From: an uncultured Chloroflexia bacterium
GTDB taxonomy: Bacteria > Chloroflexota > Limnocylindria > Limnocylindrales > CSP1-4
Length of the DNA: 64,000 nucleotides
Direction: 5' to 3'
Assembly: GCA_963771795.1 (NCBI GenBank)
Contig: CAVYUR010000006.1
Coordinates: forward strand, 737,661-801,660
Part shown: positions 1 to 64,000 of the stretch, piece by piece
Layout of the letters: every line of letters starts with the position of its first letter
Numbering within the stretch: position 1 is the stretch's first letter
Notes under the pieces: generated by a model
Told to the model about the DNA's origin: nothing
The model's database searches: none
The model's input: only the letters and a program-made list of their open reading frames with translations
Made by a program: the position numbers and the translations under genes

Positions 1-226
1 TCCAGAAGACCGGGTCGCCGAGGATGTCCTCGTAGTTGCCGAGCCCGAGGAAGTTGCGTGCCCCGCGCAGTCCCCAGCGCCAGAGGCTGATGTACGCGGC
101 GTAGATCATCGCCCCGAAGAACAGCGTCGCATACAGCAACATCGGGACGGCGATCAGCGCGTAGCCCGTGAGCATCTCCGCGCGACGCTCGCCCTTGACC
201 CCCTTGCTGGCGGTCCCAGCGGCCAT
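1..226 (-). CDS. Carbohydrate ABC transporter permease, N-terminal part (gene runs off the left edge)
   Basis: Reverse-strand ATG at 226 preceded by GAGGGAGGG. Translation MAAGTASKGVKGERRAEMLTGYALIAVPMLLYATLFFGAMIYAAYISLWRWGLRGARNFLGLGNYEDILGDPVFW is a typical CUT1-type (MalF/UgpA-like) permease N-terminus. Absent from the ORF track because it is truncated by the window edge. Confidence 0.75.
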   Translation of the reverse strand, partial: MAAGTASKGVKGERRAEMLTGYALIAVPMLLYATLFFGAMIYAAYISLWRWGLRGARNFLGLGNYEDILGDPVFW

Positions 227-251
227 GAAGGCCCTCCCTCACGACAAGGAA

Positions 252-282
252 CCGAGGCCCGGGCTGATTGCCCGGGCCTCGG
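252..282 (-). terminator. Intercistronic GC-rich stem-loop between the solute-binding-protein and permease genes
   Basis: Perfect 12-bp inverted repeat CCGAGGCCCGGG (252-263) / CCCGGGCCTCGG (271-282) with a 7-nt loop. On the minus-strand RNA it is followed by UUCCUU and then the permease RBS. Confidence 0.5.
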
Positions 283-288
283 CTGCGT

Positions 289-1600
289 TTAGGGTGTGAG
301 GGCGTCGTCGATCGCCGCCTTCGTGGCGTCGATGACCGGCGTCGGATCGTCGCTCTTCGCTTCGATCTGGGCCGTCATCGCGTTGTTGAAGGCGTCGTTG
401 ATCTTGCTGAAGCCCGGGATGAAGCTCCAGGGTCGAGCAAAGTCCGCGCTCTCGACGAGGATTTCCTTGCCCGCGGCAGGCGGGACATCCTTGCGGGACG
501 GATTGGCGACGCCGCCCTCCGTCCAGACCTTCATGCCCTCCGGACCCGTCAGGTACGTGAGCAGCACCCAGGCCGCGTCCTTGTTCGCCGAGTCGACGCC
601 AATGGAGTAGCTGACCGTGAAGCCGAGGGTCGCCTTCTCGGTACCCTGCGGCATCTCCGCCCAGGCGTACTTTACGTCCGGATAGCTGGTCTTCATGTAG
701 GGATCGAGCCAGCCGCCCTCGAAGATGATCGCGACCTGCTCTTCGCCCAGGGCCTTGCCGCACCAGTCATCGCCGAGATCGGCGGCGCGGGCGCCCTGCT
801 CGTTCTTGAAGAAGCCGAGGTAGGTCGTGAGCGCATCCTTGACCTCGGGCGAATCGGTCGTGTTCTGCGTCTTGTCCTCGCTCAGGAGCGAGCCGCCCTC
901 CTGGTAGACGAAGGCAAGCGCTCGGTCGAGGCTGTGGTTCAGGCAGAAGGCCTTTTTGCCTCCGGCCGTCAGCTTCGTGGCGGCGGCCTTCAACTCCTCC
1001 CAGTTCGTCGGCGGCTCGATGCCGGCAGCCGTCAGCATGTCGGTGTTGTAGGCCATCCCCAGCGTGTTGCCGTCCTTCGGGAAGCCGTAGGTCTTGCCAT
1101 CGGGACCCTTGAAAGCGTCGAGATAGCCCTCGAAGAACTGGCTCGTGTCGAAGCCCCGCTCCGTAGCGAGCGTGTCGAGATCCTGCAGGACCCCCTGGTC
1201 GATCCAGTCCTGGGCGACGCTGGAATCGACGTAGAAGAGGTCGGGCGGCTCCTGGGCGCTGAACTTGGCGGCCATCGCGGTCGGGTAGTCCGTTGCGATC
1301 GGCTGGTAGTCCAGCGTGATGTTCGGGTACTTCGCCTTGAACGCGTCGAGGGTCTTGGTCAGGGCGGTCCCCTCCTCGCCGCTCGCCTGCCAGCCCGACA
1401 GGACGACCGTGCCCGAGATGCTGTTCGGATCGAATGCGCTTGACGGGCTCTCCGCGGGCGCGCTGGCGCTCTCGCCGGGGCTGGCCCCACCGGGGCTCGC
1501 GCTGGTGCCGGCCGACGGGCGATCCCCCGCCGCTCGAGCACGCACTGAAGATGAACATGAACGCCGCTGCAAGGGCAACGGGTCGCCAGGATCGACGCAT
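289..1600 (-). CDS. Family-1 extracellular solute-binding lipoprotein (CUT1 sugar ABC transporter), reading frame broken near 1505-1535
   Basis: The C-terminal ~430 aa of ORF 289..2274 read as a sugar-binding SBP ([13 protein letters not shown]...[12 protein letters not shown]...[14 protein letters not shown]). The lipoprotein signal peptide [21 protein letters not shown] starts at ATG 1600 but lies in the frame of ORF 767..1600. The frames meet at a C5 run (1524-1528). Confidence 0.8.
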
Positions 1601-1797
1601 GTGGTCTCCTCCACGTTGTCTGCGTCATCACCGGCCGGGCCGTCGCGCATGGCGACAGGGACCTGTCGGTCGGCCGACCGATGGTGGGAGTCAGTCATCG
1701 TTCGGCGGCCACTACAACGCCGAATCTGCTGCCGCCGGAAAGGGTTGCGAATCCGCGACAAATCGCTCCGGCCCGCGCGCCCGACCGCGCGAGCGGT

Positions 1798-1838
1798 TTT
1801 GTGCTCCTCTCGCACAAATAGATGCGATACGCTTTCAA
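1798..1838. promoter_or_regulatory. Candidate XylR operator in the divergent SBP/xylA promoter region
   Basis: Inverted repeat TTTGTGC (1798-1804) N7 GCACAAA (1812-1818), followed by GCGATACG (1824-1831) and CTTTCAA (1832-1838). The last two words recur upstream of the ROK repressor gene (9472-9492). Confidence 0.35.
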
Positions 1839-1876
1839 CCGGCGCGTGGTGGCGGCCGATGGCAGGAGGTACGGGC

Positions 1877-3244
1877 GTGGACGGGGACTTCTTCTCTGAC
1901 GTTACAGGGCCGATTGGCTTCGCCGGAATCGGTTCGACTGACCCGCTGACCTTCAAGACGTACGAACCTGATCGGCTCGTCCTCGGCAAGCGGATGGAGG
2001 ACCACCTCCGGATCGCTGTCTGCATGTGGCATTCATTCAACTGGCCGGGCTCGGACGTGTTCGGCACCGGTACGTTCGACCGGCCATGGCTCGACCCGCG
2101 TCTCGACCCCAGGATCGCCGCGAAGGCAAAGCTCGAGGCCGCGTTCGAGTTCATCGCCAAGCTCGGGGTCCCGTTCTTCTGCTTCCACGATCGCGATGTC
2201 GCCGCTGAAGGCAACACCTTCGCCGAGACGAAGGCGAACCTCGACGCGAGCCTCGACCTGATCGAGGGGCACATGGCCCGGACCGGCGCGAGGCTCCTGT
2301 GGGGAACGGCGAACCTGTTCAGCCACCCGCGCTACGCCGCCGGTGCGGCGACCAACCCTGATCCCGACGTCTTCGCCTATGCCGCCGCGCAGGTCAAGGT
2401 CATGCTGGAGGCGACGCAACGTCTCGGCGGCGAGAACTACGTGCTCTGGGGCGGCCGGGAAGGCTACGAGACCCTTCTCAATACGGATCTCGCGCGCGAG
2501 GGGGCCCAGCTCGCTCGGTTCCTCGGCCTGGTCGCTGAGCACAAGCACCGGATCGGTTTCAAGGGGACCCTGCTCATCGAGCCGAAGCCGCAGGAGCCGA
2601 CCAAGCACCAGTACGACTACGACGCGGCGACCGTCCACGGCTTCCTGGTTCGCCACGGCCTCGACGCCGAATACCGCGTGAACCTCGAGGTGAACCACGG
2701 GACGCTTGCCGGGCACAGCTTCCATCACGAGGTCGCCTACGCGCTCTCCCACGGGATCTTCGGCAGCATCGACGCGAACCGCGGCGACTACCAGAACGGC
2801 TGGGACACGGACCAGTTCCCGAATTCGGTCGACGAGCTCTCGCTCGCCCTCTACGAGATCGTCCGGGCCGGCGGCTTCACGACCGGCGGCTTCAACTTCG
2901 ACACGAAGCTCCGCCGGCAGAGCATGGATCGGACGGACCTGTTCCATGCCCACATCGGCGGGATCGACACCCTCGCCCGGTCGCTCCTCGTGGCGGCGGC
3001 GATGATCGAGAGTCAGGCCCTAGAGCAGCTGCGGGAGGCGCGCTACGCGGGCTGGGCGGACGAGCTCGGACGGTCGATCCTGGCGGGCGACGTCGCGCTC
3101 GACGCGCTGGCCGCTCGCGTCCTGGCCGGTGATATCGACCCGCAGCCCGTATCGGGTCGCCAGGAGCTTCTCGAGAATCTCGTGAACCGTGAGATCTGGG
3201 CCGTCGACCAGGCCGCACGCGTCGAGTCCGGCTCCCGCGGCTGA
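1877..3244 (+). CDS. xylA: Xylose isomerase, class II
   Basis: Near-collinear with the E. coli-type XylA signature blocks ([69 protein letters not shown]). GTG 1877 sits 6 nt after GGAGGT. An in-frame ATG at 1859 is the alternative start. The upstream part of ORF 1316..3244 is non-coding read-through. Confidence 0.95.
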
Positions 3245-3249
3245 CCCGG

Positions 3250-4734
3250 GTGGGCCACGTCCTCGGGATCGACGCGTCGACCACCGCGACCAAGGCTGTC
3301 CTCATCGACGACGCGGGGATCGTCCGCGGCGTCGGCGCGTCGGAGTACGGGTTCGACGTGCCCCGGCCCCTCTGGAGCGAGCAGGAGCCGCGGCTCTGGT
3401 GGGACGGCGCGGTGGCTGCGATCCGCTCGGTGCTCGCGTCGAGCGGCGTCGCCGGCGAGGACGTCGTGGCGGTCGGACTGACCGGGCAGATGCACGGCGC
3501 GGTGCTGCTGGATGCCGCGGGCGACGTGCTCCGCCCGGCGATTCTCTGGAACGACCAGCGGACAGGCGCCGAGTGCGACGCGATCCGCCGGGCGGTCGGG
3601 CCGGAGCGCCTCGTCGAGATCACTGGCAATGACGCGCTGACCGGCTTCACGGCCCCGAAGCTCGTCTGGGTCCGCGACCACGAGCCCCAGGTGTGGTCGC
3701 GGATCGCCCACGTGTTGCTGCCCAAGGACTACGTCCGCCTCCACCTGACCGGCGATTATGCCGCCGACAAGGCCGACGGCTCCGGCACATTGCTGTTCGA
3801 CCTCGCAGCGCGGGACTGGTCCGCCGAGGTGCTCGACGCGCTGGAGGTCGATCCGTCCTGGCTGCCGCCGACGTTCGAGGGACCGGAGGCCACCGGCACG
3901 ATCACGGCCGCAGCGGCGGCGGCGACCGGCCTGCGGGCGGGCACGCCGGTCGTCGCGGGCGGCGGCGACCAGGCGGCGAACGCCGTCGGCGTTGGGGCGG
4001 TCAACGAGGGCACCGTCGCACTCTCGCTCGGCACGTCCGGGGTGGTCTTCGCGACGACGAACCAGCCGCTGTTCGAGGCGGCCGGGCGCGTCCACGCGTT
4101 CTGCCATTCCGTGCCGGGCCGCTGGCACATGATGTCGGTGATGCTCTCGGCGGCGGGCAGCCTGCGCTGGTTCCGCGATGTCCTCGCGCCGGGCGTCGAG
4201 TTCTCGGACCTCGTCGCGCCAGCAGCCGACGTGCCCCCTGGGAGCGACGGGTTGTTCTTCCTCCCCTACCTCACCGGCGAGCGCAGTCCGCATCCGGACC
4301 CGCTCGCTCGCGGCGCGTTCGTCGGGCTGACTGTCAGCCATGACCGACGGCATATGACGCGGTCGGTCCTGGAAGGCGTCGCGTTCGGATTACGGGACGG
4401 GCTGGACCTGATGATCGGCGCGGGAATGCCCGCGCCGGCCCAGATCCGCGCGTCGGGCGGCGGCACGGCGAGCCCGCTCTGGCGGCAGATCCTCGCCGAC
4501 GTACTGGATGCCGAGATCGCCACGGTCAACACATCGGAGGGAGCCGCGTACGGGGCGGGACTGCTGGCCGCGGTCGGCGCCGGCTGGTTCGGGTCGGTCG
4601 AGGAGGCTGCGGGGGCGTCCGTCCGCGCGACGCCGGTGGCGGCTCCGGGACCGGACGCAGCCGGCTACGCCGAGGCCCACGCGACCTACCGAAGTCTCTA
4701 CCCCGCCCTGGCGCCGATGTTCCACTCGCTGTAG
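3250..4734 (+). CDS. xylB: Xylulokinase (FGGY family)
   Basis: 494 aa. N-terminal LGIDASTTATKAVL, GQMHGAVLLD and the FGGY C-terminal blocks are present. It lies immediately downstream of xylA. Confidence 0.93.
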   Translation: MGHVLGIDASTTATKAVLIDDAGIVRGVGASEYGFDVPRPLWSEQEPRLWWDGAVAAIRSVLASSGVAGEDVVAVGLTGQMHGAVLLDAAGDVLRPAILWNDQRTGAECDAIRRAVGPERLVEITGNDALTGFTAPKLVWVRDHEPQVWSRIAHVLLPKDYVRLHLTGDYAADKADGSGTLLFDLAARDWSAEVLDALEVDPSWLPPTFEGPEATGTITAAAAAATGLRAGTPVVAGGGDQAANAVGVGAVNEGTVALSLGTSGVVFATTNQPLFEAAGRVHAFCHSVPGRWHMMSVMLSAAGSLRWFRDVLAPGVEFSDLVAPAADVPPGSDGLFFLPYLTGERSPHPDPLARGAFVGLTVSHDRRHMTRSVLEGVAFGLRDGLDLMIGAGMPAPAQIRASGGGTASPLWRQILADVLDAEIATVNTSEGAAYGAGLLAAVGAGWFGSVEEAAGASVRATPVAAPGPDAAGYAEAHATYRSLYPALAPMFHSL

Positions 4735-4757
4735 CGGGCCAGAAACCGGTGACTGGC

Positions 4758-5552
4758 TCAGCCGCGGAGCTCCAGCTCGGCCAGCTCCGTCTGGGTCACC
4801 TCGTCGGGCTTCTTGCCCAGGATGATCATGCCGAGAACGGCCTCCGGGTCCGTCTCGGCCTTGTTCACGGTGTCGACGATCCGGCCGTGGTACATGACGC
4901 TGATCCGGTCGGACAGGTCGAACACGTCGTGGATGTCGTGGCTGATGAGGAAGATGCCGATTCCGTCGTCCTTGAGCTGCCGCACGAGGTTCCGGACCTG
5001 TCCGGTCTCGGCCGGGCCGAGGGCCGCGGTGGGCTCGTCCATGATCATGATCCTTGCGTTGAAGTAGACCGCCCTGGCGATGGCGACGGCCTGGCGCTGT
5101 CCGCCGGAGAGCGACTTCACCGGCATGGCGAAGCGCGTGAAGTTGGGGTTCAGGCGCCCCATCACCTTGCGGGTTTCGGCCTCCATCGTCGAGTCGTCCA
5201 GGCTCCCGATCCGGGTCGTGATCTCGCGCCCCAGGAACAGGTTCGCGGGTGCGTCGACGTTGTCGGCGAGGGCGAGCGTCTGATAGATGGTCTCGATGTT
5301 GTAGGCCTTGGCGTCGCGCGGGTTGCCGATGTTGACCGGCTTGCCGTCGATGTTGATGACGCCCGAGTCGGCCTGGTGGGCGCCTGACAGGACGCGCATC
5401 AGCGTCGACTTGCCGGCGCCATTGCCACCAACGAGGCCGATGACCTCCCCGGCGTGCAGGTCGATCGTCACGTCGCGGACGGCGTGCACGCCGCCGAAGG
5501 CGACGTTGATGTTGCGCATCTCGACGAGCGGCGTGCGCTCTGCAACCGTCAT
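4758..5552 (-). CDS. Sugar ABC transporter ATP-binding protein (single NBD, XylG/FrcA-like)
   Basis: Walker [10 protein letters not shown], signature LSGGQRQ, Walker B IMIMDEPT. Last gene of the SBP-permease-ATPase operon on the minus strand. Confidence 0.9.
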
Positions 5553-5571
5553 GACCGTGCCTCCTCGCCGC

Positions 5572-6861
5572 TCAGGAGCCGCGCCGGCGGTTGAAGGAGT
5601 CGAAGCCGACCGCGAGGATCAGGACGATCCCGGCAACGACGTTCTGGCCGGGCGAGTTGACGCCCATGAAGCTCAGCCCGTAGGCGAGCGACTGCATCAC
5701 GAACGCGCCGAGCACAGCACCCGCGATGCTGCCGATGCCGCCGGCGAACGAGGTCCCGCCGACTACCGCCGCGGCGATGACGTAGAGCTCGTAGCTCTGG
5801 CCAACGTCGAGCGTGGCGCCGTTGAGCCGTGCAGACGCGATCGCGGCGGCAAGGGCGCACAGGACCCCCATCACGACATACGTCTTGAGGATCGTTCTGC
5901 GCGTGTTGATGCCGGCCAGCTCGGCGGCGTCGGGGTTGCCGCCATACGCGTAGACATAGCGCCCGAACCTTCGGCGCGTCGCCAGCCACGTCATCACGAG
6001 GGTCACGCCGATCAACAGGACGATCGGGTACGGAATGCCGGTCGGGATGTCAAGGCCGCCGGAGATTCCCGCCGGCCACAGGTTGGCATTGGCGAATGCA
6101 GCCAGGCCGAGGACAGCGACGCAGCCGATGACCCCGAGCACGACCTCGGCCCACATGGGTCGGAGCTGGAAGCCGAAACGACGGCGCTGCCGGCGGCCGT
6201 TGAAGAGCAGCGCGACGATGGCCAGGCATCCGATGAGACCGAGGACCCACGTCAAGGTGCCACCGACCGACCCCCTCGCCCCGCCGCCGATCAACTGGAA
6301 GTTGGGGTCGAGGCCCGACACGGCCGCGCCGCTGGAGAGGTACCAGACGACGCCCCGGATCGACAGGAGGCCACCGAGGGTGACGATGAATGAAGGCACG
6401 CCGATGTAGGCGATGATGTAGCCCTGCACTGCGCCGACTCCCGCCCCCAGGAGGATGCCGAGGCCCAGGGCAATGACCCAGCGGAACGGGAAGTCGGGGC
6501 CCATCCCGAGGATGTCGGGCATCCACTCCGTCATCAAGAGCGCGTAGGTCATGGCGACGAGCCCGACGACCGAGCCGACCGACAGGTCGATGTTGCGCGA
6601 CACGATGACGAGGACCATCCCGGTCGCGATGATCGCGATGCCCGAGGCCTGGACGGCCAGCGTGACCATGTTGGTCGGCTGGAAGAACTTGCCGCCGCTC
6701 AGGATGTTGAAGGTGAGCAGGATGAGGCCGAGCGCCAGGAGCATGCCGAAGAGCCGAAGATCGATCTCCGTCTGGGCGATCAAACCACGGACAGAGGAAC
6801 GCGCTGGGGGCTGGATCTTCGTCTGATCTGGTAACGGTGCCGCGCCGGCCACGTTCGTCAC
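5572..6861 (-). CDS. Sugar ABC transporter permease (CUT2, XylH-like)
   Basis: 429 aa, strongly hydrophobic multi-span protein with the branched-chain/monosaccharide permease pattern. Lies between the SBP and the ATPase. Confidence 0.9.
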
Positions 6862-6892
6862 GGCGGCCCTCCTGGCCCAAGTGATGAAGCGA

Positions 6893-6923
6893 CCTGCGCC
6901 CCCGGTGGTACCGGGGGCGCAGG
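6893..6923 (-). terminator. Intercistronic GC-rich stem-loop after the xylF-like SBP gene
   Basis: Perfect 13-bp inverted repeat CCTGCGCCCCCGG (6893-6905) / CCGGGGGCGCAGG (6911-6923), loop TGGTA. A second 7-bp hairpin AGCGGGC/GCCCGCT lies at 6939-6955 and overlaps the SBP stop codon. Confidence 0.5.
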
Positions 6924-6953
6924 TGTGATGGCTACGTCAGCGGGCGGGGCCCG

Positions 6954-8114
6954 CTACTTGCAGGCCGGCGGCGCCGAGGCTGCCTCGACGCCCTTGCAGA
7001 GGTCGGCCTTCGTGATCTGGCCGGCATCGATCGCCACCTGGAGGTTCTCCGCGGTGAGCGGCGTGGGCTGGAGGATGAACGACTTCACGGTGACGCCGCC
7101 CGGGGTCTTGAAGTCCTGGGCGGTGAGCCCGGCGGTCGGGGCGACGGACGCGTCGACGAGGCCATCCGGAAGAGTCAGTGCGAGCGTCTTGGGATCAGCG
7201 CACAGCTTCAGCGCAGCGGCACCTGCGGCCTTGCCCAGCTCGTTCGCGTTCTTGAAGACGTCAACGTACTGCTTGCCGAGGGCGACGTTGTTCAGGTTGG
7301 CGGGATCGCCGTCCTGGCCGCTCAGGGGCGGGAAGCCGTAGCTCTTGGCCGTGAGGGCACCGACGACGCCGAGCGCCGTGCTGTCGTTCTCGGCCAGGAT
7401 GGCATCGATCTTGTTGCCGTCGGCGACGGCCTTGTCGATGATCGCTTCCATGTTGGACTGGGCCTTCTCGGTCTTCCAGGCGTCGGTGAACGTCCCATCC
7501 GGTCCGTTGAGGATCTTGATGTCGCCGGACGCGACCTTGTCCTTGAGGCCGGCCTCGTCCCAACCCTGCGGCAGGAACGTGGACGCATTCGGGTCGCCCG
7601 GGTCGCCCTTGATCAGGACGTAGTTGCCCTTCGGCACCTTCTTGATGATCGCGTCCGCCTCGGCCTTGCCGACGAGGACGTTGTCGAAGGTGATGTAGAG
7701 GATGCTCGTGTCTTCGATGAGCCGGTCGTAGGCGATGACCGGGATGCCCGCATCGGTCGCCTTCTTGAGCCCCGGCAGAACAGCCTTGTTGTCCTGGGCG
7801 AGCAGGATGAGGACCTTGGCGCCCTTCGAGATGAGCGTGTCGATGTCCGTCAGCTGCTGCTCGTTGCTGAGGTTCGCATCGGCGTCGATGTAGGTTCCGC
7901 CAGCGTCCTCGACGGTCTTCTTGATGTTCGGCTGGTCGTGCGCCGCCCAGCGCGGCTGCTGGAAGTTGTTCCAGGACACGCCAACCGTGCAGCCTGCGCC
8001 GCTCCCGCCACTTGCGGCGGCCGAGCCGCCCGGCGTGCTCGAGCACGCGCTCAATACGAATACGAAGGTCGCGATGATCGCGGCCAATCTCCGATTCACC
8101 ATGATTGACACCAT
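6954..8114 (-). CDS. Periplasmic sugar-binding lipoprotein (XylF-like, CUT2)
   Basis: Signal peptide plus lipobox (FVFVLSACSS), then a periplasmic-binding-protein type I fold (VGVSWNNFQQPRW..., GIPVIAYDRLI). An alternative ATG start lies at 8102. Confidence 0.88.
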   Translation of the reverse strand: MVSIMVNRRLAAIIATFVFVLSACSSTPGGSAAASGGSGAGCTVGVSWNNFQQPRWAAHDQPNIKKTVEDAGGTYIDADANLSNEQQLTDIDTLISKGAKVLILLAQDNKAVLPGLKKATDAGIPVIAYDRLIEDTSILYITFDNVLVGKAEADAIIKKVPKGNYVLIKGDPGDPNASTFLPQGWDEAGLKDKVASGDIKILNGPDGTFTDAWKTEKAQSNMEAIIDKAVADGNKIDAILAENDSTALGVVGALTAKSYGFPPLSGQDGDPANLNNVALGKQYVDVFKNANELGKAAGAAALKLCADPKTLALTLPDGLVDASVAPTAGLTAQDFKTPGGVTVKSFILQPTPLTAENLQVAIDAGQITKADLCKGVEAASAPPACK

Positions 8115-8222
8115 CCTCCTCGTGACAAGCCATTTGATCGACTGTCGGTGGTCCCAACGCTTACGGTAGCACCCTCCTGTGCTGGTTTTCGACGGTCGTT
8201 ACCTCGCCGAGCCGCCTCCTCA

Positions 8223-9455
8223 TCAGGCACTCGCGAGTTCAGTTGAGTTGACGCGCGGGCCGAGCCAGGCCGCTGGATCCGCCAGGAGCGGCTCGAATGC
8301 CAGTTCGGCGGCGCCGAGCACCGGAGCGTCGACCCCAAGGGTCGCCGGGACGACTCGGACAAGACTCCGCGGCGCCGCAAGGGCGCGGCGGTCCAGTTCG
8401 AGCTCGATCGTCGACGCGATGTACGGGTGGATCCGACTGAACAGGCCGCCCAGCACGATCAAGCGCGGGTTGAACACGTTGACCAGGCCGGCCAGACCGA
8501 TCCCTAGCCAGCGTCCGACATGGTCGAGCGCTCCAAGTGCGATTCCGGATTTCTCAGCTGCGGCGTTCATGACTGCATCCACGGCCGCGCTGCCGCCGTC
8601 GGGCGGGTACCCGGCGCGGCGGAGGAGGGCTTCTTCTCCGATCTCGGTCTCCCAGCATCCAACCGACCCGCACCGGCACGCGACACCGTCAGGATTCATC
8701 GGAAGGTGGCCCACTTCCCCGCTGTATCCGGCGACGCCCGTCAGCGCCTTGCCGTCGACGATCAGGCCGCCACCGACCCCGACTTCGCCGGCCACGAACA
8801 GGACGTCGTCCGCGCCGCGAGCCGCGCCGCGCCGCAGCTCGACGAGTGCCCCGAGATCCGCATCGTTGGCGACGAAGATTGGCAGTGCGGTCTCGAGTGC
8901 GCGCGCCAGTTCCGCGCCGAGGGGAACGTCGAACCAGCCGAGGTTCGGAGCCCGCGAGACGCAGCCGTCGCTGCGGCGTACGACGCCGACGACGGACACC
9001 CCGACGCCGATGACCGTGTTTGGGTCCCGGCCACTGGTGACATCGGATGCCAGTCCAGCGAGGTCGACCGTGATGTCCTCGACTGAAGAGTGCCCGCGCG
9101 GTCGATCGACGCGAACGAGCTGGAAGACCTCGCCTCCCAGTCCGACGAGAGCAGCGGCGAGCGAGTCGACGGCAATCTCAAGAGCGAGGACGACGGCGCC
9201 GTTTGCGTTCGGGCTGACGAGGGGAGACGGACGGCCCGGGTTGCCGAGCGAGTCGGCACGTTCCTCGGTGACCAGGTCCCCAGCAACCAGTTCGCCGATC
9301 AGGCCGCGGATGGCGCTCCGCGTGAGACCGGTCCGCGCAACGAGCTCCGAACGGGACAGCTGCCCACGTTCGTGCAGTTCGCGAACGATCGCGCTGAGGT
9401 TGGCCCGGCGGACCGTCTCGCTCCGCTGGCCGATGTCGTCTCGACCCAACGACAA
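8223..9455 (-). CDS. ROK-family transcriptional repressor (XylR-like)
   Basis: N-terminal wHTH (RRANLSAIVRELHERGQLSRSELVARTGLTRSAI) plus a ROK sugar-kinase-like domain with the CRCGSVGCWE zinc motif. TTG 9455 follows AGAGAGGAA. The upstream part of ORF 8223..9608 is treated as non-coding. Confidence 0.85.
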   Translation of the reverse strand: MSLGRDDIGQRSETVRRANLSAIVRELHERGQLSRSELVARTGLTRSAIRGLIGELVAGDLVTEERADSLGNPGRPSPLVSPNANGAVVLALEIAVDSLAAALVGLGGEVFQLVRVDRPRGHSSVEDITVDLAGLASDVTSGRDPNTVIGVGVSVVGVVRRSDGCVSRAPNLGWFDVPLGAELARALETALPIFVANDADLGALVELRRGAARGADDVLFVAGEVGVGGGLIVDGKALTGVAGYSGEVGHLPMNPDGVACRCGSVGCWETEIGEEALLRRAGYPPDGGSAAVDAVMNAAAEKSGIALGALDHVGRWLGIGLAGLVNVFNPRLIVLGGLFSRIHPYIASTIELELDRRALAAPRSLVRVVPATLGVDAPVLGAAELAFEPLLADPAAWLGPRVNSTELASA

Positions 9456-9471
9456 GAGTTTGTGTTCCTCT

Positions 9472-9492
9472 CTTTCAAACGTTTGCGATACG
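9472..9492. promoter_or_regulatory. Candidate autoregulatory operator upstream of the ROK repressor gene
   Basis: Perfect 10-bp palindrome CAAACGTTTG (9476-9485), flanked by CTTTCAA (9472-9478) and GCGATACG (9485-9492). The same two words occur upstream of xylA. Confidence 0.3.
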
Positions 9493-9567
9493 GTCTTACA
9501 CCTATGGGGTCGTGTCAAGCGGAGCTGCCGAAAACGTGAACCTTCAGTTGCTCGCGGGTCACCGCCG

Positions 9568-11268
9568 TCAGGTCGGCGGCAGCCATGTTGCGGGCGCGGT
9601 AGCCCCACGTTCGAGGATCGCGAACTGGTTCGCGGCGATGTTCAGCCACGGCCCCGTCTCGCGGTCTGGCCACTGCACGCGGACCTGGGCCGTGGCGGCC
9701 GTTCCGAGCCCGAAATGGATCCAGCCGAGCTGACCGCCGACGTGGCCACCACCGACGGTCACTTCTCGTCGCTGCGTTCGATCGCCGACCTTGACCTCGA
9801 TCCATGAACCGATCGCGTCACGATTCGGGCCCGATTGGCCGAGCTGGATGGCGGCCCAGTTGCCCATCGGCATCGGCTGCGCGGCTGTTCCCGAGCCGAC
9901 ACTTCGCCACAGGCTGACGTTTTCGGTGCGGTTCACCTCGACCAGGTCGAGCATCCCATCGATGTTGAAGTCGGCTAGGGCGGCGCCCCGTGCCCTGGTG
10001 AAGCTGACGATGCCGGCGGTCTTGGCGCTCTCCTTGAACGTGCCATCGGGCTGACCAAGGAGCAGGTTGCTGGGGTCATTCGCGGCGTAGTCAGGCATCG
10101 CCTCGACGTTGCCCTTGGCGACAAACAGGTCGATGTAGGCATCGTTGTTGACATCCTGGAACTCTGCGTGCCAAGCCGTCGACGGAAGTGTCGTATCGCC
10201 GACGAACGGACGACTCGCGGTAACCCCCCGCTCCAGCGCGATGTCTCGATAGCGTGGCTGGCTCGGCCCGCCGGTCAAGGTCTGCAGCTTGTTGTCCGAC
10301 TGGCTCGTCAGGAAGTACTCCGGGTAGCTGTCTCCGGTGACGTCATAGCTGGCGATACCCATGCCCCAGATGCTCAGGTTCGCCCAGCCCTCGTCAGGCG
10401 AGTAGAGACGCGGAAGCTCGCGGGCAGCCACCCGCCAGAGTTGCTCCTGGCCGTCACTGGTCTCGCCGTAGTACTGGCGGTCATTGCTGATCCGCAGATC
10501 GCTCCGGCCCGAGCGATCCCAATCGCTGAACAGCATCGACAACGCGCACCAGCCCGGAGTCAACGCGAGCGGGCCAGCGAAACCGGCGCCGACGGCGCGG
10601 GGCCGGACCAATGCGTTGTCGAGGCACCGCAGGGACGAGTCGTCCGATGACCCTTCGATGTAGTTGCCAAAAGCGAGCGTCGGCAACGCGTCCGCGCCGT
10701 CCCACTTGGCGCTGAATGCAGTGGTCCAGTCGTCGCCGCCATCGAAGCCCCAGGCCTCGTTTGCTCTATCGAACCGGCAGTCGCCGAGTCCCCGCAGGAG
10801 GACGTTCTCGCCGCGCCGCAGGACGGCCAGGTCCGTCCCACCGTCGCCGTCGATATCGAGCGGGTAAATGCCGGTGACATCAATCAGATCGGTTACAGGT
10901 TCAGGCAGCGCCATGAACCGAAGCGCGCCGCCCACTGGACTCTCGTTGCGATACAGCGCCGCCTCGCCGGAGCCTCCCGCGAAATAGAGGTCGGGCCGTC
11001 CATCGTCGTTGCAATCGAACACCGCGACACCGCCCCCGACGAAGAACTCGAAGTCGCCGGCGTAGACATGGTTGATTCCCGCCGTAGCCGCTTCGTCAAC
11101 GAACAGTGGCGGTGCCATCGCCGCCGGCTTCATGCCAGCCGTGATGGTCGAGACCACGACGAGGCCGAGCCCGACCGCAAGGACCGCCCCGATCGCGCCG
11201 AGCGCTCGCGGTCGTCTCAGGCGGAGGTTCCCTGCGACTGGGACCTCATCCGGGAACGGAGGTGACAC
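9568..11268 (-). CDS. Membrane-anchored FG-GAP/VCBS-repeat protein with ASPIC/UnbV-like C-terminus (CRTAC1 family)
   Basis: N-terminal TM helix, repeated FG-GAP-like motifs (DCNDDGRPDLYFAGG, DIDGDGGTDLAV, DVNNDAYIDLFVA, DFNIDGMLDLVEV) and a C-terminal GSWIEVKVGDRTQRREV...GGHVGG block. Confidence 0.8.
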   Translation of the reverse strand: MSPPFPDEVPVAGNLRLRRPRALGAIGAVLAVGLGLVVVSTITAGMKPAAMAPPLFVDEAATAGINHVYAGDFEFFVGGGVAVFDCNDDGRPDLYFAGGSGEAALYRNESPVGGALRFMALPEPVTDLIDVTGIYPLDIDGDGGTDLAVLRRGENVLLRGLGDCRFDRANEAWGFDGGDDWTTAFSAKWDGADALPTLAFGNYIEGSSDDSSLRCLDNALVRPRAVGAGFAGPLALTPGWCALSMLFSDWDRSGRSDLRISNDRQYYGETSDGQEQLWRVAARELPRLYSPDEGWANLSIWGMGIASYDVTGDSYPEYFLTSQSDNKLQTLTGGPSQPRYRDIALERGVTASRPFVGDTTLPSTAWHAEFQDVNNDAYIDLFVAKGNVEAMPDYAANDPSNLLLGQPDGTFKESAKTAGIVSFTRARGAALADFNIDGMLDLVEVNRTENVSLWRSVGSGTAAQPMPMGNWAAIQLGQSGPNRDAIGSWIEVKVGDRTQRREVTVGGGHVGGQLGWIHFGLGTAATAQVRVQWPDRETGPWLNIAANQFAILERGATAPATWLPPT

Positions 11269-11863
11269 GCTGGTCGCTGTAGCCGTGCGCCGCGATCTCG
11301 CCGGCTCGGTCGCGGAAGACCTCCGCGCTCGGTGGCGTCCTGGCGCGGAACCCTTCGACCATCCGGTTGTACATCGAGAACGCCGAGGCGATCAGGACCG
11401 CGAGCTGGACGTCGGCATCGCTCGCGCCGGCGGCATGCGCCGCGCCGACATCGTCCGCGGTAAGGTCACGCGGCTCACGGCGGACCGTCCGGGCGATGTG
11501 CAGCAGCGCCTGCATCTTGTCGTCGAACCCATCCGACGAACCGAGCTTGATCACGTCGACGAGCGGAACGCGATCCGTCGCGCCGTGTCGCTCCAGAAGC
11601 GCCGTGGCAAATGCGCCGTGTGAATCCATGCAGTAGAAGCAGTCATTTGCCGCGGACGTGGCCGTTGCGAGCATCTCCCGCTCGGCACGACTGATCGTGG
11701 CGCCAGCAAAGTCGTTGACGAGGAGCTCGTCGGCGAGGCCGCGAAGGTGGATGCCGAGTTCCGGGGTCAGCCGGAGCGCTGTGAGAATGCCCGGGGCATC
11801 CGGCAGTCCTCCGACGATCGGCGCTTCCTGGGAGCGCGCGAGGCGCTCGTCGTCGCGTGGCAT
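11246..11863 (-). CDS. Carboxymuconolactone decarboxylase / AhpD-like peroxidase-related protein
   Basis: CMD-family core with the CxxC motif (NDCFYCMDSHGAF). Start taken at ATG 11863 (MPRDDE...). Its 3' end overlaps the start of the downstream FG-GAP gene by 23 nt. Confidence 0.8.
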   Translation of the reverse strand: MPRDDERLARSQEAPIVGGLPDAPGILTALRLTPELGIHLRGLADELLVNDFAGATISRAEREMLATATSAANDCFYCMDSHGAFATALLERHGATDRVPLVDVIKLGSSDGFDDKMQALLHIARTVRREPRDLTADDVGAAHAAGASDADVQLAVLIASAFSMYNRMVEGFRARTPPSAEVFRDRAGEIAAHGYSDQRVTSVPG

Positions 11864-11942
11864 GTGCACCCTCTCGCGTCGTTCAAAATGGCGATCCGCG
11901 CAAGTATGCTGCACAGCCCGCCTGACCGATTCGAGGAGACCG

Positions 11943-13322
11943 GTGCCGACCAAGAGCCGACTCACTGAGATCCCGCTGCCTGACTTCGGCGGGCCCGAGG
12001 AGGATCGACCCGAGATCCCCACTGCCACCTACGTCGTGCGGATCGAGGCGTTGCGCGAGCGCGCGGATGCGGCCGGCTACGACCGGCTGGTCGTCTACGC
12101 CGACCGCGAGCACAGCGCCAATCTCTCGTTCCTGACCGGTTTCGATCCTCGCTTCGAGGAGGCGATCCTGGTCGTGGCGCCGACGGGTCAGCCCGCAATC
12201 CTCGTCGGCAACGAGTGCTACGGGATGGCCGGCACAGCTCCACTCGCCATGCGTCGGCACCTGCTCCAGGACCTGAGCCTGCCGAGCCAGCCGCGCGACC
12301 GTTCGCAGCCGCTGGGGGAGATTCTCGCGGGCGAGGGAGTCGGCGCGGGAGGCCGCGTCGGCGTCCTGGGCTGGAAGTCGTACGCCGACCCGGCCCGGAT
12401 GGAGGTCCCGGCGTTCATCGTCGACGAGCTGCGCCGCCTGACCGGCCCGAGCGGCCTGGTCGAGAACGCCAACGACCTGCTGATCGGCGCGGCCGACGGC
12501 CTCCGCGTCATCAACGACGCGGACCAGCTGGCGACCTTCGAGCATGCAGCCAGCCGGACATCGAACGGGATTCGCCGCCTTTTCAAGCAGCTCCGACCGG
12601 GGATGCGCGAACGGGAAGCCGTCGCCCTACTCGAATGGGACGGCACTCCCCTGTCATGCCATCTCATGCTGACCGCCGGCCCGCGGGCATCGCTCGGGCT
12701 ACTGAGCCCGGCGGACCGGGTAATCGAGCGCGGCGACCGGTTCACGGTCGCATTCGGGATCTGGGGCGCGCTGAACTGCCGGGCGGGCTTCGTGGTCGAA
12801 GACGCGGCCGAGCTGCCGGAGCCGATCCGCGACTACGTGGACCGACTTGTCGGGCCGTACTTCGAGGCGGTGGCCGAGTGGTATGGCGCCCTCCACATCG
12901 GGCAGACGGGCGCTACCCTCCAGGCGATCATCGACCGCCACCTGGCGGACCCGTTCTTCGGGATCTTCCTGAACCCGGGCCATCAGCTCCATCTCGACGA
13001 GTGGGTCAACTCGCCGGTCGGCCCGGGCTCGACGATCGAGCTGCGTTCGGGCATGGCGCTCCAGGTCGACATCATCCCCGCGACTGGTACCGAATACTTC
13101 ACGACCAACATCGAGGATGGGATCGCCCTGGCCGACACGTCCCTCCGTGATGAGCTCGCGGCCCGCTACCCCACCGCGTGGGCGCGGATCCAGGCGCGGC
13201 GGGGCTTCATGGCGGACGCGCTCGGGATCGAACTGCACCCGGACGTGCTCCCGTTCTCGAACATCCCCGCGTACCTGCCCCCGTTCCTGCTCCGGCCGGA
13301 TCGGGCTATGACGATGCGGTGA
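11943..13322 (+). CDS. M24-like (creatinase/prolidase fold) protein
   Basis: N-terminal creatinase-like domain plus a pita-bread-fold C-terminus (PGHQLHLDEW, GMALQVDIIP, NIEDGIAL). Several canonical metal ligands look substituted. GTG 11943 follows GAGGAGA. Confidence 0.65.
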   Translation: MPTKSRLTEIPLPDFGGPEEDRPEIPTATYVVRIEALRERADAAGYDRLVVYADREHSANLSFLTGFDPRFEEAILVVAPTGQPAILVGNECYGMAGTAPLAMRRHLLQDLSLPSQPRDRSQPLGEILAGEGVGAGGRVGVLGWKSYADPARMEVPAFIVDELRRLTGPSGLVENANDLLIGAADGLRVINDADQLATFEHAASRTSNGIRRLFKQLRPGMREREAVALLEWDGTPLSCHLMLTAGPRASLGLLSPADRVIERGDRFTVAFGIWGALNCRAGFVVEDAAELPEPIRDYVDRLVGPYFEAVAEWYGALHIGQTGATLQAIIDRHLADPFFGIFLNPGHQLHLDEWVNSPVGPGSTIELRSGMALQVDIIPATGTEYFTTNIEDGIALADTSLRDELAARYPTAWARIQARRGFMADALGIELHPDVLPFSNIPAYLPPFLLRPDRAMTMR

Positions 13323-14133
13323 TCCGGACTGGTGTCCGCGACGCGAAGCGGCCGGGCGTGGTCCCGAGGAACTGCTTGAACCGGCGGCTCAGGTGCGCCT
13401 GGTCGTAGAACCCGACATCGGCGGCAACAGCGGCCAATGGCTGGCCGCCAAGGATCCGATCTCGCGCCGCATCGAGCCGCCGGCCGAGGACGTAGGCGTG
13501 CGGCGCGATCCCGAAGACGTCGGAGAAGGTCCGCGCGAGTTGCGTCGGTCCGGCGCCGAGCTGCTCCGAGGCGGCCGCCATCGTGGGCTGTTCGTACAGA
13601 TGGGCGTCGAAGAAGGCGCGGAGCTGCTCGGCCAGCTCCTGACCGCGCGCGACCGGCGTCTCGTCCGGCGGCTCCCCGAGGGACGCCCGGATCCGTTCGG
13701 CGACGAGCCCGAGCCGGGTCTCGGCTTCGAGGGTGTCGTCGAGACAGCCGAGGGCGTCGTGCAGATCCGACACCGCCCCGCGGAGTGAGGAATCGGGGAT
13801 CACAGGACGGTCGACCGCAGGCCCGATCAGGTGCTCTCCAAGGACGCTCGTCTCCACGTACAGGACGCGTTTCCGGAAGCCGCGACTCGTGGCCGGCCGG
13901 CCATCGTGGACGACGTGCGGCGGCAGGACCGTGACCATCGATGGCTCGGCGGCCTGCGCGTGGCGATCGAGGTCGTAGCGGATCGCCCCCTCGTCGACGA
14001 TGAACAGCGTCCACGCGTCGTGGGTGTGGGGTGGGTAGGCGTGCTCCATGAAGCACGCGTGGAGCACCTCGCGGATTCCCGCGATCGGCGGTTTCCAGGC
14101 TCGGATCGAGTCCCCGCCGCCAGATACCTCCAT
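13306..14133 (-). CDS. AraC-family transcriptional regulator with cupin-like sensor domain
   Basis: C-terminal AraC HTH (FGIAPHAYVLGRRLDAARDRIL...GFYDQAHLSRRFKQFLGTTP), N-terminal AraC-binding-like domain. Start taken at ATG 14133. Confidence 0.85.
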   Translation of the reverse strand: MEVSGGGDSIRAWKPPIAGIREVLHACFMEHAYPPHTHDAWTLFIVDEGAIRYDLDRHAQAAEPSMVTVLPPHVVHDGRPATSRGFRKRVLYVETSVLGEHLIGPAVDRPVIPDSSLRGAVSDLHDALGCLDDTLEAETRLGLVAERIRASLGEPPDETPVARGQELAEQLRAFFDAHLYEQPTMAAASEQLGAGPTQLARTFSDVFGIAPHAYVLGRRLDAARDRILGGQPLAAVAADVGFYDQAHLSRRFKQFLGTTPGRFASRTPVRITASS

Positions 14134-14182
14134 TGCAGGATCGTACAAGACCTGGTCGCGGTGACCGCCTAGCGTCGGACCC

Positions 14183-14770
14183 ATGGATGACCTGATTGCG
14201 CTCGTCGGGTTCTCGTTCGTGAGCTCGGTCACGCCGGGGCCGAACAACATCCTTCTGTGGGCTTCCGGCGCGGAGTTCGGCTTGCGGCGGACGGTCCGGC
14301 ACGTGGTGGGGACTGCGCTCGGGATCGGGTCGATGGCCATCGCGGTCGCCGCGGGCCTTGGCGCGCTGATCACCACCGTCCCCGAGGTCGCGCTCGCGAT
14401 GAAGATCGCGGGCTCCGTCTATCTCCTGTACCTCGCCTATCAGATCGCCGGAGCCAGGGCGCTCGAGCGAACCGCCGTCGCACGGCCGCTGGGTATTCGG
14501 CAGGCGGCCGCCTTCCAGGCAATCAATCCCAAGGCCTGGATCTTCGCACTCGGGGCGATCACGACGTTCAGACCGGCCGAGCTCCCCGTCGTCGTCGGCA
14601 GCGTCGTCGTGGCCGTCACCATGATGATCGTGATCCTCCCGACGGCAGCGTTGTGGGCCGCAGGAGGCGGCGTCCTCAGTCGGTTCATCGCCGGGGAGCG
14701 GGCAAATCGAGCCGTGAGTCTCGGCCTCGCGGCGCTGCTCGCGGCTACGGTCGTGTTCGTCTGGATCTGA
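14183..14770 (+). CDS. LysE/RhtB-family amino-acid exporter
   Basis: 195 aa, six hydrophobic segments, N-terminal signature SVTPGPNNILLWASG. Confidence 0.9.
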   Translation: MDDLIALVGFSFVSSVTPGPNNILLWASGAEFGLRRTVRHVVGTALGIGSMAIAVAAGLGALITTVPEVALAMKIAGSVYLLYLAYQIAGARALERTAVARPLGIRQAAAFQAINPKAWIFALGAITTFRPAELPVVVGSVVVAVTMMIVILPTAALWAAGGGVLSRFIAGERANRAVSLGLAALLAATVVFVWI

Positions 14771-14782
14771 GCCCCGCCGAGA

Positions 14783-15661
14783 CTAGGCGATGCTGCGAGC
14801 GTCCAGGACCCGGCCCCAATGGAACACTCGGACGGCAAACAGGACCGCAAATGCCGCCAGGACAAGGATCGCCGCGGCCGCGATCGACGCGTCGAGGTCG
14901 CCGCCCTGGAACTCGCCGTAGACGACGAGCGGCAGTGTCTGCGTTCGCCCGCTGACATTGCCCGCGAACATGATCGTCGCCCCGAACTCGCCGAGCGCGC
15001 GGGCCCAGGTCATTACCAGCCCGGCGGCCAGCGCCGCGCCGGCGAGCGGCACGGTGATCGATCGGAACACCTGCCGTTCCGACGCGCCATCGACCCGTGC
15101 CGCGTCCTCGAGGTCGGAGTCGACCGCGGCGATCCCGGTCCTCGCCGACCGGATGAAGAACGGCGCCGACACGAAGATCTGGGCCAGGACCACGGCGATC
15201 GTCGTGAACGGCACGGCAATGCCGAGGAACTCGAACGGTTCTCCGAGCATTCCCCGCCTGCCAAATACCAGAAGCAGCGCCAGCCCGGCGACGGACGGCG
15301 GCAGGACGATCGGGAGGTCGACGACGGCCTCGAGCAACCCCTTTAGCCGGAATTTGCGCCGCGCGAGGACGAAGGCGAGCGGCAGGCCGAGTGCGACCGT
15401 GACAACGAGGCTGATCGCCGTCGTCGCGAGACTCAGCGAGAGCGCGTCGAGGACCGCGGGCGACGCGACCGCAGCCGCAAGCGAACCATCGAACACCGCC
15501 CGGGCGACGAGCGTCGCGACGGGCAGGCCGAGGAACAGCGCGAAGAGCGCAGCTATGAGGGCCAGGGACCGCTCGCTCCAACCTCCGGCGCGTCGCCCGC
15601 CGGGCCTCGAACCCCCGATTCTCGATGTCCGCCCAGAGAGCCCGGCTGCCTCGTCGATCAC
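14783..15661 (-). CDS. modB: Molybdate ABC transporter permease
   Basis: ModB/CysTW-type permease with the EAA loop (EDAARVDGASERQVFRSITVPLA). GTG 15661 overlaps the modA stop (GTGA). Confidence 0.88.
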   Translation of the reverse strand: MIDEAAGLSGRTSRIGGSRPGGRRAGGWSERSLALIAALFALFLGLPVATLVARAVFDGSLAAAVASPAVLDALSLSLATTAISLVVTVALGLPLAFVLARRKFRLKGLLEAVVDLPIVLPPSVAGLALLLVFGRRGMLGEPFEFLGIAVPFTTIAVVLAQIFVSAPFFIRSARTGIAAVDSDLEDAARVDGASERQVFRSITVPLAGAALAAGLVMTWARALGEFGATIMFAGNVSGRTQTLPLVVYGEFQGGDLDASIAAAAILVLAAFAVLFAVRVFHWGRVLDARSIA

Positions 15662-16491
15662 GACGGGGGAAGGAAACCCAGTCCGCCCAAAATCGCCAGC
15701 CCGTCCGGCCCCGCAAACCAATCAAGGAAGGCCTTCGCGGCCACCGCGCTCCTGGACGCCCTGACGACAACACCGTCGTAGGTGGCCGGGACGTTTGCGG
15801 AATCCGGCACGCCGACGGTCACGACCTTCGTCGAGGCCTTGGCGTCGGTGACATAGACGATCCCGGCGTCGCCTTCGCCGAGTTCGATCTTGGCCACGAC
15901 CGCCTTTACGTTGTCCTCCTTCGAGGCGATGTTGCCGGTGTAGGCGGCCCCGAAATTGGCCGGATAGCCCGCTTCCTTGGCGAGGTTCCCGATGAGCTGC
16001 GTGGCGTATCTCGTGATCGGGACCTCATCGCCGGCGGCGATCACCTTGACGCCCGACCTGGCCAGGTCCGCAGGCGACGTGATCCTCGCCGGGTTGTCCG
16101 CCGGCACGATCACGGTCAGCTTGTTGGCGGCGAAGGTGACCGGGTCGCCATCGGCCAGGCCCTTGTCGACAAGTTTCCTGGGGTTCGTCGTGTCGGCGGA
16201 CAGGAAGAGGTCCGCGGGTGCGCCTTGCTCGATCTGGGTCTCGAGTGCGGACGAGGAGTCCGTCGAGAGCGTGATCGTGAGCCCGGGGTTGGCGGCCTCG
16301 TAGGCGGTCTTCGCGTTCTCGATGGCCCCTTTGAGCGAAGCCGCGGCAAAGATCGTGAGCTCCGTCTGATCGCCATCCGGGTCCGGCGGACCCACGCTCA
16401 CCAGCGGCCCCCCCGGGGACGTCGAAGGACCCGCACAGGCCGCGAGAAGGAGCAACAGGGTCACGGTCATCACGGCCTGCCGACGGTTCAT
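15658..16491 (-). CDS. modA: Molybdate-binding periplasmic lipoprotein
   Basis: Lipobox LLAACAG, then the ModA pattern (LTIFAAASLKGA..., LFLSADTTNP, YATQL...). Confidence 0.88.
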   Translation of the reverse strand: MNRRQAVMTVTLLLLLAACAGPSTSPGGPLVSVGPPDPDGDQTELTIFAAASLKGAIENAKTAYEAANPGLTITLSTDSSSALETQIEQGAPADLFLSADTTNPRKLVDKGLADGDPVTFAANKLTVIVPADNPARITSPADLARSGVKVIAAGDEVPITRYATQLIGNLAKEAGYPANFGAAYTGNIASKEDNVKAVVAKIELGEGDAGIVYVTDAKASTKVVTVGVPDSANVPATYDGVVVRASRSAVAAKAFLDWFAGPDGLAILGGLGFLPPS

Positions 16492-16925
16492 CCTCGCGAC
16501 TCCCTGGCTGACGGAACCTCGACGATGACGTTCGTCGCCTTCACGACGCAGATCGCCTCGTCACCAACCTTGAGATCGAGCTCGACCACCGCTTCGGCGG
16601 TCATGAGGCTGACCAGTCGATGCGGCCCGGCGATGACCTCCACAACCGCCGCGACGCCGTCCCGCTCGATCCTCGTGACGACCCCCGGGAACCGGTTGCG
16701 GGCGGACTGGGCGACGATCGTCCGGTCCGTTGCAGCTCGTCGACGCTCACCGAGCAGGCGCGCCACCTCCTCGATCTCGACGAGCCGCTGCCCGCCGTCT
16801 GACCGGGTCATCCGGAGGCGCCCGTCCGTCTCCCATCGCCGCAGAGTCTCGACCGAGACGCCTAGCATTTCGGCGGCTTGGCCGACGCGAATGCGCCCGG
16901 CGGGGCGATCGTCGTTCTCACTCAT
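16488..16925 (-). CDS. MerR/excisionase-type HTH fused to a TOBE (Mop) molybdate-binding domain; putative mod regulator
   Basis: N-terminal HTH (IRVGQAAEMLGVSVETLRRWE), C-terminal TOBE (RNRFPGVVTRIERDGVAAVVEV...VKATNVIV). First gene of the mod operon, with a 4-nt overlap with modA. Confidence 0.8.
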   Translation of the reverse strand: MSENDDRPAGRIRVGQAAEMLGVSVETLRRWETDGRLRMTRSDGGQRLVEIEEVARLLGERRRAATDRTIVAQSARNRFPGVVTRIERDGVAAVVEVIAGPHRLVSLMTAEAVVELDLKVGDEAICVVKATNVIVEVPSARESRG

Positions 16926-17022
16926 ACCGATGAAGTATCGACAGGATGAGCAGGAATGTCTATGTGTTTGTCAGCGAGCGGTAGGAACGATCATTCAGGC
17001 GCCTGGCGGATACTCTTCTCTG

Positions 17023-17403
17023 GTGAGCGACGACATCGAACCGGGCGCCGCCGACAAACCGCTGGCATGGCTGACGACGACCGGGCGCGGAAGCGGCGAG
17101 CCGCGAACGGTCGAGCTGTGGTTCGCCCTCGAGGGACGGACGGTCTACTTCCTCTCGGGCGGCGGCGAGGCGGCGCACTGGGTCCGCAACGCCCAGGTCG
17201 AACCACGGGTCAGCATCCGCCTCGGCAGGCGCGAGTACCCGGGCGGGGCCCGGCTTCCCAAGTTCGGAAACCCCGAGGACAGTCGGGCGCGGCGCTTGAT
17301 CGCTGCCAAATACCAGGGCTGGCAGGAGGGGCGGCCAATGAGCGGCTGGGCGAGGGAATCCCTCTGCCTTGCGATCGATCTCGACCCGGTGACCGACGCC
17401 TAG
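17023..17403 (+). CDS. Deazaflavin (F420)-dependent nitroreductase-family / PNPOx-like protein
   Basis: The C-terminal 126 codons of ORF 15625..17403 carry the DUF385-type pattern (LTTTGRGSGEPRTVELW...GGGEAAHWVRNAQVEPRVSIRLG). Start taken at GTG 17023. Confidence 0.7.
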   Translation: MSDDIEPGAADKPLAWLTTTGRGSGEPRTVELWFALEGRTVYFLSGGGEAAHWVRNAQVEPRVSIRLGRREYPGGARLPKFGNPEDSRARRLIAAKYQGWQEGRPMSGWARESLCLAIDLDPVTDA

Positions 17404-18707
17404 GGCCAGACCTCGCCGGTGCCCTGGACGAGGACGGCCCCGACGGTCGCGTTGGTCGTCTCGTCGATGAGGATCGCCGAGCCGGTCGAGCGGTTCGAGC
17501 GGTATGGATCCGCGAAGATCGGCTCTGCGAGCGTCAACCGGACGCGGCCGACGTCATTTGCGACGAGCGTCGTCGCGTCGGCGTCGTGTTCCAGGGTGTT
17601 GATGTCGAGCCGCGCGACGACCTCGGTTGCCACGGCGCGGACGGTGCGAGTCGTATGAACCAGCCGGTAGCGACGGCCGGCCGAGAACGGGGTGTCGCCC
17701 AGCCAGCAGACGACGGTGTCGAGCTCGCGGATCGGCGAGGGCACATCGTCCGCGCCGACGAGGAGCCCGCCCCTGCCGAGATCGAGGTCGTCGGTCAGCC
17801 GGACGGCGACCGACAGCGGCGGGACCGCCTCGGCGAGCGGGCCGTCGTAGGTGTCGATTGACGCGATCCGGGTGGCGATCCCCGACGGCAGCGCGACGAC
17901 CGCGTCGCCGGGGTGCGCCCGGCCTCCCTCGACCCGGCCCGCGTAGGCCCGGTAGTCGGGATCGTCGACACCCGCAGATCGGATGACCCACTGGATCGGC
18001 AGGCGGAACGGACCGTCCGTCTCGAGCGGGTCGTGCGGGACGGACTCGAGGTAGTCGAGGACCGGCGGGCCGTCGTACCAGGGCATGGCCGTCGACCGCT
18101 CGACGACGTTGTCGCCGCGCAGGGCCGAGACAGGGATCGCCGTTACGTCGGTCACGCCGAGCCGGCGGGCGAAGGTCTCGACCTCGTCCACGATCGAGGC
18201 GAACACCGCCTCGTCAAACCCGACGAGGTCCAACTTGTTGACGGCCAGGACGAGGTGCGGGACCCGCAGCAACGCGGCAATGACGATGTGCCGGCGGGTC
18301 TGCTCGAGCGAGCCTGACCGTGCGTCGACGAGGATGACCGCGAGGTCCGCAGTCGAGCAACCGGTGACCATGTTCCTCGTGTACTGGAGGTGACCCGGCG
18401 TGTCCGCGACGATGAACTTGCGCCGGGGCGTGGCGAAGTAGCGGTAGGCGACGTCGATCGTGATGCCCTGCTCGCGCTCGGCGCGGAGCCCGTCGGTCAA
18501 GAGCGCCAGGTCGAGGCCGTCCCCGCCCCGCCGTCGCGTGGCGTGCTCGAGGGCGAGGAGCTGGTCCTCGAAGATCCCCTTCGAGTCGTGCAGCAGCCGC
18601 CCGATCAGCGTGCTCTTGCCGTCGTCGACGGACCCGGCCGTAGAGAACCGGAGGAGGTCGGACGCCGGATACGGCAGATGGGGCGACCGCGGTGCAGCGA
18701 TCGCCAT
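17400..18707 (-). CDS. cysN: Sulfate adenylyltransferase subunit 1 (GTPase)
   Basis: GTPase motifs GSVDDGKST, DTPGH, NKLD. 435 aa with no fused APS-kinase (CysC) domain. Confidence 0.93.
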   Translation of the reverse strand: MAIAAPRSPHLPYPASDLLRFSTAGSVDDGKSTLIGRLLHDSKGIFEDQLLALEHATRRRGGDGLDLALLTDGLRAEREQGITIDVAYRYFATPRRKFIVADTPGHLQYTRNMVTGCSTADLAVILVDARSGSLEQTRRHIVIAALLRVPHLVLAVNKLDLVGFDEAVFASIVDEVETFARRLGVTDVTAIPVSALRGDNVVERSTAMPWYDGPPVLDYLESVPHDPLETDGPFRLPIQWVIRSAGVDDPDYRAYAGRVEGGRAHPGDAVVALPSGIATRIASIDTYDGPLAEAVPPLSVAVRLTDDLDLGRGGLLVGADDVPSPIRELDTVVCWLGDTPFSAGRRYRLVHTTRTVRAVATEVVARLDINTLEHDADATTLVANDVGRVRLTLAEPIFADPYRSNRSTGSAILIDETTNATVGAVLVQGTGEVWP

Positions 18708-19681
18708 CAGAAGTAGCCCTCGCGCTTGCGGTCTTCCATGGCCGCCTCGGAGAAGGCGTCGTCTGCGCGCGTTGCCCCACGCTCAGTGATCCGCGCCGCT
18801 GCGACTTCCGCGATCACCGCCTCGAGTGTCGCGGCGCGAGAGTCGACGGCGCCCGTGCAGCTCATGTCGCCGACCGTCCGGTAGCGAACCGTCCGGGTGG
18901 CGACCTCCTCGCCGTCGCGCGGATGGACGACATCCGAGACCGCCAGCATCATGCCGTCGCGGCGAACCACTGTCCGCTCGTGAGCGAAATAGATCGAGGG
19001 CACCTCCAACGGCTCCGCGGAGATGTACTGCCAGACGTCGAGTTCCGTCCAGTTGCTGATCGGGAACACGCGCATGTGCTCGCCCTTGCGCATCCAGCCG
19101 TTGTAGAGGCTCCACAGCTCGGGCCGCTGGTTGCGCGGCTCCCAGCCGCCGAGCGCGTCCCGATGGCTGAAGATCCGCTCCTTCGCCCGGGCCTTCTCCT
19201 CGTCCCGGCGGCCGCCGCCGAACAGCGCATCGAAGCCGTGGTTCTCGATCGCGTCGAGCAAGGTGATCGTCTGGAGCCGGTTGCGCGAGGGATCGTGGCC
19301 GGGCTCCTCCTCTACCCGCCCGGCATCGATCGAGTCCTGGACCGAGGCGACGATGAGCCGCTCGCCGAGCTCCGCGACCCGGCGATCCCGGAAGTCCAGC
19401 GCCTCGGGGAAGTTGTGCCCGGTGTCGATGTGGACGATCGGGAACGGAAAGCGGCCCGGACGGAAGGCCTTCTCGGCCAGGCGCAACAGCACGATGGAAT
19501 CCTTGCCGCCGCTGAACAGCAGCGCCGGGCGCTCGAAGACCGCGGCCGCCTCCCGGAAGATGTGGATCGCCTCGGACTCGAGGGTTGCGAGGTGCGATGG
19601 GCCGGGATGCTCGGCACCGGCCCGCCCGCGCGCCGCGCGCGAACGAGAACGCGAAAGCGCCGGGTCGCGAATGACCGTCAC
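18707..19681 (-). CDS. cysD: Sulfate adenylyltransferase subunit 2
   Basis: PAPS-reductase-fold CysD blocks (LLFSGGKDSIVLLRLA, VHIDTGHNFPE, ERIFSHRD). GTG 19681 overlaps the cysH stop, and the cysD stop overlaps the cysN ATG by 1 nt. Confidence 0.93.
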   Translation of the reverse strand: MTVIRDPALSRSRSRAARGRAGAEHPGPSHLATLESEAIHIFREAAAVFERPALLFSGGKDSIVLLRLAEKAFRPGRFPFPIVHIDTGHNFPEALDFRDRRVAELGERLIVASVQDSIDAGRVEEEPGHDPSRNRLQTITLLDAIENHGFDALFGGGRRDEEKARAKERIFSHRDALGGWEPRNQRPELWSLYNGWMRKGEHMRVFPISNWTELDVWQYISAEPLEVPSIYFAHERTVVRRDGMMLAVSDVVHPRDGEEVATRTVRYRTVGDMSCTGAVDSRAATLEAVIAEVAAARITERGATRADDAFSEAAMEDRKREGYF

Positions 19682-20481
19682 GCCAGTCCCCCGGCGCCGG
19701 TGTGCGCTTCGCCGTCGAACGGTCCGGGTACTCCGCCCGCGGGCACATTGCGCACCATCCGGCCGGAACGCGGGTCGAAGTGGATCCCGCACTCGCGGTC
19801 CTCCGGCCGCTCCCACCACCAGCGCCCGGCGCGCTCGTCCTCGCCGGGCTCGATGGCCCGGGTGCACGGCGCGCAACCGATCGATGGGTAGCCCCGATCG
19901 TGGAGCGCGTTGTACGGCAGGTCATGGTCGCGGATGTACGCCCAGACCTGATCGCGGCTCCAGTCCGCGAGGGGCGCGATCTTCCAGATTCCGCCGTGCT
20001 GCTGGTCGAGCGAGATCTTCGCGGTCTCGGCCCGGGTCGAGATCTGGTCGCGGCGAAGCCCGGTGATCCAACCGTCGAGCGTCGCGAGAGCCCGCTCGAG
20101 CGGCTCGACCTTGCGGACGTGGCAGCACGAGATCCGGTTCTCGGTCGATTCGTAGAACAAGTTGACCCCCTTGGCCCGAACCATCGCCTCGACGCTCTCC
20201 GGCTTGGGGAAAAGCACTTCGACCTCGATCCCGTAGCGCCGCCGGACCTGGTCGATCAGGTCGTAGGTTTCCTGCGGGAGGCGGCCGGTGTCGAGCGTGA
20301 AGACCCGCGGTCGCGGCTCGATCGACACCAGGAGATCGATGAGGACGACGTCCTCGGCGCCGAACGAGGATGCGATCGCGAGGCGATCGCGCCCGAGCGA
20401 CCGGAGCGCAGTCGCGAGCACTTCCGGCGCGTCGAGCGATTCGACCAGCCCGGGCTCGAGGGCGATCTCAGGCGGCGGCAT
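19678..20481 (-). CDS. cysH: Adenylylsulfate (APS)/PAPS reductase, Fe-S-type
   Basis: CysH fold with the two cysteine pairs typical of 4Fe-4S APS reductases (ISCCHVRK and GCAPCT) and the C-terminal ECGIH motif. Confidence 0.9.
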   Translation of the reverse strand: MPPPEIALEPGLVESLDAPEVLATALRSLGRDRLAIASSFGAEDVVLIDLLVSIEPRPRVFTLDTGRLPQETYDLIDQVRRRYGIEVEVLFPKPESVEAMVRAKGVNLFYESTENRISCCHVRKVEPLERALATLDGWITGLRRDQISTRAETAKISLDQQHGGIWKIAPLADWSRDQVWAYIRDHDLPYNALHDRGYPSIGCAPCTRAIEPGEDERAGRWWWERPEDRECGIHFDPRSGRMVRNVPAGGVPGPFDGEAHTGAGGLA

Positions 20482-21361
20482 CTACGAGGCCTCGGCGGGC
20501 CCGGATCGACCGTTCCACCGTGCTGAACACGACGACGTCAACGACGATCCCGATGGCGAGGATGACGATCATCATCGCCATGAGCCCCGGAGCGTCGGAG
20601 AACTCGCGGGAGAACTGCAGCTGGGCGCCGACCGAGGTCTGCCCCGGGATGAGCACGAGCAGCTCGCCCGCCATGAGGCTCCGCCAGGCGAACGCCCAGC
20701 CCTGCTTGAGCCCCGCAACCGAGGTCGGCAGGGCCGCCGGCAGGATTACGTGCCGGTACTTGGCCAGCCCCTGGGCGCCCATGACCCGGCCGGCCCGGAG
20801 GAGGATGGGCGGGACGTGATCCACGCCCGAGATCAGGCCGTTCGCGATCGATGGGGCCGCTCCCAGGATGACCACGAACAGGATCGCGGTCTCGCTCAGC
20901 TGGAACAGGAGGATCGCGAGCGGGAACCACGCGATCGACGGCATGGTCTGCAGGCCGGTGATCAGCGAGCCGACGGCGGCGCGCAGCGTCGGTGACCGGA
21001 CGACCAGGATGCCGATGATCCCGCCGACGAGCACGGCAAGGGCATAGCCGACGGCGGCGCGTCGGAGCGTCACGGCGACGGCCGCAACGAGGTCGCCGCC
21101 GAGGAATTGCTTCCAGAGCTCGCCGAACACCGTCAGCGGCGATGGCAGCAGCCAGATCGGCTTCCACCCACTCAGCACGACGAGTTGCCAGGCGCCAAGG
21201 GCGATCGCGAGGGCGACGAGCTTCGGCCAGGCCCCGTTGACGAACCGACGAAGACGCGGCTGGCGGCGGAGACTCGGGACGTCCAGCGTGTCGAGGCCGG
21301 CCAGCTGGGCCCCGAGCCGGTCCGGGATCGAGGCGTCCGGGAGCGGCCTAACGAGTCGCAT
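20468..21361 (-). CDS. ABC transporter permease (SsuC/TauC/NitT family)
   Basis: 297 aa multi-span protein with the family-typical loop (ILLRAGRVMGAQGLAKYRHVILPAALP). Confidence 0.88.
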   Translation of the reverse strand: MRLVRPLPDASIPDRLGAQLAGLDTLDVPSLRRQPRLRRFVNGAWPKLVALAIALGAWQLVVLSGWKPIWLLPSPLTVFGELWKQFLGGDLVAAVAVTLRRAAVGYALAVLVGGIIGILVVRSPTLRAAVGSLITGLQTMPSIAWFPLAILLFQLSETAILFVVILGAAPSIANGLISGVDHVPPILLRAGRVMGAQGLAKYRHVILPAALPTSVAGLKQGWAFAWRSLMAGELLVLIPGQTSVGAQLQFSREFSDAPGLMAMMIVILAIGIVVDVVVFSTVERSIRARRGLVDAAA

Positions 21362-22148
21362 GCCGGCGCACCTGCTCGCTCAGCTGCTGGCCGATGGTGA
21401 TCGCGAGGGCCGACACCTCCGGCGACTCGATCCGGCGCTCACCGGCAATCGAAACCTGGAACTCCGCGACCGCCCGGCCGGGCCGGCTCGACAGCAGCAC
21501 GACCCGCTGGCCGAGGCGGACCGCCTCGCGAACGTTGTGGGTGACGAACAGGATCGTAAGCCCGGCGTCCCGCCAGAGGCGCTCGAGCTCCTCGTGGAGC
21601 AGGTCGCGGGTGATGGCGTCGAGGGCGCCGAACGGTTCGTCGAGCAGGAGGATCCGCGCATCCTGGGCAAGGGCCCGCGCCAGCGCAACCCGCTGGCGCA
21701 TCCCACCCGACAGCTCGTGGGGCCGCTTCCCCGCGAAGCCGGACAGATGGACGACCTCGAGGAGCTGCGCCACGGTCTCGCGGCGCTCGCGGCGCGGGAC
21801 CCCGCGGAGTCGCAACGCGAGTTCGACGTTCTCGGCGGCCGTCAGCCACGGGAACAGCGCGGCGTCCTGGAAGATGAGTGTCGGCCGGCCGCCTTCGATC
21901 TCGACGCGGCCGCGCGTCGGCGCATCGAGGCCGGCGACGATGTTTAGGAGGGTGCTCTTGCCGCAGCCCGAGGCACCGACGATGCAGACGAAGCCGCCGA
22001 CGTCGACCGTCAGGTCCAGGCCGTCGAGCGCGACGACCGCCTCGGGCCCACGCCCGTAGACCTTGGTGACGGCTTCGAGGCGGATGGCCGGTGTCGTCGC
22101 CGGCGAGGGCGAGACCGCCAGGTCCGCGTCGGTGACGAGGGCCCTCAT
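21348..22148 (-). CDS. ABC transporter ATP-binding protein (SsuB/TauB family)
   Basis: Walker A GASGCGKST, signature LSGGMRQR, Walker B LLLDEPF. Confidence 0.9.
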   Translation of the reverse strand: MRALVTDADLAVSPSPATTPAIRLEAVTKVYGRGPEAVVALDGLDLTVDVGGFVCIVGASGCGKSTLLNIVAGLDAPTRGRVEIEGGRPTLIFQDAALFPWLTAAENVELALRLRGVPRRERRETVAQLLEVVHLSGFAGKRPHELSGGMRQRVALARALAQDARILLLDEPFGALDAITRDLLHEELERLWRDAGLTILFVTHNVREAVRLGQRVVLLSSRPGRAVAEFQVSIAGERRIESPEVSALAITIGQQLSEQVRRHATR

Positions 22149-23266
22149 AGGCCGCTGACTGCCGGTTTGCCGGCGAGCTCGAGCAGCTCGTTGAGCACGG
22201 ACAGATCATAGATGCCCGTGAGGTCGACCGGGTCGAGAAGTCCCACCTTCGTGGCGTGCTCGGCTGAACCCTGCAGCGAGGACGCGATCGGGTCGATCGT
22301 GAACGTCAGGTTCGGCCAGGCGGCGGTGATCACCTTCTCGGCGATCGTCTTGGTCGTGATCTTCTCGATGCCCTGATTGGTCAGCTGCCGGGCCTTGGCC
22401 GGGTCGCTGTTGACGAGGTCGTTGGCTTCCAGGACGCCCTCGAGCAGCGCCCGGATGACGCCCGGATTGGCCTGGAGGTAGTCCGTCCGGACGATGAGGT
22501 GGGTCGTGACGTACTCGCCTTCCGGCCAGAGCGTCCGTTCGTCGACGAGGACCTTGCCGTTGCCCTCCTGGACGAGGCGGGTTGCCCACGGCTCCGGCAC
22601 CCAGGCACCGTCGACCTGGCCGCTCGCGAACGCTTCGAGCGTCTGGGAGTTCTCCTGCGGCAGGATCGACACGTCGCCACCGCCCTGCGCGTCGGCATTG
22701 AGGCCGTTGTCGAGCAGCCAGGTCCGCAGCGCGACGTCCTGGGTGTTGCCGAGCTGGGGCGTGGCGATCCTCTTGTCGCGCAGGTCGGCAGGCGACGTGA
22801 TCTCCGGCTTGACGACGAGGTACGCGCCGCCCGACGTCGCCCCGGCGATGATCCGGATCGCTGCGCCCTTCGACTGGGAGAAGGCGTTGATCGCCGGGTT
22901 GGGGCCGATGAATGTCGCGTCGATCGCTCCGGCGAGGAGCGCCTCTGACGCCGCTCCGCCGGCGTTGAACGAGGCGACCTCGAAGGTCACGCCGGATCCG
23001 AGTGCCTTTGCGAAGATGCCGCTCTCGACGCCGACGAGGGCGGTGGCATGGGTGATGTTCGGGAAGTATCCGAGGCGGAGCACCCCCTGCGCCTCGCCCG
23101 GCGCTCCGGCGGTTGACCCCGCGACCGACCCGGTCGAGCCGGCGGACGGTGCGGAACAGGCGGATGCGAGCAGCGCAAGCGTCGCCAGCAGGGCGGCGAG
23201 CCGGGCGATGGTCGGTCGATTGTGAGTCGGGAGGTGGATCCTGAAGGTGGTCTGCGAGACCCTCAT
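22145..23266 (-). CDS. NMT1/SsuA-like substrate-binding lipoprotein
   Basis: Lipobox LLASACS, then an SsuA/NMT1-type binding domain (LRLGYFPNITHATALVG). Start at ATG 23266, with ATG 23323 as the alternative. Confidence 0.85.
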   Translation of the reverse strand: MRVSQTTFRIHLPTHNRPTIARLAALLATLALLASACSAPSAGSTGSVAGSTAGAPGEAQGVLRLGYFPNITHATALVGVESGIFAKALGSGVTFEVASFNAGGAASEALLAGAIDATFIGPNPAINAFSQSKGAAIRIIAGATSGGAYLVVKPEITSPADLRDKRIATPQLGNTQDVALRTWLLDNGLNADAQGGGDVSILPQENSQTLEAFASGQVDGAWVPEPWATRLVQEGNGKVLVDERTLWPEGEYVTTHLIVRTDYLQANPGVIRALLEGVLEANDLVNSDPAKARQLTNQGIEKITTKTIAEKVITAAWPNLTFTIDPIASSLQGSAEHATKVGLLDPVDLTGIYDLSVLNELLELAGKPAVSGL

Positions 23267-23325
23267 CAGGCGGCGGCCAGGAGCTGGGGCGTCTGGGCCG
23301 GGAACGTCACGAGCGCCCTCCATCT

Positions 23326-23374
23326 CCTACTGGTTTAGTAGGACTCCGGGGAGTCTACCCCGGACCGGGTCCGG
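23326..23374. promoter_or_regulatory. Three consecutive dyad symmetries upstream of the sulfur operon and downstream of the esterase gene
   Basis: CCTACT-N5-AGTAGG (23326-23342), GTAGGACTCC-GG-GGAGTCTAC with one bulge (23338-23358), CCGGACC-G-GGTCCGG (23360-23374). Could be an operator cluster or the esterase terminator. Confidence 0.3.
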
Positions 23375-23424
23375 CTCGCTGGGCCATTCCGCGCAGGCGA
23401 GCTCGAGATCGACGTTGAATGCGC

Positions 23425-24357
23425 TCAGAGCGCTCGGGCGCTGAGCTCGAGTGCTTGGCGCCTGAGGAAGGCACGGACGCGGGTGAAGGCGTCGGCGACG
23501 TCCGGCCGGTCCATCGCCTGGTCAAAACCATGCTCGCCATTGGCAATCGTGATCAACTCGTGCGGAACGCCGGCTGCCCGGAGCGCCGCCGCCATCAGGA
23601 CGGACTGTTCGTAGGGGACGTCGGTGTCGCGGTTCCCATGCAGCAGGAGCATCGCCGGGAAGGTTGGCGAGACGTGCTGGACGGGGCAGTAGGGCGACAG
23701 CGCCCCGGGGTCGCGTGCGGGATCGTGGCCGGTCACGTGCCGCGGCCACAGACCGTGTTGGCGGCAGTACAGATAGAACAGGTACCGGGCGTCATTCGCG
23801 GGCCCCTCGGCGTTCGAGATTTGAGCGCCGCGCACGCTCGCCCACGCCTCTGCCTCGCCGACGAGTGGCTTCGTGAGGTAGTACGGATCGGGACGGGCGT
23901 ACCACGGCCCCGCGATGTCGCCGTAGCCGTAGAAGGAGACGAGCGCCTGCAGGCGCGGCTCGATTCGGGCACCCGCAAGCAGGGTGAGGTAGCCGCCTGC
24001 GGAGTGGCCGACGACCGCGACTCGGCGCGGGTCCAGTCGAAACGCTTTGGCGCCCTCGCCTCGAACCCAGTCGACGGCATCCTCCAGGTCCGCGACGATC
24101 CCGTCGATCCTGGTCTCCGGAGCAAGTCGATAGTCGATCGAGACCACGGCGAAGCCGTCGCTCAGGTAGGCGTCCCGGTGGACCGCATCGATCCACCCCC
24201 GGCCGCCCATGATCAGGGCGCCGCCATGGATGAAGATGATGACCGGGTACGGACCCCTGCCCGGAGGCAGGAAGACATCGGCGTTGATCGCCAGGTCGCC
24301 AACCTGCTTGAAGGTGACCGTTTCGCTATCACGAGGCATGCGCGGCTGATTCTCCAT
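23425..24357 (-). CDS. Alpha/beta hydrolase (esterase/lipase, HSL-like)
   Basis: Oxyanion HGG motif (IFIHGGALIMG), nucleophile elbow GHSAGG, C-terminal His region. Start at ATG 24357, with TTG 24384 as the alternative. Confidence 0.85.
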   Translation of the reverse strand: MENQPRMPRDSETVTFKQVGDLAINADVFLPPGRGPYPVIIFIHGGALIMGGRGWIDAVHRDAYLSDGFAVVSIDYRLAPETRIDGIVADLEDAVDWVRGEGAKAFRLDPRRVAVVGHSAGGYLTLLAGARIEPRLQALVSFYGYGDIAGPWYARPDPYYLTKPLVGEAEAWASVRGAQISNAEGPANDARYLFYLYCRQHGLWPRHVTGHDPARDPGALSPYCPVQHVSPTFPAMLLLHGNRDTDVPYEQSVLMAAALRAAGVPHELITIANGEHGFDQAMDRPDVADAFTRVRAFLRRQALELSARAL

Positions 24358-24397
24358 CACGACGTTGGGCTGCTGTCCGGGCAACGATCATACGTAT

Positions 24398-24430
24398 CAT
24401 GGATTGACGCGCGGCTACGCGCAGTCCATG
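24398..24430. promoter_or_regulatory. Dyad/stem-loop in the leader of the ADP-ribosylglycohydrolase locus
   Basis: CATGGA (24398-24403) pairs with TCCATG (24425-24430), enclosing GCGCG-GCTA-CGCGC (24409-24422). The 8-bp palindrome ATACGTAT lies at 24390-24397. Confidence 0.3.
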
Positions 24431-24464
24431 CTGATACGAATAACTCGCGAGAGGAGCGGTCGAG

Positions 24465-26624
24465 TTGGTGGCGATCCCGACTGACTACGAGGAACGTGTC
24501 TACGCCGGCGTCCTGGGGAAGATCATCGGCGTCTACCTTGGCCGACCGGTCGAGGGCTGGACCTATGAGCAGATCACCGACAGGCTCGGCGAGATCACCG
24601 GCTACGTCCACGAGGAGCTCGGCGTCCCGCTGATCGTCACTGATGACGACATCACCGGGACCTTCACGTTCTTCCGTGCCCTGGAGGACAGCGGCTATGA
24701 CCCGGACCTCGGCTCCGAGGCGGTCGGCCGAGCCTGGCTGAACTATCTGATCGAGAACCGCACGATCCTGTGGTGGGGCGGCCTCGGTCACTCGACGGAA
24801 CACACGGCCTACCTGCGTCTCAAGTCCGGCATTCCCGCTCCCCGGAGCGGATCCGCCGAGCTCAATGGCCAGGTGACGTCCGAGCAGATCGGCGCCCAGA
24901 TCTTCATCGATGCCTGGGCCATGGCGTCGCCGGGCGACCCAGCGCGGGCGGCTGCCCTCGCCCGGACGGCAGCCAGGGTCAGCCACGATGGCGAGGCCGT
25001 TCACGCCGCCGCCCTGCTGGCAGCGATGGAAGCCCAGGCATTCGTCGAGGGGAACCTGGACCGCCTGCTCGATACGGGGCTGTCGTTCATCCCGCGAGAT
25101 TCGGTCATCGCCCGGCTGATCGGCGATCTCCGGGAGTGGCGGGTTGGTGAACCGGACTGGCGGGTTGCACGCGAACGACTTGCCGAGAAGTACGGCTATG
25201 ACCGGTATCACGGGAACGTTCACGTCGTTCCGAACCACGGCCTGATGATCCTGAGCCTCCTATGGGGCGACGACGACTTCAGTCGAACCATGTCGATCGT
25301 CAATACCGGTGGGTGGGATACGGACTGCAACTCCGGGAACATCGGCTGCCTGATGGGGATCAAGGTCGGCCTCGCCGGGCTGAGCGGAACAATCGACTGG
25401 CGCGGACCGGTCGCCGATCGCATGTATCTGCCGACCGCCGAGGGCGGCCGCGCGATCACGGACGCGGTCATCGAAGCGGGACGGATCGCGACGGCGGGTC
25501 GTCGGATGGTGGGCGATAAGCCGGACCGCCCCAAGGGCGGAGCACGGTTCCACTTCGACTTTGAAGGTGCGATCCAGGGCTTCGCGGCCGGCACCGATGC
25601 GACGGGCGAGCGGCCGGCGCTGACGAACGTCGAGGGCGGAAGCACGACAGGTCGCCGAAGCCTGCGGTGTGGCTTCGACCATACCGGCCGTGGGTCGACG
25701 CGGCTGATGACCCCGACCTTCATCCCGCCGAGCGCGATCAACATGATCGGCTACCGGCTGCTGGCTTCGCCAACGCTCCACGCCGGCCAGGACCTCCGGG
25801 CGGAAATCGAGCTGTCGGCTGGCACGACCGGCCCCGTGGAGGCTCGGTTGATCGTCGCCCATTACACGGGGGCGGACGAGCTCGCCTGGCTGGGCGGCCC
25901 GGCGGAGACATTGCAGCCCGGCGGTCGGGTCGAACTGAGCTGGCAAGTACCCGAGACCGGCGGCCAGCCGATCGCCGAGGTCGGCGTCGAAGTCTCGGGT
26001 CAGGCGAAAGGCGCGGTCCACCTCGATTGGCTGTCGTGGTCGGGGCCGCCGAACGTGCGGCTCGGTCGGCCGGTCGACGGTGGAACGATGTGGCGCCGGG
26101 CGTGGATCGAGGCGGTTGACGTCTGGGAGGCTCGGAAGCCAGAGACGTACCGGTTCTCGCAGAACCGCGGGACCGGCCTGATCAGCCAAGGGTCCCTCGA
26201 TTGGACCGACTATCGCGTCGAGGCCGACGTGACGCCGTGGATGGCGGCGGCGGCCGGTGTTGCCGCGCGCGTCCAGGGCCTGCGCCGCTACTACGCCCTG
26301 TTGCTCACCAGCGATGGGCGGGCGCGCGTGGTTCGGGCCAACGATGACGTCACGGTCCTGTCGGACGTCCCCTTCGCCATCGACTACTTCCAGACGTACG
26401 AGTTGGCGCTCGAAGTCGACGGATCTCGGATCAGAGCCTGGATCGATGGCGTGCTGCTGGCCGACGTCGACGACAAATCGCTGCGTGCGCTTCGTGGCGG
26501 TGCGGTCGGACTGGTGTGCGAGGAGGGCACGATGGGGAGTTACGAGGTCCGGGTCGCTCCTGTGGCGACGTCGGTCGATCGTTTGACGCCCGAGCGAACG
26601 GAACTCGAGGAGGCGCGATCATGA
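24465..26624 (+). CDS. ADP-ribosylglycohydrolase-family protein with a ~350-aa C-terminal beta-rich extension
   Basis: The N-terminal ~330 aa carry ARH/DraG-like blocks (GKIIGVYLGRPVEGW, VTDDDITGTF, GGWDTDCNSGNIGCLMG). The C-terminal half (WTDYRVEADV...YYALLLTSDG...LALEVDGSRIRAWIDG) resembles a concanavalin-like/DUF1080-type jelly roll; that is an inference. Confidence 0.85.
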   Translation: MVAIPTDYEERVYAGVLGKIIGVYLGRPVEGWTYEQITDRLGEITGYVHEELGVPLIVTDDDITGTFTFFRALEDSGYDPDLGSEAVGRAWLNYLIENRTILWWGGLGHSTEHTAYLRLKSGIPAPRSGSAELNGQVTSEQIGAQIFIDAWAMASPGDPARAAALARTAARVSHDGEAVHAAALLAAMEAQAFVEGNLDRLLDTGLSFIPRDSVIARLIGDLREWRVGEPDWRVARERLAEKYGYDRYHGNVHVVPNHGLMILSLLWGDDDFSRTMSIVNTGGWDTDCNSGNIGCLMGIKVGLAGLSGTIDWRGPVADRMYLPTAEGGRAITDAVIEAGRIATAGRRMVGDKPDRPKGGARFHFDFEGAIQGFAAGTDATGERPALTNVEGGSTTGRRSLRCGFDHTGRGSTRLMTPTFIPPSAINMIGYRLLASPTLHAGQDLRAEIELSAGTTGPVEARLIVAHYTGADELAWLGGPAETLQPGGRVELSWQVPETGGQPIAEVGVEVSGQAKGAVHLDWLSWSGPPNVRLGRPVDGGTMWRRAWIEAVDVWEARKPETYRFSQNRGTGLISQGSLDWTDYRVEADVTPWMAAAAGVAARVQGLRRYYALLLTSDGRARVVRANDDVTVLSDVPFAIDYFQTYELALEVDGSRIRAWIDGVLLADVDDKSLRALRGGAVGLVCEEGTMGSYEVRVAPVATSVDRLTPERTELEEARS

Positions 26625-27949
26625 CGTTCACCGGCATACGTGCGGCCGCTGTCCTGATGGCCGGCGTTCTGCTCATTGCAGCGTGCGGCACGGCGACGCC
26701 GGCTTCGGTGACGCCGACGGGTTCCGCCGGCGCTTCCGCGGGCGCCAGCGCCTCCGCCCCGTCCGGCGAGAAGGTCTCGCTCGACCTGTGGGTCTTCGAG
26801 GGTGAGGACGGGATCCTGCCTGCGTTCAAGGAGGGTTTCGAGAGCTCCCACCCCAACATCACGCTCGAGGTCACATTGATCCCGGAAGACCTGTACGTAA
26901 CGAAGCTGGACACGGCGTTCGCCGCCGGCTCGCCACCCGACGTCGCCCTGATGTACGAGGCGCGGTGGCTCAAGGCGGATGCCTTCGTTCCGCTCGACGA
27001 TGCCTTCGCCAGCAACAGCATCGACCTCGCTCGATACGCACAGGGGCCTCTTGGCGGCTGCAAGCTCGACGACAAGCAGTACTGCCTGGGTAGCTACCTC
27101 GGGTTGGTGGTGCTGCTGTACGACAGGCAACAGTTCGACGCCGCAAATCTGCCGTATCCATCGGCAACGGTGCCGATGTCGGTTGACGAGTATGCGGAGG
27201 TCGCCGCGAAGCTCGCCAAGCCGGATCCCGACCTGGCGAAGCGGGTCTGGGGTGGCGAGGTCGCGCCGACGTTCTGGTGGATGGACACGACAAACCTGTT
27301 CAGCGAGGACGGTCGCAGCGTGACCGGTCTGGTCGACGACGAGGCGACGATCCATGCCTGGGAGGTCCTCGGCAAGATGGCCAGGGACGGTGTCGGCATC
27401 ACCGGAGCCGAGCAGGAGGCGGCGGGCATCGAGTCGACGGATCTCCTTGCCACCCATCAGCTCGCGATGGCGATCGGTGACAACACCGCCGTTGGCGAAC
27501 TCCAGGCGCAGGGGATCGACGTCGGCGTGGCGCCCCTGCCCGTGGAGCGTTCGGGTGACCCAGTCTGGGCTTCCACCTGGATGGACATGTGGGCCGTCCC
27601 GACCAAGGCCTCACACCCGGCGGAGGCCACGGAGCTCGTGGTCTGGATCGCGACGGAGGGCAATAGGATCCGAGCAGAGGGCGGTGCCCCGCCACTCGAC
27701 CTCCAGCTTGCCAAGGACTCTGGCTGGGCAGCCGGGGCTCCGGAACGGCAAGTCATTCTCGACCTCGCCGGTCAGGCAAAGCAGCGGGCGTTCATCCCCG
27801 GCTTCTTCTCGGTCCTGGGTCCGATCCTCGAAGACGCATTCACCAGCATCCTGGAGACAGGTGACGCGGGCAGCGCACTACGAGAAGCGGCCCCGCTCTT
27901 GCAAGAGGACCTCGACCGGGAGTGGGAAACGTGGGACAAGATCCAGTAG
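26621..27949 (+). CDS. Family-1 extracellular solute-binding lipoprotein (sugar-type ABC)
   Basis: ATG 26621 overlaps the upstream stop (ATGA). Lipobox LIAACGT, then a CUT1 SBP pattern. Confidence 0.88.
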   Translation: MTFTGIRAAAVLMAGVLLIAACGTATPASVTPTGSAGASAGASASAPSGEKVSLDLWVFEGEDGILPAFKEGFESSHPNITLEVTLIPEDLYVTKLDTAFAAGSPPDVALMYEARWLKADAFVPLDDAFASNSIDLARYAQGPLGGCKLDDKQYCLGSYLGLVVLLYDRQQFDAANLPYPSATVPMSVDEYAEVAAKLAKPDPDLAKRVWGGEVAPTFWWMDTTNLFSEDGRSVTGLVDDEATIHAWEVLGKMARDGVGITGAEQEAAGIESTDLLATHQLAMAIGDNTAVGELQAQGIDVGVAPLPVERSGDPVWASTWMDMWAVPTKASHPAEATELVVWIATEGNRIRAEGGAPPLDLQLAKDSGWAAGAPERQVILDLAGQAKQRAFIPGFFSVLGPILEDAFTSILETGDAGSALREAAPLLQEDLDREWETWDKIQ

Positions 27950-27974
27950 CACGGTTCGGCGCTCCACCCCTGCC

Positions 27975-28919
27975 GTGCTAGGCGGACGGTCACTGGCCGG
28001 CGTCTTCCGCGAACGACGGTCCTCACGGTCGGCGGGCTTGTCCTCGGATGAGCCCGCCGCGTGGTTCTTCGTCGGTCCGTGGCTGGCTGGCCTTGGCCTA
28101 TTCATCGGCCTTCCGGTCGTCGTGATGGCCGCCATCAGCCTCACCGATTGGACCCTCGCGACGACGCCGCGGTTCATCGGCCTGGACAACTACGCCTCGA
28201 TGCTGTCAGACCGTCGGTTCCTCCAATCCGTCGGCGTGACGCTGCGCTACGCGGTCCTGTCCCTGCCGATCCTGTTGGTCCTGGGACTCGCGCTATCCCT
28301 GCTCCTCAATCGACCGGTGCGAGGCATCGGGCTGTTCCGGACGATCATGTTCGTACCGTCGGTCATCTCCGGCGTCGCTGTCGCGGTGCTGTGGCTCCAG
28401 ATCCTCAACCCGGAGTTCGGGATCCTGAACCAGCTGCTCCGAGGCATCGGGATCGAGAATCCGCCGAGGTGGCTGACGAACCCGGACTGGGCCGTGCCCG
28501 CCGTTGTCCTGACGAGCGTCTGGACGGTCGGCGGCGCGGCGATCATCTACCTCGCCGGCCTGCAGAACATTCCTGCACAGCTCTACGAGGCGGCGGAGAT
28601 CGACGGCGCCGGTCCCCGCCAGAAGTTCCGGCACATCACCCTGCCGATGCTGTCGCCAACGCTCTACTTCCTGTTCATCACGACCCTGATCGGGTCCTTC
28701 CAGGTCTTCGACGTGGCCTTCGTACTCGGCGGGAGTCGAGGCTCGAGCGGGTCACTCCTGTTCTACCTCCTAAATCTTTGGAACGAGGGCTTTCGCAGCG
28801 GGCGGATCGGCTACGCGTCCGCACTCGGCTTGATCTTCGTCCTCGTGGCCACGGTGGTGATCCTGGTCGCGATGCGAGCCTCCGAGCGGTTCGTCTACTA
28901 CGAAGCCGAGACCAAGTAG
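27975..28919 (+). CDS. Carbohydrate ABC transporter permease 1
   Basis: MalF/UgpA-like permease (WFFVGPWLAGLGLF..., EAA loop YEAAEIDGAGPRQKFRHITLPML), read from the C-terminal part of ORF 27354..28919. The start is uncertain (GTG 27975 or TTG 28038). Confidence 0.85.
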   Translation: MLGGRSLAGVFRERRSSRSAGLSSDEPAAWFFVGPWLAGLGLFIGLPVVVMAAISLTDWTLATTPRFIGLDNYASMLSDRRFLQSVGVTLRYAVLSLPILLVLGLALSLLLNRPVRGIGLFRTIMFVPSVISGVAVAVLWLQILNPEFGILNQLLRGIGIENPPRWLTNPDWAVPAVVLTSVWTVGGAAIIYLAGLQNIPAQLYEAAEIDGAGPRQKFRHITLPMLSPTLYFLFITTLIGSFQVFDVAFVLGGSRGSSGSLLFYLLNLWNEGFRSGRIGYASALGLIFVLVATVVILVAMRASERFVYYEAETK

Positions 28920-28922
28920 GCC

Positions 28923-29801
28923 GTGGTAGCAGCCGTCTCGAACCGACCCCGGAAGCGCGTTCGCTGGCCCGTACTGGCACGCCGCAGCGCCACCATCGCG
29001 CTGTTGATCATCCTGTCCATCCTGGTGCTCCTACCGGTGGGCTGGATGATCACGGTCGCGCTGAAGCCGGATCGCGTACCGGTCTTCACGATTCCGGCAG
29101 AGTGGTTCCCGACGAAATACTTCGCGTTCGACAACTTCATCCGGACGATGACGCAGCCGGATCGACCGTTCGGCCTCTACATGCTGAACACGTTGACGAT
29201 CTTTGTCGGAAATCTGGTCGGGACGCTGTTCTCGTGCTCAGTGGCGGGATACGCGTTTGCTCGGATGCGGTTTCGCGGTCGGGATCGCCTCTTCAGGGTC
29301 CTGATCCTGACGATGCTGATCCCGTGGCAGGCGCTGATGGTTCCGCAGTTCTTGATCTTCCACACCATCGGCTGGTACGGGAGCTACCTGCCACTGATCG
29401 TGCCGTCGTTCTTCGGCAACGCGTTCTTCGTGTTCCTGATCCGGCAGTACATGCGAACCATCCCGCGCGAGCTCGACGAGGCAGCGCGCATCGATGGCGC
29501 GGGCCACCTCGGGATCTTCTGGTGGGTCATCCTGCCGCTGATCAAGCCGGTGCTCGCCGTGTGCGCCGTCTTCGTGTTCCTTGGCAGCTGGAACGACCTC
29601 CTGGGTCCGCTGATCTACCTCGAGCGGAACAGCCAGTTCACCGTCGCCCTGGGTCTCGCCAACAGCGTGACACTGCGCGGCACGGACTGGAACCTGGTGA
29701 TGGCAGCGAACCTCCTGATGATGGCCCCGCCGATCGTGATCTACTTCGTCCTCCAGCGCCGGCTGATCGGCGGGATCGCGTCGGTGGGCCTGAAGGGGTG
29801 A
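28923..29801 (+). CDS. Carbohydrate ABC transporter permease 2
   Basis: MalG/UgpE-like permease, EAA loop DEAARIDGAGHLGIFWWVILPL. Confidence 0.9.
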   Translation: MVAAVSNRPRKRVRWPVLARRSATIALLIILSILVLLPVGWMITVALKPDRVPVFTIPAEWFPTKYFAFDNFIRTMTQPDRPFGLYMLNTLTIFVGNLVGTLFSCSVAGYAFARMRFRGRDRLFRVLILTMLIPWQALMVPQFLIFHTIGWYGSYLPLIVPSFFGNAFFVFLIRQYMRTIPRELDEAARIDGAGHLGIFWWVILPLIKPVLAVCAVFVFLGSWNDLLGPLIYLERNSQFTVALGLANSVTLRGTDWNLVMAANLLMMAPPIVIYFVLQRRLIGGIASVGLKG

Positions 29802-30820
29802 TTGCCGAGCCCGATCCGACTGAGTTCCAGGATCGAGTCCTCGGATGTCTGGTCGGGGGCTTGGTCGGCGACGCGATGGGCACACCGACGGAGGGCATGG
29901 AACCCGAGGACATCGCCGGCGAGTTCGGTTGGGTCACGGCGGTCTCGGGTTCCGGGACCGATGACTCGGCGATGCGCTCGCTCCTCTGCGAAGCCCTGCT
30001 GGCGACCGACGGGTACGCCGGACCGGACGACTGGGCGGAACGGTGGATCGCGAACGGGGACCTGTTCACCGGGCCGCTCCGACCAAAGTTCTTCGTGTCG
30101 GTCCTTCAAACCGCCGAGAAGCTGGCGATGGGCCACGACTCGCGCAGTGTCGCGACCGGGAACATGGCGAGTTCGAGCTCGGCGATGTGCATCGCGCCGG
30201 TCGGCATCGTGAACGCGGGGAACCCTCGTGCCGCCGCGAGCCAGGCGTGGTCGCTGGGGTCGCTGATCCACCAGGGACCCGTGTCGTTCTGCGCAGACGC
30301 CGCGGCAGCCGTGGCCGCCGCGGTGGCGATCGCCGTCGTGCCGGGAGCCTCTCTCGACGAAGTCCTCGGTGCGGCCCGGGCCACCCTGCACCCGCGCTAC
30401 GGCGCCGTGATGCGGGACCTGATCGGGCGGTCGCTGACGCTTGGCGCACGATCGAAGGACTACGAGGCGTTTCGGGACGCATTCCATCGAAGCTTTCGAC
30501 AACCCGTCGCGTGCGACTCTCGCGAGACCGTGCCAGCCGTCTTCGGCCTCCTCGCTCTCGCCGAGGGAGATCCGGGGCGATGCGTCGAATACGCTGCCAA
30601 TTTCGGGCGCGACACGGATACCATCGGGGCGATGGTCGGGTCGATCTCCGGCGCCCTCGCGGGGGCCACGTCGCTGCCGATCGCCTGGACGGCGTCGCTC
30701 GACGCGAAGCGGCTCAAGGGCGAGCAGCGCATGAGCGCGAAGCTGGCAGCCCTGGCGATCCGGAAGGCCGCCGATCAGCGCGCCGGGGCGACAGCGACCC
30801 TCGGCCGGCTCACGTCCTGA
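29798..30820 (+). CDS. ADP-ribosylglycohydrolase-family protein (second copy)
   Basis: GTG 29798 overlaps the upstream stop (GTGA). ARH blocks GGLVGDAMGTPTEG, GTDDSAM, NFGRDTDTIGAMVGSISGALAG. The ORF track fuses it to an out-of-frame upstream ORF (28061..30820). Confidence 0.88.
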   Translation: MIAEPDPTEFQDRVLGCLVGGLVGDAMGTPTEGMEPEDIAGEFGWVTAVSGSGTDDSAMRSLLCEALLATDGYAGPDDWAERWIANGDLFTGPLRPKFFVSVLQTAEKLAMGHDSRSVATGNMASSSSAMCIAPVGIVNAGNPRAAASQAWSLGSLIHQGPVSFCADAAAAVAAAVAIAVVPGASLDEVLGAARATLHPRYGAVMRDLIGRSLTLGARSKDYEAFRDAFHRSFRQPVACDSRETVPAVFGLLALAEGDPGRCVEYAANFGRDTDTIGAMVGSISGALAGATSLPIAWTASLDAKRLKGEQRMSAKLAALAIRKAADQRAGATATLGRLTS

Positions 30821-30823
30821 CGC

Positions 30824-33343
30824 ATGGCGACGTCGTTTTCGCCCGTGCCTGCATCCGCCATCGCGTCCGTGGAGGGTCCGGACCCGGTCCGCGACTTCGC
30901 GTTCCACCCCAGCATCGACGGTGCGGTCCAGGATCTACCCAGCGGCGATCAGGCGCTGTGGGGAATCCCGTTCGCGTTTGCGCCGGAAGCCGCGACGCCT
31001 GGACATCGCTGGCTGTCGCTGCCGACGCGGCCTCGCGCCGATATCGCGATCGAGCCGGCCCTGGCGGACTGGGTCATCTTCGCCCACTTCTCCACGGGCC
31101 CGAATGCGTCAGACGGCCAGGCTCCGGGTTCGGGGGTCATCAACCCAGGTTCGCGCGTCGCTACCTATTCGCTGGTCTATGCCGATGGAGTCGAGCGCAG
31201 CGTGCCGATCCGGCGACGGTTCGAGATCAACGACATCGTGGTCGGCTGGGGCCAGGCAGCATTCGCCAGTCTTCCCCATCGCAACGACTACGCGCGCGAC
31301 TGGCGAGGTCCGCACGCCGTGGGCGAATGGGGGTTCCACCAGACCGGCGTCAAAGATGGGGGCTATGCCGGCGTGGGGCTTGGCGAGCCCGCCGATCCAC
31401 CGTTCGGGACGTACTGGCTGTTCGCCCTCCGCAACCCTCGCCCGCGGGTCGCGCTCACAAATCTGCGCCTGGCGGCCGCGACCTCGAACTGGATCGCCGT
31501 CGGGGCCATCACCCTCGTCCGGTCAGCGGCCCACCCGCTCCGGCGCGCCCGCCTCCTGAGCCTTGTCGTCGAATCGGGCGCGTCTGATCCCGAGCCGGAA
31601 GTTGCGGTCGATCTGGGCGTGATCGCGCGGACGCTGGATTCCCAACCGACGGACCGAAGGGCGTGGCTGCGCGCCAGCGTCATCGGCTGGGGCGACGACG
31701 CCGACCATGGCCAACCCGCCAACCACATCGTCCAGGTCGCCGCCGCCGAGGCGGGGGCCGTCACGGTCGCGGGAGCGAGCGCCGCCGTCGCCGACCTGGC
31801 ACGGCGTCGGCGAACGACGCTGTCGAACGGCATCCGGGTCGAGACCCTCCCCGAACCGATGCGCCTCGTCTCGTTCGAGGTTCGCAATTCCGAGTCCGGC
31901 GCGCTGACGCCTTCGCGAGTCCACGCACGAACCAGGCAGGGCAGGTACCTCCCTCCCATCGGTCACCGGCAGGAAGTGAACGACTTCTGGTTCGAAGACT
32001 TCGGCGCGGATCTCAAGCTTGGCCGGACGAATTACGCGTATGTGCCCGGATCGTTCGAGATCCGGCTACCAGCCGGCGATGTGTTCCTGGAGGTCGTCAA
32101 GGGCTTCGAATATGAACCGGTCCGGCTGGTGGTGAAGGCCGGGGCCATCTCCGCCGACCCGGTCGTTGTCCACCTGAAGCGAACGGGCGACGTCCGCCGC
32201 CAGGGCTGGATCGCGGCCGACACACATGTCCACTTCCTCTCGCCCGAAACAGCGTGGCTGGAAGGTCAGGCAGAGGGCCTCAGCATCGTCAACCTGCTCG
32301 CGGCCCAATGGGGCGACCTCTACACGAATGCCGGGGATGTCACCGGTGAGCTGTCGCCCGTCAGTCGAGACGACACGCTGGTCTGGGTGGGGACAGAGAA
32401 CCGCCAGCACATCCTGGGGCACCTGTCGCTGCTGGGAGCCAGCGGGACCATCACGGCTCCACTCAGTTCCGCCGGCCCTGACGAGGCCTACCTGGGGGAC
32501 GCGGCCTGGACGAGCATCTCGGAGTGGGCAGAAGACAGCCGGCGGCGCGGCGGGTTGGCCGTCGTCCCCCACTTCCCGAATCCGTACTGCGAGGTCGTCG
32601 CGGACGTCGCGCTCGGACGGGTTGACGCCCTCGAGGTCCGCGACTTCTGGACCGGTGTCGACACCTACGCCGTGCGCGAGTGGTACCGGCTCCTCAACAG
32701 CGGTCTGCGTGTTCCGATCGTGGGTGGCACCGACAAGATGAGTGCCAGCATGCCAATCGGGGGGCTGCGCACGTATGCGCAGGTGGGCACCGGACCGACC
32801 ACATGGGAGACCTGGACCGAAGCCGTGCGATCCGGTCGAACGTCGACCTCAAGCGGCCCGTTCATCGACCTTTCTGTGGACGGCGTCGGGCTCGGTGGGG
32901 AGATCGCGATCGGCTCGGGAGCGAGACTCGACATCCGTGCGACGGCGAGCTGCGTTGCACCCCTCGATCGCCTGGAGCTCGTCTACAACGGCAGGGTCGT
33001 CGAGGCGACGACCGACCGGCGCGGCAATCGCTCCCTGGAACTCAACGCCACGCTCCGGGCCTCCCACGGCGGCTGGATCGCCGCCCGCACGTCAAGCCCG
33101 TTCATCGCCCAGCATGCGTGGCCGGTCCAGATGGCCGCGCACACGTCGCCGATCTACCTCGTCGGGGATCGTCACCTCGCGGCGCGTGACGACATCGCGT
33201 ATCTGCGGACGATCGTCGCCGGCGGCTTGGCCTGGCTGGACACGCTGGCGACACCGGCAGATCGATCGACCCACCGTCGGATCAGAAGCGTATTCACGTC
33301 CGCCGACCGCGAGCTCCGCGACCTCGCCCGCCGCAATCGGTGA
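30824..33343 (+). CDS. Large protein: unknown ~330-aa N-terminal region plus a CehA/McbA-like (PHP-type) metallohydrolase C-terminal half
   Basis: 839 aa. HxH motif in IAADTHVHFLSP, later GTENRQHILGH and VGGTDKMS, consistent with a PHP/CehA-type metal centre. No recognisable motif in the N-terminal third. Confidence 0.65.
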   Translation: MATSFSPVPASAIASVEGPDPVRDFAFHPSIDGAVQDLPSGDQALWGIPFAFAPEAATPGHRWLSLPTRPRADIAIEPALADWVIFAHFSTGPNASDGQAPGSGVINPGSRVATYSLVYADGVERSVPIRRRFEINDIVVGWGQAAFASLPHRNDYARDWRGPHAVGEWGFHQTGVKDGGYAGVGLGEPADPPFGTYWLFALRNPRPRVALTNLRLAAATSNWIAVGAITLVRSAAHPLRRARLLSLVVESGASDPEPEVAVDLGVIARTLDSQPTDRRAWLRASVIGWGDDADHGQPANHIVQVAAAEAGAVTVAGASAAVADLARRRRTTLSNGIRVETLPEPMRLVSFEVRNSESGALTPSRVHARTRQGRYLPPIGHRQEVNDFWFEDFGADLKLGRTNYAYVPGSFEIRLPAGDVFLEVVKGFEYEPVRLVVKAGAISADPVVVHLKRTGDVRRQGWIAADTHVHFLSPETAWLEGQAEGLSIVNLLAAQWGDLYTNAGDVTGELSPVSRDDTLVWVGTENRQHILGHLSLLGASGTITAPLSSAGPDEAYLGDAAWTSISEWAEDSRRRGGLAVVPHFPNPYCEVVADVALGRVDALEVRDFWTGVDTYAVREWYRLLNSGLRVPIVGGTDKMSASMPIGGLRTYAQVGTGPTTWETWTEAVRSGRTSTSSGPFIDLSVDGVGLGGEIAIGSGARLDIRATASCVAPLDRLELVYNGRVVEATTDRRGNRSLELNATLRASHGGWIAARTSSPFIAQHAWPVQMAAHTSPIYLVGDRHLAARDDIAYLRTIVAGGLAWLDTLATPADRSTHRRIRSVFTSADRELRDLARRNR

Positions 33344-33378
33344 TCGGGCGCCGGCGTGCTGGCGAGCCGGCATCCGCC

Positions 33379-34440
33379 TCAGGCAGACGCCCTCGGGATC
33401 AGCAAGCAGGGAAGGACCTCGATCCGTGCCGGCGCGTCGACCTCCATGCTCATCCTTGAGATCAAGAGTTCGGCCGCTCGTTGGCCGAGGGCGCGTTTGG
33501 GCTGATCGATGGTCGTCAGGCTGGGTGTCACCATCCGGGCGACCGCGATGTCGTCGAAGCCGATGAGCGCAGTGTCGCCCGGGATGTCGAACCCGGCTCC
33601 CTGGAGCGTCTGCATCGCGCCGAGCGCCATCAGGTCATTGGCCGCGAAGACAGCATCGGGCGGACGGCCGCCTCTGGAGATCAGCTCATCCATGGCGCGC
33701 TGGCCGCTCTCGAAGGTGAAGTCGCCGTATGCAATCTCTGCGGTTGCGGGTGACCGCCCTCCGTCCCGCAGGCCGTCGAGAAAGCCCCGCAGGCGATCGG
33801 CTCCATTCGTCGTATCGGGGGAGCCGGCGATGATCGCGATTCGGGCGAAGTCTCGCCCTGCGAACCGGAGCCCGACCTCTCGGGCGGCGGCCACATTGTC
33901 GATCCCGACACGGTCGACGGATCGGTCGACTCCATGGCCCCCGCCGATGTACGTCACGGGGATGCCACTCGACACGAGCCGATGGACGTCGCGAGCCGAC
34001 TCGTGCAGGTCACAGATGATCGCGCCGTCGGCCCCGGCGCCGAGGATCGTCAGGCATACGCCGCTGAGCCTGCCGGGTTCGTTGTCGGTGTTGAACGTCA
34101 TGACCTGGTAGTTGGCGCGGTCGGCGACTTCCTGTACGCCGCGTTGGACCTCGGGCCAGAACGGGTTCGTGATGTCCGGAACGACGAGCGCGATCGTCAT
34201 CGTCTGGCGTGTCCGCAGGCTGCGAGCCGCACCGTGCGGTATGTACCCGAGCGACTCGATCGCGTTCAGGATCTTCCGCCGTGTGGCGGGCGTGACGCTC
34301 ACATCGGTGCTGTTGAGGACGTACGACACGAGCGCCTGGGAGACCCCCGCGAGTCTCGCCACGTCGGCCTGGGTCGGTCGGCGCTGCCGGCGACCGACGG
34401 ACGCCTCGGGCCCTGGCGCGAAACGTTCGGGACGGCTCAC
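33379..34440 (-). CDS. LacI-family transcriptional regulator
   Basis: N-terminal HTH (TQADVARLAGVSQALVSYVLN), then a periplasmic-binding-protein-like sugar sensor domain. Confidence 0.92.
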   Translation of the reverse strand: MSRPERFAPGPEASVGRRQRRPTQADVARLAGVSQALVSYVLNSTDVSVTPATRRKILNAIESLGYIPHGAARSLRTRQTMTIALVVPDITNPFWPEVQRGVQEVADRANYQVMTFNTDNEPGRLSGVCLTILGAGADGAIICDLHESARDVHRLVSSGIPVTYIGGGHGVDRSVDRVGIDNVAAAREVGLRFAGRDFARIAIIAGSPDTTNGADRLRGFLDGLRDGGRSPATAEIAYGDFTFESGQRAMDELISRGGRPPDAVFAANDLMALGAMQTLQGAGFDIPGDTALIGFDDIAVARMVTPSLTTIDQPKRALGQRAAELLISRMSMEVDAPARIEVLPCLLIPRASA

Positions 34441-34476
34441 GACAGGGCGTCCGACATGCGCGAAGCGTAGTCGAAA

Positions 34477-36033
34477 TCAGGGTCCATCTGAGGGACGCGG
34501 CTCGCCCGCCTGGACGTCGAGGAACCGATAGCCGTAGGGCGCGAGGATGAACGTCGGCGTGGCCGTCTCGAGCTCTGGTCCGGGCTCACCGGTGGCCAGG
34601 TCGATCGATTGCTGGGGAACGGTGATTCCCGTTCCGGCAAGGTCGAGCGTGATCGAGGCCTCGGAGTCGTCGAAGTTGTAGAGGAGCAGCGCCGACCTGC
34701 TGCCGTCGGCGCTCGAGCGCTTGATCGCGTAGGCCCGCGCACCGTCCCCGGCCGGCACCCGCTCGCGCGATGCCGATGGCGCGAGGGCCGGCGACTTCCG
34801 CAGGATCCTGAACACATCCCACACGCCTTCGAGGGCCGCCGCCGGCAGGTTCGGACCATTCGAGTTCTCGATGAGCTCCTCGAAGTCGATCGAGTACTGG
34901 GCGCCCATGCCGGCCTGGACCGCTGCGTCGAGGGCCCTGAGCCGCGGATCGAGGTCGAGGTCGTAGAGCGATATGGCGTAAACGCCGCGGCCCGCTGTGC
35001 GACGGGGATCGAAGTAGGTCGCCCATTGCTCTTCGAGTCGGTCCACCGTGCCGGTCGGCGGGACCCGCCCGGCGCGGGACGCAAACGAGTCCAGGTCGTC
35101 GTCGCCGTTGATCATGATGTGGGTGAAGCCGACCCGATCGCTGTCGGCTTCGTTCTCGTACGTCCCGATGCCCTCGGCATGCAGATAGAGCTGCATGCCC
35201 GGCCGGTGCTCGCGAGGCGCGCTGATCATGACCTCGGTCTGGCGGGCTGCGTCCGCGCCTTGCATCCCCCAGTAGGACGTCGGGATGTCGTACTCGAACC
35301 CCTGGATGCCGAGATCCATCCAGAACCGGAGCACGCGTTTCGCGTACTCGCGGGTGCTGGCGTTCGCGAAGTCAACCCCCGGAAAGCCCCAGCTGGTCGC
35401 ATACCAGCGTTGCGCGATCTCGCTCCATGCCCAGCCGCCCTCGAGTGGCCGCGCGACGTCCTGCTCGCTGGGTGGCGCGCCGTTGGGCGGCGGAACGGAC
35501 CCGTCCGGGACGCGCTCATCCCAGCGGAGCATCCGAGCTTCCGGCGAATCGACGCCGTCGCGCCGGTCAGCTTGAGCTTTCGCGAAGATCGGGTTCCGCG
35601 GACTGATGTAGATCAAGGCGACGTACATCGTGACGGTGATGCCCTTGCCGTTGGCCGCGGCCACCATCGACCGGAATTCCTCGATCGTCCCGTTTTCGGG
35701 ACTCGTGGCGAAGTAGTCGATCGCCGGGAGGCCGCGGTATTCGCCCGTGCTCTGGTACGGGGCATAGATCATCAGGTTGGTGATGCCCCGACTCGTGTAG
35801 AAATCGCCCTTGATCCGCTCCGTGATCGTCGAGAAACGTGTTGCGCCGTACACGGGCGGCTCCGGCGTGTGGATGTAGTGGTAGATCCAGCTGCCGCCGC
35901 TCGAAAACGGCGTGCCGGGGACTCCGAGTCCCTCCGCCGGTGCCTTGTCGTCCCGCGCCACCATCGTCGCGAGTCCTCCAGCTGCCACCATCGCGACGAT
36001 CGATCCGGCGACCAAACGGCGCCTTCCGGTCAC
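34477..36033 (-). CDS. Secreted/anchored alpha-amylase-family (GH13-like) glycoside hydrolase
   Basis: N-terminal hydrophobic anchor. TIM-barrel-like blocks resemble GH13 regions II-IV (GIQGFEYDIP, YLHAEGIG, FTHIMINGDDD). The assignment is moderately confident only. Confidence 0.65.
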   Translation of the reverse strand: MTGRRRLVAGSIVAMVAAGGLATMVARDDKAPAEGLGVPGTPFSSGGSWIYHYIHTPEPPVYGATRFSTITERIKGDFYTSRGITNLMIYAPYQSTGEYRGLPAIDYFATSPENGTIEEFRSMVAAANGKGITVTMYVALIYISPRNPIFAKAQADRRDGVDSPEARMLRWDERVPDGSVPPPNGAPPSEQDVARPLEGGWAWSEIAQRWYATSWGFPGVDFANASTREYAKRVLRFWMDLGIQGFEYDIPTSYWGMQGADAARQTEVMISAPREHRPGMQLYLHAEGIGTYENEADSDRVGFTHIMINGDDDLDSFASRAGRVPPTGTVDRLEEQWATYFDPRRTAGRGVYAISLYDLDLDPRLRALDAAVQAGMGAQYSIDFEELIENSNGPNLPAAALEGVWDVFRILRKSPALAPSASRERVPAGDGARAYAIKRSSADGSRSALLLYNFDDSEASITLDLAGTGITVPQQSIDLATGEPGPELETATPTFILAPYGYRFLDVQAGEPRPSDGP

Positions 36034-36153
36034 CCGTTGGCGCCGAGGGAGACGCGCGGCCCTCTCATCGAAAGATTGTACGTATAAGCGAAGCCCTTGG
36101 GGGACTCGCGGTTTCAGCTCCAGGAGGGTTGCGGCGAGGCTCTCCGACTCCGA

Positions 36154-36624
36154 TTAGCGGGTGGTGATTCGGTCGCCGTGAATCTCCCCGCGCCACGCAC
36201 CGGTTTCCTTGCCGCGCGAGTCGATGAACTCCTTGAAACGTTCGAGGTCGCCCTTCACGCGACCCTCGAGGATCCCGAGATTCGCGCCGATGGTCTCGAT
36301 CGGGCCGTCAGGATCCGCGTCGATCCGAAGAATGATTCGGGTCTTGTCGGGACCGAGTGGCTCGAAGAGGACGGCGCCGGCGTTCTCCTCGCCGCTCGTG
36401 CTCTTCCAGGCGATCCGCTGATCGGGCGTCTGGTCGGTGATCGTCGCCGTCCATTCCTTCTTCATGCCGACGATGCTCGCCGTCCAATCGAGGGTCCTGT
36501 CGTCTCGCTGCACGACGCGCTCGACTCCCTCCATGAACCTGGGAAAGTCCTCGAACTGGGTCCACTGGTTGTAGGCCGTTCGGATCGGCACATCGACATC
36601 GATGGAAGCTTCAAAGCGTGGCAT
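36154..36624 (-). CDS. SRPBCC-superfamily (cyclase/dehydrase-like) protein
   Basis: MPRFEASIDVDVPIRTAYNQWTQFEDFPRFMEGV... is the typical polyketide-cyclase/SRPBCC N-terminus. ATG 36624 follows GGGAGGA. Confidence 0.85.
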   Translation of the reverse strand: MPRFEASIDVDVPIRTAYNQWTQFEDFPRFMEGVERVVQRDDRTLDWTASIVGMKKEWTATITDQTPDQRIAWKSTSGEENAGAVLFEPLGPDKTRIILRIDADPDGPIETIGANLGILEGRVKGDLERFKEFIDSRGKETGAWRGEIHGDRITTR

Positions 36625-36730
36625 CTCGTCCTCCCTGGGTTGGTTTGAACCCGAGGATGCCATGCCTGTCGGTGCGATCTAGCGGGTCATGCGAGCGTGG
36701 GGCTTGCAGCTCCGCGACAGCCCCGGTATC

Positions 36731-37501
36731 TCAGCCTTGATTGACGAGCTCCGTCACGTGAACGAACTCGCCGGCGAGTGCAGCCTTTTCATCGTGGGTC
36801 AGGTCCAGCGACTCCGCCGCAGCCAGAGATGCTCGAGCCAGCTCACCATCCCCTGTCCGGACGGCCAACTCCGCGCGGTACAGGTAGGCCTTTGCGCGTT
36901 CTCCTGCTTCGGCAGCCTCCCCAAATCGGGTGAGACCGCTTTCGAGCGTCTTCAGGGCCAGTGCCTCGTCGCCGTGGGCATCTCCCAAGCGCGTGGCGAC
37001 GTAGACGATCTGGGCCAGTCCTTCCGCCTTCTCCGCCGAATCTTCCTCTTCGGACTCGCCAAGCTTGGAGATTCGCAGCCAGTTGCCGCCCGGGTCAACG
37101 ACACTGAATCCGCGCACAGTGCCATACTTCTTCCGCGGTCGGGTGATGCGTGGGATGCCAGCGACCGGCAGCTTGCCATGCGCCTTCCGCAGTCCGGCAG
37201 CAAAGTCGCGATAGAGGCCGTCGGGGTCCGGTACGACGACGATCGCCGTGCCATACGAGTCGGCGGGATCGAAGGCTTCGATGCCGAAGAGATGGATGTG
37301 GATGTCTTCGAGGGCTACGACCGCGTACGGGTTGGGACGGACTTGTCGGTACGTCCTCTTGAACCCGATGGATTCGTAGAACGTGACCGATTCATCGATG
37401 TCTGCGCAGGGTAGGCAGGGGTACGTGCGTTCGTTCGCCAATCGAGGCTCCGGATGAACGGGAATTGGCTCCGGCGGGCGGGAGCCCGCCGTGTACTCCA
37501 T
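36731..37501 (-). CDS. VOC (glyoxalase/bleomycin-resistance fold) domain protein with a helical C-terminal extension
   Basis: From ATG 37501: VOC-like core (YPCLPCADIDESVTFYESIGFKRTY...FSVVDPGGNWLRI), followed by a TPR-like helical tail. The upstream part of ORF 36731..38029 is rejected. Confidence 0.7.
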   Translation of the reverse strand: MEYTAGSRPPEPIPVHPEPRLANERTYPCLPCADIDESVTFYESIGFKRTYRQVRPNPYAVVALEDIHIHLFGIEAFDPADSYGTAIVVVPDPDGLYRDFAAGLRKAHGKLPVAGIPRITRPRKKYGTVRGFSVVDPGGNWLRISKLGESEEEDSAEKAEGLAQIVYVATRLGDAHGDEALALKTLESGLTRFGEAAEAGERAKAYLYRAELAVRTGDGELARASLAAAESLDLTHDEKAALAGEFVHVTELVNQG

Positions 37502-37707
37502 GCGCGAGGAGCGGCGCCGACCGAGATCATCCTCCCCTACCCGATTCGGCCGCGCCCGAGCCTGTCCAGCACCGTCCTCGAATGCGGCCAGTGCCACGAG
37601 GTGGTTGAACGGACGTCGCCCGTTCAACGACGTTGCCCAGCGTGCCGCAGGGTGATTGAACGGGCCCGAAGTCGAGAGGCGATGCGTCGTCGCCGGGCCA
37701 GCGAATA

Positions 37708-38366
37708 CTAGGCGAAGCGGCGCCAGTTCCAGAAATGTCGTGCGGTCGCCGATATCTCGCGCTTCTCGACGAGAGCAGTTCGCTCGGCCGTCTCGAACGC
37801 CAGCATGTCGCCAGCGAGAACGGCGAGTTCCTCGAGCGCGACTGGGGCCGCCACAAGGTAGGACCCAAACCCGGGCTCCTCGTCGAAGTCCGGCGACGGC
37901 CAGCCGACGTAGCCTTCCGCCCAGACAACGGTCGCGACCCTTCGTTCTCCATCGGCGCCATGCCACGCCCCCGCTCGTTGTGGATCCGGGGACCAGTCGA
38001 GACTCGCGGCGCTGCCGGGTTGATGGCAATCCAGCGTTCCTTGGTGGTCATGAAACGTACGCCCCCGTAGTTAAGTAGGGTCAGAGACCCGTCCGGATCG
38101 CCACGGCTCGGATAGGCGCTGAGCGAGACCATTGTTTCGGTAAAGAGGTTCTCCTGCCCGGCCGCAATGGCCCCCGCCGAGGCAGCAGGGACCAACGTCC
38201 GCCTGCGCTCTTCGGTTGGGCGTTCCCACTCCAGTCGGCGTATCACGGAGTACTCGGCAATCACGACGCCCCGCGTCGTTGTCGGAAGCGGACGCTCTTC
38301 GATGCGAAGGTCGGAAACCCAATCGTCAGGGGAGACTCGAGAGTCGCGGGGTCGAACTGGTTCCAT
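37708..38366 (-). CDS. Hypothetical protein, 19 nt downstream of the STAND gene, reading frame broken near 38000
   Basis: The frame of ORF 37527..38369 is protein-like only down to ...TKERWIAINPAAPRVS. A start-less open frame then continues as LDWSPDPQRAGAWHGADGERRVATVVWAEGYVGWPSPDFDEEPGFGSYLVAAPVALEELAVLAGDMLAFETAERTALVEKREISATARHFWNWRRFA, ending at TAG 37708-37710. No family recognised. Confidence 0.45.
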
Positions 38367-38385
38367 CAACCACGGTGGCCGCTGA

Positions 38386-41300
38386 TCAAGCGAGAACGTG
38401 TCCAGGATCGGATTCCGTCCAACGGAAGCGCTCTTCTAGAGCGCTGGCGTCATCGGCTGCGATGTAGCCGTGATCGAGGAGCTCCGCCGCGACTCGGCCC
38501 AAGGCCATGCGGACGCCGTAGGCGCGCGGGCGCACGTACGGAAGTCGAAGGCTGATGTCATCCAAGTTCGCCATGAGAGCGGACTCGTGACCTTCGTCGA
38601 GTGTTTGGCCGAAACCAATCGCACGCATTAGTTCGACAACCCGCAACGCGATCGTCGCCCGCGACAGGCCGGCCAACCGCGAGAGGATTGCTATCTCCCC
38701 CTCGAAGCCCCCGGTGATGTCGGCAGCCTCGTTGGTCGCGACGAGAGGCCGCCCATCTTCGGGCAGGAGTCGCGGGCGAATCAGCCGTCGGCTGGCTGAC
38801 GGTGGGACGGCGATGCGGTAGGTGGCAGGCACCTCTGTGGCGGGCTGCGCCGGCGCAAGGTCGTTCGAGTCCGCGCCGAGCAAGCGCAACGCCCCGAGGC
38901 GGACATCGAGACTTGGTGATCGTCGCAACTCATCCAGGGTCTCGCGGAATGGAGCGATTCTCTCGGGACTGCTCTCGCGGACGATCTCCAGGACCGTGAT
39001 CGCCAACGTCGTCTGGATCGGGTTGCTGATCAGCAGCTCGGACACGGTCGCGATTGCTGCGGGCGCCCCAGTTGCCACCTCTTCCGCCAAGGACTCCCGC
39101 GTGAGTTGGGCAAGAAGCGCCACTGGATGATCCAGCCATTGGCCCGCCAAATCGGCGAGCACTTGATCCGGCGTCCGGCGCGCTAGTCCCTGGAATGTGG
39201 GCTCTGGGCGTTCACGCGAGAGCTCCAGGAGGCCCTCGAGGTAGGGCCCGAGCGCTGCCCAGACCTCCCGATCTACGCTACTCGCCGTAAGGTGCGGCAG
39301 GACATCTTCAAGGCTTCGCATCAAAGCGGAGCCATCGATGGCCCCGGATCCAATGTCGAGGGCGAGCGTCTCACGAGCGAGGTCCCGAGCACGAACCTCG
39401 TCGATCTGGCGTAGAAGGTCGAGCGTCTCCAGTACTGACCCGTCATCCCAGTTGCGGTCCCACCCGTGCGGATTGCGCCGCTCCAGGGACGCCTCGGCGA
39501 GTGCGGCAGCCGCACGGTGGTGGCCGCGAGCCAAGAGAGTGTCCCCCGCAACGGTCAAGGCGACTGATGGCCCAGCCGGGAGTCGTTCTCGCAGCGAGCG
39601 CAGTTCCTCGTCGGTCGCCTCCCCCAGGAACGGCGCCATTCGGCGTCGGATCGCCCGCGAGGATGGGAAGCGCTCCGCGGCGAGGGACTCAACGAGCTCG
39701 TCGAACGTCCGAGGTTCGGCGTCTTCCGTGGGACGGGTGATGGGCGAGCCTTCGTCGACCGGCTCCGCTGGCGGGATCATCGCCTCGAGGAAGTTAACTG
39801 GGAGCATGCCATTCGGCGTCGTGCCCTCGAGGAGCTCAGCGGCCCATGCGCGCCGCGTCGCTCGGCGCCCATAGGGAATGAGCCGATCAGCCAGGAAGCT
39901 TGCGGCTTGGCTGGTGCCCGCGGCCGCTAGCCGTTGTGCCATCGTTCGCGCCAGCTCGCTGCTGGCCTCGCGCTCGAACGGGATGACCCAAGCGCTCGCG
40001 TAGCGTGCGACGCTGTCGACGGCAGCGCCAGCGTCGAGGGCGGCTGCCAAAATCGTGGCCGCGCCGCCGGCGAACGTCAGCGCGCCCCGCGCCGAGAGCC
40101 ACTCGACCAGCTCCATGGCCCACGATGGCTCGGAGCGGAACGCAATTCGCACGATGTTCCTGGCCGCGAGCTCGGTGGCACGGCCCTCCGTCGTCTCGTC
40201 GAGGTCCGGCAGCGCTGCGGCAATCACAGCGATCCGGGCTGCCGCGTCATCCGGCTCGAGTCGATTGACTCGATCGAGCCAGGCCAACCACCACTCGAGC
40301 TGGTAATCCTTGCGATACCCGACGCTGAAACTCGTCCGAAGCGCCCGGTCGACAAACTCGCTGGCAACGTCGGTGTCGCCGAACACGAGGCGGGCCTGCG
40401 CCCGTTCGACCCACGTCAGGAATCGGGAGTTCGCGTCGGGCGGAGCCTCAGCCTCCTCGAGCCGCTCGAGCCAGGACCGCAACCTCGTCTGGTACGGTCC
40501 CGCTTGGACGAAGGACACGAGGATCGCCCGTCGCAGCTCCTCGGACCAGAAGAGCGTTGGTCGCCGCCACTCTTCCTCGAACACGTCGAGCAACATGTCG
40601 AGATGGGCAGTCCCGTGCCTCGCTGTCAACGTAACGAGCGCCTCATGCGCTTCGCGGCGGATGCCTGAGAGTTCGTAGCTCTCGTGAGAAGGCCGATCGG
40701 GCCTCGGCAGGAACGCTCGCAGCACTGCGAGCGCGAGCTCCTGGAACGTCCAGACGCTCAGGCTATGCGTGACCGCCGTACCTGCCACGCGCCCCAGGAG
40801 AAAGACGACCCTGCCAATCCGCTCGTCCACCCTGGCTCCCAGGAGCGGGACCACATCCTCGAGGGCAGGCGTCTCACCGACCGCAAAGCGGAGAGCGATC
40901 CACGAAATCCATGGGTAATACGGGCCAAGGCCCTCGTTGCCGAAGCGAAGCTCGACCTCGCCTGGTGGCTGGAGCCCGGACGCCACTTCGGCGGCATGAG
41001 GATTGCCAGCGGCCACAAGCTCCAACGCCAGGGCATATCCGACATCAGTCGGGACACCAGCCGGCCAGATGTCGGACATTGCCTCATCGAGAACGTCGCG
41101 TGCGGCCTGAGTATCTCCATCCAGTCGATGGTGGCGGGCTGCCTGCACGAGAACCTGCGCGCGAACTGCGCGCTCTGGATCGACGTCCGTTCTGAGTCGG
41201 CGCGTCAGTCTCAGACTTCCATGGATATCTCCACGAGCGATTAACTCGTCTGCTGCCGCCGCTGAGAATGCGGGCACGAGAGCCGCTCGATCAGGATCTC

Positions 41301-43023
41301 CGCGCCCAACCTCGGCGACCATTTCCTCGAGTCGCTCGATGGGCACCAAGTAGGCGGCAGTTCGGCTCCATTTTCGAAGACCAGGCGGCAGACGATGCCC
41401 GTCGGCTGGGTCGTTTCGATCCGAGGGAAAGCCCATCGAGTCGAAGATTTCCCGCGCCGCGTCGTCGTAGCCCGCACGCGCCAGAGCCAGAGCCGCCTCG
41501 CGATCAACGTCTTCCTGCGACCCGACCCTCGCGGGCTGTCGGGCGTATTCGATGACACTGGCAGCGTCGCCGAGTCGGGCGAGCACTCGCACGAGGGGCT
41601 CTCTCTCGATAATGTTACCGCGCTGCTCAAGCTCAGAGTCAACGAGCAACAGTCGGACCAGATCACCAATCCGCCGGCGACGAACGGCTACCGCCGCGAG
41701 AAGTCGGACATCGCGAACGATCGCCTCTGGAGGTCGTCGCCTTATGTACTGCTCTCGGAAGTAGTCATAGCTCGCAAGGCTCAAGGCCCCTTCCTCGTTG
41801 CCCGCCATGAGACGGTGATAGAGGAGATCGGGGGAGCCAGGTTCGCCCTCACGCCATGCCGCGAGTCGCTGGTGGCATGCCACGTCGTCTAGGTGTGTCC
41901 GATCGACAATGAACTGCCGAAAACTGTCGTGGAAGAAGGTCCAGCGGTGCGCCGTGGGGCGGCGGAAGTAGTGCCCAACGCGCTCGGCGATGCGGGTGGC
42001 CAAGCCTGGTGCGTTGAGGTGCGCGACCAGGGACGGGACATCGATTGGCCCACGGATTCGCGCGAGCAGCGCCAGGGCGTCCGCCACGTCGCGCTCTTCC
42101 GACAGCGTCGTCCAATACGCTAAGTAATGGCTGGCAAGGTCGCCTGCGTATGGGGGAAACGAGGCGAGCCTTCTGTCTCGCTCGTCGATGGTCGGCACGC
42201 CGGCGAGATATCGCAGGGCGTAGGTCAGTGAAAGGGGATGACCCCCCACGAGATCCTTGATGCGCTCCGCCTGTCGATCGGCTAGCGGCGGATCCAGGCC
42301 CCAGGCGTCGATGACCTCCTGAACCCGAGCCGCGTCCAGCTGGCCCAGTTCGATCCGTCGATCCGTCTCCGAGACCTGCTGGCGAACAGTCGCGGGCATT
42401 GCATCAAGGTCGGTCGTCTGCGACCCGAGAAGGACCAAGACGCCTCGTGGTATCTCGTGTGCTTCTGGGAGCTCAGCGAGAAGTGGGCGGTCCGGAACCG
42501 GCTGCCTCGCGGTGTGGTCGAGACCATCGATGAGGAAGATGGTTCGGCTTCCGGTTTCCTCGAAGTGCTGGCCAATCTGACGGAGTTGGTGGCGGAGCTC
42601 CTCCCGTAGCCACTGCGGATCATCCCGAGGAAGCCGACGCGAACGGAAACCGAGGCGACGAAGATCGACAACCAGGTCGTTGAGAAGCGCCACGGCTTCC
42701 CCGCGCGCGGCCCCCGCCGTGTCGCCGGGAACGAAGGCGTAGTACCTGATCACCTGCTCACGCCGAACGCGAAGCGCCTCCGTCAGGAGCGAACTCTTCC
42801 CGGTGCCCGGGGGACCGACAACGGCCGCGTAGCCATGGATTCCGCTGCCAAGCAAGGTCTCGAGACGAGAGCGTGCATCTCGTGGAGCGCGGTAGACCCG
42901 GGCGTCCACTGGGAACTCGTGTCGGTGTCGTTGGCGGTAGAGATGCGCCCAACCAAGCCGCTCGAGCAACTCGTCGCGGGACAGCTCAACGATCCGAGCG
43001 GGCGATGCCACGGTCTGCCACAA
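38386..43023 (-). CDS. STAND-class P-loop NTPase (NB-ARC/NACHT-like) with a ~1,000-aa helical C-terminal region; main body of an Avs-like gene
   Basis: Walker A VVGPPGTGKSS (about 42793-42816), Walker B IFLIDGLDH (about 42514-42540), GxP-type motif GGHPLSLTYAL (about 42226-42246), FHDSFRQF winged-helix-like block. The rest is long Leu/Ala/Arg-rich helical sequence. 1,545 codons are uninterrupted. Confidence 0.85.
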   Translation of the reverse strand: MWQTVASPARIVELSRDELLERLGWAHLYRQRHRHEFPVDARVYRAPRDARSRLETLLGSGIHGYAAVVGPPGTGKSSLLTEALRVRREQVIRYYAFVPGDTAGAARGEAVALLNDLVVDLRRLGFRSRRLPRDDPQWLREELRHQLRQIGQHFEETGSRTIFLIDGLDHTARQPVPDRPLLAELPEAHEIPRGVLVLLGSQTTDLDAMPATVRQQVSETDRRIELGQLDAARVQEVIDAWGLDPPLADRQAERIKDLVGGHPLSLTYALRYLAGVPTIDERDRRLASFPPYAGDLASHYLAYWTTLSEERDVADALALLARIRGPIDVPSLVAHLNAPGLATRIAERVGHYFRRPTAHRWTFFHDSFRQFIVDRTHLDDVACHQRLAAWREGEPGSPDLLYHRLMAGNEEGALSLASYDYFREQYIRRRPPEAIVRDVRLLAAVAVRRRRIGDLVRLLLVDSELEQRGNIIEREPLVRVLARLGDAASVIEYARQPARVGSQEDVDREAALALARAGYDDAAREIFDSMGFPSDRNDPADGHRLPPGLRKWSRTAAYLVPIERLEEMVAEVGRGDPDRAALVPAFSAAAADELIARGDIHGSLRLTRRLRTDVDPERAVRAQVLVQAARHHRLDGDTQAARDVLDEAMSDIWPAGVPTDVGYALALELVAAGNPHAAEVASGLQPPGEVELRFGNEGLGPYYPWISWIALRFAVGETPALEDVVPLLGARVDERIGRVVFLLGRVAGTAVTHSLSVWTFQELALAVLRAFLPRPDRPSHESYELSGIRREAHEALVTLTARHGTAHLDMLLDVFEEEWRRPTLFWSEELRRAILVSFVQAGPYQTRLRSWLERLEEAEAPPDANSRFLTWVERAQARLVFGDTDVASEFVDRALRTSFSVGYRKDYQLEWWLAWLDRVNRLEPDDAAARIAVIAAALPDLDETTEGRATELAARNIVRIAFRSEPSWAMELVEWLSARGALTFAGGAATILAAALDAGAAVDSVARYASAWVIPFEREASSELARTMAQRLAAAGTSQAASFLADRLIPYGRRATRRAWAAELLEGTTPNGMLPVNFLEAMIPPAEPVDEGSPITRPTEDAEPRTFDELVESLAAERFPSSRAIRRRMAPFLGEATDEELRSLRERLPAGPSVALTVAGDTLLARGHHRAAAALAEASLERRNPHGWDRNWDDGSVLETLDLLRQIDEVRARDLARETLALDIGSGAIDGSALMRSLEDVLPHLTASSVDREVWAALGPYLEGLLELSRERPEPTFQGLARRTPDQVLADLAGQWLDHPVALLAQLTRESLAEEVATGAPAAIATVSELLISNPIQTTLAITVLEIVRESSPERIAPFRETLDELRRSPSLDVRLGALRLLGADSNDLAPAQPATEVPATYRIAVPPSASRRLIRPRLLPEDGRPLVATNEAADITGGFEGEIAILSRLAGLSRATIALRVVELMRAIGFGQTLDEGHESALMANLDDISLRLPYVRPRAYGVRMALGRVAAELLDHGYIAADDASALEERFRWTESDPGHVLA

Positions 43024-43674
43024 AAGCGTGGCGACGTCGGTTGCCCGATCGGGAGTCCACCGGATCCGCTTGCGAAGGGTGAGCGCTCGATCGCGAAGCC
43101 GAACTCAAGTTCGCAAGAAGCGACGAAGTCGTCGAATTCGTCGGGGTTAAGGCCAGTAGCCACGATGCAGTTGTCCCAGGCCTGACCCCAGTTGCTGGCT
43201 GCATCCGGCCGTCCATTCGCCCGAAGCGGCCATACCTCGCGTGCGAAGCGCTCGAGCGAACCCGACCCGGGATCGGCGACCGATGGATAGTCATTGGTGA
43301 TCAGGTGCACCACAACTCGACGATCTGGGTTCTGAGACCGAAGCCTCTGCCAGCCATCGGCGAGCTGTGCGAGGAGACCCGGCGACTGGTCGTCCGCGTC
43401 GAGGATTCGCCCCCAAGAGGTCGAAGCTGGCGTCCTCGACCACTTGACCTGGTATCCATCGAGTCGACCCCGGGGTCAGGACCTGCAAATCGTCGACGCG
43501 CCCCGCTGTGGGATCGGCGAGGCGAATGGCCTCAAGGTCCGCGTCCAGGGCGTCGAGGATCAGGACGCCGGCGACGGTGTACTGCGCGGCATAACCCGCG
43601 ACGGCACGGCGCTCGCCCTCGGCCGGTGGAGTGGGCGGGCGACGCGGCGTCGGGCGAGGCACGGGCTGGGTCAT
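43024..43674 (-). CDS. 5' portion of the same gene in two other frames: PD-(D/E)xK (Cap4/DUF4297-like) nuclease domain
   Basis: From ATG 43674: MTQPV...RRAVAGYAAQYTVAGVLILDALDADLEAIRLADPTAGRVDDLQVLTPG. After a frame change at the CCCCGGGG run (about 43463-43475) it continues RLDGYQVKWSRT...RRVVVHLITNDYPSVADPGSGSLERFAREVW...FVASCELEFGFAIERSP. A second frame change at about 43050-43075 joins it to the NTPase frame. G-aromatic-x-x-Q, DD and QxK form a restriction-endonuclease-fold pattern. Confidence 0.55.
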
Positions 43675-43846
43675 AGCTCGCAGACGACGGCGATCATCGT
43701 CGAGATCCGCCTCCAATGGGTCGCGCGCGGGCCATTGAACACGATCCTGGCGCACCTCCGTGACACCTTACCTGTCGCGGCCCTGGAGCGAGAGTGCCTT
43801 CGCCGGATGCGTCGCTGCTTGGTAGTCGGCCCAGATACACGCAGAC

Positions 43847-44077
43847 GTGAGGGCGCATTCGCGGGCTAACCCGTCCGCGCACGCGCTCGAGCTGCTAGTC
43901 CGAGGTGACGAGTGGCACTCGCTGCCGCACATCGCCGGAGCCGAGCTTCAGCGAGCATTGGAGCTCTTGCGTGTTGCTGATGCAACCACGCGCGCTGTCG
44001 TCCGGAGGACGGTCGACGTGCTCGGCGAGCAGGGTTTTCTCCAATATCGAGAACTGTTGCCGGCCACCGACGAGTAG
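43847..44077 (+). CDS. Possible small hypothetical protein
   Basis: 76-codon ORF with protein-like composition (LLVRGDEWHSLPHIAGAELQRALELLRVADATTRAVV...). No motif and no clear RBS. Confidence 0.2.
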   Translation: MRAHSRANPSAHALELLVRGDEWHSLPHIAGAELQRALELLRVADATTRAVVRRTVDVLGEQGFLQYRELLPATDE

Positions 44078-44079
44078 CG

Positions 44080-44346
44080 CTAATCACCCTTTGGACGGAG
44101 CCAGCCAAATAGGGTTCGCACCAGCGAGCGCTGTCCCCGGCCGGCGGAGTTTGCGTGGATCTCATCCTCGGCCCAGTTGCGAGCCCACGCGACGCGATTG
44201 GCGGACAGCTCGGGCTGTTTGCCGCGCAGTCTGCCCTTGGCTCGTGCGACCGCGGCTCGATTGCGGCTGGTGACAGCGTTCTTACCAACACCCCAGAGAC
44301 GGCGGCGGCCTTCGGGAGTGAGGGGAGCGTTCGCGTGGGTAGACAT
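44080..44346 (-). mobile_element. IS481-like transposase N-terminal HTH remnant
   Basis: The 88-codon ORF begins MSTHANAPLTPEGRRRL, the characteristic IS481-family N-terminus (M.HANA.LTP.GR). No DDE catalytic domain follows and there is only ~320 nt before the next feature. Confidence 0.4.
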
Positions 44347-44688
44347 AGCTGCTCGCGCTCACGTCGTGGCTGGGTGTCTACCCGCACCTCGCTCGGGTTT
44401 TGTATGCCGTGCATGCTCTCAGAGGCCACCGACACCTCGTGTCGCAGAAGGTAGTCGAGTCCCGGGGTGAGTCCGTGCGCTGGCTGCCCAGTTGACGAGC
44501 CCGCGGCAAGGTCCGCGTCATCGGAGCCCCCGTCATGGGGAAGGGATCGCAGGCTTGCAGATCGCGTTCGCGCCAACACGCGGCGAGACTCCGGAACTCA
44601 GGAGTCGCCGCTCACCGACCGATGCTGACGTGGCCGATGGGCCTGCGTTCCGAAGCGACCCACGGTCGCGACCTGATCAGTCGACGGG

Positions 44689-45504
44689 TTACTGGTTGAA
44701 GAACGTCTTCAGTACACGGGCCATGAGTTCGGGGGCGACGACGTGTCCCTGCCCGTCGAGCGTGTGTCGTTCGGTCTGGGGGATGGCAGCGGTTATCGCT
44801 TTCGCGGCGCGGTCGAAGAAGTCGGTCGGGAGGCCTGCCAACTGGGGCTCGGTGATCGGACCCTCGGTGGTCACCAGGACCGACTGAGTGATGCGGGCAA
44901 GTCGGTTCGTGGGGATCTTGTAGCCATTGAGGACCACGGCGTCCTTGACGAGCGTGTGGGCGAGCGCGACGGACGAGGCCCAGAGCGGGTGCTGTTTGTC
45001 AGCCGCGATGTCCGCGTCGGGTCCGCCGGTAAGCCTCATGAACAGTTCCAGGAGCTCCTCGTCCCGGCCGGCTTTGTATGCCTCGTGGGTGTCCGCGAGG
45101 TACTGGTTGAACCTCGGCCACAGGTCGTCCCCGATCACGTACGGCACATCCCACACCGCGATCTTGTCGATCGCCGAACCTGCCGCTGCTGCCTCCAGCG
45201 CGAGGGCGCCGCCAGATGAGGCGCCGTACACGTGAGCTGAGCCGCCGGCTGTCGCAATCAGCGCGTCGAGGTCTTCCACCTCCCGCGCCACGGCGTACGG
45301 CGGTGTATTGCCGCTGGCGCCCCGGCCGCGTCGTGCGTAATTGTAGACCGTGAAATGGTTGGCAAGGAGCCGGGCCAGCGGCGCGTTCTCAGCGCCGTCG
45401 TCTAGGGTGCCGCCGACGAGGATCACCGCCGGGCCAGTGCCTTTCCGGTCGTAGGCGATCCTCGTACCGTCGGCGGACGTCACACGAAGTGTCATCTCGT
45501 TCAC
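44689..45504 (-). CDS. Alpha/beta hydrolase
   Basis: RIAYDRKGTGPAVILVGG, nucleophile elbow GASSGG. GTG 45504 follows GGAGAG. Confidence 0.85.
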   Translation of the reverse strand: MNEMTLRVTSADGTRIAYDRKGTGPAVILVGGTLDDGAENAPLARLLANHFTVYNYARRGRGASGNTPPYAVAREVEDLDALIATAGGSAHVYGASSGGALALEAAAAGSAIDKIAVWDVPYVIGDDLWPRFNQYLADTHEAYKAGRDEELLELFMRLTGGPDADIAADKQHPLWASSVALAHTLVKDAVVLNGYKIPTNRLARITQSVLVTTEGPITEPQLAGLPTDFFDRAAKAITAAIPQTERHTLDGQGHVVAPELMARVLKTFFNQ

Positions 45505-45627
45505 TGCTTCTCTCCATTTCTCGATGCGTGGTCGTCACGTCGGAGCATGTCGACCAGAAGGAACTGGTTGGTCATGGCCGCGCCGACCATCACGGCGGCT
45601 AGTCTGAGCTCTTTGCTCCTGCCCCAT

Positions 45628-45657
45628 TAGTGCTAACGTAGCACCTACTAGTGCTTA
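45628..45657. promoter_or_regulatory. Candidate HxlR-type operator in the divergent hydrolase/regulator intergenic region
   Basis: Palindrome GTGCTA-ACG-TAGCAC (45630-45644). Direct repeat TAGTGCT at 45628-45634 and 45649-45655, 21 bp apart. Confidence 0.35.
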
Positions 45658-45684
45658 CAATAGACTCTGATCGTGGAGGTGTCA

Positions 45685-46383
45685 ATGCGCGGCGAACGCA
45701 GCTACGACGATCCGTGTGGTATCGCGCGGGCGCTCGACCTGGTGGGTGAACGATGGGCGCTGCTGTTGGTCCGAGAGCTCGTCTTCGGGCCCAAACGCTT
45801 CACCGATGTTCGCCGGGGTCTGCCCGGGGCCAGCCAGAACGTCCTCGCGCAACGGCTCCGTGAGCTACGGCGAGACGGCATCGTGGAACAGATCCGACTC
45901 GGGCCTCCCGCCGCCACCCGGGCGTACCGGCTGACCGAGCGTGGGCGCGGCCTCGAACCGATCCTGCTGGAGTTAGCCCGCTGGGGCAGTGACCTGCCGA
46001 TCACATCCGGCGCGGAGTTGAGCACCGACGCATTGATGTTCGCACTCCGCGCGACCTACCGGCCACGGACTCGCTCGACTCGACGTGTCGAGTACGAACT
46101 CCAGCTCGAGCCGGACCGGTTCCAAGTTGTCCTGGACGGTCCGGAGATCCAGGTCGCCCGCGCCGCCGCGGTCTCGCCGGACGCTGTAATCACCACCAGC
46201 CCGCCCATCCTGCGCGATCTGATCTATACCGGACGCCCGCTGGACCAGGCCATCGCCGACAACCTGATCATGATCGCAGGCAACCGGAGGGCCATCGTCC
46301 GGCTGATCGGCTCCTTCCGGCAGCCCCCGCTACCCATCGATCCAGACGCCAGTACGCTCCCTCGCCCGAATGACGGCAGCTGA
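45685..46383 (+). CDS. HxlR-family winged-helix regulator with a C-terminal SCP2-like extension
   Basis: CGIARALDLVGERWALLLVRELVFGPKRFTDVRRGLPGASQNVLAQRLRELRRDGIV is the HxlR signature. ATG 45685 follows GGAGG. Confidence 0.88.
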   Translation: MRGERSYDDPCGIARALDLVGERWALLLVRELVFGPKRFTDVRRGLPGASQNVLAQRLRELRRDGIVEQIRLGPPAATRAYRLTERGRGLEPILLELARWGSDLPITSGAELSTDALMFALRATYRPRTRSTRRVEYELQLEPDRFQVVLDGPEIQVARAAAVSPDAVITTSPPILRDLIYTGRPLDQAIADNLIMIAGNRRAIVRLIGSFRQPPLPIDPDASTLPRPNDGS

Positions 46384-46832
46384 GCAAACCCACCGACAAT
46401 CGGAACCCTGGAGTGGGAACCCGGTCCGAGAGCGCTCCGAGCTGCTCGCGCCGCCAGTGGTCCCGACCGACACCGAGCTCACCCCTGCTGCTCGGGCCTC
46501 GGCCCGTCTCGCCTCCGCTTGCCCGAGCTCCATGCGCACGAGCGGCGCTAGCTCGTCGAGGCGTGTGTCGCGCGCGTAGATCTGTCGCCGTTCCCCGGTG
46601 GCGGTGAATAGCTCAGCATCGGAGTGGCGAGGCTCGGTACGTCCCACCATCAGACCATGGACGTCTGTCGCGACAGCTAGCCTGTCACGACCGTTGAGCC
46701 ACGAGCGCGAGGACTGGCCGGAACGTTCCTGGTGAACTCCGTCCTTTGAGGGGATCCCGGCGATGGCGCGCGCCTTCGACGTCGTGATCGATAACCAGCT
46801 GATCGCCCGAGCGCCTCGCCGATCGTGTCGCG

Positions 46833-47123
46833 TTATCCGGCTCGGAGCTCGTGCAGCCGGCGAGAGACCTCGAGTAACCGCAGGTCGGCGAGGAATTCGG
46901 AGACCGTTGCCTCCCCCAGCCAATCGACGCTAGCCACGATCGCCGCTCGGGCGGTGGGCCCAATCCCGGTGACCCGACGACCGCTCGAGTCCGCGACCGA
47001 GATCCATCGAACAGCCGACCTCTGCAGCCGCACATCGACCCCGACTCCCACACGATCGGCCACGAGCCGGAAACGAAGAACGTCGGTCGGCGAGTCAGAG
47101 TGGGTCCCATCGGAAGAGGTCAT
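46833..47123 (-). CDS. Hypothetical small protein
   Basis: From ATG 47123: MTSSDGTHSDSPTDVLRFRLVADRVGVGVDVRLQRSAVRWISVADSSGRRVTGIGPTARAAIVASVDWLGEATVSEFLADLRLLEVSRRLHELRAG. Protein-like composition, no family recognised. Confidence 0.4.
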   Translation of the reverse strand: MTSSDGTHSDSPTDVLRFRLVADRVGVGVDVRLQRSAVRWISVADSSGRRVTGIGPTARAAIVASVDWLGEATVSEFLADLRLLEVSRRLHELRAG

Positions 47124-47295
47124 CGCGGCTGAACTTAGGGCGGTGCTGTGACAGCTTGGCTGGCACGAGGTGTCGACGACTCCAGCCTCTCGCGTTGGAA
47201 CGCGTAGTCGCTGCGCATCGCGCTGGTAGAGGCAACGGCTCAGGTCGCGGTAGACTCGGGTGGCCCGATAGGGCAACAGACTCATCCGGTCTTGC

Positions 47296-47337
47296 GGATG
47301 GGCATCTGACTCATTTTGGGATGGGCACCTGATTCAT
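47296..47337 (+). repeat. Tandem imperfect 19-bp direct repeats upstream of the recombinase gene
   Basis: GGATGGGCATCTGACTCAT (47296-47314) and GGATGGGCACCTGATTCAT (47319-47337), 17/19 identical. The core GCA(C/T)CTGA(C/T)TC also matches the anticodon arm of the adjacent tRNA-Gln fragment. Hairpins lie at 47283-47300 and 47315-47343. Confidence 0.6.
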
Positions 47338-47380
47338 CCCAAATACGGCGAGGCGGCAGGCCTTCCGCGAGTTCAGACGC

Positions 47381-47436
47381 TGGCGCGTGGCTCAACGGTA
47401 GAGCACCTGACTCTGGATCAGACGACCAGGTCGCGG
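47381..47436 (+). pseudogene. Truncated tRNA-Gln(CTG)-like fragment (5' two-thirds only)
   Basis: TGGCGCG-TG-GCTC-AACGGTA-GAGC-A-CCTGA-CTCTGGA-TCAGA gives an acceptor 5' strand, a D arm and an anticodon arm with anticodon CTG. The sequence after GGTCGCGG (47436) cannot form a T arm or a 3' acceptor strand. Confidence 0.55.
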
Positions 47437-47581
47437 ACTGTTCACCCGGTGTAAGATTCCCGTGAGGTACGACGACGATCCGGAGGGATCATGTCCGGTC
47501 TGCACCTCCACCCCCACCAGACCACCAACCACCGGCGGATCATGTCGTCGGTGCCCGCGTCATGGTCGTCCTGAGGGGGCA

Positions 47582-48985
47582 ATGGCAGTGAAAAAGATCC
47601 CGGCCGGCTCGAATGGCATCGTCTACGTGCGAGTCTCGACCGAACACCAAGCCAGCGACGAGTTGCCAATCGCCAGCCAGGTCGCTGAGCTCACGGCGGC
47701 CGTCGAGCGGGCCGGGGCAACCTGCGATGTCGTTCAGGACGCCGGCATCAGTGGGACCGACCTCGAGGGGAGGCAGGTCTCCAGTCGATCATCTCTCGTG
47801 CGCGAGATGGCGGGCCGAGCTTCTCGTGGGTGCTCGTCTGGAAGTTCAAGTCGGCTTCGCCCGGAACATGGAGGAGGGCCTGGTCTATCGCGCCCTCCTG
47901 CGCAAGCGCGGCATCGACATCCTCTCCTACAAGGAGCCGGTGCCAGAAGGCCCACTCGGGTCATTGATCACGCATATCCTCATGGCGGTCGACGAGTTCT
48001 ATGCGGCCGCTGACGGCCGCCGATGTGCTCCGGTCCCAGAAGGAAGCCGGCCCGGCAGGGCTTCTCGGCGGGCGGCCGCCGCGCCCGTGAGGCTACCGGC
48101 GGGAGCCGGTCGTGATCGGCGCACGGTACGACGGGACGCCGCTGACACGCGTGCGTTGGGTGCCGGACCGGAGACGGCCCCCAAGGTGGTCCAGGCGTTC
48201 CAGATGGCGGCCGAAGGCGTGACCTACGACGAGATCGTCGCCGCAACCGGCATCTGCGAGAACAAGTCCAGCCTGGCCACCATCCTCGCCAACCCGATCT
48301 ATCGCGGCGTTCGCGTCTTCAACCGTGAGGCGCGAGTCGAGGGCGAGCACGGCCGCAAGCGGCGGCGGAACCCGGCCGAGGACGTCGTGACCAGCGACGT
48401 CGAAGCCGTCGTTCCCGAGCAGCTCTGGACGAGGGTGCAGGAGATGCTGGTCCGCCGCCGGAAGGATCGGTTGGCGCCGCAGCGCTACGCGGGCGGCTAC
48501 GTGCTGACGGAGCTGCTCCGGTGCGCATGCGGGTCAAGGATGGTGGGCACGAGCAATCGGTCATACCGCTACTACCGCTGCAAGGCGCGCTGCGGTCGAC
48601 CAAGCGTGCGGGCGAACGACCTGGATCTCGGCGTCATGCACCTGATCCGCCGGACCCTGGTGACCCCAAAGGCTGTCCTCGGGAAGTACTTCTCCGTTTG
48701 CTCAACGAGGACATCGAGATGCGCGCCGAGCGACGTGCGCCCGATCTCGATGAGGCGAAGGCGCGAATTCGCAAACTCCAGCAGGAAGACGCCAACTCTG
48801 CGTCGTGCTCTTCGCAGCGCCGGCCCAGAGCTGCCGAGCGGATCAACGTCGAGATGGAGGCGGTTGCGGCCGAGCTTGAAGCGGCTCAGGCGCGAATTGC
48901 CGAGCTTGACCAAGCGGAGCGGCCACTCCGGATCACAACGAGGCTCGTTCGGCAGACGATCGACGACATGAACGACTATCCTTGA
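47582..48985 (+). pseudogene. Large serine recombinase, split over at least three frames
   Basis: ATG 47582 after GAGGGGG. Resolvase-type catalytic N-terminus IVYVRVSTEHQ...IASQ. The resolvase end and recombinase domain (FARNMEEGLVYRALL..., ANPIYRGV..., zinc-ribbon CACGSRMVG...YYRCKARC) are in ORF 47613..48971, and the coiled-coil tail (AVAAELEAAQARIAELDQ) is in ORF 48521..48985. Further protein-like sequence (ATRVAWVRDLFERIDVD) continues to about 49100 in yet another frame. Confidence 0.8.
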
Positions 48986-49133
48986 CCGACGCGCCGTTGG
49001 CGACACGCGTGGCGTGGGTCCGAGACTTGTTCGAGCGGATCGACGTCGACAGTCCGCGACGAGAAGGCTGTCGCCGTCTGGAGGGCCGCGACCGACGAGG
49101 GTGTTAACCGGTCTAATTCCTTCGGTATACGAG

Positions 49134-49208
49134 TGGCTCCGGCGGTAGGACTCGAACCTACGACCAAGCGGTTAACAGCCGCCCGCTCTACCACTGAGCT
49201 ACGCCGGA
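49134..49208 (-). tRNA. tRNA-Asn (anticodon GTT), CCA encoded
   Basis: Minus-strand cloverleaf: acceptor TCCGGCG/CGCCGGA, D arm GCTC-AGTGGTA-GAGC, anticodon arm GGCGG-CTGTTAA-CCGCT, T arm GTAGG-TTCGAGT-CCTAC, discriminator G, CCA. Confidence 0.93.
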
Positions 49209-49317
49209 GCGAGGGACCGGGATTCCGGTCCGGGCGCGCGCCGTCGGCGCCTCGCCGGGCCAGAGGATAGCAGAGGGGCATGACCGCCACTCGCGCGGCG
49301 ACTGGCATACTCGCGAC

Positions 49318-50175
49318 GTGCACGAACGATCACCGCTCATCTCGCCGGTTGCCCTCGCGGCGCGCCTCGGCGATCCGGACCTTCGGATCGCGGATGTCCG
49401 CTGGTACGTCGGAGAGCCGGAGCGCGGCCGGCGGGAATATGACGATGCCCATATCCCGGGCGCGATCTTCGTCGACCTCGACAGGGACCTCGCGGCGCCC
49501 GATGGCGCCGGGCGCCATCCCCTCCCGGATCCGGCCGACTTCGCGGAGCGCCTTGGCCAGCTCGGCATCGGGTCCGGCGATCTCATCGTGGGGTACGACG
49601 ACGTGATGGGGACTGTCGCAGCGCGGCTGTGGTGGATGCTCGACAACCTCGGCTACGAGCGCGTCGCCCTTCTCGACGGAGGGTTTAAGGCCTGGCGAAT
49701 GGCGGGCCTGCCGCAGTCCGTCGTCGTCCCGACGCTCGAGCCGCGCGAGCTTCGACTGGGCGATCGATGGTCGAACGTTGTCGACCGCGACGAATTGATC
49801 GGCCAGCTCGACGACGTGACGCTCATCGACGCGCGGGCACCGGAGCGCTATCGCGGTGAGGTCGAGCCGGTCGATCCGCGTGCGGGCCACATTCCGTCGG
49901 CGATCAGTGGGCCGGCGAAGATGGCCCTCGGACCCGATGGCCGCTTCCTCGAGCCCCCCGCCCTCGCCGCACAGCTTCGAACGGTGGCCCCCGAGGGTCG
50001 GCCCGTCGTCGTCTCGTGCGGCAGCGGCGTGACGGCCTGTCACACAGCGCTCGCGCTCCGCGTCGCGGGGCTGCCCGACGCGATCCTCTACCCGGGCTCG
50101 TTCAGCGACTGGAGCCGAACGGAACTGCCGATCGCCGTCGGCCCGGAGCCGGGCAAGCTCACGGCAGGCTCCTGA
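49318..50175 (+). CDS. Thiosulfate/3-mercaptopyruvate sulfurtransferase (tandem rhodanese)
   Basis: Two rhodanese domains. Active-site loop CGSGVTA in the second domain, and YDDAHIPGAIFVDL in the first. Confidence 0.9.
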   Translation: MHERSPLISPVALAARLGDPDLRIADVRWYVGEPERGRREYDDAHIPGAIFVDLDRDLAAPDGAGRHPLPDPADFAERLGQLGIGSGDLIVGYDDVMGTVAARLWWMLDNLGYERVALLDGGFKAWRMAGLPQSVVVPTLEPRELRLGDRWSNVVDRDELIGQLDDVTLIDARAPERYRGEVEPVDPRAGHIPSAISGPAKMALGPDGRFLEPPALAAQLRTVAPEGRPVVVSCGSGVTACHTALALRVAGLPDAILYPGSFSDWSRTELPIAVGPEPGKLTAGS

Positions 50176-50926
50176 TCATCCCTCCATCGATGGGCAGGAT
50201 CACGCCCGTCAGGTAGGAGGCGGCGGGCGAAAGGACGAAAGCCGCGATCCTCCCCAGCTCGTCCGGCTCGCCATACCGCCCGATCGGGATCCGGTCGATG
50301 TTCAAGCGTTGAACCTCCTCGATCGTCGACTTCGCCTGCTCGGCGCGGCCGGCGTCGAGCGTCCGGATCCGATCCGTGTCGAATCGTCCCGGAGCGACGC
50401 CGTTGATCCGGATGGGGGCGATCTCAGTGGTCAGCGTCTTGATCAGGCCGGCCAGGCCTGGCCGCAGGACGTTCGATGTGATGAGCCCGGGAATCGGCTC
50501 GCGAACCGACGACGACAGGATAACGAGGATCGAGGCGTCGCGACCCTGACGGAGATGCGGCAGGGCCTCGCGTATGAGGCGGATCGAGCTCATCAACGTC
50601 CCATCGATCGCCTTCGCCCAGGCCGTTTCGTCGACCTGGTCGAAGGTCCCAGGTGGCGGTCCGCCGCTGTTGACGACGAGGCCATCCAGCCCACCGAGCG
50701 CGTCGACCGCGGCGCGGACCGCGGAGGCCGGGCCGTCCGGCTGGGAGACGTCGGCCGCGATCGCATGGCCGCCAATTGCCTCCGCGCCGGCCGTCAGCGC
50801 GTCCGATGCGCGGGCCGCCAGTGCCACCCGCGCACCCTCCTTCGCGAGGGCGCGCCCGACGGCCGCTCCCAGTCCGCGACTCCCGCCACTGACGAGGAAC
50901 CGCCGATCCTTGAGCCCGAGGTCCAT
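50159..50926 (-). CDS. SDR-family oxidoreductase
   Basis: Cofactor motif VSGGSRGLG. Classical SDR length (255 aa) and C-terminal YLTG...DGG. Confidence 0.9.
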   Translation of the reverse strand: MDLGLKDRRFLVSGGSRGLGAAVGRALAKEGARVALAARASDALTAGAEAIGGHAIAADVSQPDGPASAVRAAVDALGGLDGLVVNSGGPPPGTFDQVDETAWAKAIDGTLMSSIRLIREALPHLRQGRDASILVILSSSVREPIPGLITSNVLRPGLAGLIKTLTTEIAPIRINGVAPGRFDTDRIRTLDAGRAEQAKSTIEEVQRLNIDRIPIGRYGEPDELGRIAAFVLSPAASYLTGVILPIDGGMIRSLP

Positions 50927-50932
50927 GGCTGA

Positions 50933-51640
50933 ATGCTAAGCGGTCGCGGTAAGCGGCAGCTACGAGGCCCCTGCAAAGATCGCGCCGTGACCTCCAGGGA
51001 GCGGCCCACAGATCGAGCCCGACGACGCGGCGAACGCCTGCGAGATGAACCACTTCGCGAGGCTCGCGACGGTCGCGTCGCCAAGAATCTCAGCCAACGA
51101 CTGATCGGCGATGCGATCGGGCTTTCGGACTCGCAGATCAGGCTGATCGAGCGGGGCGGGCATCCAGACGTCCCGTTGGTGGTTATCGCGCAGATGCTGG
51201 GAGCAGTCGGGTTGGAGCTCTCGGCGCGCGCCTATCCGGTTGGTGGCGGGATCCATGACGCGGCACAGGTCGGCCTTCTCGAACGGCTACGCGTTCGGAT
51301 ATCGCCCCGTTTCAGGTGGCGGACGGAGGTCGCGATGCCGATCGAAGGCGACCTTCGGGCCTGGGATGCCGGGATCGTGGCGCCCGACCTGAAGATCGGT
51401 GTCGATGCCGAGACAAGGTTGCGAGATGTTCAGGCGGTCGATCGACGGGTCATGCTGAAGCTGCGCGACTCCGGATTCGACCGCGCGATTGTTCTAGTTT
51501 CGGCCACGCGATCCAATCGGGTGACATTGCGTGAGTTCGGCGTCAGTCTCCGGGCCAACTACCCGATCGCATCCGTCACCGCACTGCGAGCCCTCGCCGC
51601 GGGTGACGACCCGGGCGGCAACAGCGTCATCGTGCTGTAG
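50933..51640 (+). CDS. XRE-family HTH protein with an uncharacterised C-terminal domain
   Basis: HTH LSQRLIGDAIGLSDSQIRLIERG. The C-terminal ~130 aa are of unknown function. The true start is probably downstream of 50933, because that ATG is only 6 nt from the divergent SDR start. Confidence 0.6.
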   Translation: MLSGRGKRQLRGPCKDRAVTSRERPTDRARRRGERLRDEPLREARDGRVAKNLSQRLIGDAIGLSDSQIRLIERGGHPDVPLVVIAQMLGAVGLELSARAYPVGGGIHDAAQVGLLERLRVRISPRFRWRTEVAMPIEGDLRAWDAGIVAPDLKIGVDAETRLRDVQAVDRRVMLKLRDSGFDRAIVLVSATRSNRVTLREFGVSLRANYPIASVTALRALAAGDDPGGNSVIVL

Positions 51641-51890
51641 GGATACCCGGTTTCGCGATTCCTATGACGCCGGTGTTCGGGACACCTTCGAGCCGAGGTC
51701 GACAGAGTCTTCCCGCGCCATAGGAACAATCGACCCATGCGGCAGCCGACTTGGTCAATCTTCCCCGTCCAGCAGGAATCGGTGACAGGTCTGCGCGATT
51801 CCTTGTCGCGTAGACCCGCCACACAGGAATTGGGGGGCCAGGTGGCCAGGCGGCACCGGGCGAGTGGCGTCGGACACGCCTACCGCTCCC

Positions 51891-53625
51891 CTACTCCAGG
51901 TAGTCCTTGAGCTTCCTCGATCGCGACGGGTGGCGCAGCTTGCGGAGCGCCTTCGCCTCGATCTGGCGGATCCGCTCGCGGGTCACGTTGAACTCCTTGC
52001 CGACCTCCTCGAGCGTCCGGGCGCGCCCGTCCTCGAGGCCGAACCGGAGCTGGAGCACGCGCCGCTCGCGGCCGGTCAGCGAGTCGAGCACCGCCTCGAC
52101 CTGCTCCTTGAGCAGCTGGTGCGACGCGGCCTCGGCCGGGGCCAGGGCGCCCCGGTCCTCGATGAAGTCGCCGAGGTGGGAGTCCTCTTCCTCGCCGATC
52201 GGGGTCTCGAGCGAGACCGGCTCCTGCGAGACCTTGATGATCTCGCGGACCTTCTCGGGCGTGACCTGGACCTCCTGGCCCTTCGACATCGCCTCGGCGA
52301 TCTCCTCGACCGTCGGCTCGCGGCCCAGCTCCTGGAGGAGCTGGCGCGAGACGCGGATCAGCCGGTTGATCGTCTCCACCATGTGGACCGGGATCCGGAT
52401 CGTCCGGGCCTGGTCGGCGATCGCGCGGGTGATGGCCTGGCGGATCCACCACGTGGCGTACGTCGAGAACTTGAAGCCCTTCTCGTAGTCGAACTTCTCG
52501 ACCGCGCGGATCAGGCCGATGTTGCCTTCCTGGATCAGGTCGAGGAACGACATCCCGCGGCCGATGTACTTCTTCGCGATCGATACGACGAGCCGCAGGT
52601 TCGCCGAGGTCAGCTGCTCGCGCGCGTCGCGCCCGATCCGCACCAGCTCGCCCTTGCGGTGCGCCAGCTTCGTGTTGAGCGGGACCTCCGGGTCGAACCC
52701 GAGCCGCTTCAGCAGCTCGGCGTCGTTGCCGGACGTGATCCAGCGCTCGAGCGCCGGGATAGGCGACCTCGTCGCGCGACCAGTCGTAGATCGCCCGGAG
52801 CCCGACGTTGTCGCGCGAGTCGAGGTCGCCGTTGTGGACGGCGAAGTACGCCCAGTCGAGGAGCGTGAGGAACGATGTCCGGGTCGAGCTTCTCGTTGTA
52901 GGTCGTGGACGAGCTTCTTGGCCTCCTTGAGCAGCGTCCTTGGTGCCGTCGGACTGGGCGTCCTTGCCGGCCTTGAACGAGGTGGAAGTCGGGCGTCGGC
53001 GACGAGCAGCTCGGCGGCGGCCTGGGTCCGCGATGGCGTCGCGGACGAGCTTGTGCGCCTCGTCGCCGAACGGCAGCCGGTGCTGCGTGCTTCGTGCGTC
53101 CGGGTCTTGCGCTCCGTGTCGTGGAGCGTCCACTCGTGGAGCGAGACGATCCCCTTCCACGGCGCCTCGACGAGCTGCTCGCCGAGCTCGATCGCCTTGG
53201 CCAGGACGACCTCTTCCTCGGCGGTCAGCAGGGCGACCTTGCCGATCTCCTTGAGGTACATCCGGACCGGGTCGTCGATCCCGATCATGTCGGCCGAGAT
53301 CGCCTCGAGCTCCTCGGCGGTCGGCTCCTCGACCTCCGCCGGGTCGAGCTTGGCCGGGGCGTCGAGCGGCAGCTTGTTGTCGACCGCTTCGCCGTTCTCG
53401 CCGACGACCTCGACGCCGACGTCCGGCGCCGTCCGACGTCGTCGCTGCCGAGAGCGAGATCCTCGTCGTCGTCCTCGTCATCGTCGTCTTCGACCTTCGG
53501 CAGTACGACCTTCGCCGCCCGACAGGCCGCGAGTCGCGAGCTTGGCCTCCTCGACGTCGGCGCGGGCGCGCCGGGGACGGGTCAGGACGGCTTCGACAAG
53601 CTGCTTGTCAAGCGGATCGCGGCAT
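51891..53625 (-). CDS. rpoD: Primary sigma factor (sigma-70 group 1), reading frame repeatedly broken in this assembly
   Basis: Regions 1.2 and 2-4 are intact in ORF 51891..53288 ([102 protein letters not shown]). The non-conserved insert (about 52740-53110) and the acidic N-terminus (53290-53625) alternate between frames. Confidence 0.9.
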
Positions 53626-53638
53626 GGGTGCCTCCGTG

Positions 53639-55564
53639 TCATGCGCGGACCAACACTGTGGCTTGCTCGATCTGCCGGTCGACGGATCGACGGGCTTCGT
53701 TGTTCTGGAGTTGGAGGTCGACGAGCTGGCCGACGGTCTCCCGATCGCCGCGCGCCTCCGCGGCGAGCAGCTCGCCGCCGACCCAATCGGCGCGCTCGTC
53801 GAGCTGTCGTCGCTCGAGCTGCGAGCAGGCACCGATCGACGGCGTACATGATTCGCTCGGACGCCACGAGCGCGAGGTCCGGTGACGGTTGCGCGAGGAT
53901 CGCCTGGGCGGGTGCCCGGGTCTCGTCGTCGAGGCGCGGCCATGCAGCGCCGACATCGAGAACGGCGGTCGGACCCCGTGGTCGTCGGGCGCGCGCTGGA
54001 GGACGATCGCCCGGAACAGCTCGCGGGCCGGCGTCGATGGGCAGCTGGTCGGGGCCGAGCTCGTCGGCGACGCGAGGCTGCTGATCCGGGGCGAGCAGCA
54101 GGAGGCGGAGCAGCTCCTCCTCGACCGGCGAGATCGCGGCGAGGATCCGGTCGATCGGCAGCGCGTCGGCAGACGCGAGGACGGCGTCCGCGGTGATCCG
54201 CCCCTCGGCGGATGCGCCACCCGGCGCCGGCCGGCGGTGGAGGACCTCCAGCACGGACGCGCTCCTCGACCCCGGACACGTTGTGGATCTGCTGGAGGTA
54301 GGCGTCGCGCATCACCGGGTTCGGGATCGCCCGGAGCGTCGGTGCGATCGCGTCGACGAAGCGGGCCTTGCCGCCGGGCGTCTTGAGGTCGACCTGTCGG
54401 CGTGGAAGTCGATGAGGTAGTCGACGATCGGCTCGGCGGTCCGGACCTCCTCGCGCCAACGATCGGGCGTCTCGCGAACGACCTCGTCGGGATCCTTGCC
54501 GTCGGGCAGGCGGACGACGCGGACCTCGTCGAGCTCGACGCCGGTGTCGGCGGCCGCCAGCTGGCCGATCAGCGACTCGAGCGCCTGCGCCCCGAACGTG
54601 CCCGCCTTCTCGCCGGCCGCGTCGACGTCGTAGGCGAGCGCGATCTTCTTCGCGTAGCGGGTGAGCAGCGCCGACCTGGCCCGGGCGTCAGCGCCGTCCC
54701 GAGCGACGCGACGACGTTGTCGAAGCCGGCCTGGTGGGCCATCAGCGCGTCCGTGTAGCCCTCGACGATCACCGCCTGGCTCGACTTGCGGATCGGGCCC
54801 TTCGCCTTGTCGATGAGATAGAGCGTCCGGCTCTTGTCGAACAGCGGCGTCGCCGGAGAGTTGAGGTACTTCGGACCGTGGTCCGCCCCGTCGTCGGCCG
54901 CCGCGGCGAGGATTCGCCCGCCGAGCCCGACCGGCGAGCCCGTTCGGCGTCGCGGATCGGGAAGATGACCCGTTCGCGGAAGCGGTCGTAGACGCCGCCT
55001 CGGCTCGACTGGCGCGGCTGCGCGAGGCCGACCTCGACGAGCTCGTCCGGGCGGACGTTCCGCTTCGCGGCGAGCTGGCGGGTCAGCGTGTCCCAGCCGC
55101 CCGGCGCGTAGCCGAGCTGATGCCTGGCGATCGTCTCGTCGGTGAAGCCGCGGCCGCGGAGGTAGTCGAGAGCCGCTTCGCCGGTCTTCGAACCGGTGAG
55201 GACGGCGTGGTAGAAGGCGATCGCGCTCTCCATGACGTCGCGGAGACGCTTCTTGTGGGCGTCCTCGCGGGTCGTCCGCTCGTCCAGCTCGACGCCGGCC
55301 TTCGTGGCGAGGGCCTTGAGTGCCTCCGGGAACGTCAGCGCTGTCGCGCTTCATGACGAAGCTGAAGATGTCGCCGCCTTCGCCGCAACCGAAGCACTTC
55401 CAGGAGTCGCGCGCAGGGGTGACCGTGAACGACGGGGTCTTCTCGCCGTGGAAGGGGCAGAGACCCTTGTAGGTGGTGCCGGCCTTCTTCAGCTGGACCG
55501 ACTCACCGACGACGTCGACGACGCTGAGCTTGTTCTTGACCTCGGCTGCAACGCCGACCGCCAA
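53639..55564 (-). CDS. dnaG: DNA primase, reading frame repeatedly broken in this assembly
   Basis: TTG 55564 after GGGAGG. Zinc ribbon CPFHGEKTPSFTVTPARDSWKCFGCGEGGD, then LTFPEALKALA...MESAIAFYH in a second frame. The TOPRIM block AVIVEGYTDALMAHQAGFDNVVASLGTALT is back in the first frame, and C-terminal pieces lie in ORFs 53608..54459, 53478..54254 and 53639..54220. At least five frame changes. Confidence 0.88.
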
Positions 55565-55664
55565 ACCGACCTCCCGGCCCTGGCCTCCGCCAGAGCGACC
55601 TGCGCGTCCGACCTGACGCGCTGCGGGGTGCCCACTCCGCCTCGACCACCCGGACATGGATAGG

Positions 55665-55687
55665 GGCTTGTCAAGTCTTGACAAGCC
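55665..55687. promoter_or_regulatory. 23-bp perfect palindrome in the dnaG upstream region
   Basis: GGCTTGTCAAG-T-CTTGACAAGCC (11+1+11). Further TTGACA-type half-sites lie at 55713-55719 (reverse orientation) and 55734-55739. On the minus strand, TTGTCA-16 nt-TATCCA gives a possible sigma-70 promoter. Confidence 0.5.
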
Positions 55688-55752
55688 GGATGCGCCTAGT
55701 TTAGCACCCCGGTGTCAAGACTCCCGGGGGGTATTGACAGGCCGTGGGCAGG

Positions 55753-56595
55753 TCAGTGAACGCCGAGCTCTTCGACCGTGTAACCGTTCGGGTATGTCGG
55801 GTGGGGCTGGCTGGTGATCAGCCGCGGTTCGCGGCGAGCAGGCAGCCTTCGCACGATCCGGCTGCGGAGCCGGACGGCGCCTTCCATCGATGCGACGAAC
55901 GGCGGGATGCGGGCGCGGTAGACCCACCGCGGCGAGGAGCTGGTCGTCCATCATGCGCGTGGACGAACGGCCGGCCGAGCGGCCAGAGCGCCTTGGGCAG
56001 ATACCAGCCAAGCAACAGGTCTCGCGTCGCGCGTCGCCAGAGCGCGGTTCTCCGGGGCGAACCGATAGTTCCGGCGAGCGAACTCCTCGTAGTATCGCTC
56101 GAAGGCGTCGTATTCCTCGGGGACATCCTTGATCGCCATCCGCCGCGCGATCTCGCGCCAGAAGTAGAACGACGCGAGCTTCTCCTGGCGGAGCAGGGGC
56201 CGCCAGCCGAATCGCTCGTTCCAGCGGATAGGCTCGAAGACGAACGTCGAGAGGACGTAGAGGAACTCGTCGTTCGGGATCGAGTACCGGCCGTGCATCT
56301 GGTTGATCCGCCGCAGCGCCGCCTTGCCACGCGGGCTGTCGTAGCCGTGCTCCAGGATCTCGGCCAGGATCAGGACGGTGTCGTCGTAGCGCTTCTGCGT
56401 CCGCTTCGTGAACTCGCCGGTCCCTTCCAGCAGCCCCGTTCCCTTGGCGACCGCGAAGGCGCGGAACAGGGCGAGCTCAAGGGACCTCGTCGTGTCCCAG
56501 GGGAATTCCTGCAGCGACGTCAGGAACGCGATCCGCTGGTGGTCCTTGACCGGATCGAGTCGCCGGATCTCCTGCAGGACCGCGTCGTGTGCCAC
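55753..56595 (-). CDS. MpaB/DUF2236-family oxygenase-like protein, frame broken twice near its 3' end
   Basis: ORF 55951..56595 carries the family-like core (RINQMHGRYSIPNDEFLYVLSTFVFEPIRW). The C-terminus continues in two other frames (LLLGWYLPKALWPLGRPFVHA, then MMDDQLLAAVGLP... and finally ...YPNGYTVEELGVH) to the stop at 55753. Confidence 0.65.
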
Positions 56596-56676
56596 ACCCC
56601 ACCTCCATCGGCTTCGCCAGCTTAGCGAGCCCGAACGATCGTTCGCAGGCCGGGAGCTCCCGGATGACTCTCGGCG

Positions 56677-58230
56677 TCAGGGCGTCACGGTGAATGGAGC
56701 AGTGGCCAGGGAGACGTAGCCGTCATCCAGCAGGTAGTTGGCGTCGTACTCGCCCGGCGGAAACGGCCAGTCACCTTCGCCGGTCTCGTCGATCACGACG
56801 GAGCCGTTGACGTCCTGGCCGGTGTAGACGAAGTAGAGGTACGAGTCGACGAGCGGATCGCCGCCGCGCGCGTAGATCCCAATCCAGTCCCAGCGCGCGC
56901 CGGGCGCGTTCCGCCACGAGGCGGTGATCGGGTCTCCGGTCCTGTACGAGGCGGCGTCGAGGCTGAGCGCCGGCTTCGTCTCCGGGGCAACGACGGAGAA
57001 CGGAGCAGCAGAAACGGTCGCCCCGCCGGCTGCGAGCAGGCGCACCTCGTAGTCGCCGGGCTGGAGGCCCGCTGCGTCGATCTCCCACTCCCCGCTGGCG
57101 GTGGCGTCGCTCTCGAAGCCAGGGACTGGCGACGAGCCTGAGCCCGCGCTCGCGATGAGAATCGTCTGGCCTGCCCCTCCAGGCGAGAACCGTGCGACGC
57201 TGCGATCGCCGACGGTGACGAGCCGCTCGTCGATCGAGACGAAGGGCGCCGGGACGCCGGGCTGGACCGTGAACGATCCGACCACGCCGCGGTGATCCGT
57301 GCCCCACGGGTCCACCTCGATGTCGACCTGGGGGCCGCCCTTCTCGCCGACGATCTTGATGTCGTCGGTCGTGGACGGACCGGCGGCGTAGATGATGTCG
57401 ATCCGGTCCTGCGGTTCGCTCGGGTCGGGGTATCCGTCGATGAGCGGGCGGCCGGCCCACCACGTCAGGCCCGGGTCTGCGACCGGGTCCGGATGGAGCT
57501 CGCGATATGCGTCCCGGAAGCCGGCCGCCTCGATCGCAGTGCTGACCGGCCAGGCGACCGCGTACTTGATGTGGCTACGAAGGCCCACGGCTGCCGCCGT
57601 CCAGTCGAGGTGAGACGGCGCGTTGAAGTCGCCGGTCAGAAACGTCGGGATGCCGGCTGCGATGAGCGCCGGCAGCACGTCGAGTCGCTGCTGGAGCATC
57701 GGCAGGCGGGTGTCCTGCTCGAGCTTGATGACCTCCTCGACGGTCTTTCCATCGCGAACGTCATATGGCCCATACGGATCCGACGGGAGATGGACGTTCG
57801 AGACGGCGACAACCTCGCCCGGCCGGATCTGGACGAACTCGTACATGCCGTCTGCCCCGGGCGGGTCGATGAGGGGCAGTTTCGACACGAGCTGCGATCG
57901 GGTGCTGTAGTGCGGCCAGCCGAGGGCGTCGGCGACCTTCTGGGTGCTGCCCTCGGCCTCTTCGAGCGCGACGACGTCCGGGTCGGCCTTCTGGATCGCC
58001 TCGATGACCTTGGCGAAGTCGACCTCGTCTCCCCCGTATTCGATATTGAAATCCATGACCTTGAGCTCGGCCGGGGCCGGCGTCGGGTCGGGAGTGGCGG
58101 TCGGGGCAGGGTTCGTGGCCCGGCTGGCGGAGGGTGCCTGCGCCATCGGCGATCCGCTCGACGTCGAGGTTCCGCATCCCGCGGCGACGATGGTTGCCGC
58201 AGCCAGCAGCGCAAGGAACCGGGACCGCAT
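56677..58230 (-). CDS. Secreted endonuclease/exonuclease/phosphatase (EEP)-family lipoprotein with Ig-like C-terminal domains
   Basis: Lipobox VAAGCGT. EEP blocks LKVMDFNIEYGG, DVVALEEAE, FLTGDFNAPSH, GTDHRGV. ATG 58230 follows GAGAGG. Confidence 0.8.
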   Translation of the reverse strand: MRSRFLALLAAATIVAAGCGTSTSSGSPMAQAPSASRATNPAPTATPDPTPAPAELKVMDFNIEYGGDEVDFAKVIEAIQKADPDVVALEEAEGSTQKVADALGWPHYSTRSQLVSKLPLIDPPGADGMYEFVQIRPGEVVAVSNVHLPSDPYGPYDVRDGKTVEEVIKLEQDTRLPMLQQRLDVLPALIAAGIPTFLTGDFNAPSHLDWTAAAVGLRSHIKYAVAWPVSTAIEAAGFRDAYRELHPDPVADPGLTWWAGRPLIDGYPDPSEPQDRIDIIYAAGPSTTDDIKIVGEKGGPQVDIEVDPWGTDHRGVVGSFTVQPGVPAPFVSIDERLVTVGDRSVARFSPGGAGQTILIASAGSGSSPVPGFESDATASGEWEIDAAGLQPGDYEVRLLAAGGATVSAAPFSVVAPETKPALSLDAASYRTGDPITASWRNAPGARWDWIGIYARGGDPLVDSYLYFVYTGQDVNGSVVIDETGEGDWPFPPGEYDANYLLDDGYVSLATAPFTVTP

Positions 58231-58389
58231 CGCACCCACCTCTCGCTCCGGAGGTCGGCATCGTAGGTCGCCGCGACCGCGTGCGACGGCAATGCGTCGC
58301 GTCGCGGGACGCGAGGACGCTGGACCGGCAGAGAGCGTGCTCGCCGCGCAGATGGCGGCGAGGCACGCCCATGCCGGACGGATCGGGCT

Positions 58390-60687
58390 TTACGGAATGA
58401 TCAGGTGCACCGGGTTGCCGCGGATGGCGACCTTCCAGGTCGTGACGTCGTTGGATGTTCCGGTTCCATTCATCGTGTAGCGGATCTTCCACCAGCCATC
58501 CTGTTCGGCCGTGTAGCCGGCGCCGATCGGGATCGTGATCGTCAACCAGCAGCCGTTGAACGTGCCGGAGGTCGCGCCGACGTTCGTCTGAACTGACGGG
58601 GCGTCGTCGCCCACCTGGGAGGCGCAATTGGCAGCGGAGCTATTGGTCGTCCCCTTCGCCGCCGAATAGTCCATGAGCGCCGGCGACCAGCCGCTGCTGT
58701 TCGGGACGAGGATCTGGAGCGACGCCGACAAAGGGTTCGTGTCGCCGGGGTCCCACAGCTTGATCTCGACCATCTTGCCGGCGTGGACAGCTTCGATCTG
58801 GGCCAGATAGAACTCCGACTGAACGGTGGATCCATTGGCCGACAGCGGAGTGAACGCCTGCATTGCACCGATGCCATAGATGCGTGCGCCGGGGGTGTCG
58901 ACATAGAGGGCGAAGCTGTTCTCGCCATCCGTGCCGAGCTGCGCGGACGCGTTGAGCGGATCCGTAGAGGTCGTGTGGAGGCGGTACACCTTGCCGTTTG
59001 CGCCACCGCTCAGGCCCGTTGCCAGGCGATACCACTGGTTGTGGAAGTCACGGCCGTCGCCGTAGGTCGCGTCCGTGTTGTTGCGGCACTCCGCCGGCGA
59101 GCCTCCGGTCGCTCCCCCCATCGTGGTGTCCGAGGCCTTGACATTGCGGAAGAGGCCAGCGGACGAGGCGATCGGGGCGCCGTCGTCGCCCCGGTCGTAC
59201 AGCGTGCCCTGCGAGTCGTACAGCTCGAAGAACGAGCTGACCGGATCGCTGTCGCTGCTGAACCAGCGGTCACCGGTGCCCTTGTTCGCCGACGTCGCGC
59301 AGAACACTGGGTCGAAGACATAGACCGAGCCGTTGGTGGCGAGGGGCGGGATCTCGACCGCGTAGTTGTAGTAGTCGTCAGGGTTATAGGAAACGTTGGT
59401 GTCCGAGGTGTTGTTGTCGTAGTAGGGCTGGTAGGCGTCGCCGTTGACGTTCTCGGCGCCCTGGGTATTCATCGTGCCCCAGAAGCCTCGGGGGTTGAGA
59501 ACTTCGCCGGCGGCCTGGTAGCAGCCCGCGACGCCGTTGGCACATGGCAGGCTTGGGCCCATGAGGTCCGCGTCGGGCAGCGTCGTCGTCGTCACCGTGG
59601 GAACGGTCCGCTCGACGTCATAGAGCGCTCGCACCCGGATCCGGTCGACCCGGATCTGCGTGGCCGCGCCGCAACTCTCGTTCGCGGTCAGCCTGAGCCG
59701 AAATCGGCTGGTGCCCAGGTCATTCCCGTCCCACGAGTGGGGCGGCGAGAACTGCCAGGCGCTGGTGCTCGACGTGAGACCGAGCGGGATGTCGGCACCT
59801 GACGTCGTGAGGTCGCCGGTCGCAGGCGCACGGTTGTTGGCGGTGTCGGTCGTCCAATGAGTCCCGCCATCGTACGAGAGGGCCACTTCGATGAAGGCGC
59901 CCGGGCACGCCGCCTGGACGTGGGCGTCGGTCAACTCGACCACGATTCCGTTTACCGCCTTGGCTTCGTCCGTCGCGAAATCCAGGCCCGCGAGCAGATC
60001 GAAGTCGCTCCACTGCTGGGTGTCGCCATTTGCGTCTGCCTGGGCGAAGGCACCGTCGTCGTCCGCGACGGCCGCGACGAGGGACCCGCTCGTGGATGTC
60101 CAGGCCGTGCCGACCACACCCAGGGTCGCGTCCGGCGAATTCAAACCGGAATCGCCATTGAGATTCGTGGTGACATCGACCGTCCCGGTCGTAGTCAGGC
60201 CGCGGACCTCGCCGAAGACGCCGTAGTAGTTCTCAGGGCTGCCCATCGGGACGGGCAGGACGAACTCAGCCTTGGCGATCTTCGTCGACATGATTTCGTG
60301 GATGCCGAGGAGCCCCATGAAGAAGGTGTTGACGGGAGCAGTGATCGTCACAGCGAGGCGCCGGCCGGTGAGGGCGGGCTCTTGCACCGGCGTGATCGTG
60401 ACCGATGGATCGCTGACCGCGTAGCCGTTCTTCTCCGCCTCGGCGAAAGCAAGGACGTAGGCCCCGGACGGGTTCATCGGCAGCTGGACCGCGCCGGCCA
60501 GGGCGGCCGCGTCGGCAGCGCGCTGAATCCGGAGGGAGCTGACCCAGTACCACGAGACGTCGATCACCAGGGCGACCATGCCGGTGAAGACGAAAAGGGC
60601 CATCACAAACAGGATCAGGATCTGGCCCCGCGAACGCTCGGCCGAATGTGGCTTTGCCCTCTCCGAGCGGTCGAGCTGGTTGTTCAC
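58390..60687 (-). CDS. Large secreted protein with a TadE/TadG-like N-terminal membrane anchor
   Basis: From GTG 60687: GQILILFVMALFVFTGMVALVIDVSWYWVSSLRIQRAADAAALAGA is the pattern of the Tad/Flp pilus-assembly TadG-like N-terminal domain. The remaining ~650 aa are beta-rich (Gly/Thr/Ser/Asn) with no recognised motif. Confidence 0.7.
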   Translation of the reverse strand: MNNQLDRSERAKPHSAERSRGQILILFVMALFVFTGMVALVIDVSWYWVSSLRIQRAADAAALAGAVQLPMNPSGAYVLAFAEAEKNGYAVSDPSVTITPVQEPALTGRRLAVTITAPVNTFFMGLLGIHEIMSTKIAKAEFVLPVPMGSPENYYGVFGEVRGLTTTGTVDVTTNLNGDSGLNSPDATLGVVGTAWTSTSGSLVAAVADDDGAFAQADANGDTQQWSDFDLLAGLDFATDEAKAVNGIVVELTDAHVQAACPGAFIEVALSYDGGTHWTTDTANNRAPATGDLTTSGADIPLGLTSSTSAWQFSPPHSWDGNDLGTSRFRLRLTANESCGAATQIRVDRIRVRALYDVERTVPTVTTTTLPDADLMGPSLPCANGVAGCYQAAGEVLNPRGFWGTMNTQGAENVNGDAYQPYYDNNTSDTNVSYNPDDYYNYAVEIPPLATNGSVYVFDPVFCATSANKGTGDRWFSSDSDPVSSFFELYDSQGTLYDRGDDGAPIASSAGLFRNVKASDTTMGGATGGSPAECRNNTDATYGDGRDFHNQWYRLATGLSGGANGKVYRLHTTSTDPLNASAQLGTDGENSFALYVDTPGARIYGIGAMQAFTPLSANGSTVQSEFYLAQIEAVHAGKMVEIKLWDPGDTNPLSASLQILVPNSSGWSPALMDYSAAKGTTNSSAANCASQVGDDAPSVQTNVGATSGTFNGCWLTITIPIGAGYTAEQDGWWKIRYTMNGTGTSNDVTTWKVAIRGNPVHLIIP

Positions 60688-60996
60688 TGTTGCCCCCTCG
60701 TATCGACCGCTCGGGTTGTGGCCTCGCGGGATGTACGCCGTGTTTCGGTCGATGTGGAAGGGGCCGCCGAGAGTACCGGTACGCTGGCTGCTTATGGCCC
60801 CCATTAGTACTAGGACGCTAGGGTCGAGACCTTGCTTCGAACCTTGCATTGGTGCCTTCCGGCACTTCGCGGAGACGTAGCGGTGCGCAACCGCACAACC
60901 TGAGCGCGCGGGCCCAACGCCACGCACTGGCTCGTCCGCTTCGTGTCATCCTTTCGCCTGCGCCGAGCACGGCACCGACAGGAGAGCCCACCCCCC

Positions 60997-62046
60997 ATGA
61001 CCTCGACCGACGGCCTCGCGCTGGCAACTCGCGGGCTCGAGAAGCGCTACGGCAGCCAGACCGCGCTCGCGGGCCTCGACCTGTCGGTCCCATCAGGCGT
61101 CGTGTACGGGTTCCTCGGGCCGAACGGAGCCGGCAAGACGACGACGATGCGGCTCCTGACCGGCCTTATCCACGCCGACGGCGGGACGATCGAGCTACTG
61201 GGGCGGCCCTTCGGCCGTGGTGACCGGAAGCGGCTGTTCGAGGTCGGAGCGCTCATCGAATCGCCCTCGTTCTACCCGTACCTCTCCGCCCGCGAGAATC
61301 TCCGCAGCCTCGCCTCGACCGGAGCGCCCACGCCGAAGCACCGCGTGGAGGAGCTCCTCGAGTTCGTCGGGCTTCGCGACCGCGCTCGGGATCGCGTCCA
61401 GACGTACTCCCTCGGGATGAAGCAACGGCTCGGCATCGCGGCGGCCCTGCTGAGCGACCCGCGGCTTCTGCTCCTCGACGAGCCGTCGAACGGCCTCGAT
61501 CCCGCCGGCATCGTCGGCATGCGCGACACGCTCAAGCAGCTGGCCGCTGCGGGCAAGACGGTCTTCGTTTCGAGCCACGTGCTGGGCGAGGTTCAGCAAC
61601 TGGCCGACGTCATTGGAATCATTGCCTCCGGGAAGCTCGTCCGCGAGGGCCCGATCGAAGAGCTGCTCCAGGGCGAGGGCATCGTCCGGGTCAGGGTCGA
61701 ACCCGGCCAGGTGGAGGCGGCGAGCGGAATCATCGGCGGTCTCGCTGGGGGCAATGGCGTCGCCCGGATCCCAGGCGAGGATGGCTGGCTGACGGTGCCG
61801 ATCGAGCCCGACCGGGCGGCCGAGGTCAACCGGGCCCTGGCGACCGCCGGCATCTACGCGTCGGGCCTCGAGACCGGCAGCGATCTCGAGCAACTCTTCC
61901 TCGAGCTGACGCGCGACCAGCCGGCGGCAAGCAAGGAGGCCGCGGCGGTCCTCGGGGTCCCGATCGAGCCGATCCCGCCCGGCTGGGGGAGCGCCGGCAG
62001 TTCGGGGAGCTCGGGCGGCACCGCGAGCAAGGGCGGCGAGGAATGA
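60997..62046 (+). CDS. ABC transporter ATP-binding protein (ABC-2/DrrA-like) with a C-terminal extension
   Basis: ATG 60997 after AGGAGAG. Walker A GPNGAGKTT, signature YSLGMKQR, Walker B LLLDEPS. Confidence 0.9.
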   Translation: MTSTDGLALATRGLEKRYGSQTALAGLDLSVPSGVVYGFLGPNGAGKTTTMRLLTGLIHADGGTIELLGRPFGRGDRKRLFEVGALIESPSFYPYLSARENLRSLASTGAPTPKHRVEELLEFVGLRDRARDRVQTYSLGMKQRLGIAAALLSDPRLLLLDEPSNGLDPAGIVGMRDTLKQLAAAGKTVFVSSHVLGEVQQLADVIGIIASGKLVREGPIEELLQGEGIVRVRVEPGQVEAASGIIGGLAGGNGVARIPGEDGWLTVPIEPDRAAEVNRALATAGIYASGLETGSDLEQLFLELTRDQPAASKEAAAVLGVPIEPIPPGWGSAGSSGSSGGTASKGGEE

Positions 62047-62858
62047 AGCTCTTCATCGCCGGAGTCCGCAAGCTCATCCGTCGGCCGGCGACCTATGTCA
62101 CGTTCGGGCTGCTCGTCGGGCTGCTCGCCCTCATCCTCCTTGCCGTCGGGGCCACAGCCGGTCAGCCGAACGCGGGCGAGGGCGCCGAGGCGGGCCGCCA
62201 GCTGGTGACGTTCCCAGGGGCGTACACGTTCGTCATCTCGTTCATCCTCGGCCTCGGCGGACTGTTCGGCGTCATCTACGGCGCCGCGGTCGCCGGCTCG
62301 GAGTGGAGCTGGGGCACGCTCAAGGCGGCAGTCGCTCGCGGCGAGAGCCGCAGCCGCTACCAATTGCTGTCGTTCGCCGCGATTGCCGCGATGGTCGGGT
62401 TCGGGCTCCTGCTCGCGTTCGCTGTCGGTGTGCTCGCCGCCGCGATCGCGGCCACGATCGCCGGCGTGTCGACGGCCGGCATCGGAGATTCGGCGGCCAT
62501 CGGCAAGCTGCCGGAGCTGTTCGGACGCGGCTGGGTCGCGATGATCGAGCAGGCCGCCCTGGGATTCGCCATCGCGACGCTCGCACGTAGCCAGCTCGCG
62601 GGCATCGGCGTCGGTATCGCGGTCTACTTCGGCGAGCAGTTCGCCTCGATTTTCCTCCCCGACATCGTCAAGTACCTGCCCTTCAACGCCGCTGGCGCGG
62701 TCGTCGAGGTGAGCGGCAACGTCGGCGGAGGGGGCGGCGGTGGGGCGATCGTCGCGCCACTCGACCCGAATCTTGCGCTGCTCATCGTCGCGGGCTGGCT
62801 CATCGGGGCGCTCGTGGTCACCGCGCTGTTCACGGAGCGCGCCGAAATCTCAGGCTGA
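62043..62858 (+). CDS. ABC-2-type exporter permease
   Basis: ATGA overlap with the ATPase gene. 271 aa with about 6 hydrophobic segments. Confidence 0.8.
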   Translation: MKLFIAGVRKLIRRPATYVTFGLLVGLLALILLAVGATAGQPNAGEGAEAGRQLVTFPGAYTFVISFILGLGGLFGVIYGAAVAGSEWSWGTLKAAVARGESRSRYQLLSFAAIAAMVGFGLLLAFAVGVLAAAIAATIAGVSTAGIGDSAAIGKLPELFGRGWVAMIEQAALGFAIATLARSQLAGIGVGIAVYFGEQFASIFLPDIVKYLPFNAAGAVVEVSGNVGGGGGGGAIVAPLDPNLALLIVAGWLIGALVVTALFTERAEISG

Positions 62859-62873
62859 CGGCTCGGCGGGTCC

Positions 62874-64000
62874 CTAGGGCTCGACCACAGTCGTCGTGTA
62901 GCCGACCGTGCTGTTGAGCGCCAGCGACAGGATCGTCGCCGAATGGCTGCCGTTCGGCTCAGGCTCGATCGCGAGGGCGAAGGCCGTACCGTCGGCGGCA
63001 GCCACGATGGACCAGAACGCCGCTCCCGGCCGCCGCAGGCCGACCGGCCAACCACCGCGCACCCGCCCATCTTCGTCGACCGCGACGACGCTGCCGCCCG
63101 CTGAGGACTTGGCGGCGGCGTGCACGAGGTAGAGGATGCCGAACCGGCCGATCGCCGGGGCAGCGCGGAACGAGCCGCAGCCGGTGTCGCCGGGCCCGCA
63201 GAAGCCCGTTTCCTGCAGGCCGACCTTGGATCGATACGGCCAGCCCCTCATTTCCTGCCCGGCCGAGCCCAGGCCGACGACCGTGGTGCCGTCGGAGTCG
63301 TCGATGACGAACGTCGTCCCGTCACCACTGACGAGAGGCGGCGCCGGAAAATCGCCGCCCGCGCCGTTCCAGTCGCTCGTCGCGGTGAGGTCCAACTCGC
63401 TCGAGCCCGAATTGATCGGCCGGCCATCCGTGCCGAAGACGAGGGTGCGTGCGGGAGGGACCTGAGGCGACCCGACGGTCACGTGGATCCCGCCGACGAG
63501 GTCGAACGACGGCCCGGATGCGATGCCGTCGATCGCCACCGGAAAGCCGTTCGGGACGCCGGTCGCGTGGACCGCGGTGAGCTGCGAACTCGGGGCAGCG
63601 CCGGAGAAGTCGTGGACCGTCCCGTACGCCACGCCGTCCGGCCCGACGGCCCAGGTGTCGATGCAGCAATCGAGAGCGAACGGGACCTGGGTCCCGCTGG
63701 CGACTGCTCCATCCGCCGCGACCGTGACGATCCAGCTGTTCCCCGCGGGCTGGCCCTCCTGCTCGACATCGCCGAAGTACTCCCGGACGAACATCGTCAA
63801 CTGGTCGCCGACGAGCCGTCCGGTGAAGCAGCACGGAATGTCGACCGGCCAGCCAGGCAACGGGTCGCCGCCGGCATCGAAGGCGAACGCCCGGACGGGC
63901 GGAGCGACCAGCTCCGAGACGAGGTCGTCGGTGTAGCAGACGGCCCTGACCGAACCGTCCGGCGCCGTCAGGAGCAAGCTGCAGAGCGGTGCTCCGGGAA
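62874..64000 (-). CDS. Beta-propeller-like secreted protein (C-terminal part; gene probably continues beyond the window)
   Basis: The open frame reaches the window edge. Recurrent G(W/F)P motifs (PGWPVDIP, NGFPVAID, RGWPYRS, GGWPVGL) occur at roughly regular spacing, as in FG-GAP/VCBS-like propellers. Confidence 0.55.
   Translation of the reverse strand, partial: PGAPLCSLLLTAPDGSVRAVCYTDDLVSELVAPPVRAFAFDAGGDPLPGWPVDIPCCFTGRLVGDQLTMFVREYFGDVEQEGQPAGNSWIVTVAADGAVASGTQVPFALDCCIDTWAVGPDGVAYGTVHDFSGAAPSSQLTAVHATGVPNGFPVAIDGIASGPSFDLVGGIHVTVGSPQVPPARTLVFGTDGRPINSGSSELDLTATSDWNGAGGDFPAPPLVSGDGTTFVIDDSDGTTVVGLGSAGQEMRGWPYRSKVGLQETGFCGPGDTGCGSFRAAPAIGRFGILYLVHAAAKSSAGGSVVAVDEDGRVRGGWPVGLRRPGAAFWSIVAAADGTAFALAIEPEPNGSHSATILSLALNSTVGYTTTVVEP

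Follow-up and report, generated by a model that had tools for sequence, protein, structure and literature searches.

Broken reading frames on the minus strand of the 64,000-nucleotide stretch of DNA analysed here (hereafter the window) raise the question of whether they are one antiphage gene, a gene and a separate partner, or the remains of a gene, and, if the first, to which defence family the product belongs. Comparison with homologues shows that 43674 to 37708 is a single gene; its product, roughly 2,000 aa long, is of the antiviral STAND (Avs) kind. The explanation that best fits the data overall, and which we consider quite likely, is an Avs-type single gene of the Avs1/Avs3 group whose frame breaks are most likely errors.

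One gene across four frame breaks

The initial annotation described a gene of about 1,760 codons with two frame changes, ending at 38386. Comparison with homologues gives instead 1,988 codons and four single-nucleotide indels (Table 1). An intact homologue that is 92% identical to the window protein (P0001, encoded on locus L001) aligns by tblastn over 43674..37711, exactly 5,964 nt, and shows that the gene continues past 38386 to 37708. The close intact homologues (92-93% identity) are colinear and all about 2,000 aa long, and most of more than 200 relatives measure approximately 2,000-2,060 aa. An alternative in-frame GTG at 43755 would lengthen the protein by 27 codons. Every motif named at the outset was recovered where it had been placed, on the minus strand.

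Both frame changes recognised earlier are borne out, one as an extra G at 43468 and the other as a base lost near 43044, slightly below the interval given for it (43050-43075). The third break, an extra A, is missing from three related loci (L001, L035 and L030) and is the cause of the false stop at 38386. None of the four indels is shared by any relative with which the window was compared; the extra G of the first is lacking in L001 and L035. GC3 frame tracking was too insensitive within this gene for mapping frameshifts.

Table 1. Positions of the Avs-type gene, its parts, motifs and frame breaks in the window.
Feature	Position	Strand	Details
Whole Avs-type gene	37708..43674	minus	1,988 codons after correcting four 1-nt indels
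Start codon	43674	minus	ATG
Stop codon	37710-37708	minus	TAG
N-terminal Cap4-type PD-(D/E)xK nuclease domain	42889..43626	minus	aa ~17-262
GYAAQY	43596-43579	minus	
VDD	within 43500-43480	minus	
D61/D62	43494-43489	minus	
(DG)YQVKW	43460-43440	minus	
D72-x2-Q75-x-K77	43460-43443	minus	
VVVHLITNDYPS	43316-43281	minus	
STAND NTPase	41605..42873	minus	aa ~268-690
Walker A GPPGTGKS	42816-42793	minus	
Walker B IFLIDGLDH	42540-42514	minus	
GGHPLSL	42246-42226	minus	
FFHDSFRQF	41937-41911	minus	
Helical TPR-like sensor region	38443..41604	minus	aa ~691-1744
Beta-rich C-terminal domain	37711..38442	minus	aa 1745-1988
Frame break 1	43468	minus	extra G, CCCCGGG -> CCCCGGGG; between DD and D..QxK motifs
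Frame break 2	43044..43045	minus	one base (A) lost; relatives have CGGAGCG
Frame break 3	38413..38414	minus	extra A, GGACGGATCC -> GGACGGAATCC
Frame break 4	38011..38012	minus	one T lost, GGCAGTCGCC -> GGCAGCGCC
DNA common to relatives in otherwise differing contexts	37460..43871	minus	blastn

Origin of the frame breaks

We regard errors of metagenome assembly as the most likely source of the four breaks, for several reasons. First, the repaired reading frame is free of internal stops and its product retains 51 of the 51 residues that are invariant in the family. Second, the substitutions private to the window comprise 133 synonymous and 65 non-synonymous changes, and the repaired frame shows purifying selection. 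Third, the essential primase gene dnaG (55564-53642), 10 kb away, is broken in a similar manner, by six or more frame changes of this kind; rpoD, which adjoins it, reads in one frame. That the window comes from a metagenome-assembled contig of 1.49 Mb was also counted in favour of error. If the breaks are errors, the organism probably carries an intact gene.

An unlikely alternative, though one that carries some weight, is that the frameshifts are real and that the gene is a very recent pseudogene in a decaying mobile region beside a degraded serine recombinase. The recombinase (47.5-49.0 kb) is likewise split across frames, the genes around the Avs-type gene look intact (eight neighbours with Pfam matches have near-complete domain coverage, in one frame each), and isolated 185-aa relics of the C-terminal domain occur in other genomes, so the gene does decay in nature. 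A second assembly moreover reproduces the first break exactly - Logan contig L042 (run ERR11593888; 1,093 nt) is 100% identical to window positions 44154..43062, extra G included - and this we counted against assembly error. L042 may however go back to the reads that underlie the window and carry the same systematic errors; a frameshifted dnaG fragment, looked up in the Logan assembly as a control, gave no match. Real decay is further at odds with the stop-free repaired frame and its invariant residues, and with private changes that show no relaxation of selection. Above all, six or more like frame changes in an essential gene 10 kb away cannot be biological. They also rule out a restriction of frameshifts to the Avs-type gene and the recombinase, which would have favoured decay. 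Assembly error remains our preferred account, and since clustered 1-nt indels occur in this assembly even in dnaG, apparent pseudogenes and split genes on the contig should not be taken as biology without the reads.

Domain architecture and relationship to known Avs proteins

From its N-terminus on, the repaired protein consists of a Cap4-type PD-(D/E)xK nuclease domain, a STAND NTPase, TPR-like helices spanning about 1,050 aa and, at the C-terminus, a beta-rich domain of some 240 aa. The three-part build of Avs proteins is thereby present: an effector at the N-terminus, a STAND NTPase with both Walker motifs (A and B) in the middle, and a large C-terminal sensor, here of about 1,300 aa. Support for the NTPase and for an Avs-like architecture, both proposed earlier, comes from matches to the Avs1b models of PADLOC (E 1.1e-28) and NCBIfam (E 1e-24). 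Eight NTPase residues (G287, G290, G292, K293, S294, D383, D386 and H387) are invariant, and Pfam returns AAA_16, AAA_22 and NACHT below threshold in this domain.

Does the long helical region represent a new kind of sensor, as was initially thought possible? It does not: a profile of the window family (A3, columns 279-1836) aligns by hhalign with that of Avs1b (211-1768) over 1,436 columns (probability 99.9, E 4.5e-36) and, judged by this alignment, homology to AVAST type 1 Avs1b extends over the NTPase and the whole length of the helical sensor. Avs1b proteins, for example those of Cupriavidus necator H16 (pHG1 avs1abc) and Erwinia piriflorinigrans (EpiAvs), are similar in size (~1,940 against ~2,000 aa), are colinear with the family across NTPase and complete helical sensor, and are its best and essentially only PADLOC or NCBIfam match. 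The Avs1b equivalog model (NF041810) nonetheless has a cut-off of 1,500 bits, which is not reached by the repaired window protein (86 bits) or by members from Proteus (131) and Pedobacter (98), and the two families differ at both ends. Avs1b begins with a trypsin-like protease where the window family has a fused Cap4 nuclease, the alignment beginning only at Avs1b position 211, and the last ~200 aa of the window family do not align with Avs1b. Avs1b also acts together with Avs1a, which is a separate MBL nuclease, and with Avs1c (both present in C. necator), whereas the window family lacks conserved partners; neighbouring avs1a and avs1c genes are absent from the window and from the homologue loci examined.

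The identity of the N-terminal domain, initially assigned to the Cap4/DUF4297-type nucleases, is supported by structure and not by profiles. With E values up to 10, Pfam gave no match on two isolated N-terminal domains, the Cap4/DUF4297 profile included, and neither PADLOC nor NCBIfam matched the isolated domain. The AlphaFold2 model of the domain (pLDDT 88.4) has as its best Foldseek match in the PDB the Avs protein SeAvs3 (8dgc_A, E 3.4e-7, TM 0.56), followed by Cap4 (7yib, E 3.5e-6; also 7yia), LmuA (9hr5, E 2.7e-5) and HamA (8zue, E 3.8e-5). The motif pattern is G-x2-G-[YF]-x2-Q ... DD ... D-x2-Q-x-K; D61, D62 and K77 are invariant in the family, at least 90% of sequences retain D72 and Q75, and all five are present in the window. 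Taken together, the structural matches and conserved residues support a Cap4-type PD-(D/E)xK nuclease, its activity being presumed from that of its relatives. Cap4 (a CBASS effector), LmuA (Lamassu) and HamA (Hachiman) have the same fold and motif pattern, but there the nuclease has a SAVED, SMC-like or helicase partner, and in the window protein it is coupled to a STAND NTPase.

SeAvs3 is an Avs with a Cap4 nuclease that binds the phage large terminase and forms a tetramer. Its parts follow the same order as those of the window protein and its length is similar (2,004 and 2,028 residues for the chains of PDB 8DGC). No sequence similarity to SeAvs3, or to any Avs protein, was detected among PDB chains in phmmer and hmmsearch searches with P0001, a member from a Salmonella plasmid and profiles A1-A3, the sole hint being a weak match to HamA (E 0.21). 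In the two domain models compared, SeAvs3 is nevertheless the top structural match at the N-terminus, and at the C-terminus nothing else in the PDB matches with E of 0.001 or less; there the model (pLDDT 92.3) matches 8dgc_B and 8dgc_A with E of about 1e-5 and TM of 0.43-0.46. Because the Foldseek output omits which portion of SeAvs3 was matched, we only infer a link between this domain and the terminase-binding sensor of SeAvs3.

Sequence searches with the C-terminal domain stay within the family. The isolated domain has no match in Pfam, PADLOC or NCBIfam, its profile aligns significantly neither with a single Avs1b sequence nor with the profile of the Avs1b family, and the best 150 matches among 1.84 billion representatives are all same-family proteins, with other Avs families not among them. 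EcAvs2 and SeAvs3 have in common a beta-rich 'C-terminal sensor' at the C-terminus, by which the terminase ATPase is bound, and Avs1 is structurally similar to Avs3 (PMC13601566). Avs2 proteins (EcAvs2; Avs2-trypsin-MBL), compared here by description, are terminase sensors in which a TPR region precedes that shared C-terminal sensor (PMC13601566; preprint 10.64898/2026.08.25.746987). Their description also sets them apart: they are shorter (the protomer of Avs2-trypsin is described as far as residue 1,461; 10.64898/2026.08.25.746987), with another TPR architecture and other effectors.

Genomic context and proposed function

The suggestion that the gene lies in a tRNA-linked defence island with a recombinase and an IS remnant is weakly supported. 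There is a tRNA-Asn 5.4 kb away and a serine recombinase, albeit split; the supposed IS remnant has no Pfam match, and its sole DNA match is to recombinase genes. PADLOC found no other defence genes near the Avs-type gene in the window - its 'MzaA' match at 51.9-53.3 kb turned out to be rpoD, the housekeeping sigma factor - and nothing convincing was found in the way of direct repeats marking an island at the tRNA-Asn. Promoter and terminator scans and Rfam added nothing except the tRNA.

Elsewhere, one intact homologue of 92% identity lies directly downstream of a BREX operon, and others are near HipA/NERD or mobile-element genes or are plasmid-borne, including on clinical enterobacterial and Vibrio plasmids. 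The family, spread over many phyla, amounts to several hundred clusters or more at 50% identity. Many homologues are located among housekeeping genes, however, the Pfam matches are generic and below cut-off, and PGAP names plasmid-borne members simply 'ATP-binding protein', so the protein might be read as a regulator or signalling ATPase outside defence that merely resembles Avs. We consider this very improbable: such a role would account neither for an effector nuclease of the Cap4 type, nor for the long-range homology to Avs1b or the match of the C-terminal domain to SeAvs3 only, nor for a patchy distribution over distant phyla and plasmids with BREX, HipA/NERD and mobile-element genes as neighbours. 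The Avs-type identity of the protein is, in our judgement, highly probable.

Relatives in otherwise differing contexts share DNA with the window over little more than the gene itself (blastn extents 43871..37460 for L001, 43775..37466 for L035 and 38507..37476 for L030), the gene travelling as a single-gene cassette, and no conserved partner gene recurs across the homologue loci examined. This bears on the proposal of a functionally coupled downstream gene, under which a nuclease-STAND-sensor protein of ~1,760 aa would act with a separate product. In the window as it stands there is indeed a separate open reading frame (37527-38369), which starts 17 nt past the stop at 38386. It is, however, the C-terminal domain of the same protein: close homologues and over 100 full-length relatives (~2,000 aa) carry its sequence at the C-terminal end of one protein, and the split is due to the single extra A of the third break. 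The colinear intact homologues refute a two-gene system, and the gene model is corrected to one gene in place of a gene plus partner. Least probable of all is that the four sites undergo programmed ribosomal frameshifting or phase variation: although the shifts alternate (+1, -1, +1, -1) and restore the overall frame, such alternation has a chance of about 1 in 8, long homopolymers and slippery sites are absent, stops follow each shift (43293-43291, 38388-38386), and the shifts occur in no relative while dnaG shows the same pattern.

The window protein is accordingly a member of the terminase-sensing Avs1/Avs3 group, encoded by one gene, with a Cap4 nuclease replacing the protease. Tested members of this group sense the phage large terminase subunit. 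By analogy with these relatives, from which ligand, oligomer and nuclease activity are all drawn (architecture and homologies come directly from the comparisons above), we lean towards phage terminase as the trigger; it also activates an AVAST type 1 system from Erwinia (PMC12799240). The helical region and C-terminal domain would bind a phage protein, most probably terminase, after which the ATP-bound NTPase would oligomerise, as a tetramer in the case of SeAvs3. Oligomerisation would bring the Cap4 domains together, and the resulting cleavage of double-stranded DNA would abort the infection. As the protein falls among well-studied phage-sensing immune receptors, no new mechanism is required.

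It is possible, and we put this forward tentatively, that these proteins constitute a distinct and widespread Avs family, unnamed by curated models, which combines in one gene an Avs1-type NTPase and helical sensor with an Avs3-type Cap4 nuclease and C-terminal domain, and whose trigger in phages of Actinobacteria or Chloroflexota could differ from terminase. If so, the family would be a link between two terminase-sensing families. Current defence-system and NCBI naming models miss it, the PADLOC and NCBIfam models matching just the NTPase and part of the sensor, and it could be added to them. A scan of the genome contigs with a single protein gave no match; with a profile, 21 loci were found.

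Reading frame and extent of the Avs gene

The minus strand of the window carries three ORFs that abut one another and use two frames (43755-43291, 43313-42783 and 43023-38386), and a fourth follows (38369-37527). A protein collection search with the hand-repaired 1,762-aa product as query returned more than 200 relatives, mostly ~2,000-2,060 aa in length, the best of which, P0001, is an intact homologue of 1,988 aa with 92% identity. Window positions 43674..37711 are colinear with P0001 (exactly 5,964 nt), and alignment to the contig that encodes it, L001, gives 92.4% DNA identity over 6.4 kb with four gaps only, each of a single base (see table). Because an intact relative (on contig L035) and a truncated one (on L030) agree with L001 at every indel site they cover, all four indels are private to the window. 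The initial annotation correctly spotted the first two but missed the others, and it placed the end of the gene at 38386, which is a false stop produced by the third indel.

With the four bases corrected, 1,988 codons read through without interruption, from ATG 43674 to TAG 37710-37708; an in-frame GTG upstream at 43755 would give 2,015 codons if used as start. The presumed coupled downstream gene (the fourth ORF) is the C-terminal part of the same Avs protein. The motifs originally quoted were all found in place on the minus strand. The repaired product is 92-93% identical to three intact homologues (P0001, P0254 and P0266), and keeps all 51 invariant residues of a 60-member family alignment. 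Of 117 nearly invariant positions it deviates at 10, and intact P0001 deviates at nine of these as well.

Features of the Avs gene, its product and its surroundings (window coordinates unless marked aa)
Feature	Position	Strand	Detail
Frame break 1	43468	minus	+G; gap vs L001
Frame break 2	~43044	minus	-A; gap vs L001
Frame break 3	38414	minus	+A; gap vs L001
Frame break 4	~38011	minus	-T; gap vs L001
N-terminal domain	aa ~17-262		AlphaFold2 model, pLDDT 88
PDB match of N-terminal model			8dgc_A, SeAvs3; E 3.4e-7, TM 0.56
PDB match of N-terminal model			7yib, 7yia, Cap4; E 3.5e-6, 6.5e-6
PDB match of N-terminal model			9hr5, LmuA; E 2.7e-5
PDB match of N-terminal model			8zue, HamA; E 3.8e-5
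STAND NTPase	aa ~268-690		Avs1b models of PADLOC and NCBIfam
C-terminal beta-rich domain	aa 1745-1988		model, pLDDT 92
One flank of Avs gene			SRPBCC gene, glyoxalase-family gene
Other flank, in order			remnant, alpha/beta hydrolase, HxlR regulator, split large serine recombinase, tRNA-Asn
Large serine recombinase, split across frames	47582-49000	plus	Resolvase, Recombinase and Zn_ribbon_recom
tRNA-Asn	49134-49208	minus	adjoins serine recombinase

Domain architecture and relationship to Avs1b and SeAvs3

An alignment of 37 sequences gives the N-terminal pattern GERRA-x2-GY-x2-QY ... RVDD ... D-x2-Q-x-K-W. The domain matches no Pfam or PADLOC profile, so the check proposed for the nuclease call, a nuclease profile match, fails for sequence profiles. 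The call is borne out structurally, since the best PDB matches of the model are SeAvs3 (a Cap4-nuclease Avs), Cap4, LmuA and HamA, and the initial assignment to Cap4-type PD-(D/E)xK nucleases accordingly holds. For the NTPase, PADLOC and NCBIfam both give matches to their Avs1b models (1.1e-28 and 1e-24), the latter at 86 bits and thus far under the cut-off of 1,500 for the AVAST type 1 equivalog; in Pfam the domain has sub-threshold matches to AAA_16, AAA_22 and NACHT only.

The helical region had been considered potentially new and without a recognisable repeat family. We gathered the family of Avs1b, the STAND protein of AVAST type 1, with the avs1abc locus annotated on Cupriavidus necator pHG1 as the starting point. 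Profile-profile comparison with the window protein and its relatives (probability 99.9, E 4.5e-36, 1,436 columns) aligns family positions 279-1836 with 211-1768 of 1,942 in Avs1b, beginning in both at the Walker A region and reaching to where the helical region ends. As the alignment spans this region on both sides, the sensor is that of AVAST type 1, and the claim of novelty falls. For the C-terminal model, the sole PDB matches at E <= 0.001 in Foldseek are two SeAvs3 chains (~1e-5, the matched SeAvs3 region not being reported), the next lying at E 0.07; at the profile level this domain aligns with neither Avs1b nor any PDB sequence.

The nearest relative is Avs1b by sequence and SeAvs3 by structure, PDB chain searches detecting no sequence homology between SeAvs3 and the family protein. 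AVAST type 1 employs a protease and MBL effector pair, whereas the window protein is a single-gene product with a fused Cap4 nuclease instead; no AVAST type 1 protease was found on the family protein, nor any avs1a or avs1c neighbour at the window or homologue loci. With these and the low equivalog score, the protein falls outside AVAST type 1 as strictly defined. The most fitting description is a single-gene Avs belonging to the Avs1/Avs3 group, with Cap4 fused in place of the protease-plus-MBL pair, and effector swapping of this kind has been reported for Avs2 (PMC13601566). Of the Avs-like nuclease-STAND-sensor protein initially envisaged, the architecture stands while the new sensor and the partner gene do not.

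In SeAvs3, binding of the phage large terminase leads to a tetramer and activation of the nuclease. A beta-rich 'C-terminal sensor' that binds the terminase ATPase is described as common to EcAvs2 and SeAvs3, and the structure of Avs1 as very close to that of Avs3 (PMC13601566); terminase is the activator of an Erwinia AVAST type 1 system (PMC12799240). Since both nearest relatives sense terminase, a terminase-triggered mechanism is most likely: the helical region and C-terminal domain would bind terminase, the NTPase would then oligomerise in an ATP-dependent manner, and the activated Cap4 domains would cut DNA, resulting in abortive infection. We infer the ligand and activation steps by analogy, the architecture and homologies being demonstrated here.

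Distribution and genomic context

The family is widespread. At E <= 0.001, a C-terminal profile search returned 981 clusters (50% identity), many being fragments, and the phyla represented include Acidobacteriota, Chloroflexota, Actinomycetota, Planctomycetota, Bacteroidota and Pseudomonadota. Plasmid-borne members from Vibrio cholerae, Salmonella, E. coli, Klebsiella, Rhizobium and Rhodococcus bear only the PGAP name 'ATP-binding protein'. Full-length members reside on conjugative or large plasmids of these taxa and of Enterobacter and Agrobacterium (hits H1-H15), one example being Salmonella plasmid pX1-88 (L040 3938-10003, WP_072643907.1); none of them has an annotation beyond 'ATP-binding protein' or 'hypothetical protein'.

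DNA common to the window and its relatives ends at ~37460 and ~43871, so the mobile unit is a single-gene cassette. On L035, a BREX operon (BrxC/PglY, a PglX-like methyltransferase, PglZ and BrxL) and a transposase fragment occupy 1-9854, and an intact 1,988-aa homologue with 92% identity follows immediately downstream (10001-15967). Other homologues adjoin HipA/NERD or mobile-element genes, or stand amid housekeeping genes. For the window itself the label 'defence island' is weak, as PADLOC turned up no further defence gene near the Avs gene and a search for an att-like repeat found none. A PADLOC match to MzaA (E 1.9e-71; 51891-53477, minus) was a false lead, Pfam identifying a principal sigma factor (regions 1.2, 2, 3 and 4).

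The supposed IS remnant (43872-44688) has no Pfam match, and its sole plasmid DNA match is 52 nt (44202-44253) with 85% identity to genes annotated 'recombinase family protein' in acetic acid bacteria; a resolvase-type origin may fit it better than an IS. In the serine recombinase, Resolvase profile positions 2-51 of 145 fall in one frame and Recombinase plus Zn_ribbon_recom in another, with several further frame changes judged by eye. Clustering at 90% identity places the hydrolase (44689-45504) together with Nocardia brasiliensis, among others; window G+C is ~67%. A stretch of 127 nt (window 47148-47274, L001 1-127) is 100% identical between window and L001, whereas their Avs genes share only 92% identity. 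Its distance upstream of the cassette is 3.3 kb in the window and 1.1 kb in L001; Rfam gives no match for the stretch, nor Pfam for the ORF that overlaps it.

Origin of the frame breaks

The frame breaks are probably assembly errors. Ten kb from the Avs gene lie dnaG and rpoD in their canonical arrangement; rpoD (51894-53618) occupies one frame, and dnaG (53642-55564, minus) undergoes at least six frame changes in 1.9 kb (frames -1, -2, -1, -3, -2, -3, -1), its first three in-frame segments being 89-94% identical to intact primases. DnaG is an essential primase and a viable organism cannot carry so broken a gene, so the 1.49-Mb MAG contig has clustered 1-nt indel errors, and the same process most likely explains the breaks in the Avs gene and recombinase too. 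Named DnaG relatives, from Candidatus Limnocylindrales (Chloroflexota), are ~56-60% identical; a closer one from a JGI metagenome (P0469) reaches 89% identity across the quarter of the query that is in frame.

That the indels are real and the gene recently pseudogenised seems to us unlikely. The dnaG frame changes are the most telling point against decay, and the four indels are accompanied by no stop codon or loss of an invariant residue. Private substitutions of the window (133 synonymous vs 65 non-synonymous) point to constraint no weaker than on the branches to intact copies. Decay would nevertheless accord with eight neighbouring genes whose Pfam domains are covered almost completely in one frame, with C-terminal-domain relics of 185 aa standing alone in other genomes, and with a contig of an independent Logan assembly (L042, run ERR11593888) that is 100% identical to window 44154..43062, extra G included, and holds a frameshifted 154-aa N-terminal ORF. 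The same reads may underlie L042 and the window; a control look-up of a frameshifted dnaG fragment in Logan gave no match. L042 ends at window 43062, 18 nt before frame break 2, and this end may reflect read heterogeneity there.

In the relics, seen in several metagenome contigs (L030-L034; e.g. L030 8001-8558, equivalent to window 38507-37476), only the last 185 aa of the C-terminal domain survive, as a lone ORF flanked by genes for a LuxR-type response regulator and an MBL-fold (Apyc1-like) protein, with SduA_C and integrase fragments near; identity to the window is 95% in DNA.
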